NCBI GenBank assembly: GCA_008632985.1
Contig: QPGO01000204.1
Location: forward strand, 1-64,000
Length of the DNA stretch: 64,000 nt
Reading direction: 5' to 3'
DNA from: Psammoneis japonica
Taxonomy: Eukaryota
Shown here: positions 1-64,000 of the stretch, piece by piece
Layout: every line of letters begins with the position of its first letter
Position numbering within the stretch: position 1 is the stretch's first letter
Position numbers and translations under genes: made by a program
Notes under the pieces: generated by a model
The model's input: only the letters and a program-made list of their open reading frames with translations
What the model was told of the DNA's origin: nothing
Databases searched by the model: none

Positions 1-1325
1 GTTCGGTTGGCTTGGCAGCCACATTTTTGCAACGCACTTTTGCCATGTGGAAATGTGCAGCATGTGTGGCATGCAGTCAGCTGCCGTGCTTGTGTGCATG
101 TGCACTGCACAGAAAATTGCCAGCAGCTTTCCTCTCACATGGTTGAGCTGTCTCTTCTGGCCATGACTTCATGGCCGCTTGTCACAGATGGGTGCAACTG
201 CGCCACCTGACACATGGACTTGGCATTGACAACTTGTGGTTCAATCATGCTGACCCAGTGTGATGCTTGCAATGTTGAGAGCACACCACAACAAAAAACT
301 TGATGCTTTGGAGAAGGAGACATTGTGGTGTGCTGCTGGGAGTGGAGAGCTGTGTGGAGTCTGATGCGCTGATGTCACAAAACTGCCTTTTTGGCTCGTC
401 TGTGTGTTGAGTGGTCTTTTCATCTCCCCACCAGCTCACACTCAAAGGGTGTGGGAAAGCCAGGTTCATGGCAAGTCAATGCAGAATTGGCAGAGATCAT
501 TGTGCCATTGTGCAGACCAAGTGGAGCTGTTGGCAGATTGCTTCTGCACAGATTGCACACGTGTGAAAGTTTGGCAAGGTGCAAAGAAGGTTTGACAAAA
601 ACAAAGCCAGCTGAAGTTTGCCATTGTTGGCTGTTGACTTTCACTCTTTTCTTTTGACAATGCCAGGTTTGAGCAGATTGGAGGGAGGCCACTGTGCAGC
701 ACCTGCCGTGACACGTCAATTTTTTCTTGAAGGCAATGGGCAGCTGGCGCTGCACCACACGCGTGCGTTGCCAGCGCTGTTGTCTTTGAAGCAGCAAGAC
801 ATGTCCAATCTCTCAACTTGCAAAGAAAACTCTGGCAGAAGGTGCAGTGGCATGCAAGTGTGGCATTGCTGTTGACAGTGTGCTGGAGCAACATGTGACA
901 TGCGGAGCCTCGTTGCACATTGACAGACACCGTCTCCAACTCTTTTTGGGTGGAGATGGCAGTTTCATTTTTTTGTTTCACAACTGGCCATTGTGTGTTT
1001 TTTTAGATGTGTCATGGTGTTGTTCAGGTGCAGGTGAGTTGACTTTCAGTGTGCAGACAAAATCTTGAAGCTGATGCCGAGCAAACTGGCAAAACTGCTG
1101 CTGCTGGCGGCGGCGGCGGTGGTGGTGCTGCAAGCCTCTTGGCGGGGGGCACAGAACAAAGACACTGAGCAGGCAGCTGCTTCATCTGAGTTTCCAAAGG
1201 GGGGAGGGTCACTTGTGTCACCATCGGCAGGTTGCCCAACGCATTTACACATCGAGAACTGAATGTGACTCACCCGGACTCCGACGTTCGCTGGAGACGG
1301 GGGTTGTGCGTGTTGTGCATGTGCG
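1..1325. other. TpA-erased (TG/CA-rich) domain 1, unidentifiable decayed sequence
   Basis: By eye only ~2 TA dinucleotides in ~1320 bp (near 1004 and 1246). TG/CA are strongly enriched and CG is reduced. There is an abrupt switch to TA-rich sequence at ~1330. Confidence 0.85.
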
Positions 1326-1329
1326 GCAT

Positions 1330-1525
1330 GTAGGGCCCTAGCTAGAGAGTAGGTACGTACATTTACCGGCATGTGTGCAATCTCCATCTCAAGCACTGCC
1401 GGCAGTAGCTAGAGAGCAGCTACCAGAGCTAGAGCTAGAGTAGCTAGAGCAGTAGCTACGCTAGCTAGAGTAGCTACTACTAGCTAGCTAGTAGAGAGTA
1501 GAGTCTACATACGGTAGCTAGCTAG

Positions 1526-1567
<42 letters not shown>

Positions 1568-1620
1568 CAGCTCTACTCTAGAGTCTACCCCTCGCCCCTT
1601 AAGGTATGCAGCGCGGTCTG
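1330..1620. repeat. TAG/CTA/AGCT-rich low-complexity tract including an (AG)18 microsatellite at 1529-1564
   Basis: Built almost entirely from words such as TAG, CTA, AGCT and AGAG (e.g. tagctagagcagtagctacgctagctagagtagctactactagctagcta). Confidence 0.85.
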
Positions 1621-1767
1621 TGCCGAAGCAAGGGCAGCAGCATTGAAGCAGTAGCACTCCCCTTACAGTACCGGTGCCAATCTACAGCTAGCGCTAGAAA
1701 AAGGACTCCCGTAATTGAAAAAGGCAAAAGCGTAAAAATTTGGAATGATTATCATAGTCCGTCCACT

Positions 1768-4700
1768 TCAGAGTGATTGGTACTTTTGGTGATGCTGCGG
1801 GACGAACTGAGTTTGCTGGTACTTCGCGTTGCCAATGTCTGTTATGATAGAGCTAGCTGCAAAGCTATCATTTCGGTATCGACCGTCGTTTGCGGAGGCA
1901 GTTGTCTCGTTTTCATCTTTGGGTGAAAAGGAACTCACAATTGCTACCGGTACATCTCGATCGTGGTGATAACTCTTGTGTGACGAATCTTGCACATTGC
2001 CGCCAAAGAAGAACAATTCCTCACCCATGGCTATAGGGAGTGCACAAACAAGAAGAAAAGTAAGATTCATAAACGGTGGAAATCAGGCCAAAATAATGTA
2101 GCAGCATTGTCAAGCTTACGAAGGCGAGTTTGTCGAAAGCTGGCTGTAGAAAAGTAGCTTTCCTGACAACAGCTTTTTAGCCAACGGGGAGTTTCGCTCT
2201 TGAGGACCCTTGAAATATTTGGATAAAGCGTCCTAGCGATCGAAATGTAAGCGCGCTGGAGCTCACTTTGAATGGCAATCGCTGAATCCGTCTTATCAGG
2301 CCCATTTGCGCTTCCGCCTAGACTCATGTTGCTCATGGAAGGCTTGTCATCGTCATGATGGTTGTTTCCGTCGTACGAAGCAGTCATGCCATCATTGAAA
2401 GAAGAAGAACGCCCACTTCGAAAGGACTGGGCGAAGCCCCCGAAACGACGTCCGGCACTATCCGGTGAGGAAGTGGTAGCAGGACGTCCCTCTCGCGCCG
2501 CGAGTCCTCCAGAGCGAGATAAATTGCCGCCTACTGAAGAGCCTCCGTCTCGACGTTTACGAGCATCGACTACGGCCAAAAGCAAATTACGATTCCGTGC
2601 AATCAAAAGATGCAAAAGCTCAAGAAAAATTACAATTGCACGGGCGAGTTTCTTCTGAAGCATCTTCCATTCCTCTTGTCCAAGCTTTGTGTACGTCATT
2701 ATCATGGTTCCAGCGGCGGCGGCGTTCTCCCCATCCCCATCATAGTCGCAGCTCAACAAAGAGGTCGAGATTTCCTTCACGCGACTAGAATGGATGCAAT
2801 CCGCGACAACCTTTGCCGCCGCCGTTCCAATCCCCTGTTCAGATTGGTTGCCTCCTGATCAAGAAAGAAGATGTTAAGTGTGAAAACCCGACCATCTCAA
2901 AAGTGAACAGAATCCCAGATTGGCTCACCTAAGACAGCCAGTCCATTGGTAGCAACTCCTGTACGGAATAAAACAGCACACCAAGAAGAGACAGCATCTA
3001 TGCCAGCCTCGAGTGGACTCTGCGTGAAGACAGTTCGGTGTACCACTTTCTGTCTTGCTACACAAGCCGGGAAGGTCTGCTCGACCTGAAGCTGCGTCAC
3101 TCGGAGGCTTTTCTCAGCTGTGCTACCTGCTTGTGCTCTCAACCAGTCGCGTGTCGCACGATGGCGGTCCTTGTCAATTGGCTGCAGGAAAGAAAAAGCG
3201 TCTACGCCAATCATTTCACTACCCCCCATAACCGACATGTTCTTTTCGTAAAGCTCGTCTCGCAGTTTCGAAGCAACCTCGCTTCCCGTTGAACGGAATG
3301 ACCTTCCACCTGCAGACATACTACCAGATGTGAATACTGAAGTGTTGAATGACCTGGAGCGTGCGCGATGCCCCGGAGCCGAACTAGAAGTACTAGTGTG
3401 CCGAACATTCGTCGCCGATTCGCTTCGCGGAAACGGGTGGCGAACGGAACCTCCACTTCCAAAATGCTGAGTCGACGGAGGCGCCGAAGAACCGTCAAAT
3501 GACATGTCCGCATATCGACAAAACCACTCAGGCGTTCCCCGAATCGTGTTTGCCCCCTTCAAGAGTGGACGAAGGGGAGTGACCTTGATCCGGACGGGCT
3601 CAATTGGGCCACCTAACGGTCTCCTAGCTGACTTCTTTCGATGACTCGACTCTTCAGGTCTGCCGTCATCCAAGAAGATATCGATCGGCGTTGTTTCTGG
3701 CAATATACTACGGACGACTTCTTTCAGTTCCGACCCAAATTGTTCGAGTTTCACAGATCCTGATGTTCGATACACGAATTCTACGAATATAGAGGGAAGG
3801 AATAATAGATAAAAGATAAGAGGCACGAAACAGGCGAGAGCACGTTGGCTTCGATGTCTCCCCGAGATTATCTGTTCACGAGTGCCTTCTGATCGCACGC
3901 CGCGACACGAAAGCTCTATTACACATAGACGACAGCTCACCTGTTCCACTCAATTCGTCAGGCGCCCCACCGTGAAACCATACTCGATAAAATCGGCCCA
4001 AAGGAGACGATAGTTCCAACTGGTTGTTTGTATCGACTACTGGGATCTGAGAAGCTACTACAATAGCAAGTCGCTTGTACACATATGCCAGCTTCGCATA
4101 GTTGAAAGTTTCCGAATAAAACTGGGTTGCAAGGCTCCATGCATATCTGCTACTCTCAACAATCCCTGCCTTCAGGTACAAGTCGCCGGCGTCTCCGCCT
4201 CTTCTACCATTCCTTCTTCAACTTCTCTCAAAGAAATCCACGGAGTGACCGTTCGATACTCAGAGGGGAATGCCACACCATAGAACAGATTCTTATTGCC
4301 ACCAATCTCCCAATCTCTGTTCCATTTAAACGATTTTAAAAAGCATAAATATTTAGAAGGCGTTTGATCAAAATACACTGCGCTAGTCGAGTCTCTCAAG
4401 AAGGCTCATCCCTTCGTTTGTCTTACCCTGTCCTCATTCGAACACTGGACGCCACGCGATAAAAGATCCGTCTGAACGAATGTGAAATCTCATTTTGTTT
4501 CAGTGATTCCAAATTGAGCATGCCATAGTCGTCGGCAGACAGGTCCTCCATGAGGTCTTCCTCCGCGTCGTAGTAATCTCCAGCTTCACCAGCAGGTCCT
4601 TCGCCACCAATATGCGTGTCGCCATTAGTCCAGGGAAGAAATGGCACAGTTGACCAAAGGCTATCATGGAGTCGCGCTGCTTGCCTAAACGTCATGTGTA

Positions 4701-7700
4701 TATGATATCGACAAGTTGCTTCCTCGGCGAATTTTGCCCTAGATGCATGAAAGTCTGCGAGCCGCCGAAGCCACGCCACCCGATGAGATGGAAGTTCTGT
4801 CGGAGAAAACACATCTGCAGCGGCTAAGAACGCATCTTCCACTGCTTCATTGTGAGCAACGGTGTCACGATGTGTAGACGACGCATGTAGCCCAAGAAAC
4901 TGTTTGCTGAATCCTGCTGAGGCGGAGATAATCCGATGCACGCTTATTCGGCTCTTTTGAGAGAGAATGCTGTTAGCCTGATTCCGCGCGTCGCGGGGCC
5001 CGATTGCAAGGTACATTGGAGACAAGGGAGATCGCGCCCTCGTTAGAATCCCCAAAGCATGAGCAGCAATATACGCCTGAAACAACTTCTTCATCTTCTC
5101 CGCCAAGCGGATCAGTGCACTTCTGAAAGCGACGTTCTGACTTGCCGGCTGGTGATGAAGGCGATCGAGAGTTCGCCACAGAGGCGATACACACGCCTCC
5201 GCGCAGTCGTTGGAAAGGGACTGAATGACAGTTCCAGCTTTTCGTTGTTCTCGGTAAAATCTAAAAGCTGCAGTAGCCACAATTCGTTCCATTACCTCAG
5301 TCTGGACGGCAATCAAAGGCAATTTGATGCGGTAGAAACTCCCGTATGTGTCCCAAGTGAGTCGCAGTATCAAAGCAAGAAATTCGGAGGCTTGAATCCG
5401 GACTCCAGCTCTCCGCGCTCCGCAATGTAAAGACACGACTCTCATCCAGTGCTGCAGCGTTTCTCCAACAGCTTCAAGAAATATCTTTATCCCGAATATC
5501 TTCACTACCTCGACAGACGCATCGAGAGTCTTTGTAATAACAATGTCGCTTTGATTGAGCGCAAGACAATGGAGATAAAGAGATGTAACAGCCCGTACGA
5601 AAATCACAGTATCTGCAAGGGAGAATCGGAGAATAGAATTGTTGCTCTCGACCTCACATGGATTCTCGACCTGATCTTCGGCGCGTTGATGCGCGAATTG
5701 CCCGCTGCTTATGCTAGAGTTGGAGGGCTCTGCCGATGGCTGCAGCATAGCTAGCATTTCTCGCACGATCTGATGGGCTGTATTTATTATTACGACTGAC
5801 CCATCATGAGCATGCCATTTTCGGCTGCTCGAGGTAGAGAAAGCTGGGACGTTCTCGTCCTTCTTCTCTGATTCTCGGCCCATAATCAATGCAGAAACCT
5901 TTGGCACGGGCATGCTGTACCCGTCGTGCTCTTGTGCAGGAAGGAACTCTCGTGTCCAGACAGCTCGTTGGTCGTTGGCATCAGCATCATTCTCAGCTTC
6001 TACGTTGGCATCACAGCCTTCGTATTCAAACGTGCTCAAGCCAAGTTTAGAAGGCTACATTGGAGAAAAAGAAAAGTCATGCTGAATTATGAAAAAGAAA
6101 TGGAGGTACAACTCGACATCCGGAATTGCTCTCAAAACGTACCTAAACATGTCGAAAATGTCCGGATCATGTCCCTCTCGATCAGAATCAGTGCCATTGG
6201 TGAACGTGTCGTTCGATTGTGCGTCTTCCCCGGCAACAGAAGATACGTGGACACCGCCCATTCCACCGTACTTCTCATGTCCACCTTTCCCTCCAGCTTG
6301 AACGCAGAGCTTCCTCCACAACGCACGCAGAAGTCCCGCTGGTGCAAACTCAATGACGAAAACCATGCATGGGATTATGTCCATGCGTAGCTGGTGCTTC
6401 GGAGCGAAGCTCGACATGTAGCTGATATGACTGAGCATCTTGACGAGAAGCGGAATATACATGGTTGCCAACTCTGACGATGTTCCAGAAGCTTTTCCTT
6501 CCTGACTGAGCGACCAAAAAAGCTCATGAAGCAGAGAGGACGCGCGATGTCGAATAGATTGGTCGACGTGCTCTGTACCAGACAGACAGATGTCTCCTAC
6601 TAAGACGGCGAGCCACCAATGCTTCATCGCAGGAATTTCGATCGACGAATCCGATGTGGGAATTTCACTTGCAGCGAATCCGGGCAACGCAAATTGGTTG
6701 AATTGACTCAAAGTCTTGCTGAAGAAATCCCGAGTGGTATTTGCGGGTGCTGTGATTGGCCAACTAGCCCAGGAATTCAACTGAGGTGAGCATACTCTGA
6801 CAAAGTCGGGAAAGCGAACAAAGGCTGTAATAGCGTTCAACCGAAGCTTGCAGATTTCCCATGTGCTCTTCAATCCAACTTTCGAATCACGTTCCTTCCA
6901 ATTCTTTCCATTTTTGGTTACGAAGCGAGAAAAGTAAACCATTACCAGACGGTGGGCGCTTCGGGTGTCCAGATAGGCAAACATGTCACGCAAAAAGCGC
7001 ACGATCGAGTCGTTGACATGTACGCTGATTTGTCGAAATTCGAATGAATCAAAGTTTCGACAATCCAAGCATGCATCGGTTATCATGCATATAAGTTGTT
7101 CTAAGGCATTGAACAACGCGTCATCGAGGGTCGCAAGAAGGCTGGAGTACTGTGGATTTCCACCATTCTTCTCCAACCGCCGAAGGAGGGCTTGAAGCCT
7201 CCCTCCAAGACTCTTCTTAATTGTTTCAAAAAGGACGGGAGCGCACACAACCGATACACCCCTCGCCCGCGAGGCTGCAACCATAAGAGTGCGGTTGCTC
7301 GAGCCATCAGAAAGCGGTATCGATTCTATGGTCGTTCCACTCCCAACACTGCTACTGCCATTTTCAGCTTTCTTCCCGATTTTTTTCTGCTCCGAGAGCA
7401 AAGCGGTCCACTGAAAGATGATCACTTCATAAACGTACGGAAACCATCGACCCTTTCCTTTCTTCTGCCCCAATCTAACGAGTCGATCAACAAAACTAGG
7501 CAAGGGGACTGTGATTCGTTCTTCTTCTTCTAATGAGGACATGGAACAAGCGTCTGTACCAGTCTCGGGAAGGCCTTTCCCGGGAGAGTGCTTCATTCCG
7601 TCTGCTTTAGACATTTTTTCGATATTATCCGGCGACCTAGCCTTTACTTGAGCGCCGCCCACTGTGCCACTCCCTATCACCAATTCTTGTTGCTTCTCAA

Positions 7701-10700
7701 TCAAAGTATCAGCACTGGGGAGCGCCCAATCAATACTCGACCTACTTCGAGTCTTACGATGATGGGCATGGCCCACGCGCTTTTGTTCGTCATTTTCGTT
7801 TGATGGCAATGACCTGCGTTTCCAAGGCAAGATGAACATAGCAGCTGTGTTAATACTAAAACGCATTTGCAGCCAAAACGGGAATGCGCAAGCACTTACC
7901 CATAACCTAAATTCTTGCAAACCGTGTCAAGGAAAGCCGCGCTCGCAGCTTCAACTTCGTCATCGGTCGTTGGCAGTGACAGAAGAGACGCGTTCGGTTT
8001 CGCGTTGCTAGCGGTCTTTGGGTAGGTGTTCGAATCTACATTATCCACTCTTCTCTTCGGCACACGAAACTGCTTAGGCGCACGTTTCGTGTCGTGGAGG
8101 ACGAGCTCGGTGTCTAGAGAGTCACCTACACGGTCGTTTTTGCCTCCAAATGAATTTGTGTCGCCGCCCATGACGAGACTACCGCCAAGTTGTTTCTCGG
8201 CTGGGGATCTAGAGTCGAAGTCCTCCCGTATAGTTGCTAGCGAGCTTGAAGGTGCTGTCATCCATCTTCTCTTGCTATTGTCGGTGGTAGTACCACCGCC
8301 ATAAGCGTCTATCATTTCTAACGCCACCTGAGTACCGCTTGTTCTAGGAGCCCCTGATGGAGGCCTGTTTGAAACAAAACCGTCCTGGGAAGACATCGAC
8401 GCCGCTTTACTAAGTGCACTCTGGAAATCAGATTTAGAGTCAACTCTGATCCTGCTTTCTTCGTTGGACTGGCTGCCAGACACTTCAGGTCGATGAAGGG
8501 CAACGTGAGTGGTGGCATGCGTGGCGACAGATGATGGAAGCGTCATCGACTTCTGGCGTAAGGACGAATAATCGTCCGAGGCGTTCACGTTATCCAGATT
8601 GATGCTTGGAATTCTTGTTTCACGTTCGCCAAAGTGTGACGCATCTATGGAGTCCAGCGAAAGACTTTCCACTTTTGATTTCCCATCAATAGTGGATATC
8701 CACACATTTGGGGACCTTGTGTGCTTCTTGCGGCCAGCGCCAGACCTACTGGCATGCTTCTCGTGGACTTCAGAATTTATATTTTCACGGGATGTCACTC
8801 CTTCTTTCTTCTTTTCGCTGACGCGACTTGATGAAGGTGGCCACTCGTTTGGGTCAAAACATTCTTCGCCATAAATTTCATCAAACAACGAAAACATCGA
8901 ATTCTCGTCGAACAACATCGCGACGACTCTAGCCATGACTACAAGATTCCATTCACCTTTGCCATCCAGCTGGCTGACCCCGTTTGTTGTCATGAATTTT
9001 GAAACAGAGGTTATCATATGAAGGAGCGACACGAAAGAATGGAGCCTAAGCGGTGAGTGAGAAGCCGGATTTGCCCAAATGAGAGATGGCTTTCCAGATC
9101 CGGTCACCACTATTCTCCATAGTTGTGGCAGAGCACGCAAAAGAAGAGCCCTTCTATCACTTGCAGGGCAGACTGAAAGCCTAGATAACTGAACCACGGA
9201 AGGAAGAAGGTTTTCCTCCTTCTCATCTGTCGACCTTGAATCCATAAAATGAATGCGAAGTAGAAGTTCCTCACGGTGCATTCTCCATGGAGAGTACGAC
9301 GCGGATACCAGGTCTTCGGTCAAGGATGAAGGTGCACCCGGAGAAAGACGTAAGAAGCTGTTAAGAGCCGGGTTCTGAGGATGCACAGTCGAGTGTATAA
9401 CAATCCGAACCTGATGAATAAGCACGCGAAATGGGAAGTGTCATTTGGTTCATTACAACGGAGGCTGTCTTTATTGCAACTTTCACCCCTACAACGGAAA
9501 GCTTACCTGAAGTGTCATGTCCTCAAGATCCGACTTGGAGGATTGACTAACTGCCTTAGCAGAGGTCAATCGCGGTGACATTCTTTCTGTGGCTGCGAAA
9601 GAATCTGTGTTTCGCGGCATGGAATCGATTCCCGTGGTTTCTGAAATAATACTATCAGAAACCGAGGATGAGTCGTCGACACCATCCGCCGCATTTCCAT
9701 TTGCCACGTCCGGAGTGCCATAGCTCGAAACCGTTTGGCCGGTAGAAGACATATCTGCACATTCCCCCGCTGCTTGTCTCATGCGGTTCAATAAAAGAGT
9801 ATTTGGCGGCAGCCCGTCAGAGTCATTCGGCAACTTGGCCGTGTACGACAGAGTTACGTCATGAAGACCATTTTCAATGAGGCACAACGCATCCATTTCT
9901 GAGGAAAGCGGAAGGAACCCACACCCCAGAAGCTCAAATCCAGAACCTGTACAATCTTCGTCATCCTCATCATTGCCGACTACTCCTATCCTAGAAGAAA
10001 CCCCTCCAGTTCTTGATCTTCGTCTCCACTTCTTCCTGCTTCGAAGTCTTATGTTGTAGACCGAGAACAGTAGACAGAGACCTCCAGCGTTCTCACCTCC
10101 CCCGATGACCTTTTCTTGTAATACTAAAGGCAACTTCACCTTGAACTCGTCCATGAATTTTGGGTTGTATGTTTTATAAGCGCAGCATGAAAAGGCTTCG
10201 CGAACAAGAAATGGACCACGGCGGGAATTGTGTATACAGGGACCGCAGGGTGCCGGAAAAGCTAGGAAAGCTCCGCGCTCAGCGTTCCATTCAAGACTGC
10301 GCACTTCCACCTTGATGGTTACATTCTTTCCAGCGCAATTGCGAATCAGACGCAGCTGACAGAGCATCTCGTTGCAAAACGACGTCCATAACGACGGTTC
10401 GTGGTCGCCATTATTTACGTCGACGAGACCATTTTGTTGTACTCTTACCTGAGAAGGTAACTGCATTGGACGATTCACTGCTGGAGCTAGCAGCAGTGGT
10501 ACGACAGCAAGCTCCTGAGCATAGAGAGGTGACTGAGAATCCCCGATACATTCATCGTCTGAGTCTGAGTCTAGGCTCTCATCCTTGACATCGGTCTTTT
10601 CGAATTTGGTGCTTCTTCCGCCATATCTTGTTGGCTCGGCGACAAACTGAGGGCGCCAAGGGGGGACAACGGAGCCAGCAGATGCCTTTTCAATCGAACT

Positions 10701-13700
10701 GTCGGGGACGTTAGATGCACTATCACTTGCCGCAGCCCTCCGGACCTGGAGTTCACCGGTGAAGTCAACAAGCCGGGCGCGAGCGAGTGAACTCTTGCTA
10801 TGAATCGCTGAGTGCAGTCCTAAATAGCCGAAATTTCGAATTATAAGCATTGATTTGCCACCTGTCAGCTCGCACACGCTCGCGCTATCATGGTCGGCTC
10901 TACGGACGCGCAGGAAGAAAATAATAGATGAGTAGCTCTGATACATGGACGAAAATAGGAAAACAATGTGCCTTACCGAGGGTACAACATGACCATCACG
11001 TGGTCGATAATCGGGCGCTCTCCAAGGCCAGCCACCAACCGAAATAGGGGAATCTGCACGCCTCGACTTCCGGGAACAGTAGGTACATCTGTACCAATGA
11101 CTTGCAACAGAGGTGCGACACCGAACGCAAAGGGCATCAACACCTGTCCGTGACGATTTGACATTCGCTCGATCTTCAGTGACAAGCGCTCGTAATCTGG
11201 ATTTCGTTGCCTTAGTCCCGGTATCCTGCTATCCTTTCCGTTCATGTACACTCCGATGTCGGCCACGTCCGAGAAAACTTTATGAACAATAAGAATAGCG
11301 TACAAGTTCGAAACACTGAGATTCGAAGGAATAGGGAAAACTCCACAACGGGTGCCAATCGTATTCTCTGACTCGGGCATTTGGCTGTGGTTTATGTTCT
11401 GTCCCGTCTTCCCCTCCTTTGTGTATGGCCACAGCGCAGCAGCACAGCGAGCTTCTACTTCTTCGTCTTCAACCACATCAAAGCTGAGAAGTTCCGTCAC
11501 TCTGCCACAACGTTGCAAGTTGGGAACGGGAGCAGCTCTTGGGTTACTGCCACTTGTAGGCATAGTCTCCACATGATAGACAGCGAGCGTACAAAAGAGC
11601 GGTTCCATCGTTTTGCCGACATTTGGAAATCTCACAGCGTTTGCATCAATCTGAACATAGCGATAGCTAGGAGGTCGATCCGACAAAAAGGGCAATGCTT
11701 CTGCCGTTGCTGTAGCGGCATGCAAGCGAGATAAAGGCAGATTTTCCTCGCGGAGCTCGGAAGGAGATGGAGAAAGACGAGTGTCTGGGTGGATATTGAA
11801 GGATGAATGATCAGCAGGAGGAAGCTGAAGTGGAAATCTCTCGCCTTTTCTGATAGTGCTTTGTGGTGACATCTGGTCGACTTGTTGGGAGTCGAGTTCG
11901 GTCATACAAGGCGTAATACCGTCGTTCAAGACGTTCCACCAGCCAAACCGTGTGTTGTCATCAAACAGTGGTTTCGGGTTCTGCCCACTGGTCTTTCGCG
12001 ATGATGCTTTTGAATCGCCAGGAGAATCCCCTGTGGCAATCGAACCTTGAGATTTGGTCCTTTTCTTTTTGGCGGGTTTGGGTGTGGAACGTTTCCCTTT
12101 CTCCGTCAAGGGTGTCTGTAACTCCACTGAATCCTTGCGCTGCGGCGACTTTGGATTGCCAAAAGCCCCGTTTCCTTGGTGACCCCCTATCAAACGGCGG
12201 CGAATCGGAGCCGTACGCGAGTTCCAGCTTTGGAGGTCGTCAGGGCTCAGTGCAGGATTGGGACATGCAATGGCCCCAAAGATATTAGGCACGGCATGCT
12301 TGGCAATAATATCCTGCGATTTCTTTCGTTCTGCGCTTCTTAGTTGATCCTCTTTGATTTCAAAAATTCCCAGGTCAGCTTCGACAGGTAGCGGCGAATC
12401 GTCACAAGCATAAAGGGGAACACGACCGTTGGTCAATTCCATATTAGAAAACGGGCGCCCCCCAGGAGTTGTCGGACTGAGTTGAGAGAGAATTGAGTGG
12501 GACTCTTCTTCTGTAATGCTCCCCCCTGGAGCATCACTTGTAACTCCTGATGGCCCGGAGTCTGAAAGAGACGCCAACGCAGCGTTCAGGTTGTCGTTAA
12601 TGCCAACTTGCTTCTTGAGTTCATCGTCCACAACTGATGAATCGTCTTCGTCATTCGCGTCATGAACAATCAGTGTGTGAGACGCGCCGCCAAAACTTCT
12701 CTCCGGAAAGCCGGAGGCTGGAGCATCCGAAGCTACTGGTACGAACGATCCACCTGCGGCAACCTTGTCCATCAGGTCATCATCTTCACCCCGAGCTAAT
12801 TGCGAAAACAAGTTCTTTTCAAAATTGGCGGTCGCAAAAGGCTTGTTGTCCATGTCTTCGCGAGCAACGTCCACTTCATCCGGGGAGTCTTCTTGTTTAG
12901 GAGCCACCATCGTAGGTGACTGTTCTCCAGGCATTCCTTCTCCTCTCGCCAGCATTCCGAAGAAGTTCTGCTCGTGTGTCTTGTCGTTCTCACTTCTGTG
13001 TTTCGATCGGTTTGAAATGGCTGGAGTCTTGGCCTCGTATCTATCGAAGCTGCCTTGAGCTTCATCTGACGTGGCTTGTCCTGCGGTTGTGGCCGGTGAT
13101 CCAAACTCCACGGTGGTTTCTCCGGCGGCATATCCACCTCTGGTATGCGAATCTGGTTGTTCCGCTCGATTTCGCAATTTCTGACGGGCCCGACGTTCAG
13201 CGCGAGCATCATCGCCCCACACTGGATGATAGGATGAAATGTAAGGATTCCCCCGCCAGTATTCGTCCGAGTTCTCATCGTCTGGATAAGTTCCAGGAAA
13301 CACCGATTGCCCAAATCCAAATGCTTCAATGGTACCAACGATATTTCTTAGTTCGGGTGGTAAACAATCCAGTGTCATGTTTACGGCATCAATTCCCTTG
13401 TCCTCCACAACTTTCGTCACAGCCTTGCGGGTCTCTCGCAACACTCGTGGTGGAATGACCGGACCAAAAAACAGTGGCCGAGGCATAAGAACCTCTTCTA
13501 TTTGCATAGGCGATGGCTTCGGCTTTGGCCCCACCACATTAAATACGTCGGGGCAAAAGGTGGCACTCTCTTCTTTCGTCAAAACAGACCGTGGTTTGTC
13601 TCCCGTAAGCGCCGCCGCGGCAGCTTCCAAATTGGAACTAGCTGCATCCGCGTGCGCATCTGTTGATTTAGACATGGCAAAAGTTCCTGTGTTCTCTACC

Positions 13701-13891
13701 GCTGCTGCTGCATCCGCAAACATGGCGGCTGACGAATCGCTTGCTTGCTGTTGCTGCAGCTGACGGGACTGGGAGGAAGTTCTCGTGCTTGTATCTACAA
13801 AACTCCCGCCGCTGGCCATAGCAGCAAACAGATTCATCTCACGCTGTCGCCGCGCGGCATCGTCTTCTTCGCCTGAAGGAGTGCCCGGCAT
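1768..13891 (-). CDS. Very large multi-exon DOCK-family (dedicator of cytokinesis) Rho-GEF
   Basis: Collinear minus-strand ORFs (972, 485, 509, 621, 538, 350, 237 aa and shorter) are separated by short GT-AG introns. A DHR-1/C2-like motif (NPKFMDEFKVKLPL, LLFSVYNI, LGCGFLPL) and DHR-2-like motifs (RVAWLRRLADFH..FAEEA, LGRFYRVWFHG, EFVYR) are present. TA and Tyr content are normal. Not every exon boundary was resolved. Confidence 0.82.
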
Positions 13892-15365
13892 GATATTACC
13901 GCCCTCGATGAAGTGCAGTAGCGGTCGTAGCGTTGCTTATATCAAGTTGGGTGTTTTCTACTAGTAGAGAGTCGTGCCGTGACCCGAGTTATGACTTTTG
14001 CCCATCGGCAATCGGCGCAGTTCAGCTCGATTACGATATCTCGAGTGTTCTTCGCGCTTCTCGCTTCCTCTTCTGCTTGTCGTCGTCTTCTTGTTGTTGC
14101 AGTTGTTCGGTTCTAGTTTGTTCTACCGTATGACAGCAGAGTGATGGCAGCTGCACATCAGATCATGGTGTGCTGTTGAGACGCGTCTTTCCAAACAGCA
14201 TTGAAACTAAATATACATGGATAAAAGACATGTTAATCAGCATATGAAAATTTTAATTAAATTGAGAATTAGTGTATATATATCTAATCATACTGTAATA
14301 TAAATATTACTTTATATAGTATTCATTGTATTTTTGCACTTACAGTGTTATTTTTTTTCGATTCCTTCACGTCATTCATTACAGCAGGTATGACAGAACT
14401 GCACTCATCACCCCCTTGCCTGTGGCACACTTTTCATCAGCCTTTCTAGCCAGCCACCTTGCTTGTTGCCAGCATTTAGAACAGAGAATTTCTAGAATGG
14501 GCATGATGTGTGGCTTCATGATGCCCTTGTCAACATCGCTGGTGTGAGAAAGAAGGTGGGCATGGCTCTGGCTCCCACCGTTTTCTCCCCAAACGTCCGC
14601 AACAGCACCGCCATTTTATTTTTGCTGGCTGATGGCAACCCCAATGTTGCATGTGTCTGGACATTGACACATGTTGCATTTGGCAATCTGTGCCAATGCA
14701 TTGTTCATTCATTGTGAATGACAGAGCAGCACATCGAGCGCGCCATCCAATGTGAAGAACCTGCACTCCTGGCCTGTTCCAGCTTCAGGTGCTCTGTGCG
14801 GGTTCGATTCCCATCATTTGGAAATTTGTGCATTTGACGCAATTAACTTTTTCCAAATCCGTTTTTTGCCAAATCGAAGGGCAAGTGTGCACTTCACATG
14901 CATTTTCGGGTGCACACTCACCTTTCGATTTTCGAAACGATCAAAATTGAAGGAGTCAATTGCGCCAAACTGCACAGAAAATCTGCCTCTCGCATGATGA
15001 AAAGCAGATCACCTGGAGCTGGAACAGGCCTCCTGCTGAATCATGAGACACACACTTTCCTGCCAGCAGATGTGTTTGACATTTCAAAGATTTCCATGAC
15101 TTGTCACACAAGGACAGTGGCAGCCACAAGCACAATGTGCTCGGCCAACAATCACAAATTTGACGTGGCGCTGCTAACACGACACCACATCCACAGCTCA
15201 CAATTAACTTCACATGTGTGTGCCTTGCTGTGCTTTGAAATTTTGAAAGTGGTGATTGATTGCAGCAAGAACAGCTGAAATGTTCAATTTTTTGCCTGTG
15301 GCTTTTTAAGCGCATGTGGTGAGTTGACAATGGGCACATTGCACTTGTTTCTCGCACATCAATTG

Positions 15366-15641
15366 TGACAGAAATTGAAGGCAAATGGCAAGAATTCAAA
15401 CAATGACTCCTTGCTGCTGTCTAAATGGCAGATGAGTCTCCGCTCAGAGACCATTGCAGGAGCCGAAAGACGTGTGAGTCGGTGTAATCGGGCTGCTGTT
15501 GTTGTCCTTGTGAGCCTTGTGGCTCGAAAGCAAACTACATCGCGCGTGAACGCGTGGAACTAAAGCACACAAAACTGTGCGCGGTAAACTAAACAGCGCG
15601 CGACACTTCGCGCGCACCCAAATCCTGTTCAAATCCTGTCA
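15366..15641 (-). repeat. 3' LTR (276 bp)
   Basis: Direct repeat of 22198-22473 with TG...CA termini and a 6-bp terminal inverted repeat. Confidence 0.95.
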
Positions 15642-15647
15642 CTCCCC
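15642..15647 (-). other. Polypurine tract (GGGGAG on the minus strand)
   Basis: ctcccc directly abuts the 3' LTR, which is the canonical PPT position. Confidence 0.75.
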
Positions 15648-18577
15648 AGTTTGCTTGAGGAGTCACAGAAACAGATTCGACTTCGGATGGAATGAAGTTC
15701 CAGAACATGAGGGGGCGGAGAAGGTCCCAGATTTGGGAGTGACCCCAATGCTTGCTGAGAATGTCAGCAGGGTTGCGGGAGCCTTCGATGAAGTGGAACT
15801 CAAGGCAACCAGAGGCAATTGCCTCACGCACACGGTGGAACGATGGTGCGGTGTGTCGCTTGTGTAACTTGGAGTGCGGGATGGTGGCACTGTCTACAAC
15901 CGACTTGTTGTCACCGAACATGCAACTGACATTACGGATCGGGACGCCAAGGCAGCGCAGGGTGATGCGCAGGTCGATAATCTGCTCAACACAAGTCCTT
16001 GCGGCAACAAATTCAGACCCGCAGGTTGCAGTCTCCATGGTGGCTTGCTTCTTAGAGAACCAATCAGCCGGGAATTTGTTGAGGAAGTGGAGCATTCCCA
16101 TGACAGAGCGTCCGGTGAGCATGCAATGGCACAAGTTTGCATCGACGTAGTGGGTGGCAGTGATGAACTTGCCAAGGGGCGGTGGAGCATCCTTTGGGAT
16201 CATCTCTTCTGCTTCGCCACACACGGAATGCATCCATTCACAGGCCGGAGCAGGGAGATCCGAACAGTCGGGCTCTTCCGTGCGAACGCGGAGAGCACCG
16301 TGTCGCATCTTGGAGAGGCACCCACAGATGCGTTTGGCACGATCCAAGTGGCCTTGACGGGGCGCAGCTCGGAAGCTGGAGAGTGACATGACGGCCGTGG
16401 CAATGTCAATTCGACCAAGGGACACTGCCCATTGGAGTGAACCAACAAGAGACTGGAACTTGTGAATGCCATCGGGTCCCAGCAGTTCAGAAGTGTCCAG
16501 TTCGGGGTGGTCACCCTTCTCCAGAGGTGACAGGGCATTGGTGGCAGGTTTCTCCCCAAACAGTCGGGCGCAGCTGTCGACCATGCGCTCGATGCACTTG
16601 CGCGGAGACAGGCACAAGGTTCCGTCGGGATCCCGGGAAAAGTCGCAACCCAGATGGAACTCAATGGGTCCCGCACCCTTGAGCTTGAACTTGTGCTTTT
16701 CCGTGAGAGTGTCGACGAAAGATTGAGGGTCCTTCATGGCAATGGCGAGGTCATCCACATAAACGGCAATGCATTCACAGTGGTCGCCGTTCCTGCGCAT
16801 CCAAATGTCGGGTTCGGCGTGGCAGGGGAAGAAGCCTTCAGCTCGCAGGCAGTCGGCGAAGCGCTCGTGCCAGCGGAGACCGGAGCTGCGCAGTCCATGC
16901 AGTGCCTTGTGGATGACAAGGATGTGTCCTTCGAGTTTGCCAAATTCGGGTCCGGCTGCAATGTAAAGCTTCTCCTTGGTGGTGGCTTCAAGGCAGGCAT
17001 TGCCAATGTCAGTGGCCCATGTCTCCAACTCGTTGAGTTCGGCCAGGAAAATCATCAGCCGAAGGCCATGGAGGGAGACTACTCCGGAGCAGACACTGTC
17101 GACAGGTACGTCCGTGAGGTGCCCGTCGGCTACGAGTCGTGCCTTGTGGCGACCGTCGTGTTTCACGTCGTGCACTGGGTGCACTCGGATCTTCTTGTGT
17201 CCCGCAGGAGGAGTGGAAGACTTGAAGGGCCCGCAGTCATGGAAGACTTCGCATTCGTCGAGTTGGTCCATCTCGAGATTAGTTGCGTCTCCCCACTTGC
17301 GGTTGCCGTTGCGTTCGTCCAGTGACATGGCGTGTTTGCAGTTCCGGGGAACTTTGCATCCGCACTTGTAGCGAGGTGCAGTGCGGAAGGAGCGAAGCTT
17401 GGCTTGGTTGGCCATGCGAAATGGCTTCTTTTGGCGCCTCGCGATGGTGCGGAACCGCTTCCAGCCATCCGTGTCGAGGAGTCCGTTCTCTCGTGCGTAG
17501 ATGGCACAGGTGACGGGGTCGTCCTTGGCAATGATGGCAAGAGGCTCGGATTGTGATCTCCCCACTTTCCCATTCAAGCATGATGTTGTAGCTTGAGCCT
17601 TTCCAGGTTGGGTCGTGAGGCTTCAGAGGTCCTTCGTGTGACACGATGCGTCGAAATTTCCAAACAGTGGTGTCTTCGTCTTCTTGCTCAATGTGATTCA
17701 TGATGTCATTGCAGGCAAGGACTTCCTCGCATTCGTCATTGTTGACAGAGCAGACGAACTTGGTGAGCTCGGGATTGCCGTTCACTTTCCATTCGTGGTC
17801 TTCGACGGCCTTGACGATGCGAGCTCTGTGGCGTTGTCCGTCCTCTTGTGGCTGCATGAGGAAGGTACGTCCAATGATGTCTTGTGGATCGAAAACTGGC
17901 ATCTTGGGTGTCCTGATCTCCCCATCAGGAGAATCGACGGGGTTGTCGTCATGGCGAGATTTGATGATGGTTCAGGTGGCTCCCCATCAGGAGGATCAAG
18001 ACGCAGGTTTCGAACGGCAGGATCGGTGGCAGCGGAGCGGACGTTGGACCGGCAGAGGATCTTCTGAGTCTCGTCAGATAGAATCTTGAAGGTCATCTGG
18101 TGGCCGACGTGCTCAGCAATGCCAACGAAGCGTCCACGCAACTCACGGGATTCGGACGGCCAATCGGAGTCATCGAGGTGGAAGCACACGGGTTCCCACC
18201 AGTGAAAGCGAAGCAATGGGCTGATGTCCGGGGTGGAGCCAGTGAGAGTCTCGAGGGGCGTGCGCCAGTGGAGACGTGGGGACGCTGTGTGGTTGAGTGT
18301 GAAGCACACGCACATGAGCGCCAGCAGCCATGTGTGGGCGGGCGAACCAAAACGATCCATGACGGTGTTCGCCATGCGCTTCACGGTCTGGTGTCGACGC
18401 TCGGCAAAGTTTTGGTGTTGCTGGTGAGGCTCACTTTGCCAGCTGGAGATGAAGAGGGCGCGTAGGATCCCGAGCACTTTGTTGCTGATCTCAACTTGAG
18501 CACGGTCGCCAATGAGTTTGGATGGGGCACCACGTTCACGGATCTGATCCTCGAGTGTGTTGACAAACTCTTTGTCC

Positions 18578-19009
18578 NNNNNNNNNNNNNNNNNNNNNNN
18601 NNNNNNNNNNNNNNNNNNNNNNNNNNNNNNNNNNNNNNNNNNNNNNNNNNNNNNNNNNNNNNNNNNNNNNNNNNNNNNNNNNNNNNNNNNNNNNNNNNNN
18701 NNNNNNNNNNNNNNNNNNNNNNNNNNNNNNNNNNNNNNNNNNNNNNNNNNNNNNNNNNNNNNNNNNNNNNNNNNNNNNNNNNNNNNNNNNNNNNNNNNNN
18801 NNNNNNNNNNNNNNNNNNNNNNNNNNNNNNNNNNNNNNNNNNNNNNNNNNNNNNNNNNNNNNNNNNNNNNNNNNNNNNNNNNNNNNNNNNNNNNNNNNNN
18901 NNNNNNNNNNNNNNNNNNNNNNNNNNNNNNNNNNNNNNNNNNNNNNNNNNNNNNNNNNNNNNNNNNNNNNNNNNNNNNNNNNNNNNNNNNNNNNNNNNNN
19001 NNNNNNNNN
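18578..19009. other. Assembly gap (N run) inside the integrase region
   Basis: 432 N characters. Confidence 1.
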
Positions 19010-22000
19010 GATGGTCTCGTTGACAACGACACGATGGCGGCAGTTGCCGCATTCGTCAAATGGGTTGGCAGTGGGATCGTCCTGAGGTCAGAGATCGCGT
19101 CGCACCACTGGTCGTCGTCAGTGACAGAGTGATCGAGGACGGAAGGGTCCCATGTGTCATCACCGGTGAGGATGACATGGGGCAGGGTGTCCCATTCGGC
19201 GTCAGTGTGAGGTCGCATGGCAACACAAGGCAGGCCGGCCTTGATGTCAATGGGGATGACACAGCCATCAGGAGTGGCAACACGTTGCAAGCCGTTGGGC
19301 ACCTTGACAGAGCGATCGTTGACATCCTGTTTGCACCATTCGAGCTGGCCGCAGGAATGGATGGTCTTGCCCTTGCCCGTGTGTGCGCACTGATGGAGGA
19401 TGGCGATGACGGGACCACGCTGGGTCTCAATGATGGCACCAGCGGTGACAACAGGGATGTCCACCAATTGATGATCGTCAATGCCCTGAACGTCGACTTG
19501 GCGAGAGGTGCGTGCAATGACGCAAACGTCGTCGCCAGCAATGCCGCCGTTGGCCCCACGATCGACTAGAGCGCCAGTGCGTGTGGAGCGATGAGCAGAG
19601 GCAGAGCAAATGACATTGTGGTTGTTGACGCGGCGGTGAGTGCGGCCGTTAAGTTCCATGTCATCTGCAGAAGCTGGCGGGGTAGAGGAAGCGGCGGATG
19701 GCCCCGGTCGACTGGCATTGGGGGCTTGGTTAGGAGACAACAGACGTTGCAGATCACCGGGTGGCAGTGGCTTGCGCTTGGTGAGGTGCGCCAGGATGGG
19801 ATTGTCCGAAGTGGCGTCCACATTTGGAGCGGAGTCACCAGAGTCAGCAGGAGTCGTGTTGGACAAGTTGACATCACCGTCACTCCCAAGGCGTTGGTCG
19901 TGAAGGTTGGCCGTAACAGACTCATGGCAGTTGCTGGCTCGCGGGTTGCGGGGAGGCGGACGAGAATGCTCAAGGATGATCGCCTTGGAGGAATCGGGCA
20001 ACGAATCCCAGATCCGTTGGTGGTCGGGAGGGAGACGTCTCCATTGGTCACCGGTGAGGCTGGGACCGCGGGTGCAGGCAGCATTGGCCTGAAGGACGTC
20101 AATGTCGCTGTCAATGTCGTAGAACACATCGTCGGACGGTTCCTCGGAGCAGACGTCGTGTGCGTGTGTGGCGCGTCGGGGAGCTCGAGGTGTCGTCTTG
20201 GGTTGAAACGCACTGTCGCACTGAGCTGCCGTGGAGAGGAGCAAGCCACAGTGTTGATCGCATGTGAGGCTCTTGCCACTCTGCGTGCGATGCTGATCAG
20301 CTTGGTTCTTGACAGCACGGAGTTCCTCGACAGGGTGCACGGCATTCTCGAGCATGACGCGCTTCTGTCCTTCAGAGAAGTGGTCACTGGCCGGGATGAG
20401 TGCCTCGCACTTGCGCAACTGATCTTGCCAATGAAGGATGAACCCGTGGGTCGGACCTTTCCAAGTGCCATCACCAAGACGTGCGGTGGTGAGGTACGTG
20501 AGCAGGGTGGAGGACTCGATGGATGCGCGGGTGGAGGCAAGCGCGCACTCAGACAAGGCGCGGCAGACGGTCTGTGCGTCAGAAGACCCCACATTTTCGC
20601 GAATGAGAGCCTTGCCCTTGTCGGTGAGAAGGATGCGTTCGAAGACGGCGAACATGCACTTTTGCTGTTCAGCAAAGAGCAGTTTGTCTTCGGGGCTGGT
20701 CGGTTTGTACGACGAGTCTAGAATGCACTCGACGTCTTGGGCACGGGCTTGTGCCACAAGTGAGGTGTGCCAAGTGTGCCACTGCTTGTCGGATTTGAGA
20801 GCCGTGAAAGCGGTGGGATCACGCTTGATGCCTCGCTTGAAGTCCCGCACCGGGTCGCGTGCCTTGGTCGGGTTGGTGACATGCGGAGGTGCAAGGGGTG
20901 AGCTGCCGATGGACACAGAAGACATGCAGTCGGGGCTGAGGCGGCAGGCAAGGAACTCGTCATGCGTGAACAAAGAGGAGTCATTGGCAACGTCAAGACC
21001 TTTGTGTGCTTTGACAATGTACAGACTGGCCAGTGCTGCTAACATGTTCTTATGACCACGGGGCAAAGGGATCACATTGGTGCCGTTGTCGCACTCAAGC
21101 GAGTCGATTTGGGACGGCATGAACGTGAACAGTTCCTGATGCGAGTCCGTGCCGTCTTGGGCCAAAGCCAAACGAAGAGGACTCCCAGCACCTTGGGCAA
21201 GCACGGTTCCAACAACGTGCTTGAAACCATCGGTTTGTTGCTGACGAGTGAGAACCATGGCAGACAAAAGTGGTGTCAGGACAATCAATTCTGGTTGGGA
21301 AGCGAAGGTAGACTCGAAACTTGGGTGAGAATGGACTTGACTTGAAATGGACTTGACTTGAAATCTTGAACTATCTTAAAATCAGAAGTCGCCGGGCTTT
21401 GCTGTCCCGTTCGTTGTCAAGTGCTAAACTTCCCATCCGGTCCGCAGAGTTGTGCCGGCACGTCCGAACCTGCAGCCAGCGGCACTTTGGGTTGCTCACG
21501 AGTGGAGCAGCAGGTTGCAAACCCCTGCAGGCAAGCTGACTGGAGGTGGACAAGACCCCCGAACCGTTCTCATTTTATGTCGGTTGGATTTCCCGATCAG
21601 GCTGGCCAGTTGACGCAGGCGTCAGGCGCTGTGGACGAACGAACAAACGCGGGAAAGCACCCTCGCCCCAACGCAGGCTGCAATCACGGCTGCTTGCTCT
21701 CACAGTCGTCCTCGTGGACCCAGTGGAACTGCAGAGCACCAGCAGTCCGGGGCAGATCAGGTGCAATGGACTCGGTGTGCTTGCAGAGTGGTGGCAAAAC
21801 CGCAGTCTGAAGAGTGGGTAAAGGTTCTTGGCCGTGAAGACATGTGTGTGCACATGTGTCTTCAGCGACTAAGGTCCTTGAACATGCAGGGTTCTTGACC
21901 GTTAACTGAGGAATGGGTGTGTCAAGGGATGTTGATCAAGGACAGACTTGGATGTGACCGTTGAATGCATGTCTTCAGCGATCAAAGGTGGTGTGATCAA

Positions 22001-22197
22001 TCCAGATGTCCAGCGGCAAGGAGACTTGACGGTGACGTTAACTTCCTGCCGATGCCCTGGTGTTGAATGCGCGTAGACTTGCCGATGCATGTAGGACACA
22101 CACGGAGGTCCACGCAGGATTGAAACAGCGTCGTTGGTAAATCAACGACGACGATGGCGGTTGCTCAATGGGTTGACAATGAGCAAGACTGTTAATC

Positions 22198-22473
22198 TGA
22201 CAGAAATTGAAGGCAAATGGCAAGAATTCAAACAACAACTCCTTGCTGCTGTCTAAATGGCAGATGAGTCTCCGCTCAGAGACCGCTGCAGGAGCCGAAA
22301 GACGTGCAAGTCGGTGTAATTGGGCTGCTGTCATCATCCTTGTGAGCCTTGTGGCTCGAAAGCAAACTACATCGCGCGTGAACGCGCGGAACCAAAGCAC
22401 ACAAAACTGTGCGCGGTAAACCAAACAGCGCGCGATGCTTCGCGCACACCCAAATCCTGTTCAAATCCTGTCA
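22198..22473 (-). repeat. 5' LTR (276 bp)
   Basis: Direct repeat of 15366-15641 with 17 mismatches by manual alignment, all transitions and no indels. Confidence 0.95.
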
Positions 22474-23428
22474 TTGCACCACACATGGGGGTTTGTGAGA
22501 TGTGATCTGCTGATTGACTGTTGCAGCTCTTGAGGGCAGCCAAAATGCCATTGCAAAAAGATGACCCCACAAAGTTGCTGTGGTGCTGAGGTGGTTTGTG
22601 CCGGTTTCCGGCTGCAGTGCACCACGCCAGCAAAAATTCATGCTGAAGAATCCAAGTCCCCATGCTTGTCAAGTGAGCATGGCTGCTGCTTTGTGCATCA
22701 TGTGCCCACCATTCTCAGTGACAGGGCTGGCAGCAAAAAAATGGTGTGATTTGGCAGAAAAAAAAACAGCCGCTGCTGAGTTCTCGCCTGTCACAGGCTG
22801 TGTGTTCTGCTCTGGTTGTGGAGAGCATTGGCATTGATGCCACAAGTTGTTGCAGTGCCAACTCTGGATGCTGGTGGAGAGGAATTTTCACTCTCTGAGA
22901 CCATGTCTGCTGCATTAATGCCTGGCAGCCTGGCAGTGTTGCATCCAACAGCAGAGGTGTCGGTAGAGCAGACAACCAAGCAACAAGGAAGCCTTCGGGA
23001 AGGCAGATAGAGCGATGAAGGAACCAGACAAGCGAACAGAACAAAGTATCTTTTGATGGCTCCGTTGAAGTTGCATTTCTTTATGTAATGATGACGTCAA
23101 TGCAATGGGGAGGGAAAGAACGCGAAAAAATCCAATGAGAACCCTGACACCTCCTCCATTCAAAAACGCGAAGTCCATCGCTACTTCAGCTTTCTCATCC
23201 CTCCGAACCAATCACAATTCTCAAAATAGCAAAACAAGAAACAAAGATTTTACCTGCCGATCGTTTTATTGGCTGTCACATCACATCACATCACATCACA
23301 AAAAGAGTATCGCGTTTACCGTGTTAGGCATTCTTTTCTTTAACAAGATCAACAGGTACAAGTACAGTAAAACAACCGATTGATTCGTGAACAAGAACAT
23401 CAGAACATTTTCCTCGACAGATCAAGAA

Positions 23429-26400
23429 ATGTCGTCGCTGGCGAAGGAACAAGACTACGGAACGGACGATCCGTTCTACATTGACGATGCATGGCTCCAA
23501 ACCGTTGTTGTCATTGGTTTGACCTGCTTCGTGCTGTGTCTCATGGGTCTCTCCAAGGTCCCAACAGCAAAGATGGGCATCCTCTACGGGTGTGCCGGTA
23601 TGACCGCACTGATTGTTGGTTTCTGGGCCGATGATACATACACGTATGATGACGGAAGGTGGCTCATTGCCGTGGCGATGGCGCCCGGTATCATCATTGG
23701 ATTATACAGTGCTTACTCTGTCCAGATCACTGGCTTGCCTCAGTTGGTGGGAGCTTACAACGGGTTTGGTGGACTCGCTGCAGCTCTGGAGGTAAGATTT
23801 GTAGAGTACGACTGACTCTACGCGAACTCATTACAGAAAGAATCCCTAACAATTTCTCTTTCTGGTTGCGTATCTTAGGGTATCGGCTTGTACCTAGACC
23901 CCAACGCAGACAAATTTGTCCGCGGCGGCGAAGTTCTGGGCGATCTCACAGACCCAATGCTTTGGGTGCAAGCTATTGCACTTTGGCTCAGTGTCGTTAT
24001 TGGATGCATGACCTTTACCGGATCCATCGTTGCTGTCCTCAAGCTCCAAGGAACAATTTCTAGCAAGCCTCGAGTCGTTCCTTTCCGTTGGGGAGTTTCG
24101 CTCCTCATGTTTGTGGCCATGATTGTTCTAGGCGCCCTGTGCTTTACAGGAGGGCAAACTTGGAACGACCGAGAACTGGGCATTGCCTTTCTCACCATTG
24201 TGGCCTTCTTATCGTGCATGTACGGCGTCATTGCCGTCATGGCTATTGGAGGCGGAGACATGCCTGTCTCGATTAGTTTCCTCAATTCCCTTAGTGGTTT
24301 CTCGACGAGTGCTGCTGGCTTTATGCTTAGCAACATTGCCCTCAATGTAGCGGGAGCCTTTGTCGGATGCAGCGGAATCATTTTGACCATGGTCATGTGT
24401 GTTGCCATGTAAGTGTTTTACGGTGCTTTTTCTCTTTAACGTTCCTTCCTCTCGCTTATTTTTTCTGGTCTTTGTTCTGTAAAGGAATCGGAGCATCGCC
24501 AATGTTCTCATTGGTGGTTTTGGAGACGGTGCCGGCGGAGAAAAGAAGGAAGCCAAAAAGGTTACCGGAACCGTCAAGGAAGTATCTGCCGAAGACGTCG
24601 TGGATATGCTTACAGAGTCGCGCAGTGTCATTATTGTTCCCGGTTATGGCATGGCCGTCGCATCGGCGCAGCATTCCATCGCCGAAATGACGAAGAAGCT
24701 ACGTGCTCGAGGAATCAACGTTCGTTTCGCCATCCATCCGGTCGCTGGACGCCTCCCAGGCCATATGAATGTCAGTTTCAAACCCGCGTCCTTGTTGTCG
24801 CATTTGCCGTATTGAATTTTCAGCTTAACCTTGTGCGTTAATGATTTACAGGTTCTACTCGCGGAAGCTCGCGTTCCTTACGACATCATTCTTAGTATGG
24901 ATGATATCAATCAAGACTTCCCCGAAACTGACACGGTTCTAGTCATTGGAGCCAACGACACCGTCAACCCTGGTGCACAGACAGATCCTGATAGTCCCAT
25001 TGCGGGTATGCCAGTGCTTGAGGTCTGGAAGGCCAAGCAAACTATTGTCATGAAGAGGAGTCTTCGTGTCGGGTACGCTGGCGTCGACAACCCTCTCTTC
25101 GTCGAAACAAACAACTCCATGTTCTTGGGGGACGCCAAAGCTAGCGTTGACAAGCTCATTGCTTTGCTCGGAACCGCCGATGCCCCGGGTGTTGAACGTG
25201 AGGGCGAGACAGATGTTGAGAATCCGGCAGAAAAGCAAGTCGCAAAAGTCGACGAATTCATTGGAAAGATTCCAGCTTTGCGCGATGCCGCCTTCCTGAA
25301 GGTCGGTGTTGTCAAGGAAGTCGAAGAAGGAGAGCGGCGTGTTGCTATTGTGCCCTCCACCGCCAAGAAGTTGTTACAGCACGGCATGCAGGTCGTCCTT
25401 GAATCGGGTGCCGGGGCTGGTGGTGGTTTCTCTAACACCCACTACGAAGACGCCGGTGCCACGGTTCTTCCTACTGCGCAAGACGTTTACAACAACGCGG
25501 ATATCATCTTCAAGATCAGGGAACCCATCGTCCACCCCGTCACCAACAAACACGAGATTGATATGGTCCCCAAGGGAAAGAGCCTCGTTTCCTTTGTCGG
25601 CCCTCGGACTGATACGGGCAAAGAGTTGATGGACAAGGCAAGCGCCGCCGGCATCTCTTTACTAGCTGTCGATGCCATTCCTCGTATCTCTCGTGCGCAG
25701 AGTCTCGACGTGCTCAGTTCCCAGGCGAAGATTGCAGGATATCGAGCTGTCGTCGAAGCCACCCAAGTCTATCAGAGATTCCTAAACGGCGAGACTACAG
25801 CCGCTGGAAACTTCCCTCCATCCAAGATCCTAGTCGTTGGAGCGGGCGTCGCAGGACTTTCGTCCATCGGTACAGCAGCAAACATGGGCGCTATTGTGAA
25901 GGCGTTTGATACTCGTCTTGAAACCAAGGAGCAAGTCGAATCGCTAGGAGGGGAGTTTTTGATCCTAAACTTTGCCGAAGATGGCGGTGATGCAAGTGGA
26001 TACGCCAAAGTCATGAGTGATGAGTTCTATCAGAAGGAGATGGCTATGTTCCGTGAGCAGGCCAAAGAGTGCCAGATCATTATCACCACTGCTGCAATTC
26101 CAGGACGTCCGGCTCCGAAGCTTATCATGAAAGAAGCCGTCGACGAGATGCAGGCGGGTAGCGTCATTGTGGATCTTGCTGGCGCTACAGGAGGAAACTG
26201 CGAGCTTACTCGCCCCGGCGAAGCGTACCTCTACGACAATCGCGTCACCATCATTGGAACCACTGACCTCATCAGTCGAATGTCGTGGCAGGCCTCTAGC
26301 ATGTACGCCAACAACATGGCAAATCTGCTTGAGCTTCTGTGCCCCAAGCCCGAGAAGGGAAGTGAAGAGGAGCGTAGACTCTTCATTAACATGGAGGACC

Positions 26401-26933
26401 AAGTAATTCGTGGCATGACGACCGTTCATAATGGTTCCATCACCTGGCCACCACCGGAGGATGTGACAAAGACCAGTGCCGCCCCCAAGCAAGCGAGTGA
26501 ACAGGCACCGGACCCTACAGCGGCCCAGGAAAAGGTCAAGAAGCCATCCATTTTCGCAAAGCGAGTTTGGGACCTGACGACCGTTGGGGAGCTTGCAGGC
26601 ATTGTGTTCTTCGCTGCTTTCTTTGGTATCGTGGCCGCCTATGCCCCCGTTTCCTTCGTTGCGCAGCTACTTTACTTTATTCTTGCCGGATTCCTTGGAA
26701 CTTATCTCATCTGGAGTGTCGAGCCGGCGTTGTTCTCACCCTTGATGAGTACCAGCAATAGTCTTTCTGGAGTTGTGATTTTGGGTGGTATCCTCATGGC
26801 CAGCACCCCGAAGGGCTCTGCGACAAATGTTTTAGGTCTTACGGCTATTGCCGTCGCTGCCATCAACGTGTTCGGTGGTTTTGCGGTGTCATATCGCATG
26901 CTTCTCATGTTCAAGAAGGAGAAACAAGATTAG
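23429..26933 (+). CDS. NNT: Proton-translocating NAD(P)+ transhydrogenase, single-chain beta-alpha fusion; exons ~23429-23791, 23879-24408, 24485-24770, 24852-26933
   Basis: Beta motifs ([59 protein letters not shown]) are followed by alpha motifs ([50 protein letters not shown]). Three GT-AG introns restore one frame. Confidence 0.95.
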
Positions 26934-27039
26934 ATGCATTTAAGTTTGGCTGTGTTAAGATAGAGTCCTATTTTCCCGAGCTACAAGCACACAAATGCGG
27001 TCGGTCCCTACTAATTTATGATCTTACATATCATCCAAA

Positions 27040-27215
27040 ATGTAGCTCTTCTCTCTTGAGGGAGAGAGAGAGTACAGTATGGTAGGCCTCTACTACTAGA
27101 GAGAGTAGCTACTACTGTATGTAGCTCTCTAGCTAGAGAGAGGGCCCTCTTTCTACTCTCTAGAGAGTAGAGCTGCGCTTCTACGCTACAGTAGAGAGTA
27201 GGCTAAGGTACCTGT
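27040..27215. repeat. Second TAG/CTA/AGAG-rich low-complexity tract
   Basis: Same word vocabulary as 1330-1620 (tactactagagagagtagctactactgtatgtagctctctagctagagag). Confidence 0.75.
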
Positions 27216-27604
27216 GACATGCATCGGCCACTCTCTTGTTCGTTCAACAGACGCGAGCTCTCGCTCTATCATATCACTTTGTAGTTTAGCGGAATAATTT
27301 TTATTTGAAGAGATGTATTACTTAGGATATATTCAACGGATGACATACGGACGTTTTCTACGACTGAACAGATTTTGGTGGGAACGAAAGTTTTGGTTTC
27401 GCACTCTTCCATAAAACCAGTGTCACATGATTGGCGATCTGTGAAAATCCGTCGCAAACTAGAATCGACAGCCATCATGCACACGAGCGTCCCATTCTCT
27501 CACTTTCGCCACTTCTGCTTACAAATTATTCAATCGCTGATTGACTTAGACGCAACTCCTTGCAACAAGTACCCTTCACAAGACTCTCCTCCCTTACAAC
27601 GACC

Positions 27605-28084
27605 ATGAAGTTCGATACCAAGAAAACGATGCCCATCAACGGCTCTCCTGGATGCCATAGAAATGAGAATCTGTTCATTCCGGCCTGTCGTGGCGGAGAC
27701 ACGACCTACGAGACCTCCAAGTACGATTCTCCTCTCGGGAGAGAGAAGCGCTACGATGCTCACGTGGTGTTCTCGCCAACCATGAAGAGCGCAAGGGTTC
27801 AGCAGTCCAACATGGCTGACACTAAGCATCGTCTGTTTTCCGTGTCGGAAAGCGACCTGGACGACCTTTGCCTCGGATTGAACAAGATGACCATCAAGCT
27901 GGAGAAAACGAAAAAGAATTCCCCGATGGAGCCTTCGGCGAAGAAGCCATCTAAGAAGTCCGCCGTTCCTGAGACGACAGCACACGACGATGAGTTGCTT
28001 GGTTCTATCACAAAGCAGGCCCGCCACCGTCGTACTGGAAAGCTTGTTCCGGTTCGCCGTAGCGCACGCATCTCCAGCGAGTAG
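27605..28084 (+). CDS. Hypothetical basic protein (~159 aa)
   Basis: Single-exon ORF from ATG 27605 with coding-like composition, ending in an RRSARI motif. No family recognised. Confidence 0.55.
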   Translation: MKFDTKKTMPINGSPGCHRNENLFIPACRGGDTTYETSKYDSPLGREKRYDAHVVFSPTMKSARVQQSNMADTKHRLFSVSESDLDDLCLGLNKMTIKLEKTKKNSPMEPSAKKPSKKSAVPETTAHDDELLGSITKQARHRRTGKLVPVRRSARISSE

Positions 28085-28316
28085 TTTGGCAGATCGGAAC
28101 TGTTTTGGTTTCGTTTGTTGCAAAATTGTACGGGCATTGATAATCACGATATTAGTTGATGTGATTATTACATCTCTATTACATCTTGTAGCTTGAATGT
28201 CATACTTTGCTTCTTCATGGTCCACTGAACTCCAAACAGTCATCGGCCGACGAACGATTCTCGAAACGACATGAAAACCGAGTCATGATCATCCACGCTG
28301 GAGATAATTTCGGTCT

Positions 28317-30856
28317 TTATCGTTTCCAGGGCGACGACTCGGGCTGTGATTTCTGTGTTGTCTTGGATTGCACTGGTCTCCCCCAAGCTCCCTTTGCTTC
28401 AAGTGGCCGCTTCGGAGAAGCACTGGTACCTGGAGGAGGGGGCGGGAAATCGCCGAGCGATGGCCATTGCTGTACGTCCCCGGGAGGCAATCGCTTCTTT
28501 TCACGACGTGGAGAAACCATCATGTGATGATCTCGCCAATCAGAACTACCAGAACGAACCAGCGGCTTTGCTTTCTCAGTCTGAAAAGAGGAAGACTGAT
28601 TGACTGCCTTCGATGCCCAAGAGTTAGGTGGTGGTTTGTAAGCAGCAGCTTGTGGTCTCAGACTGGATAATGCATCCTTAAATGCAGGTCGTTCTTTTGT
28701 CGTTACTGATGCACCAGCTTTCTCGGTGCCCATATTGGGCATTCGCTGACGTGATGACGATGGTTGCGGAGTAGGACGCTTTGGTTTCTGCCTGCCGACC
28801 TGCTCCCAACTTGATTGAGGTTTGGCTTTCGCGTTTGGTGCCGATCCATTGATGGGTGCCGAGCCTGTAGGTTGAGACTGCGACACGGGTGCCTTGACAT
28901 CATCCTTTGCTTTTTCAAGCGTTGAAGCACTTTCTTTCTGATTGGCTGCCTTCTCATTGTTCGTGGGATCTGGTTGTATTGGACAAGAAGTCTCCGGTTT
29001 TGTTTGAGAAGGAAGCTCCTGTTGCTTTTCTTCGGATTGGGGCGCCTTGGTGTTTTCCTCTTTATTCGGTGTATCGGGATTGGAGTTTGCAGCTTTTTTC
29101 TTCTTTCTCTTTCGTGGTGGTCGCTTCTTCTTTTCCGGCTCCGCAGGGGCTTGCTCGGTATTTGTGTCCAAGTCAAACTTGCTAGATGCGCAATCCGACT
29201 GGGACTCGCCATCTTCATCAATACTATTCCAGTACATGTCCATCTCGGCCGTCTGGTCTCGGCAAGAAGAAAAAAGGCAGTACTATCTTCAGCATAGATG
29301 GAATACAACAACATTCGAATAATTCGCAGAGACGCTTACCTTTCGTTCCGGCAGATCAAAGTCCTCTTGAATAAAAGAGAACCCTCGAAAGGCAGTAGAG
29401 TCAACTCGTCGAGGAACAAATTGTTCTTTATTCATTTCTGTGACCGATCGCGGCAACGGCATTTCCGTGAACCTGAAATTGATGATAGTGACAACAAGGG
29501 TTAGCAAGGCCATCAGATCGTATTATGCATCGCTCCAGAATAATACTACCACACAAGTGTGAACGACGTACTCATTGTGAAAGTGTCTCAAGTCTGTATC
29601 ATTATCCACATCCAATTTCATGGGCGGTTCAATCTGTTTGCGTTCAAGAGCATCCCAATCCAGCCCCTTGAAAAAGTCGCAGTTCTTGAGCCCAGCCACG
29701 CCTCCCACTTCAAACATTGTACTCTTTGCGGCCCCGAGTCGTGCAAGTGCGTTTCGATTGAGCAATCCTTTCAGTAGTTTACACGCTGCAGCAGAAGATC
29801 CGTCTGGCATACGGACACGTTCTTGCATAATTTTTCGAAACAAGTCCTTGGAGCCCTTCTTGGAAAGAAAGGGAGGCTTTCCTGAAAGCATTTCATAAGC
29901 AATGCATCCCAAGCTCCAAAAATCAGCGGCTCGTCCATATCCTTTGCGGGCCACCATTTCTGGAGCCATGTATTCCTGTGTTCCGCAAACCGTGCGTGCT
30001 CGAGAAGCATCATCGAGTTCATCAAAGCTGTCTCCCAAATCCTTTGCCAATCCGAAATCAGTCAAGCACGTGTGACCATCGCTACCCAACAGTATATTCT
30101 CTGATTGAGCACAAGCAATGAGACGGCATAGGCGTGAGAGGAGGTCAGCACTGCCGATACCTACTCATATACAACACAGCAACTCATGAAGTTACCTGGT
30201 TTCAAGTCACGATGAAGAATGCCCCGCGAATGTAAATGCTCCAGGGCCAGGGTAACTTCTGCCAAGTAAAAAGCAGCGGTTTTCTCTCTGAAGATCCCTT
30301 CTCGCCCCATTTTCAGGAACAGCTCCCCACCCGCTAAAAAGTCCATAATGATAAATAGTTTCTCTCGTGTTTGAAAAGAGCAATGCATTGTAACGACAAA
30401 GGGATGACGGACCTTTGTCAGAATGTCCCTCTCGGCTTGAACATTTTCCACATACGAGAGCTTTCTCTTTAGCAATCGTTTCGAGATGACCTTCATCGCC
30501 ATTACTTGCTTCGATTGTTTGTTTCGTACCTGTAGCACTTTTCCAAAGCTGCCCATACCAATCACCGTGAGTAATTCAAAGTCTTTGGGAGAAACAAACC
30601 GATTCTTTCGTTCGTCACTGTTGTTTGGTACTTCTTTTGACAGTGATGTTTCGTCTGCTAGTTCTGGTTCATCAGCTCCAGTATTCAAAGGCGTAGTCAA
30701 TGCTTCCTCAACAGTATCGTCCTTTTCGAAAGCTTCCTCCTTGACATCCTGAGGTAGAGACCGTGCCGAACCAAACAAGTCAAAATCGTCATCGTGCTTG
30801 TTGAAGGAGGCATCCAACGCATCTGCTGCATCCAAAGTCAAAGCAGCTGTTGACAT
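28317..30856 (-). CDS. AGC-family Ser/Thr kinase, p70 S6 kinase-like, with a long low-complexity C-terminal tail
   Basis: Motifs GMGSFGKV, AMKVI, HRDLKPEN (spliced), DFGLAK, TVCGTQEYMAPE, DFWSLG and the AGC hydrophobic motif FRGFSF. Introns at ~30195-30101, 29571-29473 and 29339-~29253. Confidence 0.9.
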
Positions 30857-31442
30857 AGTATCGGTTCAACAAGCTACTTCAGTGGAGATCGACGACTTTG
30901 GACTTTGACTTTGCTTCACCTTTCGACTCAATCCCGGTCTTTGTTCTGGCTTGCAATGATTTTATTCTTCAAGAAGTGTTGATGGATGCATGGATGGATT
31001 GGAATGTCGCTGCCTGGCTCCTGCCTCATCATGGCTGGCTGTCGTCGGTCGTCGAATGAATGACCGTACAAGTGTTTCAGGTTTAGGCGAAGAAGCTTTC
31101 ATGCTGAGTCACTACATGCATACGATATGTACGTATCTTCCTACATGCGTACACATCCGTATGTTCTCTCCGTGGGATGAAGCACGTGCCAACGCGCGCC
31201 AAAAATCTACGTAGCCAAGCGTAGGACAATACTAACGTTCTGTCAGTCATGCGTTGAAATCTGTCTACACAAGATCCCGTACAAGTGCACGTATGAAATC
31301 TTTCGCCTCTTCGCCACCAAGAAAAGCCTTTGGTGTCGCGCAGAGAAGCAGATTGAAGGTTCGACAACACATCACATCGGTGTTATTATTATAGATACCA
31401 TACTTGAGATAGCGAAACTCATCTCTATTTGTATTGTAAATC
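30857..31442. promoter_or_regulatory. Divergent (head-to-head) intergenic promoter region between the kinase and SHMT
   Basis: Inferred only from gene orientation and the ~590-bp spacing. Confidence 0.45.
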
Positions 31443-32951
31443 ATGGCGTCTTTCAAGGATCAGGTATGTGCCTTTGAGTTTGGGTGAAATCAGAAAGCAG
31501 GAGAACACACCAATCTCACGTCGGTCTGTTCTCGCCACATGTGTTAGGAATTCCGCGGACTCGTTCCTCTCGAGGAGCACGATCCCGAAATGTACGATTT
31601 GATTGAACAGGAGAAGTCTCGTCAATGGCGTTCACTCGAGCTGATTGCGTCCGAGAACTTTACGTCCAAGGCTGTTATGGATTGCTTGGGATCGGCTCTT
31701 ACCAACAAGTACGCAGAGGGTTTGCCTCGTGCTCGTTACTACGGTGGAAATGAGGTTGTCGATCTCGTGGAGGAACTCTGCCAAAAGCGTGCTCTCGAGG
31801 CATATGGTCTTGACGCAGAACAGTGGGGCGTCAATGTTCAGCCATACTCGGGCTCGCCAGCCAACTTTGCCGTCTACACGGGATTGTTGCGTCCTCATGA
31901 CCGCATCATGGGACTCGATTTGCCCAGCGGCGGACACTTGACGCACGGATTTTACACTTACTCCAAGAAAGAGGGTACTCGCAAGGCTGTTTCAGCCACG
32001 TCGGTCTATTTTGAATCACTCCCATACAAGGTCTCGAGTGAAACCGGATACATTGATTACGATGCCTTGGCGCGGGACGCTGCTCTCTTCAAGCCCGCCA
32101 TGATTATTGCGGGAGGATCGGCGTATCCCCGAGAGTATGACTATGCCAAATTCCGTGAGATTGCCGATACCAACGGCTCCCTTTTGATGATGGATATGGC
32201 TCACATTAGTGGTCTTGTCGCCACGGGCGAGGCCGCATCGCCCTTTGAGTTCTGTGACGTTGTCACCACCACCACGCACAAGTCATTGCGTGGACCACGT
32301 GCCGGAATGATCTTTTTCCGTAGAGACGATCGGGGCTTTGAAGGAAAGATTAATCAAGCCGTCTTTCCCGCTCTTCAGGGTGGTCCTCACGAACACCAAA
32401 TTGCCGGTGTTGCCACGCAACTCAAGGAAGTCATGACTCCCGAATTCAAGGTGTATGCTTCTCAAGTGCGCAAGAATGCCAGTGCACTAGCGGATAAGCT
32501 TACTTCCTTGGGCTACACCATGGCCAGCGGTGGAACCGAGAACCACTTGGTCTTATGGGATCTCAAGCCGCAGGGCATTACCGGATCGAAATTCGAAAAG
32601 ACATGTGACGCTGTCTGCATTACGCTCAACAAGAACTGCGTCCCCGGTGACCGGTCTGCCGTGACTCCGGGTGGAGTACGTATCGGTGCTCCAGCCTTGA
32701 CGACTCGGAAGATGGTCGAGGCGGACTTTGAACAAATTGCTGTCTTTCTTCACGAAGCTCTTCAAATCTCACTCAAGATCCAAGAGCAGAGCGGACCCAA
32801 GCTCAAGGACTTTGTGGCGTTGCTTGATGGAAATGACGAAATTGCGAGCCTTCGAGCCAAGGTCAACACGTTTGCTTCGGGCTTTCCCATGCCTGGTTTT
32901 GATCCCAAGGAAATGAAGTACCAAGACCCCAGCGGACCCCCGGGACATTAG
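31443..32951 (+). CDS. SHMT: Serine hydroxymethyltransferase, likely cytosolic; exons 31443-31463 and 31548-32951
   Basis: Motifs [31 protein letters not shown] and the PLP-lysine motif [12 protein letters not shown]. The short first exon MASFKDQ has no targeting peptide. Confidence 0.97.
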
Positions 32952-34716
32952 GGTGCGTCGAACAAACGAATCGTGTTTACACGCGCAATAGATAGTGTCT
33001 GATGGGTTATACAGAAGGTGCTTGCCCCAGCGATATTTTAAATTAAGTTCAGAGCGTAGTGTTATTGATGAGTCCTGTAGAATGCAATTCACGGTATGAG
33101 CTGGTCCATCTCATAGGTGCTGCTCTGCTCGTAGTACAGAAGAGGCTTTATTACAGCTCCTCGATTGACTCTAGCTACAGCATCGAGTCTGCTAATAGAA
33201 TCATGTAAAGCCGTCATTGCAGTTGGATACAAGCAGTGGTTACAAGGATTATTGCAGACAATACGGGTAGACGCGGCGCAAAAGACGTAATCTTTGAAGA
33301 TAATAACAATTCATCTATAGTTATTGTAGACGCCACGGAATGCTATCCCATATTCAATGCACTAGAGAGGAGCCGCTATCCTCCATGGCGCATAAAAAGA
33401 GCCACTCGGTGACTCCAATACTTACCTTAATATTTCCATTCTTCCACAGTCCATTCTCCGCATCCGAAATAAGTAAGGGTTTTGGTTCATTGACTACCGC
33501 GGGTCTCGAGCAAATACAGAGTCGTCGTTTTGCATTGAAGCACCAATCATGCCCGGTACACATTTTGTTCCGGAAAACATAAGTCGCGGGGCGGGACCCA
33601 CTGTTACTTGAACCTTGGTACTTCAACAAAGACTCACAACTGCCGCATCATTTCAAGTCGGGTGGTCGAACCGGGGTATAAAGGGTGTGTTTCTATGTTG
33701 ACAAAATGAAGATGAAAAGCAACGTCAGTAAAGACATCTCGAATGAAAAGAAAAATAGACACGAAAGTGACTTACGTTGGGGGTGCATTCGAATGTAACG
33801 TAACACAATGAGTGCACCCCATGGTATTTTGAATTGCACGACAAACTCGTGCAATATTGGCGAGTCTTTGATGCGCACAAAAGCTGTGTTGTACCATGAA
33901 ATGGAAACGAGAAATGCCCCCATGCACACTCAGTTTCCAACGATCCAACACAAGCCGTTAATGAGCCTAGAGCGGCGACTCATGATCCTCGCGGATCTAC
34001 GCACGACACGCCCAGCATTAGACGATAGAAAGACGCTGCCCGTTGCTCCACCGAGCCCAGGCGAGCGTCTCAAAGGGACAGGTTGGGTTTGTTTCTCCTC
34101 GTTTCTCGCGACAGCAACAACATCAACCGGATCATCACAGCGCCAATGGAGATTGAGACATGTATCAAAATATAGATCCGCTTTTGAAACAAAGGAGCAA
34201 GGAGGATTCAGGATGCTTCAATACGCTCTAATCCCAACATGTACAACAGTTGGGATGCCTTCCTCCACATTAAACATGTGCTTAACAATACTCACGAAAA
34301 ATCCCACCAATGCATGCACCCAAGAATCAATCGTCAAAGAAGATATGATCAGATTGTGATAGTATTCGCTTGCACGAAACTCCAACGGCCTCTAACGGGA
34401 GTGCAAGTATCGGCTTCCGCCGGAAGACCCATTAAGAATTCAAACAGCAGCCACCTTGATAGACTCACTTACTTATATCCATGCTCAAATTCAGCAAAGT
34501 CGGAATGATGAATTCAAAAAGTGTCAAGTTCACAGCATTCTCTTCTTCGTGAGCAACGGGTAGCAATCAAGGGTGTGACAGGTACCATATGGTATAGCAG
34601 ATATAAAAATACAGACCCCTCTGCTGCTAAACTCCGGAAGTCAGCAAAGAATGGTTGACGACAGCTCCAGAAGTACCATACCACATTCCCGTACCATAGG
34701 TAGACGCAAAAATGCT

Positions 34717-36273
34717 TCACCGGCTATGATGATAGTCATACAGCGATCGCACGATACAAATTGCTCTGAGAGAGTCCCCGCCTAGCATACAAAAGCTGGA
34801 CGTTGACATGAGAATGGTCTTCTCAAAGGGTTGGAGATTGAGGCAAGAGAATACACAGTGTTCGACGACAGCTCCAGAGAGTACCATACTCCCGTACCAT
34901 AGAGGCAAAGATGCTTCGCCGATTCGCTCTTCCATTGGTCTACAGTGTGTTAGCCTGGGGAGTTTTTGACGGTCTCTCTTACCTGTCGCGGAAAGAGGCA
35001 TGCGGGAAATAACGACGAAGCGGATGACGGAATACAACCTTTCTTGAGAAGGTCCTAGCATCGTGCCTGTAGCATTGCAAGTAACTGGCCCGCGCTACAC
35101 AGCACACCTTTCATTGTTTCGGCTTCGCTGTTGAAATTGATATCCATTTCTTTGCAACATTTTGGAGTCAGCACGCAAGAAGCAATAACCGTTTTGTTGC
35201 TTTCTCTTCCTCTGGGTCGATAGATTCCGCAGCGACGGAGTGGGAGCTTTCCGTGTCTACAACTGCAGCCTCGATTTCCCATCCTCGCCATCAATGCGTC
35301 TGATGATATGAAGAAAATGATTTTCAGCATCGATGTACCGGTATGTAGAGCCACCTGTTTTATAATAACACCGGTACTGTGGCTCTTGATTCGAAGGTAG
35401 TTGGCCCACACCGCCTGCTCTCTCGTGTTTCGAAAAGAACTTGAGTCCGCTTAACTCCGGTTGATTCAAATAGCCTCTGAACTCATCAACTTGCAAACCG
35501 GACAAGACAACCTCCCGTATGCCCCTGTGTTCATAAACCGACTCGGACTCTATTTCAAGCCAAGAGCCTTTATTGGGTTTCCGACAACCTGCCCCTTTCG
35601 GCTTCCAGCGAGAGCTGTGTTTTCGGTTTGAAATACTTCTCCGCACGTTTGATAGACGCATGCTTCAGTCACACCGCATAGCTAGGTTGCAAGCGGTCTA
35701 GCTATCTCGGGAAGCGCATGGATGGCTTGCCCTTTGCCCGTGCCCATTTCTGTACGATGCGTTTCGGAATTGGCTCTCTTCCGAGGTCAATCACTTGTAA
35801 ACAAGGCAGTTCATTTTGGTGACTCATGTTGCTGTTGCTGACCGTATGGAAACTCATCATGCTCAATAGAGTTGCAGTGCAAAGTAAAATCACCAGTGAA
35901 GCCAATACATGCCATAAGCTTTCCACCAAGCTTCTGCGGGGTGCAACTTCTCGTGCAGCATGCACAGCATGGCAAATGTCGCCAAGACATCACTGAAGCG
36001 TGGATCAAATGATTTTGAACTCGCCAGCAGGACTGTTGAGGCAGATGTAATGGCGTGAGCTTTGTTCTTGTCAGCCAAGTGGTTTCGAAGAACTTGAATG
36101 GAGCACACGCATCCTTTGGATTTGCCAGCAGTTCCCGAGGCACACACAGTGTGAGACATTCGCTCCAAAGCAGAAATCAAATCGACAAGGTTCTTTTGGT
36201 TTTTTGTTTCATTGACAATCATCAGGTTCATAAACTGGATCCCACGCGCACGTGCGACGGATGAGCGAGGCAC
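34717..36273 (-). pseudogene. NRPS-like adenylation + thiolation domain gene (AASDH/ACSF4-like), fragmented
   Basis: Degenerate A3 motif (CASGTAGKSKG, canonical YTSGTTGKPKG), SFD, LGREPIP (canonical LGGEP), GYLNQPELS, YKTG, MPLSATGKRDR and carrier motif LGGDSL, spread over several frames with stops. Confidence 0.8.
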
Positions 36274-36879
36274 GAACGAAAAGAGCGTGACAGATTGTGG
36301 AGCTCAAAGCCAATGCCAGACATGTCAAAACAACCGCAACACGAAAACCTGTTGTGGTTGATGGTGGAACAGGTGAGGACACATTTTCTGCTGGCTCCAG
36401 AACACACAGAGCTGGAATTGAAACCGAAAACTGAAGAGACTCAACTCATGTGCGATGATCGCCTCTCTTGCTGGAAGCAAAAATCTCATGGGCCATGAGG
36501 CACAGGAAGAATTCACAGAAACGCACCCACAAGCAATGCATGAGATTGCAACTTTGATTGGTGGCAAATCTGTTCTTCATTGGGTCCATCACTGCAAATG
36601 TGCTGCGAAATTGAAACAAGACAATTTCTCTCATTTGAAGAAGATGAAACAGAAGATGGGCTCAAGCCTGCACGCAAAACATGTGGCTTCGTGCGGCCAT
36701 TGTTTGGCACAGCTTTCCACAGTTTAGATTCATCCACAAACCAGGCACTCATGGGACCAACATTGTTTTGTCATTGTGCATGTGAACAAGTGCCAACGCT
36801 GCTGCCCCCCCCCCCCCCCCCCTTCAGAAGCTGCCCGACTGTGGCTGACCCAGCTCTTGTTGAAATTCTTCTGCACTTG

Positions 36880-38420
36880 GCTTGAAAGGTCTCTCCCACT
36901 GTCACAGCAGAGAGCAGAAGCGGAGCAGATTTTGGTGGAAATGTTGAGGTCCAGTCTGACGTGCTGCATTGATGTGCATCATCCTTCCATCAGAGAAACT
37001 GATGGCCTGACATGAATGGCTTGAGAGAGAGCTCCTCATTCTTCATGTTTGTTTGAAAGAGACAAAAAATCAAGGAACAAGGAGGCAATTTCAGAAGCAC
37101 TGCCACAAAACACAGTTCAATCTCATTCTCCTTTTTGTCAACTCCTTCTGTTGACAGAGATGCTTTGAGGTGATTGCTGGCCTCTCTTCCTGCCAAGTCC
37201 ATTCAGATCATCTGCCCACCCACCCTCTCAATTTGGTGCTGTTGGCCCTGTGGTGGAGGCACTGAGGATTCTAGATTCCTGCCCCAGCTTGAGTGGGTGG
37301 TGCTGCACCAACACCAGCAAACCAAGAAGTGCTGAATTGCTGCCAACACAACAGTTGATTGGCCTGAGAGAGTGCAAGGGGACGAGCTGCCAAAGTGGCA
37401 GCAGCCACTGTCACAGTGGAGTGTGGAAGTGGGAAGCATTTTGGCAGAAACCTTGAGGTCAAGTTTGCCTGACATGCTGCGCTGATGTCTGTCCTTCTGT
37501 CATGGAAACTGACATCCTGACATGATTTTTTTAGAGTGAGCTCCTCATTCTTTGTTTGCTTCAGAATCAAAAAATTTGCAACATCTAAAAATTTGCAACA
37601 GATTCTGAATCCCTGCACAGTTGCTGCATGGCAATTCATGACATGACCTTTGTTGCTCTCTAAGAAGATCATCTTTGCTGCACAGGCAACATCCTCTTTG
37701 GTGCAGCGCAAGGTGATGGAGCTTTTTTTACTTTGATTGAGAAAAGAGAGGCGGCGCAGGAGAAATGACGAGAAGTTGTTGTTTTCAAAGGAAATTGCCT
37801 TCTTGTGACAGCAACTCATGTTGACGCATCGCAAGATTTCAACAAAAATGACCTTTTTGGACAATTGCGCCACCTTTCCTCGCAACAAACAAAACATCAC
37901 ATGGCTCTTTGTGATCATGACAATCTGATTGGTTTGTTGTTTTGTGTTGCTTGCAAACCCTGTGGTTGTTGAAACAGCAGCATTTGCTCATTTGAGGCAA
38001 AAAATGAAGCACTCTGAGACCTTTCAGGTGCTTTTGTCATGAAAAAATTAAAGCTGTTTGTCTTCATAAATTGGTTGGCGAAACTTGCAAAACTTTGCAT
38101 TTCAGCAGTTTGAGGGGGGCAAAGAATCAAGAAGCAAGGAGGCAATTTCAGGAGCATTGTGCCATGGAACACAGTTTGGCACACATCTCATGTGTTGTGC
38201 AAATGTGCACACAGCAGGGCAATGGATGGCATTGCCTGCAAAAGTCTTGGACACCCACCACCCGTGCTCCCACTCATGATTCTGGATTCCTTTCCTGCCT
38301 TGAGTGGGTGGTGTGCCAACCCAGTGTAAAAGCACTCACTGCCAACACCACAGTTGACCAGCCTGAGAGAGCACAAGGGGATGAGCCACCAAAGTGGCAG
38401 AGCAGCCACACAACTCCGTG
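36880..38420. repeat. Diverged, interleaved duplicated blocks
   Basis: 37267-37410 resembles 38278-38410, 37065-37118 resembles 38120-38178, and 36880-37050 resembles 37400-37560. Copies differ by TG<->CA swaps (gagagTGcaagggg vs gagagCAcaagggg; gagcTGcc vs gagcCAcc). Confidence 0.7.
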
Positions 38421-38449
38421 TGAATGGGCAATTTCACAGGCATGACATT

Positions 38450-39422
38450 TTTGCATGAGACATCCCTTGGGTGACAACCATGCCAGATTTTGGAGCTTGC
38501 AATGTCATGTTGCAGCAATGCTCCATCAGAGGTTCCCACATTTGCCCCAGATGAAGATGGTGCATCTGCTCCAACCTGGGCAAGTGCCAAAGCTCCATCC
38601 CCAAGGCATTGGAAGCTGCTGTTGGAATGCAGCACTGGAGGACTTGTGCACCAAGAAGACATGGGCTTGTTTCTGATTGATGTTGTGGTTCAGCATGCCC
38701 TTTTTTGTGAGAGACTGTGAGAGTCAGTCTTTGGTGAGATTGTTGATCTTGTGTTGCAAGCTCTCTTGGAAAACTTGAAGCAGGATCAGATCACTGGTTC
38801 TTGCCTCATGCTCTGGAGCAAGTGCTCTTCTTTTGTTGCCCACATGTGCTGCTGCTCATTCTTCTTGAAATGTCTGACTGGAGCAATTGACTTATGATCT
38901 TTGACTGTCAAGGCATGTTGCCACTTCACTTGGCAGCAGCAAAGCCCATGCCCAATGCCCTGCAGGCTCTCCATCAAAACAAGCACTTGAGCAACATGGG
39001 CTCTGCCCAAATGAGTCAACCTTTCTTTTTGTTTGGGACAAAAGTGGTGGAAAGCAAAAGCAATGTGATTTGTTTGTTTTGCTGAGTGGTCATCCTGGGC
39101 AGGCATTGGCTCATCCAGCAACATCTGGTGGTTGGCTGGTGACACCACACTGGTGTGCCATTACATTGTGTCATCTGTGAGAAGCAGCAAAAGACAGCTG
39201 TGGAAGGTTGTTGCAGATTCAGTTGCTGCTCTTGATCCAAAGACAACAAGAGTGTTCCCACACTTGCTGGCTGTGGCAGCAGCTCCCAAAAAGCCTCTTT
39301 TGGGCATCAAGAGAATGTCAAACAGCAGACTGGATGCAATGTTTGAGTTGGCTCATGTTCATCCAGAGCTGCTTCAGCCAGGAATGCGCCCAAGCAATTT
39401 TCTCCCCAAACCAATGCAGTGA
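38450..39422 (+). pseudogene. Decayed ankyrin-repeat-like gene
   Basis: DCQGMLPLHLAAAK ankyrin motif, plus a C-terminal DPKTTRVFPHLLAVAA...LDAMFELAHVHPELL segment resembling diatom ankyrin-like proteins. Multiple stops and frameshifts. Confidence 0.5.
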
Positions 39423-39999
39423 CTGAGAAGTGTCTGAGAAGGCTGTGCTCTCATGCTTGTCATGCACGCAGAGAAAGCATGAGCCATGGAGCACTGCACA
39501 CATGTGCACATCACCTGCCATGTGGCAGATTGCAGCAACCTGAATTTTTTTCTGAATGAACAAAGGTGCTGGCAATGGGAAGGGGAAAATTCAGCATTGG
39601 AGCACAAGCTTCCAACCCATGTGAGTCATTTGCATTTTTATGTTCACCTGGGGGGTGGGGGGTGGGGTGGGGTGGGAAAATGACCTGGGTCATGACCAAA
39701 GTGTTTCCATGTGCTCATGCCACAACAGCCCCAAATTTCTGCACAATTTGAGCCAGCGCAACTCAACACTCTGTCCCAACCTTGTTTCTTGCCATTGTGT
39801 GCCTGCTTTCCATCAATGTTTGTCTTGAGGAAGAAGAGTCCATCACCACAGCAGGCAACAAACTCAAGCATGCTCCAACAACCTCTTCAAAAAAACTCAA
39901 GCATGCTCCAACAATCTCTTCAAAAGAGCTTGATGCCATGATGGGCCAGCTGCCAAGCACACCCCACCCCCAACAATGATGTTCATGCCCACTTTTAAG

Positions 40000-41620
<1,621 letters not shown>

Positions 41621-42351
41621 TTGAAACGATGCGTGTTTGATGTTAGATTCCGTCCGGTGCTGACGATGGTGTCCGTCATTTGCAGCGTGCGGTATGCGGT
41701 AGTGGGACTTCCCTACTTGTTTGGACACTAGAATTTCAATGAGAGCTGTGCACTACTAGAACCTGCGACGAGTAATCCTCAAACAGATTGTCCGACCAAG
41801 TGCCATCCATGTGGGAACCTAGCCAGTTTACAAAAATACACTGTGCCACAAGGAGTGCCGCCTGGTGGTGGAACGTTTCCAGTTCCATGCTAGCAATACG
41901 ATTAGGATCCGCACAGCTCGAAGTTGTATGTTGCAATATTTCTATAGCAGCTTTCAGCAGCTACTACGTATCACTGCCGAATGCACTTATGTTTCATACC
42001 TAGCATCAAGAGATCTGGATGGTGAAGGAAAGTGTCAGCTGGTCCACACCACTGATCAAACGGCAACAGCGCTGTGGAGGTGCTGTTATTATACGTGTGG
42101 AATCGGGGAATTTTGGATGCCAATTCTGAATTTCTTGGTTTCTGTTTTGCTGCCTCCTGAGTTGCTGCTATTAGTGCTGCCTTAGGCGCACACAACAATT
42201 CAATGCATGCGTGGTTAATGGCGGTCTCCCTCGTTGCTTTTGCATCCGGTACAAAGCAAAAGGAGTAAGTTGTGGATGCAGAGACATGGAAAGGTCGACG
42301 CATAATCAAATTTAATATGAAAGTTGGATTTGCGGCAGAAAACCAAGCAAA

Positions 42352-43916
42352 TCACATAATATAATCTTGATTGGCTTTCGCGATATCCTCTTCCCCAGTT
42401 ACACCATCGAAATCAAAATCTTCCCATGTTATCAACTGATACAGTAAAATGTATCTTCTTGCCAACTCGAGAACTAATTCACGCGGTGCTTCAGGCAGAG
42501 TCTCGTCCTCATATGGGTTGCAATGGTCTCGAAACCACAACCGCAAAAATTCCTTGTCGATATTATCCGGCTCCTTCGCTCATACGTTGTTCGTATGTAC
42601 TGGCTAGCCAATACCGCGATGAATCCGGTGTGTGTACCTCATCAATCAGTAAGATCTCACCAGTACTTTCGTCTTTCCCAAACTCGTATTTGGTGTCGAC
42701 GAGAATTAAACCGTGGTCTGAAGCTACTTCTTGTTTGAGAGTGAATACCTCTAGAGCGGCTGACGCGCAAACATCCCAATCTTCTTGTGTCATCCATCCC
42801 TCTGCGACGACATCACCTGGAGAAATAGGGCGGTCGTGGTCTTCCTCTTTTGTTGTGGGTGTCAGGAGGTTCGCCCACAGCTTTTCGTTCTTCGTCAAGC
42901 CCTCTGGCAACTCATGACCGCAGTAGTTCCGCACTCCATTCTGATAATTCTTCCAGATGGAGGTCGCAGTGGATCCCGTCACGTAAGAACTACAGAGAGG
43001 TACTGTAAGAACATTAGTATGAGTTGCAATCGAACAACAATGATTTTTACTCCTAAGCGAGATGAGCCGAGCAATGAGGAAACCTACCGGACTATAAATT
43101 CAATCGGAAAGGGACTGATGCCATGCGAAAAGAGAGATAAGAAATGAGTGGTAGGCAATGAAAAACTGTTTCCAGCCAATAAGAAATAACTTACTTGCAC
43201 CGTTTCACAATGCTCACGTTGGAATGAGGTACCGCCACGAGATGGTTCGGAATAATGTGCTTCGTCTTTTCAAACCAAAAGGCGCTAGTCAAGTTCAACA
43301 CTGCTCCCTTGTAAGGCACGGATGCCAAGTGTCGATCGAACCCTGATTGGCGGTCCGTCGTCACCAATGCCATTGCACCAGCACCAGCATGCCGATCACG
43401 AACCTTTCCCCTCATCCGCTCTGGCAACCCGGCTCCAGCAATGTTGTCGCCGGTGATTTGATCATTTCTATCGTATGCCCTTGCAATGGCTTGAGCGTAC
43501 TTAGGAGATTTCGTCTGCAGCTGAGCATCATCGACCAGACGGCTCTGCTTGCGTTTTGCAAGAGACTCGCGTAGACACCGTCGAACCTGCTCATCCGCAA
43601 GCCCACACCATTTGGCGATTTCCAACGCTGCGTCGTGAGAAGGTTCTTTGATTTTCAACACTGGTACAGGAGTTTCATTCTCCAACGCCGATATTAATCG
43701 TGAACCTTGTTCCGAAGCAGTGCCAAGGTACACACACAACACTGCTGGTTCTTGAGTTTTAGCCAAACGCTTGAAAGGAATACTCGCAGATCGAACGCTC
43801 GAATCAAACAGGCCAAATTTCGACGCCAACTCGGTACAAATAGTATGTGCCGTGGCGATGAGGTCCTCATAATCCTCCATGTCGATAAGCAGGAAAACCT
43901 TGGGAGCCGACGTCAT
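42352..43916 (-). pseudogene. purC: SAICAR synthetase (PurC/ADE1) with an N-terminal PurE-like domain; one frameshift at ~42572 (pseudogene or assembly error)
   Basis: Motifs RGKVRD, TTDRQSGFDR, PIEFIVRSYVTGS (introns 43194-43115 and 43087-42990), TPTTK, LILVDTKYEFG and LIDEVHTPDSSRYW. After a frame change the sequence continues EPDNIDKEFLRLWF. Confidence 0.85.
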
Positions 43917-44019
43917 GGTGAGAGCGCAAACTACTGTACCGGGTACGCTCGCGCAGCGCACGAAAGATTGCTGTTGGCTTGGATGGAACGCGCGAAATGT
44001 TATGTACTGTACGTGCGTG

Positions 44020-44558
44020 GCTGGCCGGGTTCGGACAAATCGACCAGGAATTTGTGTGTATTCGTACTTAAGAAAATTCCACAGTGGACAAATCGACCCC
44101 ATGTTTTTGTGTTCTTAAAATCGATAGTGGACAAATCGACCACCACCATAAACTCCTGGTAGATTTGTCCACCCCATGTTTATGTGTTCTTAAAATCGAT
44201 AGTGGACAAATCGACCCCCTACATAAACTCCTGGTCAATTTGTCCACCCCATGTTTATGTGTTCTTAAAATCGATAGTGGACAAATCGACCCCCACCATA
44301 AACTCCTGGTAGATTTGTCCACCCCATGTTTATGTGTTCTTAAAATCGATAGTGGACAAATCGACCCCCTACATAAACTCCTGGTCAATTTGTCCACCCC
44401 ATGTTTATGTGTTCTTAAAATCGATAGTGGACAAATCGACCCCCACCATAAACTCCTGGTAGATTTGTCCACCCCATGTTTATGTGTTCTTAAAATCGAT
44501 AGTGGACAAATCGACCCCCACCATAAACTCCTGGTCAATTTGTCCGAGCCCGGCCGGC
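44020..44558. mobile_element. MITE/foldback-like element with ~34-bp TIRs and an internal 75-bp tandem array of palindromic units
   Basis: The left end gctggccgggttcggacaaatcgaccaggaattt matches the reverse complement of the right end at 30/34 positions. Units start at 44126, 44201, 44276, 44351, 44426 and 44501. Confidence 0.8.
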
Positions 44559-44742
44559 GCGCTTGCTAGTCCCCTATTATGCTACCGTATCCGCCCTGCG
44601 GACGCACATCATCACTGACCGGCCGTCTGACCTGAAATCGATCGATCATTACAGTACTGTAGAAGTAGTAATCACCACCCCCACATCGACAAATGGCACC
44701 TGTAGAGTGTTATCTCGGTTGTCATTGCTACAAATAAGCAAG

Positions 44743-45788
44743 ATGATGGACGATCCCTATGATGACTTTGATCCTCGCAACTACGTGTATGGGGCTGATG
44801 AAGAAGCGGAAGAAGTTGTTTATCCGGAGGAACTCGGTGCGACAAAGATCGAAACGAATGTCTACGAACGTAAGTTGTCATTGAACCTCAGTCAAGACGT
44901 CAACCACAGTAACTTTCAAGTTTATCCGGAGGAACTCGGTTCAACAAACAACGAAACGAGTGTCTACGAACAAAAGTTGTCATTGAACCTCAGTCAAGAC
45001 GTCAACCACAGTAACTTTCAAGCATCCCAGCAGCATCTGCCTGCTTCTTCATTGCAACCGCGACGGGCTAGAAAACGGCAACGTGCGCAGCCCATACCGC
45101 GTCAGAGTCACAACCAATACGACGACTCGCAGGCCCAAGATTATTCTGGTAACGAGGAAGAAGATATTTTTGCTTCAGTGAGGTCGTTTCTGAAAAACCA
45201 ACAAGCTCCAGACATACCGTGTGTCGCTAAGGAAGCAATTCCAACACCAGAAGTAAATGCAACTAACGATGCTTCCTCCTCAGTCCCGGACTCTCAAGTG
45301 GCAAATGCGGACACCATGACAGAAGTCGTCGCTCAACAAGAAAAACATGATCCTGTCGACGAAGAAAAGGTGAAAGAACCTGATACGAATCCACTTTACG
45401 CGAGGAAAATGCATGGCTTTAATCCAGAACATCAAGTTGCTGGTGATTGCTACTGGATTTGACGCACACTGGAGGCGGTATCCAATTAAGCTGTGGTATG
45501 ATAAAGGCCAAAGGTCGCGACACAACGGTGGTGGAGGCGCTTGTACCAGCTGTCTTGATTCACCCGATCGGCTCTGATCTGCACGCTGAGCGCTGCATCC
45601 TTGGGAGACGTAAGAATGGCCTGAAGCGCTCGATGAATTTGCGTTTCACGTACATTATCTCCAGTTTTCACGCATCTTTGTCGAATAAGTTTGATCAGCC
45701 AAGTATTATGCCCAACAAATCTCCACCGATCTGCAATTGCCGGACTGGCAGCGCCAACACAGCAGTACACGGCAATATCCCACGATGA
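44743..45788 (+). CDS. Hypothetical acidic protein with a 102-bp internal tandem duplication, possibly disrupted near 45460
   Basis: ORF from ATG 44743 to 45462 with VYPEELG...HSNFQ repeated twice, and a possible continuation in another frame to 45788. No family recognised. Confidence 0.4.
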
Positions 45789-46137
45789 GTACTATCGCTG
45801 TTCCGAATGCAGGCATGTATTGTGATATTAAGTGAAGATTGGAGGTTGCCAACGATATCCGAAAGCACGAGAGATTCATGAATCATGGTGCCGGTGCCGG
45901 AGACCACTAGTTGCAGCTCTTGTACGATTGGAGATAGACTATGGGATGGCTACTATTATAGGATATCATAAATTTGCGCTCATACTGGTATTCTATTTCA
46001 TCAACACCGGTTTGGCGTGACGCTGGAGGCGCTTGTATTGAGATGATGTTGTACTATACGATTAGTTTGAAGAAGACCTATTATATTACATCAAAGGCAC
46101 TCCCATTTCCAGATACTTCTCTTCCTCCTCGGTCAAC

Positions 46138-46452
46138 TCACCCAATCAATATCTCCGGTTCGGAGGCAGTTGAAGCTTCCGCGGCCGCCATTGTCGACTC
46201 CCCAAATCGACGCTCAAGATTTTCCATGACATGAGTAGTAAGCTCCCGACCACACCACCACCACCACCATGATCTACTCTATCAATCCTGTTGTCTTTCA
46301 ACCCCAGGTGGGTATGGCCCATTCACCCAATCAATATCTCCGGTTCGGAGGCTGTTGAAGCTTCCGCGGCCGCCATTGTCGACGCCCCAAATCGACGCTC
46401 AAGACTTTCTCGTTTCCATGGCATGAGTAAGCTCCGGACCACACGACCACCA
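46138..46452. repeat. Direct duplication (~120 bp, copies starting at 46138 and 46323)
   Basis: tcacccaatcaatatctccggttcggaggc...cgacgctcaaga occurs twice. Confidence 0.8.
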
Positions 46453-46685
46453 CAAATATCTGCTACTAGTACTATTACGTGTGATTGGTTGGAACTTGAT
46501 TGACTTTCTAATGTTTGTATTTTCGTATGCAGCCCATCCCGTGCCAAAGGATAAGATTTCACCATGGTACAGAGCCAGCGGCAGCACCCTTTGCTGTCGA
46601 CTGTGATATCTGTACTGGTGTGGCAGTGGCTTGTCAAAGCCTCGCTGGCATGGGTCCGTTGCCATTGTTCTTGCTTTAGGATATA

Positions 46686-48527
46686 TTACTCGACAAACTC
46701 CTGCAAGAGAGATACACCAATGAAGTTGCGTCCATGGCGGCTGATCCAATCTTGGTCAAAGCCAGAAGGAAACTTGCGTTCCGGCAACGACAAATAGTAC
46801 ATGAACATGGGGACAAAAACTCCGCAATCACATCCTAGAAAAATCGGTACGCAAAAGGAGATGAAGTGAGTTCCAAAGGTTCAATCCAAGTACAGCCATG
46901 CTTATTCGACTTAATTGACACGTACCGGTGTCCTGTTGGGGAGTATCATCAATGGGCGTCTCGATCAGTTTCCACTTGCGCGAATTAGGAAGCGACTTGC
47001 CCTTTTTCTTGTTCTTGTATTCGTCACGGAGGTAGCGCTTGAGTTTGGCCAAGATATAGGGGTAATGGTCACCAAGAGAGTCAAAGATTTGAATCTTCTC
47101 TTCCCGAACAAAGATGGCAGCCAAAATCCAATGGGTGGAGCGGACATGGATTGGAATCAAAACAATGTTCTTGTCCAAAATACCTGTTGTGCCAAAGCAA
47201 TATGTGAGAAGGAGAGACACGACAGGATTAAAACAGTACCAGCAAAGACACCACACTCACCGTCCTTCTTGGTCCAATTCTCAACCCTCTTGTAGTCGTA
47301 CGACGTGGTATTGGGGCAGGACTTGGAGAGCGACGAGTAGAAGTGTGTCGACATGATCTTGATGCCACCAGGGATCTTGACAGACTCATCACGCTTTGCC
47401 AAGAGTTTACCGAAGCTATCAATAATGACATCGTTGACCCACACCTCATCTTTCAAAGTCTGGAGCGCCCTGCCTGTCAAGAACGGTTTCTTGAGGATGT
47501 TGTTGGTGTACTGTGGGCCCATGCGTTCACGAAACTGTCTCACCCTCGTGGTATCCAGATCAGTGGACACAGCCTTACCAATGAGACTTTCATCATGATC
47601 GTGAGAGCCGGTGCTCTTAGCCATGCCCGTGGTGGCGGTAAGGGCGGTGGCGCCAGCATCATCCAAAGATAGCGAGGCAACAAAACTCTTTCCTGATAGA
47701 ATATCATTGAATTTCTGCTCCAAACCGTGAGCGACAACACTGTTGACTTGATTGAGCGCCTCCTCGACATTGTCAATCCGGTCGTTCAACATGCTAATGG
47801 CCGCGTTGGTAGCTTGCTGGGCTCGGAAAAAGTCTTGATGCTGATAGCCAATGGTAGCCAACTCTTCCCTCATGGCCTCCACACTGGCGTTGGTTTCTTT
47901 GAACTTGGCTTCATGTTAAATAACTTCGTTCATGAGCTGAGCCAATTGTTCTTGCAGATCGGCATTCATCAATGCGACTTTGTTCAAGTCGGTTGTGTCA
48001 TCGATATTGACATCTTCAATACCGAGCTGTTGACACATGGCCACGGTAGCAACACCCAACTCTGCAAAGGCTTTCAAGTCCCAATCCTGGAGGAACTTGC
48101 TTGCAGCGACACAGAATCGACCCATCACATGGTTGTTGAGGATTTTGTTGAACTGTTCCTTTTGCCTTTGAGCTTTAAGGTTGTTGAATGAATTCAATTT
48201 CTCAGCCATATCTGGGTCATTGACAAACTGGCGGAGGAGGTAGTTCTTGGCTTCCATGTGGTCCTCCTTGCTGTCTTTGGCCAATACACATTTGGGCCGA
48301 CCATGGTCACAAGACGAGACATCCTCCACCTTTCCGTAGTAGAGTCGGTTTGTCTCCTCACAGATTCCAAACAACTTTGGATTGGGGAAGTACTTCATTT
48401 GGAACTTTTGGCAGCGCGCACCGTTGACGTAAATGGTTGCGGTTGGAATTGCCCCATTTTCAAGGGCCTCTTCCACCTGCAGCTTCTTGACATCGCGTTC
48501 GGCGCGGGTAAGATCAATGCCCGTCAT
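46686..48527 (-). pseudogene. Ulp1/SENP (peptidase C48) SUMO protease gene with an in-frame TAA at 47916-47918
   Basis: Motifs WVNDVIID, STHFYSSL, IPIHVRSTHW (His), FDSL (Asp) and spliced QQDTGCDCGVF (Cys), with two GT-AG introns. The upstream coiled-coil ORF is in frame but separated by one stop. Confidence 0.8.
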
Positions 48528-48709
48528 GGTTGGCGTGGATGTTTGGATGGATTCGTTTGACGTTGCTTACGTTTGGGAATGGAATGATGCTGCTGCTATC
48601 CTGGATCGATCCGTCGTTGTTTGATGATCTCATCTACATACCGGCACCGTCTGCTACTTAACTGCCGGTGTTCATGCTGATTTTATGTAACCTATTGCCG
48701 GCACTGCTA

Positions 48710-49466
48710 TCACGGAACCAATTTCAAAGCATCTTCCATGTCTTGGAACTCCCAACTGGCAGTGCTGTCACCACCACCATCTCCAACCCATTTGCCTTGG
48801 CTGAAAAAGGTGTCGGATCGTAGCGACACAAAGGGTTCAATCTCCAACGCGTCTTTTGCATTCCTGACATCTTCATGAATTGCAGCAACTAAATCAGGAA
48901 AGGACGGAAACTTTTGCTCATTTCGAAGAAATCCAATGAGAGACAATTTCATCGTTTCGTTGTAAAAGTCCGACATGACTTGGCTTTCTTCGAGCATTAG
49001 ATGAGCTTCCACAATCTTTTCCTTGTTTTTCCTGTCCCTCAAAAGTGGGAGAGCATCCCACATTGACAACAGCTCGAAGCTTGGTGTTGCGCAGCTTGTT
49101 TGTACTTTTGCTTGGGTCTTCGACAAGTGCCCACCCAAAGCACACACCCGTGTCTACACGGTCGAGTGCACTCGCAAAACGTGACGAGGGCAAGTTGGCC
49201 GTAGGGAATCCAAGTTTCTTTCCTCCTCGGCCGCATCCAGAATCAACGGGTCCTCGAAGCCGAACTGTTTCCTTGAGCGGTTGAGGGGGAGATGTTTCTT
49301 GCTCAGCAGCACAGGTGTCAGACGCGAGAAAGGAGACGACTCTCGAGCTACATCGTTGAACACACGTTGTGGGTGACACAACAACAAACGCTGATGTTGT
49401 TCTCTGGCTCAAGAACTGGGCACAGAACAACATGAGCAGCCAAAAGAAGCTGTGCAGCACATGCAT
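48710..49466 (-). pseudogene. RFK: Riboflavin kinase with a signal peptide and SAF plastid-targeting motif; frameshifted and Tyr>Cys mutated
   Basis: Motifs GRGGKKLGFPTANL, TGVCFGWA, VNVGCSPTF, IVEAHL, DFYNE and FLRNEQKF. A +1 A in a run at ~49028 shifts the frame. Confidence 0.88.
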
Positions 49467-49929
49467 GTTGAAGGATCAGTCCATGTGGTTGCCTTTTTGC
49501 GCTGCCTCGGTCCCTTGTATCCCGCCAGAATCGAAGCTCGCGTGTGCGCGTGTGCCGGCAGCTTCGTGCTTCGGTGCGTCTCTTCCAACGTGTTCAGACC
49601 TCCCAAGCCGGGAGTGCTCCAAGCAGATGACACCTCAGACAGCACAGGAGGGCGAGCAGCAGCTCGCACCATCGAGCAGCAATGCAGCATTTAATCAAAA
49701 GCCTTTCACAAAAACACAACTGACCAAATTATGAGCTGTCTGCTTGTGGCCAGGCCAAAATCTGGTGAGTGCGACTGCTGGAGACAACTCGCAGCGTGGG
49801 AAATCCACGCCACCTGGTGCACCGGAGGAGTCACCAAGTTCTCAACAATCAATCTTGCACCAACTTAGGCATTGTAACATTCTTTGTGGCACGTAACAAC
49901 TGTTGTTGAGCTCTGACAACACCGGTGCC

Positions 49930-51150
49930 GGTGTGTTTGCCAACGTGATCAGAAAATTACGTTTGGGGCCATGGCGGACAGTTTCTACGAGTGCATGCTC
50001 AAGGTGTGGTTGCAGGGTGGAAAGACGGAACCAATGCACCGAAAAATGTGTGACAAGGCGATCCAGGGCATGCATGATGAATTGCTTCACACGTCAACGC
50101 CGTCCGGTCTCACCTGCATTGCCGACAATCTCAGTGTGCTGAACCGAACAGGAAAACCAGAGGCACCGTGGGAGCTGGTATATGCGCACGTAGAGTAGAT
50201 TTGTACGCTTTTCTCCCACTGGTGGTGCCAGTGTCATTTGGTTATTTTTTAAACCCTGTCTCGGTACACGTCATTGTATCCTGACTCTCCCACTCGTCGC
50301 AGGCACCTGGTATGGGCAGTGCCGCACGGCGGACATTATATTTATGTAACGATTTGTCATAGGGAGACAATCAAGATGGCTGCAACACATCAACTAGCGG
50401 AATTCTCGGTCGAACTCGACTTGCCTTATATGTATATTGAAGTTGGTTGTATTGGGCATATGTGCGCCATAGGAGGCGACTTTTTGGTAGTACCTATATA
50501 TGTGGATAGGGCCATCTAGAGTAGGATGATGGACTTTTGATAATTTTAAATTTAACGAACCGAACAGGAAAACCAGAGGCACCGTGGGAGCTGGTATATG
50601 CGCACGTAGAGTAGATTTGTACGCTTTTCTCCCACTGGTGGTGCCAGTGTCATTTGGTTATTTAAACCCTGTCTCGGTGCACGTCATTGTATCCTGACTG
50701 ACAAGAACAGTGGTCGCATCGATCACAAGATGGACCATTTGGTTTGCTTCATGGGAGGTGAGTTTTTCGCATTTCTCCCGTGTTGTCTGATGCTGGTGGC
50801 ATTGTTGGTCCTCATTTTCAATCCCATGGCAAGCGGTCGAGTCCATGTTCACCCTCAATCAACTCACGGGTGATCCAGTGTGCCGAGAATGGGGGTGGGA
50901 AATGTTTTCTGCAATCGAGCGGCACTGCAAAACCAAGATTGCCTGTGGACAGTTGAACAATGTGCAAGACGTGAACGGACCGCCACAAGACAAGATGGAG
51001 CCCTTCTTCTTGGCAGAGACTCTCAAGCATTTGCATTTGTTGCAGGACCCAGATGCACCCGTGGACATTTTAAACAAGCATGTCTTCAATGCAGGAGCAC
51101 ATCCAATGCGAATCTTTCCAGCAATTGACAAGGAAGGGAAGCAAGCAGTC
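49930..51150 (+). pseudogene. GH47 alpha-1,2-mannosidase fragment, interrupted by an insertion
   Basis: Motifs FGAMADSFYECMLK, MDHLVCFMGG, AVESMF, REWGWEMF, DKMEPFFLAETLKHLHLL and HVFNAGAHP. Confidence 0.9.
50129..50699. mobile_element. 571-bp non-coding insertion with a 5-bp TSD (GACAA) and ~145-bp direct repeats (TRIM-like)
   Basis: GACAA at 50124-50128 and 50700-50704; removing the insert restores IAD-KNSGRIDHKMDHL. Direct repeats at 50141-50286 and 50557-50699. A purine run (gagtgggag, minus strand) lies next to the first repeat. Confidence 0.8.
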
Positions 51151-51391
51151 AAGCAGGCCCAGCTCCATGCTCTGGCAGATGGCCCTCTGCTGTCAGAGAG
51201 AGAAGATTTGGGGCTGCGGTGGTGCGACTGGGGCCACTGTGTGTTTTGACGATGTTGTGTTCAACACAAAGAGTCGACTCTCTAAAACAACTGCCTGTTC
51301 ACAAGCACTCATGCACACAGCTCCACCTGCCCATTTGCAAGCGCCGAGAGTCAGTCGTCGTCGTTGGGATGTCGATCGACGCGGTGTTTGG

Positions 51392-51685
51392 GCACTGGTT
51401 TTGATTGCCCGAGTCAATGCCGGTGAACAATTGTTTTCGCCGTTGCTCAAAACCATTGAGGCCATTTCGTCACAACAAGCCAGAGCATGGGCAGCACTTG
51501 TTTGTTCCCATCGTGCCGCAGCATTTGCAACAAGACCTGCACTGGTTTTGATTGCCCGAGTCAATGCCGGCGAACAATTGTTTTTGCCGTTGCTCAAAAC
51601 CATTGAGGCCATTTCATCACAACAAGCCAGAGCATGGGCAACACTTGTTTGTTCCCATCGTGCCACAGCATTTGCAACAAGACCT
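51392..51685. repeat. Tandem duplication, 2 x 147 bp
   Basis: Copies start at 51392 and 51539 and differ at five positions, four of them CG vs TG/CA. Confidence 0.9.
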
Positions 51686-54462
51686 TGCAGGGTGTGCTGG
51701 AAATTCGAGTGGAGTGCCAGCAGCCATGCCTTTGGATGTGAATGGAAAGGAAACGCGAGGCATGCCCGCATCGCATGCACTCAACAACATTCCAGACTTG
51801 TGTTCGAGGAGTGTGCTCATGGAGACATCAAACAAACGGGTCTCCCTTGGGCTGGAGGCAGCCACAGTTTCTCTCTGTTGCACTCATGGGGACCATTTTT
51901 TTGTGCTGCTGGTTGCGCCTCTTAAGTTCTTGGCATGGCCTCAGGGGAGATGCACGTGATGAATCTTGGCTGAAGGGCGACAGACAATGCTGGGGGCAGG
52001 ATCCGAACATTCTTTTCTGAATCATGGCGCGTCTTCCAACGGGAGCTTTTGGTCCTTGTTTGGCATGTGGATCATGTGTCACTGGACGGTCTTGATGGCA
52101 CGAACCAATCGACTTCGACAAGTTTGGGTGCGGATGCAGAACAAAAAAAAGAGCTCGATTCCCCAGGCGAGTGCATCATCGTGAAATTGAGCAGCAGCGT
52201 GTCGCGTTTCATGGTGCTTTTACGCCATGTCGCTGCACACCGGACCAGAATGATGGAGACATGCGAGTCGATGCAGTTGTGCCTGCTTCTACCACTGCAT
52301 GCAATCTGCATGCCACCAACCATCGTGAGGGATGACCAGGGATGACGCTGCGCAAAAGGTGCCATCCACACTCTCTGTGCGAGAGGGACTCGGCAAACCT
52401 TGATTGATCCATGAATGGCCAACAAGACCAAAACAGCGGACCTGCCAAGTTGCACGCGTTGAACGGTGGCATGGACAGCAGCTCCAATGCCTTGGTCAGT
52501 CACTCGTCCTGCCAATCTCGGGCGGAAGACTCGTGAGTTTGCAGTTGACAAGGCAGAGATCTGCAAGACCAGTCAGCAAGCCAATGTTGGGCAAGCAACG
52601 TCTCGAGCGAGTGACAAGTGCTCACATCGAGAATGCGAGGCTGGCTTTGCATTCCAATCTTGTTGGGAAGCGAAGGCAAGTGTAACAGGTGCAGCTTCAC
52701 AAAGGCTTGGCATCAGCATGTCTCGGCAGGCACGGACTTGAGCTGCTTGCAACCAGAGAGACTCAGTCATTGAACCTCTGGGAGCCACTTCGCGTCTGAC
52801 GTCAAGGCTGCAATGTCCACATTTGAAAAATCGAGCGAAACATCCTGCCTTGCTCGTCGTGTTTCATTGTGGTGGCCAATCTCGCTCGTGACACGGGCTT
52901 GGCCCATGCGGCAAGAGCAAGTGTGGGGCTTGGCACAATTTTGACTCGCTGCAAGCAGAAGTGCAACACACGTTCAATCCGTTCAATGCGAGATTCTCTT
53001 CCATGGTAGAATTGTGGATTGTTGTGCTGTGTTTTGATGCACATTGGAGAGCGACACCCGAAATCGCAGTGTGGAAGCAGGAAAAAAGAGTTCTTGGCCA
53101 AGAGATGTCTTGTTTGGAGAATGCGAGCTGCTGTCGCCGCCGTTTGAGTCAATGCTTCGCCGGGTTGGGTGAGTGCTTGCCAAACGTTTTGACTGCTTTT
53201 GGTTGCTCTGCCAACCATCTTTCTTTGTTGTCAAGGCTTTCTCGGCGATCGGATGATCATTGAATGGAGGCGCGGGAGGAGGGAGAGGCCAGTGGATTGA
53301 TTTGTCTGCTGGGACTGCGAGCTTCGTTGGGGTTGGGACATTGAATGGCATCAAGATGGGGCAGTCGGCCTCGAAGGATTGCGTGGCCCTCTGAAGGCAC
53401 TCGTGGGTTTTGGGTGGTGGACGCAAAGGTCCACCTAGAATCGGGTCGCCACTGTCAGGCAACGACCGTGCGTCCGATTCTTGCTTGGGCTCCTGTCCGA
53501 CGCTTCTGCACTTGGCAACCCAGTGGTCCATTTCTTGTGGAATTTGCGACAAAGAGGGGTGTGGAAACTTGACTGTTGACCCTGTCTTCGAGTGGGACAC
53601 TTTTTCGTAATCTTGCTGCTTGCAAACGCATCGTGTCTGGGACCAAGAACGTGAAGCAAATTCCGATTTCTAAAGCTGCAGCAGCACATGCATTTCGGCA
53701 GAGGGGAGCATTAGCGGCTGGGGTGATTTGCCAAGGCTTGGGCACTGTCCAGCTCTCAAGAGGGACAAAAGCCTGTTTCCACATGACTCCAAACCAATGG
53801 CGTGACTCTTTTGCATTGAAGTGTTGAACCGGGACATCACAAAAGATCTGTGGACATGGACAGCTCGAAAACCATCATTCCACTTCTCTTGGAGCCTGGC
53901 AGATCTGGCCAAATTGATGAAGCAGGGAGTGTGTCATCTCCGTCACGAGGACACCAAGCATGGCAATGTGGGACCTCTTGCTGTGGCACTTGGCAGCTGG
54001 ACCGCACTGGACGGGACTGCTGCAACGAAGCAAATGAATGACTCGTGATCGCTTCCTGTTGCCTTTGTCAGTGACATTGAGTCGCTGTTTTGACGATGAG
54101 CAGCACTCTATGTCGCACATTGTGTCTTGTCAATGAGCATCTCCAGGTGACAATCAACAGGGTGCGTGGTGCCAAGCGGTGTGTTCTTTGAACACGCACT
54201 CATTTGTGATGATTTCTCATCATTGATCTGACGATTGTGGAGCTTGTCTTTCATGCTCTCTTCCTCCCCTGGGATTGCGTGACAGATCGCATGAACTCTC
54301 GGAACCGATGGGTTGTGCGACTTGACAGAATCGTCACTGTGAGTCGCACCAACTTAGTGTGGTTCGGGCATCAGAGACACCGACCTCGTTTGAGTTCTTG
54401 GGCGCATTCCGCGATTCCAGAGGTGAGAAAGAAGAACGGTTAGACAAGCTCCACGCAAACCT

Positions 54463-56376
54463 TTACAACATCTCACTCTCCATTGCATCCTCCTCCTCTG
54501 CGTTCACAGGGTCATCAGTCTTCAATGTTTTGGCTCCAATGCCATGAAGCTTGCACATCCGTTCATGTTTCCTCTGGTGTCGGATCTTTTCAATGGACTT
54601 CCGTTTCATTGTTTGAATGTTCTTTTTGACATTCTCATTGGACTTGGGAGGGGACCGCTTGAGCTGATGACGGGGTGTTGGTGCTTTCTTTCGTCGAAGC
54701 AACTCAAGAGCGAAAGGTTTTGGTTTGCCGGGCTCGTGGAACTCAAGCTTTCTCCTTTTTCTTGGAGCTTCCTTGGCTTCAATGCAACGTTTCAATGACT
54801 TGCGCCATTCATTCAAAGACGGCTTTTTGGCTTGCGACGAGCTTGTTCCAGGTTGGTCGTGGAGCGACGGAGTGCTTGTTTCAGGCTGTGTTTGGAGCGG
54901 CGGAATCCTGTTGCTTGCTGCGAGAAGTGTTTGGATCATCTCGGCAATCACTGCAATGCTTTCCACGGTGCTTTTCTTGGCGGGCATTTTCATTGCCAAG
55001 TTGTCGTTGCACTCACTCTCTTTGTCTGTGCCATTCAAGCAGGGAGTCGAGAATTCATAAAAATTGGGATGATGGGTGCTGAAAACGCCACCGACATCCC
55101 TCCAACAGTGGAGTTTGAAAAGGCTTCTGAAACAGTTCAACTTCTCCTCATTCTCGACACGGGTGCGATGTTGTCGGCAAGCGACCTGGATCCTCATGAC
55201 GGCGGCGACTTTCTTCTTGTGTTTGCGACTCTTTGCAATGAAGCTTTGGAAGGTGACCTGGACAGTTGCAGCAGCACCGTTCATCGCGGCAACTCACTGC
55301 AGGATGTTTTGGAAAGTGCAATGTTTTCGGCAAGCAACCTGGATCCTCACGACGGCGGCGAGTTTCTTGTCGCAGTTGCGGCGCTTGACAATGAAGCTTT
55401 GGAAGGCGACCTGAACAGTTGTGGCAGCAGCGTTCATCGTGGCAACACGTTGCAGGATGTTTCGAAAAGCGCGTTGGATTGTTTTGAGCGCGCTCACCTT
55501 TTCGTTAACCATGTTGAAGGCTGCAGGCATGGAATGGACAATCGTGGTTGACAAAACAGGCGATGGAGCCTCGATGAGGGCAATCGGATGGGTGGCGTTC
55601 CGGCGGATTGGACGAGCTTGAGTGTTGAGCGTGAAGCTTGCATTGAGTGGGAGGGAGGGCGTGCACTTTTTCCGATTGAATGCAACGTTGCATCTTTGGT
55701 TGGGTGTTTCCACATTCGTGGCAAAGTCACATGTTGATGGCTCGAGGATCGCCATCACATCGATGGATGGACCCGAGGATGTGTTGCTGCGCTTGAGCAA
55801 AATGTTCACTTGAACGCCTGGAGCGAAAATGCGAAGCTTCTTCTTGAGGTTGTCAATCACGACTTCTTCGAAATCGTCAGGACGCGAGTCGGAGGAGGAA
55901 GGCTTGAACACAAGCTCAACGAGAACCGAGTTTGTAGAATGAGAAACAGCAGCACTGTGGATCACACCAGACACAGTGGTGACCATTTTCTGCGTGTGGG
56001 TGGGAAGGATTTCCGCAACAGCTTGCGCAGTGGCTTCATTGGCGGCGGCAGGAAAAACGTAGATTTTCTCAACACGAGTCTTGACCACAAAACGAGCAAG
56101 ATTCTGAACGTGACATTTGAACCAAGGTGCGGTCAACTTAATGAAGAAGACAGTGTTGCCATTGGAGTGCGGAACAATCGAAAGAACTTCTTGAACAGTC
56201 GGGGCCAGATCAAGTTGAAACGTGCCGACTTGTTCATCGTCGAAAAGCTTCTTCAAAATCAACTTCAAAGCAACGAAAACCGAGAATGCGGCAATGTCAA
56301 CATTGCCGATAAAAGCAACGCCACCGGCAAGGATGGTCGCAAAGAGAACAACAAAGATCATGAGGGAGATCGACAT
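54463..56376 (-). pseudogene. IQ-motif-containing protein gene with an internal ~53-aa repeat and a premature TGA at 55294-55296
   Basis: Motifs TIQRAFR and RIQVACR (twice). The 360-aa and 273-aa ORFs are in frame, and the stop aligns with an Arg codon in the sister repeat. Confidence 0.55.
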
Positions 56377-57156
56377 GGTTGATGCTTGATGACAACAAAA
56401 GACGAGTTGTCCGTTTTGTGAGATGGAGTGGGAAAGCGCAAAGCGTGGAAGATGACATGAGCACTGGTGGCCACGTGGTTTCTACGCAGGTCCCAGAGAT
56501 CACAAAACCGGGACACGTTTTTTTTCTGTTGTCAAAACCTGACCAAAACACCGTTTGGCATCCCTCGGCGCCAATGTCAACACCGTTTTGGAGACTCATG
56601 ACGTGATCAACTGTTGCGATGCCGACAGGTGATGATTTGTGCTGTTGGTGCTTCCTGCGTGTCATCGTCTTACAACTTCTGCTGCCACAACAACTCAGGT
56701 CGAATGTTCTCGGCATCATTGCCCTGCAAACAGCTGCGCACTCTCTGCTGGTGGCGACTGGTGCAAAAAATGTCTTAAATCTCACGAACGCGATTCACAA
56801 ACATTTGATGGCATCACTCGATGAAAAACACAGCAATCCCAAATCAAATTGTCTCAGACTTTTCTAAAGAGATCTCCCTTTGGGTTTGTGATGGTCATTT
56901 CTCGTCAAAAGAATGCTCTGTGCACCCAAATGAAGTTCATTGATCATTTTCTCCCTTCGAGTTGTGATTGTCATGACCAAAATTTAAAAAAACAGCAATC
57001 ACGAGTAAAGCGCCACTCCGACTGAGTTGGTCGCGAACTTTGATTCGCTCGCCTCACTCCACCTCGATCAAAAGTCTCACAATCTGGAAATCTCCCATCG
57101 CCACCTCGCACACTGTTGCGCTGGTCGCGCCTTTCCCACCATCCTGCTCCACCATC

Positions 57157-58635
57157 ATGGACGACGCAACCAAAGCAACCAAAGCAAAGATCATGGAATT
57201 GATCGACGAAGGCACGGAAATGGCCAAAAGGGGCTCTGAGAAGTCTGCGCAAGACTGTGCAAAATCGATGCAAGACTTTGTAGAATCAATGCCACCCTTC
57301 CCCGCCAACATGGACACTAAAGCCAAAGATGAGATCCTCAAATTGTTCAACGATGGCAAGGAAACAGCCATCAGGGTCTCTAAGAAATCTCTGCAAGACT
57401 GTGCAAATTCGATGCCACACTTGACACAAAAGGTCAAAGGCACGTGCATTGCTGAGGAATTGCACGCATCACAAAATGAAGTTTGTCACAAAGCCGTCAA
57501 GGACTTCGTCTCGGCGCATGGTTCGTGCATCGACTTCCTCAAGAAATCCGGGTGCAGTGATGCAGCTGTCATGAAGTTCGAAGAAGCTTCAAAAGTGAGT
57601 GGCCTGCGTCTGTGAATGCATTCTCTTTCATCAACTCACGTTGCTGTCTTTGTGTTTGTTTCATGTTGCCACCAGTTGACGCTTTCCATTGTCGCGCCCG
57701 AACCCAATGATCGCCGCACAGCTCCCGCTCAAGCTCCCTCTGTTGCTGGTGTGACCACCACCGACGATCCGGCTTCCAAGTCCACGACTTTGACCCGTGG
57801 TTCTGACGAAGCTGTTCCTGCCAAGAGGGTGACCAACGCTGATGCGAAAGCTTTCGCCAAGCATGCCGAGCATTGCAGCAAACCCGGGAATCACATTCCA
57901 GCACCCGGTCAAGCTTCCTCCGTTGCTGCTGGCGGGACCACAACTGACGATCCAGCTGCCAAGTCCAAGAAAGCCAAGACTTGCGACATGACCAACGTTG
58001 ACATTGCACTTGATCTTGAAAGCTTCAAAAAGCGTCATGAGAAAGGACCAGAAGATGTTCGTAACATGGAATTTTTAGATTTCATTTTGCGCTTTGGGGA
58101 TTCGGATCGAATCAAAACAGAGGAAGACTTGGAGAGTCAGTTTGGCATCTTGCCTGAAAAAAAATGCCGCGCTGAGGATGTGAAAGCTTCGCAATTGGAG
58201 TGGTCTGAGGCTGAAAAGGCTGGCCACTGCCGAGGAGATGGCAACCAAGGGTGCTCCCCGATGCTTTTGCCAAGGCAACCGCCACACAACCGCATCGTCT
58301 TGAGCTCCAAATCCATCCTGCGTCCACTCGTGGGTCTTTTTGAATGCCAACGAACTGTCGTCGGACGAGACATCTCTCTGGAGGGTCCACGTGGATTCCT
58401 GTCCACATGTGACCTCCACTTCCACATCAAGAACACCAAAGTCTTCCTTGAAGTTTTGGGCTCATGGAAAATGCCAAAGGCTTTGCCGGCAGAGGTGAAA
58501 TGTAAGGAAGACGAAATTAAGCTTTACAAAGAGTCGGAAACCATTGACAATGAGGGGAACATTCGCGACTTCTTCGGTCACTGGAATGGACCTATTTTTC
58601 GTGCGGCCAAGTGTGAACAGCGAGAAGTTGACTGA
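57157..58635 (+). CDS. Hypothetical two-exon ORF (57157-57594, 57676-58635) inside the TA-erased domain
   Basis: An in-frame GTGAGT...CAG intron joins the 191-aa and 339-aa ORFs. Internal repeats are present (TKAK..QDCA twice, TTTDDPA twice). It is probably a mutated copy. Confidence 0.45.
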
Positions 58636-61599
58636 GTGATTCTGTTTAGAGGTGGATTGGCACAGCGTTGGGGGGCAGTGTCGAGTTCAGTGAGTGCATC
58701 TGTGTGTGGTGAAGCAACGGCGTCGCATCCGGCATCCGGTTCCCACTGCACCGTTGGATTTCTGTTGAAGGTCGTTTGACAATTTGCACAGGCAGTCATT
58801 GTTCAGAACAGCGTGCGCCAGTGCCAAACAGCAAACGTTGAGCTGCACTGCATGGGAGCCATTCTTCAGCAAACAGTGAGCACTCATCTTCAAAAGCATC
58901 ACTGTCATCCTGGAACAAAAGAAGTCGGCTTTCGATTGATTGCAGTGCAGCAGCTTTGTTGCCTCAGCTGCGCCATGAAATTCGCCACACGTCAAGCTCT
59001 TTGCCAGCTGCGGCAGCATGACAACACGGCTGCGAACCCGGGTCCCAGTGCCACAGCATTAAAAAAGCTGTTGCCCACAACAATGATTCGTTTCTTTTTG
59101 AACACGCACAAGTTCATTGTTCTGCTGAAAACAAGCTGCGGCACGCTGGTTCTCACAGACGACCACTTCGCATCATTTGCCACACTGGCATTGAGTCTGT
59201 CGGCTCCCTTTCTCACTTCTTCCCACCACGGTCACCACCAGTGCGACCCTCACATCCAGTTGTCATGCCAATGTCTGGCTGCAAACGCCAAAGATCGCAC
59301 ACAAACATGGTCCCAGCATTCGCTGCAGTCAGGTCAAACCCGGGATTCACAGGGCAGCTGCGAGCACATTCCATTGCAATCGACCAAAAGTGTGGCAGGA
59401 CGATTGGCTCCGTGATGAGGCTGCAGCACAAACCCATTCTCTCCGCAGCTCTAGAGAGAGCAGATGCAAGAAGTGGAGGTTCGTCTGTGGTGTGATGCAC
59501 AGAACTAAAGCACAGCTGGTGCAACTTGCTCTTCGTTTGATTGGACAAAAGCATTCACCGCAAGGCTCGTCATTGCAGACCAGTTGAGATGCATGATCGA
59601 GTCTCCTCGTGCCCAAGTTTAGATGGAGACGCACCGTGCGATGCAAGACTCCCCAACTGACAAGACCTTAGACTTGTGCCCTCTCCACGAGCGGGTGCTC
59701 CTGGACCAAGATGGCTGGTCATTGTGACCAGTCAAACTCATCGGTTTTCTTCTTGTCACTTTTCCATTCTTTGTTGAGACAGGAACCCTGATCAATGTGA
59801 TTCAAGAGACTGAGGATCGAACAAATGTCCCATCCTCTTTGTCTTGTCTCTACGGCAAAGCTGAAAGAGAGACTGCAGCACAACAGGAACGAACTTTGAA
59901 AGAGGTGCACCGCCCCAGCTGGAAGGATGCGCGCTGGATGACAAGTCACAGGCGACCAGTCGGGCAACGCTTGTCACTGTGTGTGTGGCACAAACCAAGG
60001 CTCCCATTGGCAATGACCATGTGGCGAATGAAAAACAGTGATTTTTGGGAAGTGGATGTCATACGGATTGAAGGCACACGGCCATGCACAAGAAACCAAA
60101 GTCCGACCAAATCCACATGTGTGGGCACAAAGCGCCCGCACTGATGCTGCAACCGACATGCGCCCTCGCACATCACCCAGCACTGCACATTGCAGACATG
60201 GGGTGACAAAAGAGTCCTCCGGGGAATTGCAATTTGGCATCATTCAAGGAGGGCAACGATTGAAAGCCCTGTGATTGGGCATGAGACTTTCTCGGAGTTG
60301 TTTTGGTTGCCGTTGAGGAAAGCAGCTTTTGGGGCAGGTTTGGATGCTTCTGGTTTTCCAGGTGTGGCAAAAGGAGGCCCATTGTGTGGAGCTGGTGGAT
60401 TTGTGGATGCAATCGTGCCATGGGGGTCAACAGTGCTGGACACTGCTTTTCCTTTGTGTTCCATCCTTGCAGCCGGACTGCCTCCACTTTTTGGGATTGC
60501 AACAAAGCCGAGGTGTCTTCCTTGACTGCAATCTTTTTCTCCGTTCCTTTTTGCGCTTGAGACTTTTTGAGTGGTTCCTTTTGGGCCTGCTCGGGTGAGC
60601 TTGAGCTCTGTAAACCACCGCTGTTTGACGAGGACAGAGAAGGCACTGCACTCTCACGAACGTCCTTTTTTGATGGACTCTGAAACATCTGGCATTCCAA
60701 CACCGCCCCATTTGGACATTTTCGTTCCAACAAGCTGCAAGGACTGAAGCGATGCGAGTGAAACACCAGAAGGATCTTGCACATCAGAAACTGCTTCTCA
60801 AATCCCTCGTCATCACAAACAACACCCGCGTAGAATTCGTTTGGATCCTTGGAACTCACCACTGCGCCCACACACACTGCAGTCCCAACAAATTCCCTTG
60901 TGCGAGACGTTCCCGGCTTGAGCAATGACGACAACGCAACTGTTGTAAGCGACCAAAAACATCATGCCAATGCGGGGGAAACACCTCGCTCGTACAATCT
61001 ACAGAGAGTTTCGTACAAAAAAATTCGAAAATTCAGAAACTCCCTCCAACACGGTCTGTCCATGCATCATGCGCCCACCCCCTTCTGGAAACTGCTGCTT
61101 CTCTTTGAAGCGCTTGCACTTGCTCCGCCAACACGCTCTCCGACTGCCATCCCCAAGAAACGCCCAGCTACATCCTCCCTTGCCTCTGCCAGTGCCCACC
61201 TCAAACTGTTCCGACAAGGCTGCATCTGCAAAAATTGTGTGATGTTGCATGCACTGCTGCCCCCCCCCCCCCTTCTCACACCACCACCACTCTCAAGCAC
61301 CTGACTTCTCTGCCTCCACATGGCCCAAGCATCCACCAGTGCTGACAACTTCGGTGCTGCCTGTCACCGTGTCACCCTCCAACCTCCCTGTTGCCACCAT
61401 TGATGACACCCGACTCCCTCTCATTCAGGCGCACTTCACCCCGCCAAGAAGAACACCATGACCACTGACACACGATGCCCCACTCCTGCACCATCCCTGC
61501 CTCCTGTCTCTGACAACAAGCTCCCAGCAGCTCTGAGCAAATGAAAACCTGGAACCACAGCCAGGCCATGCACTGACTCCACTGATCTCCTCAAAGGAT

Positions 61600-63600
61600 G
61601 CACCCCATTCAAAGCCACTGCTCCAACCAAGATGCATCTCTGCCCACACCTCCCCACCTTGAAAGCATTCTTGCTCCTCCTCCAAACAAATTCCATTCCA
61701 AATAAGATTCAACCCCTCATTGCTGCCAACTGCTTTGTTGCTCCACACAAGGACCCCAACAACCTTGCCAAACTTTGCCCATCGGCTGTGGAGCTGCAGT
61801 CTGCACAGCCGGTGTGCCTCACCATGACCACCAACACACCCATCATCACCCAACACCTGCTCCTTTATGGCCAACTCAGCACAGGCATCAACAGCGGCCT
61901 TGACTGCCTTGTCCATGTCACACATGCAAATTTTGAATGCTGCCTCAGCGCTGACACACCAACCCATGCCTTTCTCACCCTTTGCCTCTCCAACTTCTTC
62001 AATGTGACACCTGTCGAGAACTCCTCAAAACAGCACACCTGCTTCTGGCACCTCATCTCCATCTTCCACCTTTGCTGCAACACCCCCAATGCCCATTGGT
62101 GCTGCAACTCTGGTGGCTTCTGGCAGTCCCTGCCACAGCCCAATGGCTTTTCCCAAGGATGCCCACACTCACTTCTCCCTTTGCTGCTGTCATCCACAGT
62201 GTCATCCTCAAGAAACTCAATGCCAAACTCCACCAACAACTCCCTTCCTCTGACATCATGTCTGCTGCATTTCTCATTGATGACAACAGCATTTGGAAGC
62301 TGCCACACAGAGCTGGTCCCAAAAAACAGAGTGTGCCTCAACCGCTCCAAGACCCACACACTCACCTCTGTCTCAGGGACCAACCCCTTGCCAAACTTGC
62401 CCCCTGGCAAGTGCTGCCACAACAGGAATCTTTCGAAAATGACCCGTGACGTAAAACGCACAACACAATTGAGGATGTCTGCAGAATCCAAATGTTTTGC
62501 ACTGAAACTGTTGTGTTTGCACAATTTGTGCAAAAATGGACTTGACTTTTGTCGGGTCAGGCGCATTTTTGCAAATGTGTTGAAGAAAAATGCGCCTGAT
62601 CAGAAAAGAGTCACGTCTGTTTTCACTGAGGACAGACAGACAGACTTTTTGACAATTGTCTTGGCACTGTTCTGCACATTTCCAGATGAATGACTCTACA
62701 GCGTGAAAGATTGCTGTTGCCTTTAATGAGCCCTTGCTTTTCTCAACCCCACCAACAACCCTGCCCTCCACCCTGAAATTGCCACTGGCCTCCGCTTCCT
62801 TGGCCAACTCAACAGAAGCACTGACTTTGCCCACACTCACCTCCACCAAAAAGCTTCTGCTGTGTTCCATGCCAGCAATCTTGGCCAGCTCTCCTCCTGC
62901 CTCCACCACCCCCTCAAACCAAAAGCTCGCTGTGCCACATGTGTGCTGCACATGTGCCACCTCCTCACTTCACAAAAGGACCAGCGCCTCTGCAACACCC
63001 TCCTGCAACACCTTGCAGCACAATCACAGCCCTTGCTGCCTCACACTCAGCTCTTCTTGCACACCTCCCTGCAGCCAATGGCATCATCAGATGTCACTCC
63101 ATCTCCGCCTCTGTCATCCCCTTTCTCATCTCCCAACTTGCCCACTCCCTGTGATGTGCCACACATGGACCCATGGCCACCAACAACAACTCCCTCAAAC
63201 TTCCTTCCTTCTGCATGTGCTCCCTTTGCACATGGGCCGCTTCTTGCCACCCCCTGCATCTTTGCCAAGTCTTCAAACTCTGTGGCTTTGCCACAATGCC
63301 AATGCTTGACCCTGCTCCACTCTCCCATGCTGCTCTTGTCAAGACTTGCCTGCTCCAAAACCTCCTCCACTCTTCATGCCACGTTGACTTTCTCAATGCA
63401 ATGCATCCACCATCCCAAGCCAAGCTGATGCTTGTGTCTGATCATCAGGCACTCACTGGCCTGTTGAACCACACTCTGGCTGCATCATCATGGATTCTGT
63501 GGCACCAAGTTGGCAATTTTGTTGTCCCCAAGAAGCCACTGCAGCTCAGTGGGATGTCTGATGGCTTGACAACAAGAATCCTGGGATGGTTGTGAACTCC
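61600..63600 (+). mobile_element. Decayed CRE-clade-like non-LTR retrotransposon reverse transcriptase
   Basis: Motifs FVAPHKDPNNLAKLCPSAV (canonical AL.K...RPIAV), GQLSTGINSG, LCLSNFFN (D..N.FN), GFSQGCPHS (QGCPLS), FLIDD, LNRSKT and GLRFLGQ. Heavily degraded. Confidence 0.65.
62420..62719. mobile_element. ~300-bp MITE-like insertion with 15-bp TIRs inside the RT
   Basis: caacaggaatctttc (62420-62434) matches the reverse complement of gaaagattgctgttg (62705-62719) at 14/15 positions. The AT-rich interior interrupts the C-rich RT sequence, which resumes afterwards. Confidence 0.65.
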
Positions 63601-64000
63601 TCCATGGATTCCTTTGTTACTTCAACCATCTTCTCCTTGGATTTTGATCGTTGTTTGGACGTTTCTTTTTGACATGCCGGTGTTATTTCGTCATTCCGAA
63701 GGCACTGCTTTCGTGCACCATGCGGATAAATGTCCATTTTTTGTGTTTTGTTTCACCATCGCTTCAACTGAGTGCTGTGTGCGGTCGACGTATAGACTCT
63801 ACGATGGAGAGTGTTGGTGTCTCTGGTCATTTTTGTCATTTGCAACAAACGATTGACAGACTGTGTACAACAAGCAGTGCTAGATAGCATGTCCTGAGTC
63901 CTGAATCTGTTTGACAATCGTGCTGTGTATGCTGTGTTTGAATCATCACATCTGCCTTTCATCTGCTGCAAATCGAGTGATGTGGCTGTTTTGTTGGTGG

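Follow-up and report, generated by a model that had tools for sequence, protein, structure and literature searches.

The dinucleotide TpA has been nearly eliminated from four sharply bounded domains of a 64,000-nucleotide stretch of DNA (the window). One of these domains holds a Ty1/Copia-type LTR retrotransposon with adjacent repeat and unique DNA, in which TpA has probably been replaced by TpG or CpA since the element integrated, and far faster than the background rate.

TpA depletion in four domains

The observed/expected ratio (o/e) of TA was 0.01-0.15 in these domains and 0.60 in the normal DNA of the window (31,303 nt), in agreement with the near-elimination beside normal neighbours that a sequence-only reading of this DNA had claimed. 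Expected numbers were based upon the TA density of the window's normal DNA. Domain D1 (1-1200, truncated by the start of the window) contained 1 TA where 46.8 were expected (TA o/e 0.01, CG o/e 0.32), D2 (14400-23050) contained 63 rather than 318.9 over the 8169 called bases of 14400-23000 (0.15 and 0.82, respectively), and D3 (36000-39900) contained 14 rather than 152.3 (0.05 and 0.21). D4 (49000-63600), in which TA is already low from about 49000 and which includes a TA-normal island at 50141-50699, was counted over 50700-63600 and contained 56 TA rather than 503.6 (0.07 and 0.64). The deficit was significant in each of the four domains (Poisson P ≤ 2e-19). The left edge of D2 is sharp, at about 14395, directly after a TA-rich block (14200-14395), and D2 occupies the gap between two divergent genes, which have their 5' ends towards it, the adjacent ORFs ending at 13936 (minus strand) and starting at 23384 (plus strand).

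The o/e of TG/CA increased from 1.12 in normal DNA to 1.49-1.95 in the TA-poor domains, while that of AA/TT was 1.13-1.27 rather than 1.13, which confirms the reported survival of AA/TT, and that of AT was 0.69-0.93 rather than 0.96. The trinucleotides ATA/TAT were reduced to 0.03 of normal in TA-poor DNA, and TAA and TAG stop codons were removed. The sum of TA, CG, TG and CA per kb was 234-263 across all domains and 239.5 in normal DNA, and the losses of TA (33.9) and CG (18.0) were close to the gain of TG+CA (55.9). Some domains have lost CpG as well (o/e 0.21-0.82 across D1-D4), so that two separate decay processes supply TG/CA. The GC content was 0.55 in D2 and 0.55-0.60 in the interior of the element, as compared with 0.49 in normal DNA. 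The skew of TG minus CA in bins of 300 nt gave no sign of strand-coordinated clusters (variance of 1.53 in depleted and 1.48 in normal DNA).

A Copia-type element in D2

The retrotransposon lies on the minus strand at 15366-22473. It has direct LTRs with TG...CA ends, the 5' LTR at 22198..22473 (276 nt) and the 3' LTR at 15366..15641, which are 94% identical, a reverse transcriptase of the RVT_2 family and the polyprotein order of Ty1/Copia elements. A purine-rich run directly upstream of the 3' LTR, in the orientation of the element, is a putative polypurine tract. The RT/RNase H frame (15589..17622, minus strand; Pfam RVT_2, E 8.7e-26) is open and contains 5 Tyr, 29 Cys and 32 His; the earlier count of 5 Tyr was exact and that of about 28 Cys was one short, whereas the length of 662 aa has to be corrected to 677 aa from stop to stop. 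The upstream polyprotein frame (gag, protease and part of the integrase; 17782..21375, minus strand) is a single frame of 1197 aa, with X across an assembly gap at 18578-19009; it gave no Pfam match, and the integrase is partly lost in the gap. A tblastn search with 32 long Copia polyproteins found homology at 15622-18576 and 19013-19245, within the window in D2 only, and the homologous polyproteins are collinear with the element from 19245 down to 15622. The 5 bases outside each LTR mismatch in the LTR alignment, so that a target-site duplication of about 5 bp was not found there; the process that removed TpA may also have altered these bases.

The left flank of the element carries a TA-depleted inverted-repeat (foldback or MITE-like) sequence at 14771..15030, with arms at 14771-14796 and 15005-15030 that match at 92% and a self-complementary stretch inside it (14827-14976). 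The summed depth of contigs at 14690-15029 was 13,407-33,792, as compared with about 57 in the single-copy flank. The flanks were also considered as degenerate LTRs of the same family, which was rejected when their local alignment scored no better than shuffles. The Copia element and the foldback repeat, both in D2, are the mobile content seen in the window.

Direction of the change

The direction of the change is from TA to TG or CA. At 29 Tyr codons conserved in 119 homologues, the window has Cys at 17, His at 3, Tyr at 5, Phe at 3 and Trp at 1. All seven motifs quoted in the sequence-only reading were present and departed as described from the consensus of 59 homologues: DIGNACLE (consensus DIGNAYLE), KALHGL (KALYGL), HCECIAVYVDD (YEY.AVYVDD), ATCGSEF (ATYGSEF), LRCLG (LRYLG), KHWGHSQ (KHWGY.Q) and HTAPSFH (HT.LSFH). 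Among 442 conserved columns there were 66 mismatches, 21 of which are single TA to TG/CA changes, 5 are CpG changes and 2 are other transitions.

A codon-anchored comparison with the closest relative (L011) showed that TA in L011 corresponds in the window to TG 24 times, to CA 20 times and to TA 8 times, while TG and CA in L011 became TA 0 times and 1 time, respectively (44 changes in one direction and 1 in reverse). This asymmetry was common to all 11 relatives compared. The TA o/e of the RT region was 0.57-1.12 in all 40 related loci that could be scored (7 of the 47 loci were unscored), so the loss of TA is not a family trait. At codon phases 1 and 2, silent outcomes seemed to prevail by 14 to 0, which was discarded as an artefact of inferring the ancestor at synonymous sites from distant relatives.

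We also compared the window with other copies in contigs of a public sequencing run of the same organism; the runs may come from the assembly's own sample and thus may not be independent of it. At the 34 sites listed within 14837-18510, the run contigs had TA for TG/CA of the window at 8, TG/CA swaps at 3 and the reverse direction at 3. Transitions made up 91 of the 106 differing places.

Timing and strands of the change

The two LTRs differ at 17 positions, and all 17 differences are transitions. By class, there are five TG/CA swaps, two TA/CA sites, three CpG sites and one unclassified double; 4 TA and 17 CG are retained in both LTRs. At least 12 of 22 TA site-copies (at least 55%) have thus been changed, as compared with 3 of 40 CpG site-copies, and changes outside the dinucleotides derived from TA and CpG amount to 2 in 276 nt. 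At least the changes that separate the LTRs occurred in the DNA of the integrated element and affected both of its strands; since the LTRs differ by TG/CA swaps and TA/CA sites, RNA editing before reverse transcription is excluded as the source of those differences. On the sense strand, TG and CA outcomes relative to L011 were 24 and 20, which shows that both strands are affected. The mass balance, the LTRs, the Tyr codons and the L011 comparison all bear out the proposal that the change is directional, regional and not limited to one DNA strand.

The LTR swaps look coordinated (TG 4 and CA 1 on the left, CA 6 and TG 1 on the right), on numbers too small to interpret. The large excess of Tyr to Cys over Tyr to His was considered as a transcription-strand bias and rejected, given the overall ratio of 24 to 20; sequence context accounts for 8 of the cases.

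Sequence context of the converted sites

At the Tyr sites where the adenine of the opposite strand is followed by a 3' G, the adenine followed by a C or a T was the one changed in 8 cases of 8. At Tyr sites, adenines with a pyrimidine on their 3' side are thus hit in preference to those with a 3' G (T-A-Y). When the surviving TA was compared with the host baseline, only two features were robust: ATA/TAT sites were almost completely lost, and TTAA and CTAA/TTAG survived comparatively well. At TAC-type sites the gains of product exceeded the losses, which indicates that host DNA is a poor proxy for the ancestral composition of the element. With this baseline unsuitable, we replaced a ranking of contexts from the survivors (3' T > C > G > A) by the test on the Tyr sites.

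TadA/ADAT enzymes recognize U-A-C in the anticodon loop, and early evolved TadA showed a YAC preference. The T-A-Y preference would agree with these substrates, a likeness that we treat only as a lead.

Content of the other domains and gene fragments

We scanned 118 ORFs from D1, the flanks and gag region of D2, D3 and D4 against Pfam. The only matches in the whole set were a glycosyl hydrolase 47 (GH47) piece and a weak MCM_OB match, the latter in an ORF that runs out of the right edge of D3; the ORFs of at least 90 aa in D1, D3 and D4 otherwise matched no Pfam family. Two ORFs of D4 were used in homologue searches: that at 55297-56481 (minus strand) had 0 homologues among 1.84 billion representatives and that at 57616-58632 (plus strand) gave 0 matches.

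The GH47 (alpha-mannosidase) gene is represented by its C-terminal half in pieces (49917..51246, plus strand), covering only Pfam positions 205-267 and 363-455 of 455. Aligned to human ER mannosidase I, these pieces have Cys or His at conserved Tyr, and the fragment is probably a pseudogene. The 5' part of a riboflavin kinase gene (48918..49475, minus strand) lies inside a TA-poor stretch, and its conserved GVY reads GVC. A flank of about 300 bp at single-copy depth is also TA-poor. As pieces of host-type genes and single-copy flank are affected, the targeting is regional and not strictly of "foreign DNA".

Proposed explanation and alternatives

According to the explanation that we favour, a Ty1/Copia-type element would have integrated beside repeat and unique DNA, and TpA in the chromosomal DNA would then have changed to TpG or CpA on both strands, much faster than background. 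These changes would be limited to sharply bounded domains that stop just short of the promoters of the neighbouring genes, and a slower and separate decay of CpG to TpG/CpA, such as cytosine methylation usually leaves behind, would run in parallel. The same process would have shaped the three further domains of the window and, at the edge of one, affected gene fragments.

With a likelihood that we place a little short of even, the chemistry might be enzymatic: a TadA/ADAT-like deaminase, brought to silenced chromatin, would turn the adenine of 5'-TA into hypoxanthine. The biological role would be the inactivation of mobile or foreign DNA, and the pattern could also arise incidentally from a chromatin-specific pathway of base modification or repair. 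More doubtful is the broader proposal that TpA-targeted hypermutation is a widespread, possibly ancient genome defence of algae of the SAR lineage, in which a chromatin-guided DNA adenine deaminase with T-A-Y preference (a natural adenine base editor) would saturate silenced transposons in sharply bounded domains and remove TAA/TAG stops and tyrosines.

The earlier claim that adenines are hit on both strands holds for the strands and not for the base: TA is its own reverse complement, so that adenine and thymine are indistinguishable as the damaged base in these data. Thymine would be the target if, in silenced chromatin, the T of TpA were oxidized by a TET/JBP-type dioxygenase; the product, 5-hydroxymethyl- or 5-formyl-uracil, mispairs with G and would give T to C on either strand. 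The counts from the mass balance, the LTRs, the Tyr codons and the L011 comparison fit T to C at 5'-RTA equally well as A to G at 5'-TAY, and both the regional confinement and the accompanying CpG decay suit a chromatin-directed modification. In dinoflagellates, 5hmU is found preferentially at TpA. We nevertheless consider thymine an unlikely target: the T-A-Y preference resembles TadA substrates (again only as a lead), and the authors of a preprint on Bigelowiella natans (10.64898/2026.01.13.699255) favour adenine deamination.

Without a dedicated mutator, A:T could become G:C in heterochromatin through repair that is error-prone or GC-biased, or through gene conversion, in keeping with the raised GC of the element interior (0.55-0.60 rather than 0.49) and with changes limited to silent domains. 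This is very improbable, however, given that one dinucleotide only is concerned: AA/TT (1.13-1.27 and 1.13) and AT (0.69-0.93 and 0.96) differ little from normal DNA, whereas ATA/TAT falls to 0.03 of normal. GC-biased conversion is not known to depend on context in this way.

The element is a retroelement, and its transcript could in principle have been hyperedited from A to I by an ADAR-like enzyme and the changes fixed through reverse transcription and integration. ADARs prefer a 3' G, the opposite of the 3' pyrimidine preference seen here. A 5' U preference for A to G is typical of them (10.64898/2026.01.13.699255). Both LTRs are copied from one template and such editing would leave them identical at the edited sites and affect the RNA strand only, yet five TG/CA swaps and two TA/CA sites differ between them, the two strands were changed about equally (24 and 20 in the L011 comparison), and DNA that is not of retroelement origin (gene fragments, foldback repeat and unique flank) is affected too. 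RNA editing is therefore already contradicted by the LTR comparison, barring recombination between differently edited copies, and we give it scarcely any weight.

Least credible of all is an artefact, by miscalling of a modified base at TpA in heterochromatin or by faulty assembly: the sequencing runs may be of the assembly's own sample and their platform is unrecorded, but the run contigs are identical to the flank (4 pieces, 0 differences), further copies of the family in these data have retained TA at the corresponding sites, miscalls on both strands predict mixed calls that include CG and not clean TG or CA, and B. natans, an independent organism, is reported in the accessible text of the preprint to show the same changes de novo in Illumina-sequenced lines (10.64898/2026.01.13.699255).

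Comparison with known systems

The sequence-only reading knew of no described eukaryotic pathway with this signature. This has been overtaken by Mettrop et al. (2026 bioRxiv preprint, 10.64898/2026.01.13.699255), whose accessible text reports TpA-confined hypermutation in integrated viral DNA of B. natans; the signature is thus already known from that species. In mutation-accumulation lines, 231 of 302 new mutations fell in two viral inserts, and the GC-biased mutations of the inserts were all at TpA, with a rate of about 6e-7 per site per generation. The process described there is confined to particular regions, in which it exceeds the mutation rate of the remaining genome by orders of magnitude. 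The hypermutation arose de novo in cultured lines, in some lines only, and clusters poor in TpA and rich in CpA+TpG were enriched in reverse-transcriptase and DDE domains. The authors propose an ADAT2-like adenine deaminase and cite reports of DNA activity of amphioxus and trypanosome ADAT2 (all 10.64898/2026.01.13.699255).

Our domains resemble those described in the accessible text for B. natans in the near-exclusive change of A:T to G:C at TpA, with TpG or CpA by strand, in its confinement to regions, in the long-term footprint of scarce TpA with abundant CpA+TpG and in the tie to reverse-transcriptase-bearing sequences. They differ in that giant-virus and virophage inserts are the targets reported there, whereas an LTR retrotransposon, neighbouring repeats and gene fragments are affected here, and in that depletion is near saturation (o/e 0.01-0.15 as compared with a Rho of 0.45 in the NCLDV region of B. 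natans). The T-A-Y context and the post-integration timing are readable in the window and CpG decay runs alongside; conversely, mutations were seen de novo in B. natans and are known here from their footprint in the sequence. The genes of the window are long single ORFs, while those of B. natans have a mean of 8 introns (PMC13746701 Table 1, the part of that source used here). Because its genes are intron-poor, the host of the window is most likely a different organism and not B. natans. Our literature search found no report of the signature in diatoms, and the words "dinucleotide", "RIP" and "degenerat" are absent from the accessible text of Maumus et al. 2009 (PMC2806351).

The likeness to fungal RIP (Neurospora and others) lies in regional, saturating transitions that strike the DNA of integrated transposons, spread into the sequence beside them and leave the elements dead. 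RIP changes C to T in duplicated DNA, mainly at CpA, makes TpA, creates stop codons and lowers GC. In the window TpA is lost and not gained, TAA and TAG are removed and GC is raised (0.55 in D2 and 0.49 in normal DNA). Deamination of 5-methylcytosine at CpG gives the same TpG/CpA end product in the same domains (CG o/e 0.21-0.82), but it cannot remove TpA and was much slower in the LTR pair (3 of 40 site-copies as compared with at least 12 of 22). The earlier exclusion of both RIP and CpG decay was therefore sound.

TadA/ADAT enzymes and the adenine base editors derived from TadA would share with the process seen here a change of A to I that is read as A to G, a requirement for a 5' T/U and a preference for C as the next base; in nature, tRNA is the substrate of these enzymes. 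The cytosine deaminases APOBEC3/AID, which restrict retroelements and viruses, would be alike in principle, as a host-inflicted hypermutation of mobile or viral DNA by deamination, but they convert C to U on single-stranded DNA, leave one-strand G to A footprints in other contexts and act mostly before integration.

Significance

If the host is not B. natans, the window represents a second, independent lineage with TpA-only hypermutation, which would change a curiosity of a single species into a candidate general pathway of defence or heterochromatin mutagenesis in marine algae. Relative to the accessible text of the preprint, the saturation of an LTR retrotransposon, the post-integration origin deduced from LTR divergence, the T-A-Y context, the sharp edges beside promoters and the spill-over into gene fragments are new. 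The T-A-Y context points to chemistry of the TadA/ADAT kind; if this is true, the base-editing field would have reason to take interest in a natural enzyme able to deaminate the adenine of chromosomal DNA. For annotation there is a pitfall: with TAA and TAG gone, long spurious ORFs occupy each of the six frames, and dead elements pass for intact ones.

Composition and extent of the TA-poor domains

In 1-kb steps along the whole window, the observed/expected ratio of TA was 0.0-0.25 within four domains, D1 (1-1200), D2 (14400-23000), D3 (36000-39900) and D4 (~49000/50700-63600), and 0.4-0.9 elsewhere. These four stretches are nearly without TA, while the intervening genes are ordinary, which confirms the observation of the sequence-only reading. 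With expected counts taken from the density of TA in the window's normal DNA (31,303 nt), 1 TA was observed instead of 46.8 in D1, 63 instead of 318.9 in D2, 14 instead of 152.3 in D3 and 56 instead of 503.6 in D4. The TG/CA ratio was increased (1.49-1.95 versus 1.12 in normal DNA), and the AA/TT and AT ratios stayed within the normal range. The sum of TA, CG, TG and CA was conserved (234-263 per kb in the domains versus 239.5 in normal DNA), losses of 33.9 TA and 18.0 CG per kb being matched by a gain of 55.9 TG+CA. The depletion of CpG was uneven (0.32 in D1, 0.21 in D3, 0.64 in D4 and 0.82 in D2), so that the loss of CpG and the loss of TA are separable.

The right border of D1 adjoins a CTAG/AG-rich, low-complexity, TA-dense and unmutated sequence (1330-1570), and D2 starts abruptly at ~14395, next to an unmutated AT-rich ATAT/TATA block (14200-14395), and ends at ~23050. 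The presence of TA-dense unmutated sequence at the edges of D1 and D2 makes these borders sharp to ~50 bp. On each side, D2 is flanked by a gene with its 5' end turned towards the retrotransposon of this domain, and the edge of D2 is a few hundred bases upstream of that gene. An intermediate zone was seen at 46500-49000 (TA observed/expected 0.38-0.54, CG 0.69-0.79, TG+CA 1.27-1.40); its two ORFs, 47157-47915 and 47916-48566, both on the minus strand, had no match in Pfam. Either partial mutation or a mere bias of coding sequence may account for this zone.

The affected sequences

The reverse transcriptase (RT) ORF of D2 (15589-17622, minus strand) matched RVT_2 (E 8.7e-26) and had 1914 database homologues, the best ~68% identical; long homologous polyproteins aligned in order from 19245 down to 15622, and 276-nt direct repeats with TG...CA ends were found at 15366-15641 and 22198-22473. 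On these grounds the element is a 7.1-kb Ty1/Copia-type LTR retrotransposon on the minus strand. It contains an assembly gap of 432 N in the integrase region, and no target-site duplication was readable outside the two LTRs. The sequence-only reading had described a Tyr-poor, Cys-rich RT ORF, and its counts were borne out (5 Tyr and 29 Cys in a 677-aa frame), all seven of the motifs that it quoted being present.

D2 extends beyond the element on the left, where a foldback repeat of very high summed contig depth (14771-15030) and ~300 bp of flank at single-copy depth are also TA-poor. In D4, a GH47 alpha-mannosidase fragment (49917-51246, plus strand) was found in pieces that match only positions 205-267 and 363-455 of the 455-position Pfam profile. 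This C-terminal half of the gene reads ETLKHLHLL, NKHVFNAGAHP, DSFYECMLK and DPVCREWGW, with Cys or His in place of conserved Tyr (Tyr at most of these positions in the human enzyme) and NAGAHP in place of the conserved NTEAHP, and this remnant within the hypermutated domain is probably a pseudogene. Riboflavin kinase (48710-49475, minus strand) was found as two overlapping frames, matching the Flavokinase profile at 2-70 and 67-123. The TA-poor DNA includes its 5' part, which reads GVC where relatives have GVY, whereas its 3' part has kept Tyr (DFYNE). That gene fragments and unique flank were also affected shows that it is the region, and not the class of sequence, that is targeted.

D4 also contains a TA-normal island (50141-50699), a 416-bp tandem duplication around a TA-rich core. 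Its copies, 50141-50286 and 50557-50699, are 97% identical, and one of their few differences is TA versus TG. A later insertion or duplication may have produced the island, or its DNA may be protected.

Direction of the substitutions

The proposal that TpA had been converted to TpG or CpA was supported by Tyr codons, by relatives and by related loci with normal TA. Across 119 homologues, 29 Tyr codons are conserved; at these positions the window had Cys 17 times, His 3 times, Tyr 5 times, Phe 3 times and Trp once. In a MAFFT alignment with 59 homologues, the RT ORF differed at 66 of 442 conserved columns; a single change of TA to TG or CA accounts for 21 of these mismatches, a CpG change for 5 and some other transition for 2, while 16 require a transversion and 22 more than one change, many of the last two classes falling within the poorly aligned first 33 residues.

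We then compared the RT region with L011, the closest relative found, by a codon-anchored alignment (70% nucleotide identity over 1812 nt). Where L011 has TA, the window reads TG at 24 sites, CA at 20 and TA at 8, whereas for TG and CA of L011 it reads TA 0 times and once, respectively; the same asymmetry was found against all of the other 10 relatives compared. The RT-region TA ratio was 0.57-1.12 in all 40 of the related metagenome loci scored (47 in total, including 7 short fragments left unscored), and TA depletion is therefore not a family trait. CpG changes against L011 looked asymmetric on the sense strand of 15589-17622 (CG to TG 32, CG to CA 6; reverse 14 and 5), an asymmetry that could stem from codon constraint in one lineage or the other. 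Among the 120 RT homologues listed, P0065 was low in Tyr (2.3%) and raised in Cys (2.45%) and His (5.0%) against medians of 4.3, 1.2 and 3.7, and could be a copy on another contig that has been partly hypermutated.

Other copies were taken from contigs of public sequencing of the same organism, compared over 13500-18570; the runs derive from one sample, which may be the assembly's own source. Among 40 of the 109 differences, 34 sites in 14837-18510 included 8 with TA against TG or CA in the window, 3 TG/CA swaps, 3 with TG or CA against TA in the window, 12 CpG versus TpG or CpA, 4 other transitions and 1 transversion. In run X1, transitions accounted for 91 of 106 differing places.

Strand and sequence context

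Changes of Tyr to Cys exceeded those to His, 17 to 3 (binomial P ~0.003, by hand). Strand bias was rejected as the cause, the sense-strand outcomes against L011 being 24 TG and 20 CA, and the TG/CA skew showed no excess clustering. A Tyr codon is TAY, with a sense adenine followed by a pyrimidine, and this context explains the bias. Where the opposite-strand adenine of a Tyr site is followed by G, the sense adenine was changed in 8 of 8 cases (P ~0.008, by hand). Relative to normal DNA, the surviving density of ATA/TAT was 0.03, whereas that of TAA/TTA was only reduced to 0.26, and TTAA and CTAA/TTAG were enriched 3-4 fold among surviving TA, in partial agreement with the Tyr sites. The favoured motif is therefore 5'-T-A-Y, on either strand; were thymine the damaged base, it would equally well be 5'-R-T-A. 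Rankings of context finer than this, drawn from the host baseline, were rejected as unreliable.

Timing of the changes

When an element integrates, one template serves for both of its LTRs. Those of the Copia element differed at 17 positions, by transitions only, which included 5 TG/CA swaps, 2 TA/CA differences, 3 CG versus TG or CA and one unclassified double change at adjacent positions; 4 TA and 17 CG were kept in both. At least 12 of 22 TA site-copies had changed, compared with 3 of 40 for CpG. TG/CA swaps are thus expected from TA, while CpG mutated twice in opposite directions is an unlikely origin for five of them when so few CpG had changed. TA changed several-fold faster than CpG decayed, and some hundred-fold faster than other changes occurred (2 in 276 nt). 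Because the LTRs had one template, at least these distinguishing changes arose after integration, on chromosomal DNA and on either strand.

Mechanism and comparison with known systems

The process acts on DNA, is specific to TpA, converts A:T to G:C after integration and on both strands, and is confined to sharply bounded domains that carry the mark of cytosine methylation as well. The mechanism that we tentatively favour, at slightly less than an even chance, is deamination of adenine at T-A-Y by a TadA/ADAT-like enzyme brought to silent chromatin. TadA acts on tRNA in a U-A-C context, and early evolved TadA preferred YAC. An oxidised or otherwise modified thymine mispairing with G at TpA would fit the 5'-R-T-A form of the same site and is rather unlikely; biased repair is very improbable. 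RNA editing and artefact are, even together, very improbable. Editing of an RNA intermediate is excluded by post-integration timing for the LTR-distinguishing changes, and the pattern in non-retroelement DNA also points away from it. Editing of the ADAR or APOBEC type does not match the timing, the strand or the base.

The sequence-only reading knew of no described eukaryotic pathway with this signature, a statement now out of date. A 2026 preprint on Bigelowiella natans (Mettrop et al., bioRxiv 10.64898/2026.01.13.699255) describes TpA hypermutation in mutation-accumulation lines, in which two integrated viral regions together received 231 of the 302 new single-nucleotide mutations, at ~6e-7 per site per generation. 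All 20 of those in the virophage region were A>G or T>C, as were 210 of 211 in the NCLDV region; all of the GC-biased mutations were at TpA, and only some lines were affected. The genome has 124 TpA-poor, CpA+TpG-rich clusters and 324 TpA-poor CDS, among which reverse transcriptase and DDE endonuclease domains are over-represented. The authors of the preprint propose an ADAT2-like adenine deaminase and a defence role.

The window carries the same kind of footprint but, unlike the viral inserts, at saturation and in an LTR retrotransposon. Genes of B. natans have 8 introns on average (PMC13746701, Table 1), whereas in the window a single 467-aa ORF spans the entire Pfam domain of SHMT, and ORFs of 500-990 aa are frequent; the window is therefore probably from another organism. 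It is best regarded as a further case of the TpA hypermutation seen in B. natans, in what are probably a new host lineage and a new target class. No report of TpA hypermutation in diatoms was found in the literature searched. RIP is the nearest functional analogue, in the opposite direction (CpA to TpA), and CpG decay is present in the window as a separate process. A defence role is plausible but unproven.

Consequences for annotation

TAA and TAG together decreased from 16.8 to 0.8-5.1 per kb per strand in the TA-poor domains, while TGA was unchanged. This near loss leaves long open frames in several frames on both strands, such as two overlapping 383-aa frames in 19569-20718 when both strands are considered. 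ORF length is consequently no evidence of a gene in such a domain, and a dead element can appear intact there. In normal-TA DNA, a tandem array with a period of 75 bp (44093-44545) was seen in the interval that separates a SAICAR synthetase fragment from the following ORF, with self-matches at offsets of 75, 150, 225 and 300 that were 94-98% identical.

Follow-up and report, generated by a model that had tools for sequence, protein, structure and literature searches.

Probable TpA-directed hypermutation in the long terminal repeats of a defective Ty1/copia retrotransposon of a pennate diatom

The two direct repeats at either end of positions 15,366 to 22,473 of the window, the whole stretch of 64,000 nucleotides of Psammoneis japonica DNA analysed here, are the long terminal repeats (LTRs) of a minus-strand Ty1/copia retrotransposon of this pennate diatom, a defective element with a very high copy number in the genome. 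At several sites one LTR reads TG and the other CA, and hypermutation targeted at TpA is the probable source of these swaps, with decay of CpG adding about four further differences. According to this explanation, blocks of repeated or foreign DNA would be hypermutated from A:T to G:C at TpA, so that TA becomes TG or CA according to the strand that is hit. The five swaps would be former TpA converted in both LTRs on opposite strands, two TA/CA sites would have been hit in one LTR copy only, and about four sites with CG against TG or CA would stem from decay of methylated CpG acting on the same blocks. The process would be context-dependent and close to saturation, with about 85% of TpA lost, and appears strand-coherent over patches of hundreds of bases. 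We infer that the five swap sites were formerly TA and that the changes took place on chromosomal DNA after insertion.

A repeat search of the window returned a single direct-repeat family with two ungapped copies of 276 nt that are 94% identical (Table 1). Between them, the reverse transcriptase–RNase H frame matches the Pfam family RVT_2 (PF07727) with E = 8.7e-26 and 91 bits against a cut-off of 31.6. The orientation of the element follows from reading the purine-rich tract next to LTR A as a polypurine tract; a related element, L052, carries AAGGGGAG ahead of its TGACAAC LTR start. Because the bridging frame is offset by one base, this copy contains two frameshifts, near 17.55 and 17.97 kb, and at these places (17551/17552 and 17968) a one-base difference is present in much of the family depth. 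The part of the upstream frame after the gap can be aligned to the N-terminal extension that precedes the reverse transcriptase in intact homologues. Pfam searches of the upstream frame, part of which lies in the gap, gave no family, and the window fragments and the two intact homologues, P0002 and P0015, likewise yielded none of the integrase type. Protein identity to hundreds of elements in aquatic metagenomes is 57–74%. The RVT_2 reverse transcriptase and the short LTRs with TG..CA ends resemble those of the diatom Ty1/copia elements (the CoDi groups), but the present copy is dead, with its two frameshifts and with Cys or His at 15 of 19 conserved Tyr positions. No second copy was found within the 64-kb window, and a search for further family copies with a degenerate LTR pattern gave 0 matches in metagenome, genome and viral contigs; a protein search gave no match above 69% identity.

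Table 1. Features of the element and of the TpA-poor blocks in the window.
Feature	Position	Strand	Remarks
LTR A	15366..15641	-	3' LTR in element orientation; 276 bp; ends TGACAG...CTGTCA; 6 TpA retained
LTR B	22198..22473	-	5' LTR in element orientation; 276 bp; 4 TpA retained
Reverse transcriptase + RNase H frame	15589..17622	-	677 aa; RVT_2 at residues 139-348; extends into LTR
Putative polypurine tract	15642..15649	-	reads CTGGGGAG on the minus strand; adjoins LTR A
Bridging frame	17279..17971	-	offset by one base from both neighbouring frames
Upstream frame (gag to integrase-like part)	17782..21375	-	reads through the N gap
Assembly gap	18578..19009		432 N, inside the element
TpA-depleted domain with the element	14500..22915		includes about 870 bp of left and about 440 bp of right flank; flanks also CpG-poor
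Second TpA-depleted block	35916..40097		3-5 TpA/kb; sharp edges
Third TpA-depleted block	50691..64000		3-10 TpA/kb; continues past the window end
Fourth TpA-depleted block	1..1245		one TpA in 1245 bp; continues past the window start

A base-by-base comparison of the LTRs gave 17 mismatches in 276 positions (93.8% identity), all 17 of them transitions, and no indel. This reproduces the count of the preliminary description, and its breakdown into five TG/CA swaps, two TA/CA sites, four sites with CG against TG or CA and one change outside YpR pairs was matched exactly. On the plus strand, LTR A (from 15366) reads TG and LTR B (from 22198) reads CA at LTR positions 39-40, 110-111, 135-136 and 138-139, whereas the fifth adjacent swap, at positions 239-240, has CA in LTR A and TG in LTR B. 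At positions 196 and 225, TA in LTR A stands against CA in LTR B, and at positions 88, 124, 190 and 249 CG in one LTR stands against TG or CA in the other; position 89 is the sole difference outside a YpR pair. In 200,000 simulations, 17 sites drawn at random from 276 formed at least six adjacent pairs with a probability of 1.1e-4. Differences occupy 16 of the 144 positions within YpR pairs and 1 of the 132 outside (Fisher P = 2e-4), a divergence of 11.1% versus 0.76%. With 16 of 17 differences thus confined to YpR pairs, a standard LTR clock overstates the age of the element about eightfold, which bears out the earlier statement that LTR-divergence dating would overestimate it. For control, related elements on metagenome contigs supplied six pairs of terminal repeats that align without gaps; transitions made up 2 of 4, 6 of 9, 9 of 18, 0 of 1, 1 of 1 and 22 of 38 of their differences, and none of the six pairs contained a TG/CA swap. 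Inversions of 2 bp were rejected as the source of the swaps, as they leave the TA/CA sites and the loss of Tyr described below unexplained.

The origin of both LTRs from one insertion is open to doubt, given the missing target-site duplication and the N gap within a very high-copy element. They might instead derive from two insertions, joined via recombined copies or by a scaffold join across the gap, and to this alternative we give appreciable weight while leaning against it. The swaps would then be differences between independently hypermutated copies, a case in which the mechanism stands but identity at insertion and the dating argument fall. The flanks read AATTG on the left and TTGCA on the right, and inspection by eye of 3 to 6 bases, with ends shifted by 1 to 2 bases, found TTG (3 bp) as the only match, in line with the earlier remark that a clean 5-bp duplication is absent; the relatives on metagenome contigs are truncated at their LTRs and offer no comparison of duplication length. 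The missing duplication concerns the question of one intact insertion and leaves the assignment to Ty1/copia untouched. Moreover, the 432-N gap is situated in the middle of the element, and 8045 contig pieces of one run fall on 3.7 kb, the kind of high-copy sequence at which assemblies tend to break. The LTR identity of 93.8% is also within the usual distance between copies, since 2590 of the 8045 pieces are 90–95% alike to the window. On the other hand, the two halves agree in orientation and family, and the upstream frame reads through the gap. The TpA load is alike on its two sides (18 in 2936 bp and 25 in 3188 bp), and both flanks share a TpA- and CpG-poor composition, as if once contiguous.

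The element body displays a specific loss of TpA in the direction TA to TG or CA. In the reverse transcriptase–RNase H region, TpA amounts to 7.5/kb, compared with 52.1 ± 13.9 in 78 of 80 relatives (z = -3.7), Tyr to 0.8% compared with 4.7 ± 0.6%, and Cys to 4.5% compared with 1.3 ± 0.4%, while the other dinucleotides, AA excepted, lie within 2 sd of the 78 relatives. The direction of change was read from an alignment with 13 homologues, restricted to columns at least 85% conserved. The 40 departures of the present copy from these columns include 13 changes of Tyr to Cys, 2 of Tyr to His and one of Leu to Pro (CTA to CCA), and 3 Tyr and 23 Arg are kept; an A to G change outside TpA was found at none of the conserved Lys, Asn, Glu, Asp, His or Gln residues of this alignment. 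At 19 conserved Tyr columns the present copy has 3 Tyr, 13 Cys, 2 His and 1 Phe, and the 80 relatives together have 1285 Tyr, 4 Cys, 29 His and 106 other residues. Cys is absent from these columns in 79 of the 80 relatives. All 4 Cys belong to the metagenome contig L056, the only relative of the 80 with similar damage, where they are accompanied by 9 His.

The surviving TpA are unevenly distributed, with 14–22/kb in the LTRs and 6–8/kb in the body. Four TpA are common to both LTRs and are located in the best-surviving contexts (CTAA, GTAA, CTAC and GTAA). These shared sites, together with the higher density in the LTRs, do not fit a uniform rate, so that a dependence on context is needed. Survival by context, estimated against the host-gene background and not against the true ancestor, is highest for TTAA and CTAA, and ATAT, ATAC and ATAG are nearly gone. 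If the swap sites were TA, they would have read ATAA (three times), GTAA and ATAC, contexts with a survival of 0.02–0.22. A corresponding analysis of TpG gain by tetranucleotide context was set aside as too confounded by composition.

TpA loss is arranged in blocks. Along the window, TpA drops from 35–60/kb to 0–8/kb in four sharp-edged blocks, one of which contains the element. Their odds ratio is 0.05–0.2 for TpA and 1.3–2.5 for TpG/CpA, compared with a TpA odds ratio of 0.45–0.8 in the intervening host genes. Within the second block CpG is almost absent from about position 36960 on (3/kb at 38–40 kb). The one reading frame scanned in this block matched no Pfam family, and the third block gave none that was convincing; among 12 frames searched, 11 of them from TpA-poor blocks other than that of the element, no match exceeded the cut-off and one match to WVELL lay below it.

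Variation within the family was tallied from contigs (Logan) of four runs, all from one sample that may be the source of the assembly itself, so that the tallies do not amount to independent confirmation. TG, CA and TA variants coexist across the family, each in separate contigs at high depth. In one run, 144 of 165 variant places are transitions, and 34 of the 40 variant places listed out of 166 fall in YpR pairs. At 15844/45 the window reads TG, a combination with about the depth of one copy; 94.5% of the family depth has C at 15844 and 99.9% has A at 15845, which means that about 5.4% must be TA and that CG is limited to at most 0.1%. At 18288/89 and 18298/99, CA makes up 30–35% of the family depth, and the share of A exceeds that of C by an equal depth (286.8) at both sites, as expected from a few unmutated TA copies. 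The tallies at these three internal swap sites are thus consistent with the presence of some TA and do not require CG.

These observations support the earlier proposal in part. Its core, that the swaps arose when one palindromic dinucleotide was hit on a different strand in each of the two chromosomal copies, is upheld, and the evidence favours TA over CG as the ancestral pair: TpA is lost from the body, the family tallies agree, and decay of CpG yields too few swaps. Ordinary CpG decay also acts on the element and accounts for about four of the 17 differences. Two LTR sites, 15555 and 15606, are among the 40 variant places listed of 166, and 15555 (LTR position 190) is the one site of the 17 that could be polarised. 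It is CG in 97% of the family depth, so that the change there was CpG decay. Likewise, 12 of the 40 listed places are internal sites with a CG majority in the family and TG or CA in the window. Another four of the 40 show the reverse, CG in the window and a CA majority in the family (two at 98%), and are left unexplained by a simple TpA model.

Deamination of 5mC acts in the same blocks, and as CpG is palindromic it too can yield TpG or CpA, depending on the strand affected. The swap sites themselves might have been CpG, with the methylated cytosine of the top strand deaminated in one LTR and that of the bottom strand in the other. The CG majorities at LTR position 190 and at the 12 listed internal sites point in this direction, as do the CpG-poor flanks of the element, the CpG-poor block at 37–40 kb and the repressive 5mC on diatom repeats mentioned in the accessible part of one article (PMC12344493, citing Hoguin et al. 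2023). We nevertheless consider such an origin of the swaps improbable. CpG is not depleted in the element, where its density of 68.6/kb equals or exceeds the level of the relatives (43.7). The two LTRs have 17 CpG in common and show 4 single differences, which corresponds to a per-copy loss of about 0.1 and predicts about 0.1 swaps; five or more would then have P ~1e-7. Even over the range of 0.06–0.2 for the per-copy loss, 0.04–0.5 swaps are expected and P for at least five is at most 2e-4. In addition, the composition of the family at 15844/45 leaves at most 0.1% for CG while about 5% must be TA, and deamination of 5mC can neither convert Tyr codons to Cys or His nor remove TpA. As the sole cause of the LTR differences, CpG decay was therefore rejected.

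A change before integration, either in an A-to-I edited RNA genome or in edited single-stranded intermediates of reverse transcription, would agree with the strand pattern. In the latter case, editing of minus-strand DNA would give the pattern of the 3' LTR and editing of plus-strand strong-stop DNA that of the 5' LTR; a pattern of sense TG in the 5' LTR and sense CA in the 3' LTR suits 10 of the 12 LTR changes inferred. Also in the body the sense strand is biased, with 13 TA to TG against 3 TA to CA changes (binomial P = 0.02). The ADAR and APOBEC enzymes of animals produce deaminase-driven clusters of transitions in retroelements, which the pattern found here resembles. ADAR, however, acts on RNA in a loosely defined context and, as expected from RNA editing in general, would not make the two LTRs differ, whereas the changes described here keep to a strict context, fall on both strands and extend to flanks outside the element. 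TpA loss moreover extends to three blocks without a recognisable retroelement, the hypermutated L056 is biased the other way (9 His against 4 Cys), and the absence of A to G changes outside TpA at conserved columns is unlike ADAR hyper-editing. According to the available text of a preprint on Bigelowiella natans, ADAR-type enzymes prefer U before the edited A, which would suit an RNA intermediate, but the changes described for that organism arise de novo in single-copy chromosomal DNA (10.64898/2026.01.13.699255). In conclusion, modification before integration seems quite unlikely.

An artefact, caused by a modified base in silenced repeats that is misread or by an assembly that mixes reads of different copies, is suggested by the high copy number, the gap inside the element and the single sample behind all runs, yet is very unlikely given that 2049 independently built Logan contig pieces match the window at 99% or more, that TG, CA and TA variants occupy separate high-depth contigs, that L056, an unrelated metagenome contig, bears a matching signature and that the B. 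natans changes are, in the part of the preprint available, reported as heritable (10.64898/2026.01.13.699255).

TpA-directed hypermutation, as preferred here, has one precedent that we found, a 2026 preprint on the chlorarachniophyte B. natans (Mettrop et al., bioRxiv 10.64898/2026.01.13.699255). As far as its available portion goes, mutation-accumulation lines acquired de novo A/T to G/C changes at TpA only, in integrated viral DNA, and genes with low TpA were enriched in reverse transcriptase and DDE domains; thresholds of at most 0.43 for the TpA odds ratio and at least 1.52 for TpG/CpA were applied, and an ADAT2-like protein was proposed as a candidate enzyme (10.64898/2026.01.13.699255). 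Both cases share the restriction to TpA, the outcome of TpG or CpA according to strand, the confinement to blocks of foreign DNA and the clustering of 1-kb windows in which TpA is low and CpA+TpG is raised. They differ in the host, which is a rhizarian there and a member of the Stramenopiles here, and in the target, a single-copy giant-virus or virophage insert in that preprint's available text and a high-copy LTR retrotransposon with further blocks here. Depletion is much deeper in the diatom, with TpA odds ratios of 0.05–0.17 compared with 0.45 in the virus region of B. natans. The signal of the diatom is a historical signature read from the sequence. The accessible text of the preprint mentions neither diatoms nor LTRs or retrotransposons, and the tetranucleotide context and the co-occurring CpG decay described here were not encountered in it (10.64898/2026.01.13.699255). 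In the literature searched, no report of TpA hypermutation in diatoms was found. By analogy, the candidate agent is a TadA/ADAT-type deaminase that would act on adenine in exposed single-stranded DNA; a thymine modification mispairing with G would have the same outcome. A dinoflagellate-like 5-hydroxymethyluracil route was also considered, with nothing to speak for or against it.

In ascomycete fungi, RIP converts CpA to TpA and thereby leaves DNA that is rich in TpA, in AT and in stop codons; it affects both copies of a repeat, often strand-coherently within single events. The block-wise, transition-only hypermutation of one dinucleotide that disables repeats is common to RIP and to the process proposed here. 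However, RIP itself was rejected because its direction is wrong: in the diatom TpA shows a 7- to 10-fold depletion, GC is 10 points higher, the outgroup polarity is TA to TG or CA, and stop codons cannot be created by such changes. APOBEC was rejected likewise, as it produces C to T or G to A changes. Repetition may be the trigger in the diatom; in B. natans a single-copy region is hit, to judge from the preprint as available.

Whether diatoms possess a RIP-like defence of opposite direction is, in our judgement, evenly balanced. In such a defence, a deaminase or a thymine-modifying system recruited to silenced transposon blocks would work through strand-coherent patches, turning TpA into TpG or CpA, until hardly any target is left. 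If so, elements would be killed without stop codons, Tyr codons erased and GC raised, and clocks based on LTR divergence would be meaningless. A near-saturated signature on diatom retrotransposons would extend TpA hypermutation to a second major lineage and, since diatoms and Bigelowiella represent two distant branches of SAR, would imply a system of ancient origin or one acquired more than once. Genetic tractability of some diatoms means that knock-outs could serve to find the enzyme. Stop codons cannot arise through the process, and TAA and TAG are lost to it, so that long open frames persist in several phases of dead elements, which annotation can mistake for intact genes. The process is also a possible mutational source of GC-rich, TpA-free islands. 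In the element described here, GC lies 10 points above that of its relatives, which exceeds what TpA loss alone would yield.

According to a repeat search, a single direct-repeat family is present between 14 and 24 kb, comprising two ungapped copies, LTR A and LTR B (see table), which are 94% alike, begin with TGACAG and finish with CTGTCA. Base-by-base comparison of the 276 positions yielded 17 mismatches, 17/17 being transitions, and no indels, exactly the sites listed in the preliminary description, which had proposed post-insertion, two-strand mutation of both repeats. Five are adjacent swaps, with TG in A and CA in B at LTR positions 39–40, 110–111, 135–136 and 138–139, and CA in A and TG in B at 239–240. 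Two further sites are single differences of TA in A and CA in B (196 and 225), four set CG against TG or CA (88, 124, 190 and 249), and only position 89 lies outside a pyrimidine-purine (YpR) pair. If 17 sites were placed at random in 276, six adjacent pairs would arise with P = 1.1e-4, and the differing positions cluster within YpR pairs (16/144 vs 1/132 outside; P = 2e-4). The resulting divergence, 6.2% for the whole LTR, amounts to 11.1% at YpR positions and to 0.76% at all others, which bears out the earlier warning about LTR dating: by a standard LTR clock, this element would appear roughly eightfold too old.

As a control, terminal-repeat pairs were sought in related elements on metagenome contigs, and a candidate pair was found at 13 loci. 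Excluded were two identical pairs (L013 and L080), a 4169-bp identical duplicate (L015) and four pairs that were gapped or not LTR-like (L004, L027, L036 and L052). The remaining six, ungapped and with at least one difference each (L012, L072, L075, L064, L042 and L067) gave transitions at 2/4, 6/9, 9/18, 0/1, 1/1 and 22/38 of their differing sites. None of these six displays a TG/CA swap, which is a weak control since the pairs may be assembly overlaps.

Directly adjoining LTR A, a purine tract is found on the minus strand (CTGGGGAG), which places the element on this strand, with A as the 3' and B as the 5' LTR. Of 8000 candidates scored against the reverse transcriptase (RT) frame, 1914 are relatives at E <= 0.001, with identities of up to 69%. 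No integrase family of Pfam was matched in the window fragments, nor in intact homologues; the stretch just past the assembly gap aligns with the extension of the homologues upstream of RT. The window copy is dead, pol being readable only via three frames. Its two frameshifts, at about 17.55 and 17.97 kb, fall where much of the family depth deviates by a single base: in contigs of X1, one of four sequencing runs of one sample which is possibly the source of the assembly itself, about 48% of the depth at 17551/17552 and 74% at 17968 differs by one base from the window. A tentative possibility, which we take seriously, is that the two LTRs are of different origin and that the scaffold joins two copies across the gap, which sits inside a very high-copy repeat; moreover, the flanks match only in TTG and no target-site duplication was found beyond it. 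If so, the mutational reading would stay intact and the premise of LTR identity at insertion would be void.

Features of the window and their positions
Feature	Positions	Strand	Remarks
TpA-poor block 1	1–1245
DOCK-family exchange factor	2067–13936	-	very long exons, fills 2–14 kb; normal TpA
TpA-poor block 2	14500–22915		contains the element
LTR A	15366–15641		276 nt
RT frame	15589–17622	-	RVT_2 (Ty1/copia reverse transcriptase), Pfam, E = 8.7e-26
Assembly gap	18578–19009		432 N, within integrase-like part
LTR B	22198–22473		276 nt
Frame, presumably transhydrogenase beta part	24816–26930	+	recognised motifs; normal TpA
Frame, presumably protein kinase	29526–30164	-	recognised motifs; normal TpA
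Serine hydroxymethyltransferase	31548–32948	+	467 aa, intron-less; normal TpA
TpA-poor block 3	35916–40097		TpA 3–5 per kb
Tandem array	44093–44545		75-bp units, 94–98% alike; open frames on both strands; host-like DNA, normal TpA
TpA-poor block 4	50691–64000		13 kb, extends past window end

The RT-RNase H frame was aligned with 13 homologues, and columns conserved to at least 85% yet different in the window were listed. Forty columns depart, 10 of them in the first 24 residues beside a frameshift and probably misaligned. They include 13 Tyr>Cys (TAY>TGY), two Tyr>His (TAY>CAY) and one Leu>Pro (CTA>CCA) change; among conserved residues, 3 Tyr vs 23 Arg are retained. Lys>Arg, Asn>Ser/Asp, Glu>Gly, Gln>Arg and His>Arg do not occur at the departing conserved columns, indicating that A>G is confined to TpA. 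As a larger outgroup the best 80 of 406 confirmed relatives were taken, drawn from 602 pattern matches on metagenome contigs. At 19 conserved Tyr columns these have 1285 Tyr, 4 Cys, 29 His and 106 other residues, in a set biased against hypermutated copies because both search patterns include Tyr, and the window has 3 Tyr, 13 Cys, 2 His and 1 Phe. The composition of this coding region was compared with that of 78 loci, two of the 80 having been left out for a short alignment or wrong orientation. The window contains 7.5 TpA per kb (relatives 52.1 ± 13.9, minimum 15.6), 0.8% Tyr (4.7 ± 0.6%), 4.5% Cys (1.3 ± 0.4%), 57.4% GC (47.2 ± 3.5%) and 68.6 CpG per kb (43.7). As polarised by the outgroup, the direction of mutation in the element body is TA>TG/CA, with about 85% of TpA lost and CpG not depleted. 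The GC excess over the relatives exceeds what TpA loss can give.

On 14900–18577, 8045 X1 contig pieces were found, 2049 of them with an identity of at least 99%, 2427 with 95–99%, 2590 with 90–95% and 979 below 90%, and 144/165 variant places are transitions; the family is thus very high-copy, its copies differing mainly by transitions. Among 40 of the 166 variant rows listed, 34 fall in YpR pairs. In 12 of these the window has TG or CA and the family majority CG (shares 0.91–1.00), in nine it has TG or CA and others TA, in three it has TA and others TG or CA, and six belong to three linked swap sites; the remaining four, with CG in the window and CA in most other copies, are not accounted for by TpA-targeted mutation. 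At 15844/45, the codon of the Leu>Pro change, the window reads TG, and C makes up 94.5% of X1 depth at 15844 and A 99.9% at 15845. By these shares about 5.4% of the depth has to be TA and CG is limited to 0.1%, with TG at roughly the depth of a single copy. CA makes up 30–35% at 18288/89 and 18298/99, and at both the depth for A is higher than that for C by 286.8, as would be expected if a few copies keep TA at both sites. The internal-site tallies are consistent with TA having been converted independently, to TG or to CA, in many of the copies, with neighbouring swap sites tending toward the same outcome, as at LTR positions 135–139. The sole one of the 17 LTR sites among the rows listed, 15555 (LTR position 190), has C in 97% of the depth, and this difference is therefore CpG>TpG in copy A. 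Just inside LTR B, at 22193, the window has TA and contigs of another run (X4) from other copies have CA, a further TA/CA polymorphism of the family. Summed contig depth is about 35,000 at 14900–15030 and falls to about 900–1800 by 15023–15268, with loose ends at 15031, which suggests that another repeat family ends beside the copia insertion.

An origin of the swaps from CpG agrees poorly with the LTRs, which share 17 CpG and differ singly at four sites, giving a per-copy loss near 0.1. Only 0.04–0.5 discordant double hits are expected for losses of 0.06–0.2, and five or more swaps would have P between 6e-10 and 2e-4. For TpA, at about 85% loss per copy, most ancestral sites would have been hit in both LTRs and 31–50% of these discordantly; five swaps then need only some 10–16 doubly hit sites. 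A uniform rate does not predict that four TpA survive in both LTRs. This survival is likely resolved by a dependence on neighbouring bases: in the depleted blocks relative to host background, which serves as proxy for the ancestor, TpA survival is 0.53 in TTAA, 0.37 in CTAA, 0.22 in GTAA, 0.17 in CTAC, 0.10 in ATAA, 0.05 in ATAG, 0.02 in ATAC and 0 in ATAT. The TpA surviving in both LTRs lie in CTAA, GTAA, CTAC and GTAA, and the two single-hit sites in CTAA. The swap sites, if formerly TA, would have lain in ATAA (three sites), GTAA and ATAC, a suggestive agreement.

On the sense strand, the element body has 13 TG vs 3 CA (P = 0.02). The sense-CA body sites nearest the 3' end (15740 and 15844) adjoin LTR A, which itself has sense CA at 4/5 swap sites; together they look like a strand-coherent patch, for which a Fisher test gives P = 9e-4, a value inflated because LTR states are visible only where the copies differ. 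Hypermutation was also observed in another copia element, on a metagenome contig (L056:1-2363). Its RT protein is 61% identical to that of the window, and its whole-locus TpA odds ratio, 0.33, is lower than that of any other of the 80 loci. Of the 19 conserved Tyr columns, 6 still hold Tyr in this element, 4 hold Cys and 9 hold His. Its strand bias (9 His vs 4 Cys) is opposite to that of the window copy, so the bias is not tied to the sense strand of the element, which argues against RNA editing.

TpA amounts to 35–60 per kb outside vs 0–8 inside the four TpA-poor blocks, where TpG and CpA odds ratios reach 1.3–2.5. The edges are sharp; for example, TpA spacing is 10–50 bp until 35915 and then 100–550 bp until 39996. 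Within this third block CpG is nearly gone from about 36960 (3 per kb at 38–40 kb), TpG/CpA odds ratios rise to 1.7–1.9, Pfam gave no match for the one reading frame scanned and internal repeats are weak. Around the element, the TpA-poor domain extends 870 bp beyond the left and 440 bp beyond the right side, into CpG-poor flanks. Pfam searches with reading frames of the other TpA-poor blocks gave no match above cut-off. Identity of the serine hydroxymethyltransferase to its counterparts is 89% in Craspedostauros australis, 87% in Nitzschia sp. and 86% in Seminavis robusta; judged by these host-gene identities, the host is a raphid pennate diatom, not Bigelowiella.

Conversion of TA to TG or CA may take place on chromosomal DNA by a putative adenine deaminase of TadA/ADAT type. 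tRNA adenosine deaminases target A34, directly after the conserved U33, and a TpA preference would thus be natural for an enzyme derived from them. Alternatively, a thymine modification mispairing with G would leave the same scar. Adenine deamination has also been proposed, with an ADAT2-like enzyme as agent, for Bigelowiella natans, as described in the accessible text of a 2026 preprint (bioRxiv 10.64898/2026.01.13.699255): in mutation-accumulation lines, two integrated viral regions account for 231/302 new nuclear substitutions. With a single exception these are A>G or T>C, and every such change falls on TpA; the rate is about 6e-7 per site per generation, and not all lines show them. Reverse transcriptase and DDE domains are over-represented in the low-TpA genes of this species. 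That text makes no mention of diatoms, LTRs or retrotransposons. No report of TpA hypermutation in diatoms was found in the literature searched, which as far as covered holds this single preprint on the process. The hypermutation in the window is best explained as the same kind of process, in an inferred chromosomal setting and by an inferred enzyme. Compared with B. natans, it adds a diatom as new host lineage and an LTR retrotransposon as new target class, with much deeper TpA depletion in the blocks, a flanking-base preference and co-occurring CpG decay. The latter is accounted for by repressive 5mC, which has been reported from diatom repeats (Hoguin et al. 2023, as cited in PMC12344493).

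In blocks 2, 3 and 4, long stop-to-stop frames nearly devoid of Tyr are numerous on both strands. Since TAA and TAG are impossible without TpA, such frames are no sign of a live gene. Block 4 displays patches with opposite TG/CA asymmetry: CpA exceeds TpG at 51–56 kb, and at 61–63 kb the TpG odds ratio is 2.3–2.5 vs 1.35–1.4 for CpA, in a stretch that is also low in CpG and has a GC skew between -0.23 and -0.25.

Follow-up and report, generated by a model that had tools for sequence, protein, structure and literature searches.

In Neurospora and other ascomycetes, RIP converts C:G to T:A at CpA, creating TpA, and mutates both duplicates. For the chlorarachniophyte Bigelowiella natans, the available part of a preprint describes two integrated viral regions that mutate about 1000-fold faster, nearly every change being A>G or T>C and all lying at TpA (Mettrop et al., bioRxiv 10.64898/2026.01.13.699255). 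The same part of that account reports clusters in the B. natans genome that are poor in TpA and rich in CpA and TpG, together with some TpA-poor coding sequences that carry Pfam domains of likely host origin, and it proposes adenine deamination with an ADAT2-like protein as candidate (bioRxiv 10.64898/2026.01.13.699255). DNMT4 enzymes, relatives of fungal RID whose function is given as unknown, occur in many diatoms (PMC9998398). In a full-text literature search judged mostly from its listings, the TpA signature was found described only in the Mettrop preprint and nothing comparable was found for diatoms.

Transposon and viral targets cannot tell whether a mutator acts on DNA or through an RNA intermediate, nor whether foreign sequence or the pairing of repeats is required. 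The GH47 locus described here can tell, because its ancestral sequence is known from an intact paralogue and from 30 homologues that serve as outgroups. The contribution of this case is a host-gene copy which has a known intact parent and which was demonstrably copied as DNA.

The window (the whole stretch of DNA that was analysed, 64,000 nucleotides) holds at 49930-51276 what is, judged by its sequence, a truncated partial pseudogene of a GH47 alpha-1,2-mannosidase. The Pfam family Glyco_hydro_47 (PF01532, profile length 455, cut-off 22.9 bits) matched two reading frames within 49917-51249, one with 40.9 bits (profile positions 205-267) and the other with 103.1 bits (363-455). The complete catalytic domain is absent, as only these two portions of the profile and one further short piece, B, are present. 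A protein collection searched for longer proteins gave 187 candidates, of which the 30 with E <= 0.001 were used as GH47 homologues; the best of them is 73% identical, and of their names only two, an MMETSP transcriptome (organism name 'Astro', incomplete) and Triparma, are informative. When five of the 30 were compared with the window by tblastn, three pieces were found, namely A (49947-50126), B (50694-50759) and C (50830-51141). They cover residues ~416-475, ~473-494 and ~564-665 of the homologue P0006, and pieces A and C are 67-75% identical to the homologues. The ~415 N-terminal residues and the 69 internal residues 495-563 (P0006 numbering) had no tblastn match anywhere in the window.

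The parent gene was sought among Logan contigs from three public sequencing runs of one sample, aligned to 49400-51400 at a likeness of at least 80%. Two of these runs, X1 and X2, are referred to throughout. X1, whose contigs total 141 Mb and reach 315 kb in length, is probably a DNA run, as these contigs contain non-coding mutated DNA, the type label itself being a guess ('DNA?'). The genomic gene would then be represented by X1, and its spliced RNA, or a form that lacks the intron, by X2. According to these contigs, an intact and intron-bearing GH47 paralogue is present in the same sample. The most informative contig is record 10 of X2 (1675 nt, depth 245), which covers 681 nt of the window copy with 7 differences over 49948-50123, 3 over 50700-50758, and 43 plus 8 gaps over 50831-51276. 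The depth of the paralogue contigs was observed to be 137-245, against 27-76 for contigs that match the window exactly. The features of the locus are as follows.

48710-49524, minus strand: riboflavin-kinase-like copy, with Pfam Flavokinase in two frames that meet near 49030; TA observed/expected (o/e) 0.17.
49930-50128, plus strand: GH47 piece A, from tblastn, Pfam and a paralogue contig over 49948-50123; TA o/e 0.18.
50129-50699, no strand assigned: repeat-element insertion of 571 bp, skipped by paralogue contigs, with a GACAA duplication; TA normal.
50700-50758, plus strand: GH47 piece B, from tblastn and a paralogue contig; zero TA left.
50759-50830, plus strand: remnant of an intron of the parent gene, 72 nt, from X1 contigs, an X2 contig and the environmental loci L068 and L071.
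50831-51141, plus strand: GH47 piece C, the C-terminal ~100 residues, from tblastn and Pfam (103.1 bits); TA o/e 0.05.
51142-51276, plus strand: 3' flank still common to the paralogue contig (X2 record 10); 0 TA in 135 nt.
51277-64000, no strand assigned: rest of the TA-depleted block; TA 65 against 760 expected (o/e 0.09), TG+CA o/e 1.54, CG o/e 0.65.

Piece A has a 5-bp indel near 49943-49947 and ends in GACAA, and piece B encodes DKNSGRIDHKMDHLVCFMGG (P0006 residues ~473-494). The copied segment ends at about 51276, where X2 record 10, having spanned 50831-51276, continues in a loose end. No poly(A) or A-run was found where the homology stops. With a partial intron kept and a poly(A) tail missing, the GH47 copy is best classed, on its sequence, as a non-processed pseudogene.

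The intron remnant follows directly after the codons for CFMGG and begins with GTGAG (50759-50763). Three X1 contigs that have no 576-bp segment between pieces A and B read through 50759-50830, and they differ from the window only at 50760 (G>A) and 50800 (C>T), so that the paralogue has GTAAG where the window has GTGAG. Two of these three contigs leave the window sequence at 50830 and run on into ~106 other letters. In the X2 contig, 209 coding letters stand between 50758 and 50831 in place of the 72 nt, which is exactly what the 69 missing codons and the split codons require. On the other side, the loose end of the paralogue ahead of 50831 supplies what is needed to complete Leu-Arg-Pro, and the initial letter of a Glu codon. 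GTGAG is therefore the donor of a real intron, mutated from GTAAG, and the window copy later lost the remainder of this intron and 209 nt of the coding sequence behind it. We also considered 50760-50829 as a complete small intron; this candidate was rejected, as the paralogue homology resumes at 50831 inside a codon.

An independent check of the intron was made on 80 environmental GH47 loci, in which 23 intron-like gaps were observed in 20 loci. Two of the 80 have an intron at exactly the same codon, with ATGGGAG/GTGAG in L068 and ATGGGAG/GTAAG in L071. The presence of an intron remnant in the window copy implies that it was copied from genomic DNA and not from mRNA. The sequence-only reading had proposed as much from the retained GTGAG donor, and the remnant shared with the X1 contigs and the intron position shared with L068 and L071 bear this out. 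Its description of the copy as intron-bearing holds with amendments: the intron is real, only 72 nt of it survive, and the 576-bp gap between pieces A and B is a later insertion.

These observations also bear on the possibility that the copy is an edited retrocopy, in which A-to-I RNA editing of an ADAR-like kind, which prefers a 5' U, was fixed by reverse transcription. A>G after T is indeed the neighbour preference known for ADAR, as stated in the Mettrop preprint (Mettrop et al., bioRxiv 10.64898/2026.01.13.699255). Such an origin is nevertheless hardly credible for this locus, where part of an intron has been kept and carries mutations of its own, where TG-type and CA-type changes are interleaved so that both strands are involved, where poly(A) is lacking near 51276, and where non-transcribed flanks over 13 kb are equally depleted of TA.

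The mutations were first recognised at the level of the protein. All six motifs that the sequence-only reading had cited for a Tyr>Cys/His signature are present in their frames: SFYECMLK, PMHRKMCDK and GLTCIAD in 49947-50126, and DPVCREWG, IERHCK and ETLKHLHLL within 50830-51141. IACGQL, also in the GH47 copy, is a seventh motif of the same kind. Alignment of pieces A, B and C to all 30 homologues gave 186 aligned residues, of which 112 columns were conserved at 90% or more. Ten columns have tyrosine as the majority residue (in 26-30 of the 30 homologues), and at these the window copy has five cysteines (TGY), four histidines (CAY) and a single tyrosine, the TAC at 49986. Among the conserved columns 16 of 112 are altered, comprising eight of the nine tyrosine columns against eight of the 103 others (Fisher p = 2.3e-7), and the altered conserved tyrosines have always become cysteine or histidine.

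In piece A, Tyr>Cys changes are found at 49992, 50049 and 50115 and a Tyr>His change at 50037, and in piece C the corresponding positions are 50881 and 50944 for cysteine and 50923, 51028 and 51034 for histidine. Furthermore, two conserved threonines in piece C have become alanine (51055 and 51091) by way of a TA step that spans two codons (T/ACA to T/GCA). The paralogue reads TAY at eight of the nine mutated tyrosine codons, the ninth (50116) lying outside the listed differences.

A dinucleotide comparison with the paralogue, which the sequence-only reading had suggested, could be made in part on 21 listed differences to X2 record 10. These are the best-supported sample; there are 113 further differences over all runs and the whole 49400-51400 stretch, some of which come from this contig. 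In 18 of the 21 the window has G or C and the paralogue A or T, and 14 of these 18 lie at a TpA of the paralogue, that is, the window reads TG or CA where the paralogue reads TA. The enrichment at TA on which that reading depended is clearest for window G against paralogue A, where 10 of 11 listed differences follow a T (background 0.35, p = 2e-4). For window C against paralogue T, 4 of 7 listed differences precede an A (background 0.45, p = 0.38), so that this class alone is not significant. Three of the 21 are of other kinds and seven are not of the TpA type, and the four directional differences outside TpA may be ordinary divergence. Only three TA dinucleotides remain in the 681 aligned nt of the window copy. 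At 10 of the 14 listed TpA-type sites the homologues carry Tyr or Thr, which is the ancestral state.

Counting the two intron positions at 50760 and 50800, both of the TpA type, 16 TpA-type changes are listed, 11 of TG type and 5 of CA type. They are interleaved along the copy, which implies that both DNA strands were hit. They form 9 runs against ~7.9 expected (hand count), and strand-coordinated clusters of the kataegis kind were not seen among these 16 changes. The claim that the mutator acts on DNA is thus supported by the intron remnant, in which both differences are of the TpA type, as well as by the involvement of both strands. The companion claim, that it is not limited to retroelements, also holds at this locus, where the mutated letters are host-gene GH47 DNA with an intron remnant.

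The direction of the differences was observed to be strongly one-sided. Over the whole of run X2 (window to run), 25 G>A and 10 C>T differences stand against 2 A>G and 1 T>C, i.e. 35 against 3, and the rarity of the reverse direction indicates that the paralogue was spared. This result concerns a RIP-like alternative, in which homology would trigger mutation of both GH47 copies and the paralogue would be restored by selection or gene conversion. The mutated stretch does begin about where the copied host-gene DNA begins (~48710), as such a trigger would have it. However, the paralogue has kept TA at all 16 listed TpA-type sites, including the intron sites 50760 and 50800 as well as 50964, 51039 and 51042, which are synonymous and so out of reach of selection on the protein. 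With the scarcity of reverse differences and a direction of change opposite to that of RIP, we consider this alternative improbable, and the earlier suggestion that homology-triggered RIP would also have mutated the intact paralogue fails.

The segment between pieces A and B differs from its surroundings. Position 50123 is joined directly to 50700 in two X1 contigs and one X2 contig; 576 letters are skipped, five of which fit either side. These five form a duplication, GACAA, that flanks the insertion at 50124-50128 (the copy of the target-site duplication in which piece A ends) and 50700-50704. The insertion consists of two direct repeats (50141-50286 and 50557-50699; 146 and 143 bp) around 270 bp, the left repeat beginning 12 bp inside the insertion edge. 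Between the repeats there is a single substitution, TA against TG at 50265, besides an indel of 3 nt. Of the marks of an LTR-type or TRIM-type element, direct repeats and a target duplication of 4-6 bp are thus present. When the insertion ends were checked for LTR or TIR structure, however, no TG..CA termini were found (TC..CT being present instead), and there was only a weak inverted match of four letters. An intron was also considered for the 576 bp, as splicing from GT at 50136 to the AG in front of 50712 would leave the reading frame intact; it was rejected on the paralogue DNA without the segment and the flanking 5-bp duplication. As a separate observation, the 3' part of the insertion repeat (50192-50287) resembles 50754-50860 with a score of 39, shuffled sequences giving 19.4 +/- 3.3 (maximum 31).

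TA is present in the insertion at the normal level, with 42 observed against 40.2 expected (o/e 1.05), and 42 of the 52 TAs in 49400-51500 fall inside the 576-bp segment. The insertion has kept its TAs, which suggests that the mutation process is episodic or slow. Diverged copies of the same element were found elsewhere in X1. Among 12 listed differences to these copies, seven have TA in the window against TG or CA, and five have CG in the window against CA or TG. These 12 differences indicate that the element family has been targeted elsewhere in the genome and that the window copy is young.

The GH47 fragment is situated near one end of a block, 15 kb long or more, that is depleted of TA and starts at about 48710. 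Over the whole window TpA o/e is 0.40, and its distribution is very uneven. Values of 0.05-0.2, with TG and CA in excess, were observed at 1-1000, at 15-23 kb, at 36-40 kb and everywhere beyond ~49 kb, and the gene blocks have 0.5-0.8 (for example, 0.60 at 23-36 kb and 0.67 at 40-47 kb). A copia-type element was noticed at 15.6-21.4 kb; taken with the named GH47 homologues, it agrees with a diatom-like stramenopile as the source of this eukaryotic DNA. Within the block, TA o/e is 0.17-0.24 over 48710-50128, 0-0.05 over 50700-51276 and 0.09 over 51277-64000, and in the GH47 copy TG+CA o/e reaches 1.58-1.74.

The riboflavin-kinase-like copy is a second copy of a host-type gene with the same TA signature. 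Its GVY motif reads GVC in an alignment to a solved RibF structure, and record 9 of X2, a riboflavin-kinase paralogue on 49400-49524, has two listed differences (49452 and 49485) at which the window has TG and the paralogue TA. The spacer between the two gene copies (49525-49929) has a TA o/e of 0.24.

Downstream, seven long reading frames of the 51-64 kb block were compared with Pfam, as were those at 36-40 kb, and none had a credible match. Long frames in these two regions were not accepted as genes, as they are the chance expectation where so few of the stop codons TAA and TAG are left (83, compared with 538 TGA). A search of 49400-51400 against Rfam returned only one match, at chance level (E = 0.45). 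CpG is decaying as well, in parallel with the TpA process. CG o/e is 0.39-0.90 in the GH47 copy, and two 147-bp tandem units at 51392-51685 differ at five positions, four of them at CpG.

The neighbourhood raises the question of whether the mutator is in fact aimed at transposons, with the GH47 and riboflavin-kinase fragments captured by, or lying inside, a mobile or repeated unit, in which case its target range would not be widened. Several observations agree with such a unit: part of the spacer (49602-49925) has further X1 copies that are 89-96% alike, 53 X1 contigs align to the 2 kb and 31 of them are less than 95% alike, two unrelated gene fragments stand back to back and are both truncated or frameshifted, and the block continues for 13 kb with no recognisable gene. 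Against this, the surroundings of the fragments yielded neither a protein domain of transposons nor an LTR or terminal inverted repeat. We regard this explanation as rather unlikely, and even if it is right, host-gene letters with an intron remnant were mutated, so the process works on DNA of any origin. The claim that the mutator is not limited to retroelements may accordingly describe collateral mutation of whatever lies in a repeat-rich block rather than separate targeting.

It is also conceivable that the pattern does not reflect a real mutation process. Base-calling or assembly errors could have arisen where silent DNA carries modified bases, or ordinary decay could have been accompanied by GC-biased gene conversion. 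The window contains gaps (432 N) and the runs that contain it all come from a single sample; X1 may be the same sample as the window assembly, and it would then not be independent proof against a sequencing artefact. On the other hand, X1 contigs match the window exactly over 177 nt (49602-49778, depths of the exact set 27-76) and 302 nt (50285-50586), and another has one difference over 176 nt (51225-51400). A 571-bp island of normal TA stands in the middle of the block, and GC-biased conversion would not be confined to TpA. In addition, the copy shows truncation, deletion and insertion, as in a real pseudogene. Either origin is therefore very improbable.

We consider it quite probable that the locus holds a dead GH47 copy made at the DNA level, in which TpA sites were then converted while the paralogue was spared and into which a repeat element was inserted later. 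The sequence comparisons show that the copy arose at the DNA level, which way and in what context its letters changed, that the paralogue was spared, and in which order all this happened. In a first step, a partial copy of the GH47 gene, without the first ~415 residues, was made from genomic DNA. In a second, TpA was converted to TpG or CpA (A:T to G:C, on either strand) in coding and non-coding DNA alike, and the conversion extended to the adjacent riboflavin-kinase-like copy and, downstream, over 13 kb or more. In a third, the 571-bp element inserted between pieces A and B and stayed TA-normal. The chemistry may be adenine deamination in DNA at TpA, yielding hypoxanthine and hence A>G, as proposed for B. 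natans. What is targeted would depend on a position within silent chromatin of the repeat type rather than on the pairing of two copies, and the activity would come in episodes.

A wider proposal is put forward as a tentative one that we do not favour outright, although it is possible. The TpA eraser could be a DNA-editing genome defence that is aimed by place, namely silent, repeat-type chromatin, regardless of where a sequence comes from and of repeat pairing. It would rewrite any DNA that lands in such a block, be it host exon, intron or flank, would leave the expressed parent untouched, would act in episodes and would be shared across SAR with Bigelowiella. If this place-aimed reading were true, an adenine-deamination defence would be common to SAR lineages and would be the mirror image of fungal RIP. 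The GH47 locus itself provides an instance of action on host-derived DNA, on both strands and in intron and exon, with the parent untouched. It supplies an order of events in which copying was followed by hypermutation and then by a repeat insertion that was left unmutated. The range of mechanisms is thereby narrowed to activities that work on DNA and are guided by chromatin or position, and the ~1.3 kb involved offer a compact test locus in a diatom.

Processed pseudogenes come from mRNA, whereas this copy keeps a partial intron and has no poly(A). It is like pseudogenes in general in being truncated, without function and away from its parent, but its decay is dominated by one directed class of mutation and not by neutral drift. 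ADAR hyper-editing of double-stranded RNA derived from repeats resembles the present case in its clustered A>G changes and its preference for a preceding U or T. However, ADAR edits RNA, and here it is genomic DNA that has changed, on both of its strands, in a copy that was never mRNA.

The likeness to RIP lies in dense transitions at a single dinucleotide on both strands of duplicated DNA, and in the destruction of gene copies as well as transposons. In the locus studied here, however, TpA is destroyed (o/e 0-0.18) and TG and CA are gained, and the paralogue is clean. Both features on which membership of RIP was tested, the direction of the transitions and the mutation of both copies, thus speak against it.

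The process in B. natans is closer, as far as the available part of its description goes. It shares with this locus the change of TpA to TpG or CpA on either strand, the clustering in blocks, the fall in TpA with a rise in CpA and TpG, and the sparing of ordinary host genes. The features of that type observed here are a spectrum of almost only A:T>G:C (18 of 21 listed differences), together with the involvement of both strands, a local block and spared gene blocks. As to a restriction to TpA, 14 of the 18 directional differences within those 21 listed fall there. The two cases differ in their targets, since in that account hypermutation hits NCLDV and virophage integrants with a TpA Rho of ~0.45, whereas here a host-gene fragment with an intron remnant is close to saturation, with an o/e of 0-0.18. 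The organisms also differ, B. natans being a chlorarachniophyte and the source of the window a diatom-like stramenopile. The B. natans rate, as reported there, was measured in mutation-accumulation lines, whereas the process in the window is known from its end state alone. Finally, a mutated copy is compared here with its intact parent, a comparison that is not part of the B. natans account in the portion available.

Next to the GH47 copy, the dead mannosidase gene fragment at 49930-51276, lies a second gene copy that matches Pfam and carries the same TpA-loss signature (TpA to TpG or CpA).

48710-49524, minus strand: riboflavin-kinase-like copy

The observed/expected ratio (o/e) of TA was found to be 0.17 in this copy, where the conserved motif GVY reads GVC and the frame changes near 49030 within the Pfam match. 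In a contig about 94% alike from X2, a public sequencing run of the same sample as run X1, TA is present at 49452 and 49485 where the window has TG.

On the other side of the riboflavin-kinase-like copy, two repeats were observed inside an open frame of an otherwise TA-normal gene block, together with a pair of adjoining open frames in the same phase which are separated by one stop at about 47916.

44096-44545: tandem array, six units of 75 bp, 94% matches
44818-45022: repeat, two units of 102 bp
47157-48566, minus strand: two adjoining open frames

The TA o/e of the latter pair, 0.45, is below that of other gene blocks, and this low value may mean either that the mutation process tails off across the flanking DNA or that a gene is decaying here.

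Beyond the GH47 copy, TAA and TAG were found to be nearly absent from the six frames of block 51277-64000 (TAA 48, TAG 35, TGA 538) as compared with a gene block of like size (201, 220 and 486 respectively). Open frames here reach 395 residues, but such long frames are expected by chance because TAA and TAG have almost been lost, and a Pfam search of seven of them gave no credible family. This TA-poor block also contains a tandem duplication, in which four of the five inter-unit differences fall at CpG (CG versus TG/CA).

51392-51685: tandem duplication, two units of 147 bp

The strongest joint decay of TpA and CpG in the window was observed in block 36001-40000, where both are almost gone (TA o/e 0.05-0.07, CG o/e 0.05-0.51) and the TG/CA o/e rises to as much as 1.55-1.88. 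A retroelement is likewise TA-poor (o/e 0.09-0.21), with open frames of 383 residues on both strands at 19566-20721.

15589-21375, minus strand: copia-type retroelement, long pol-like frame broken by a 432-N gap

The repeat element inserted between the first two pieces of the GH47 copy is young. Its TA content is normal, and all 12 of the differences listed between it and other genomic copies set TA or CG in the window against TG/CA.

50129-50699: repeat element of 571 bp, with 270 bp enclosed by direct repeats of 143 and 146 bp, and a 5-bp duplication GACAA

We also noticed that 50192-50287, the 3' part of the element's repeat, aligns with 50754-50860, which spans the GH47 intron remnant and the start of the following piece; the alignment scores 39, whereas the best of 300 shuffles scored 31.

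Among the X1 and X2 contigs, the depth of the intact GH47 paralogue (137-245) was several-fold that of the window-exact contigs (27-76), and in a third form, of depth 53, position 50058 runs straight on to 50700. There may be more than one additional GH47 copy.
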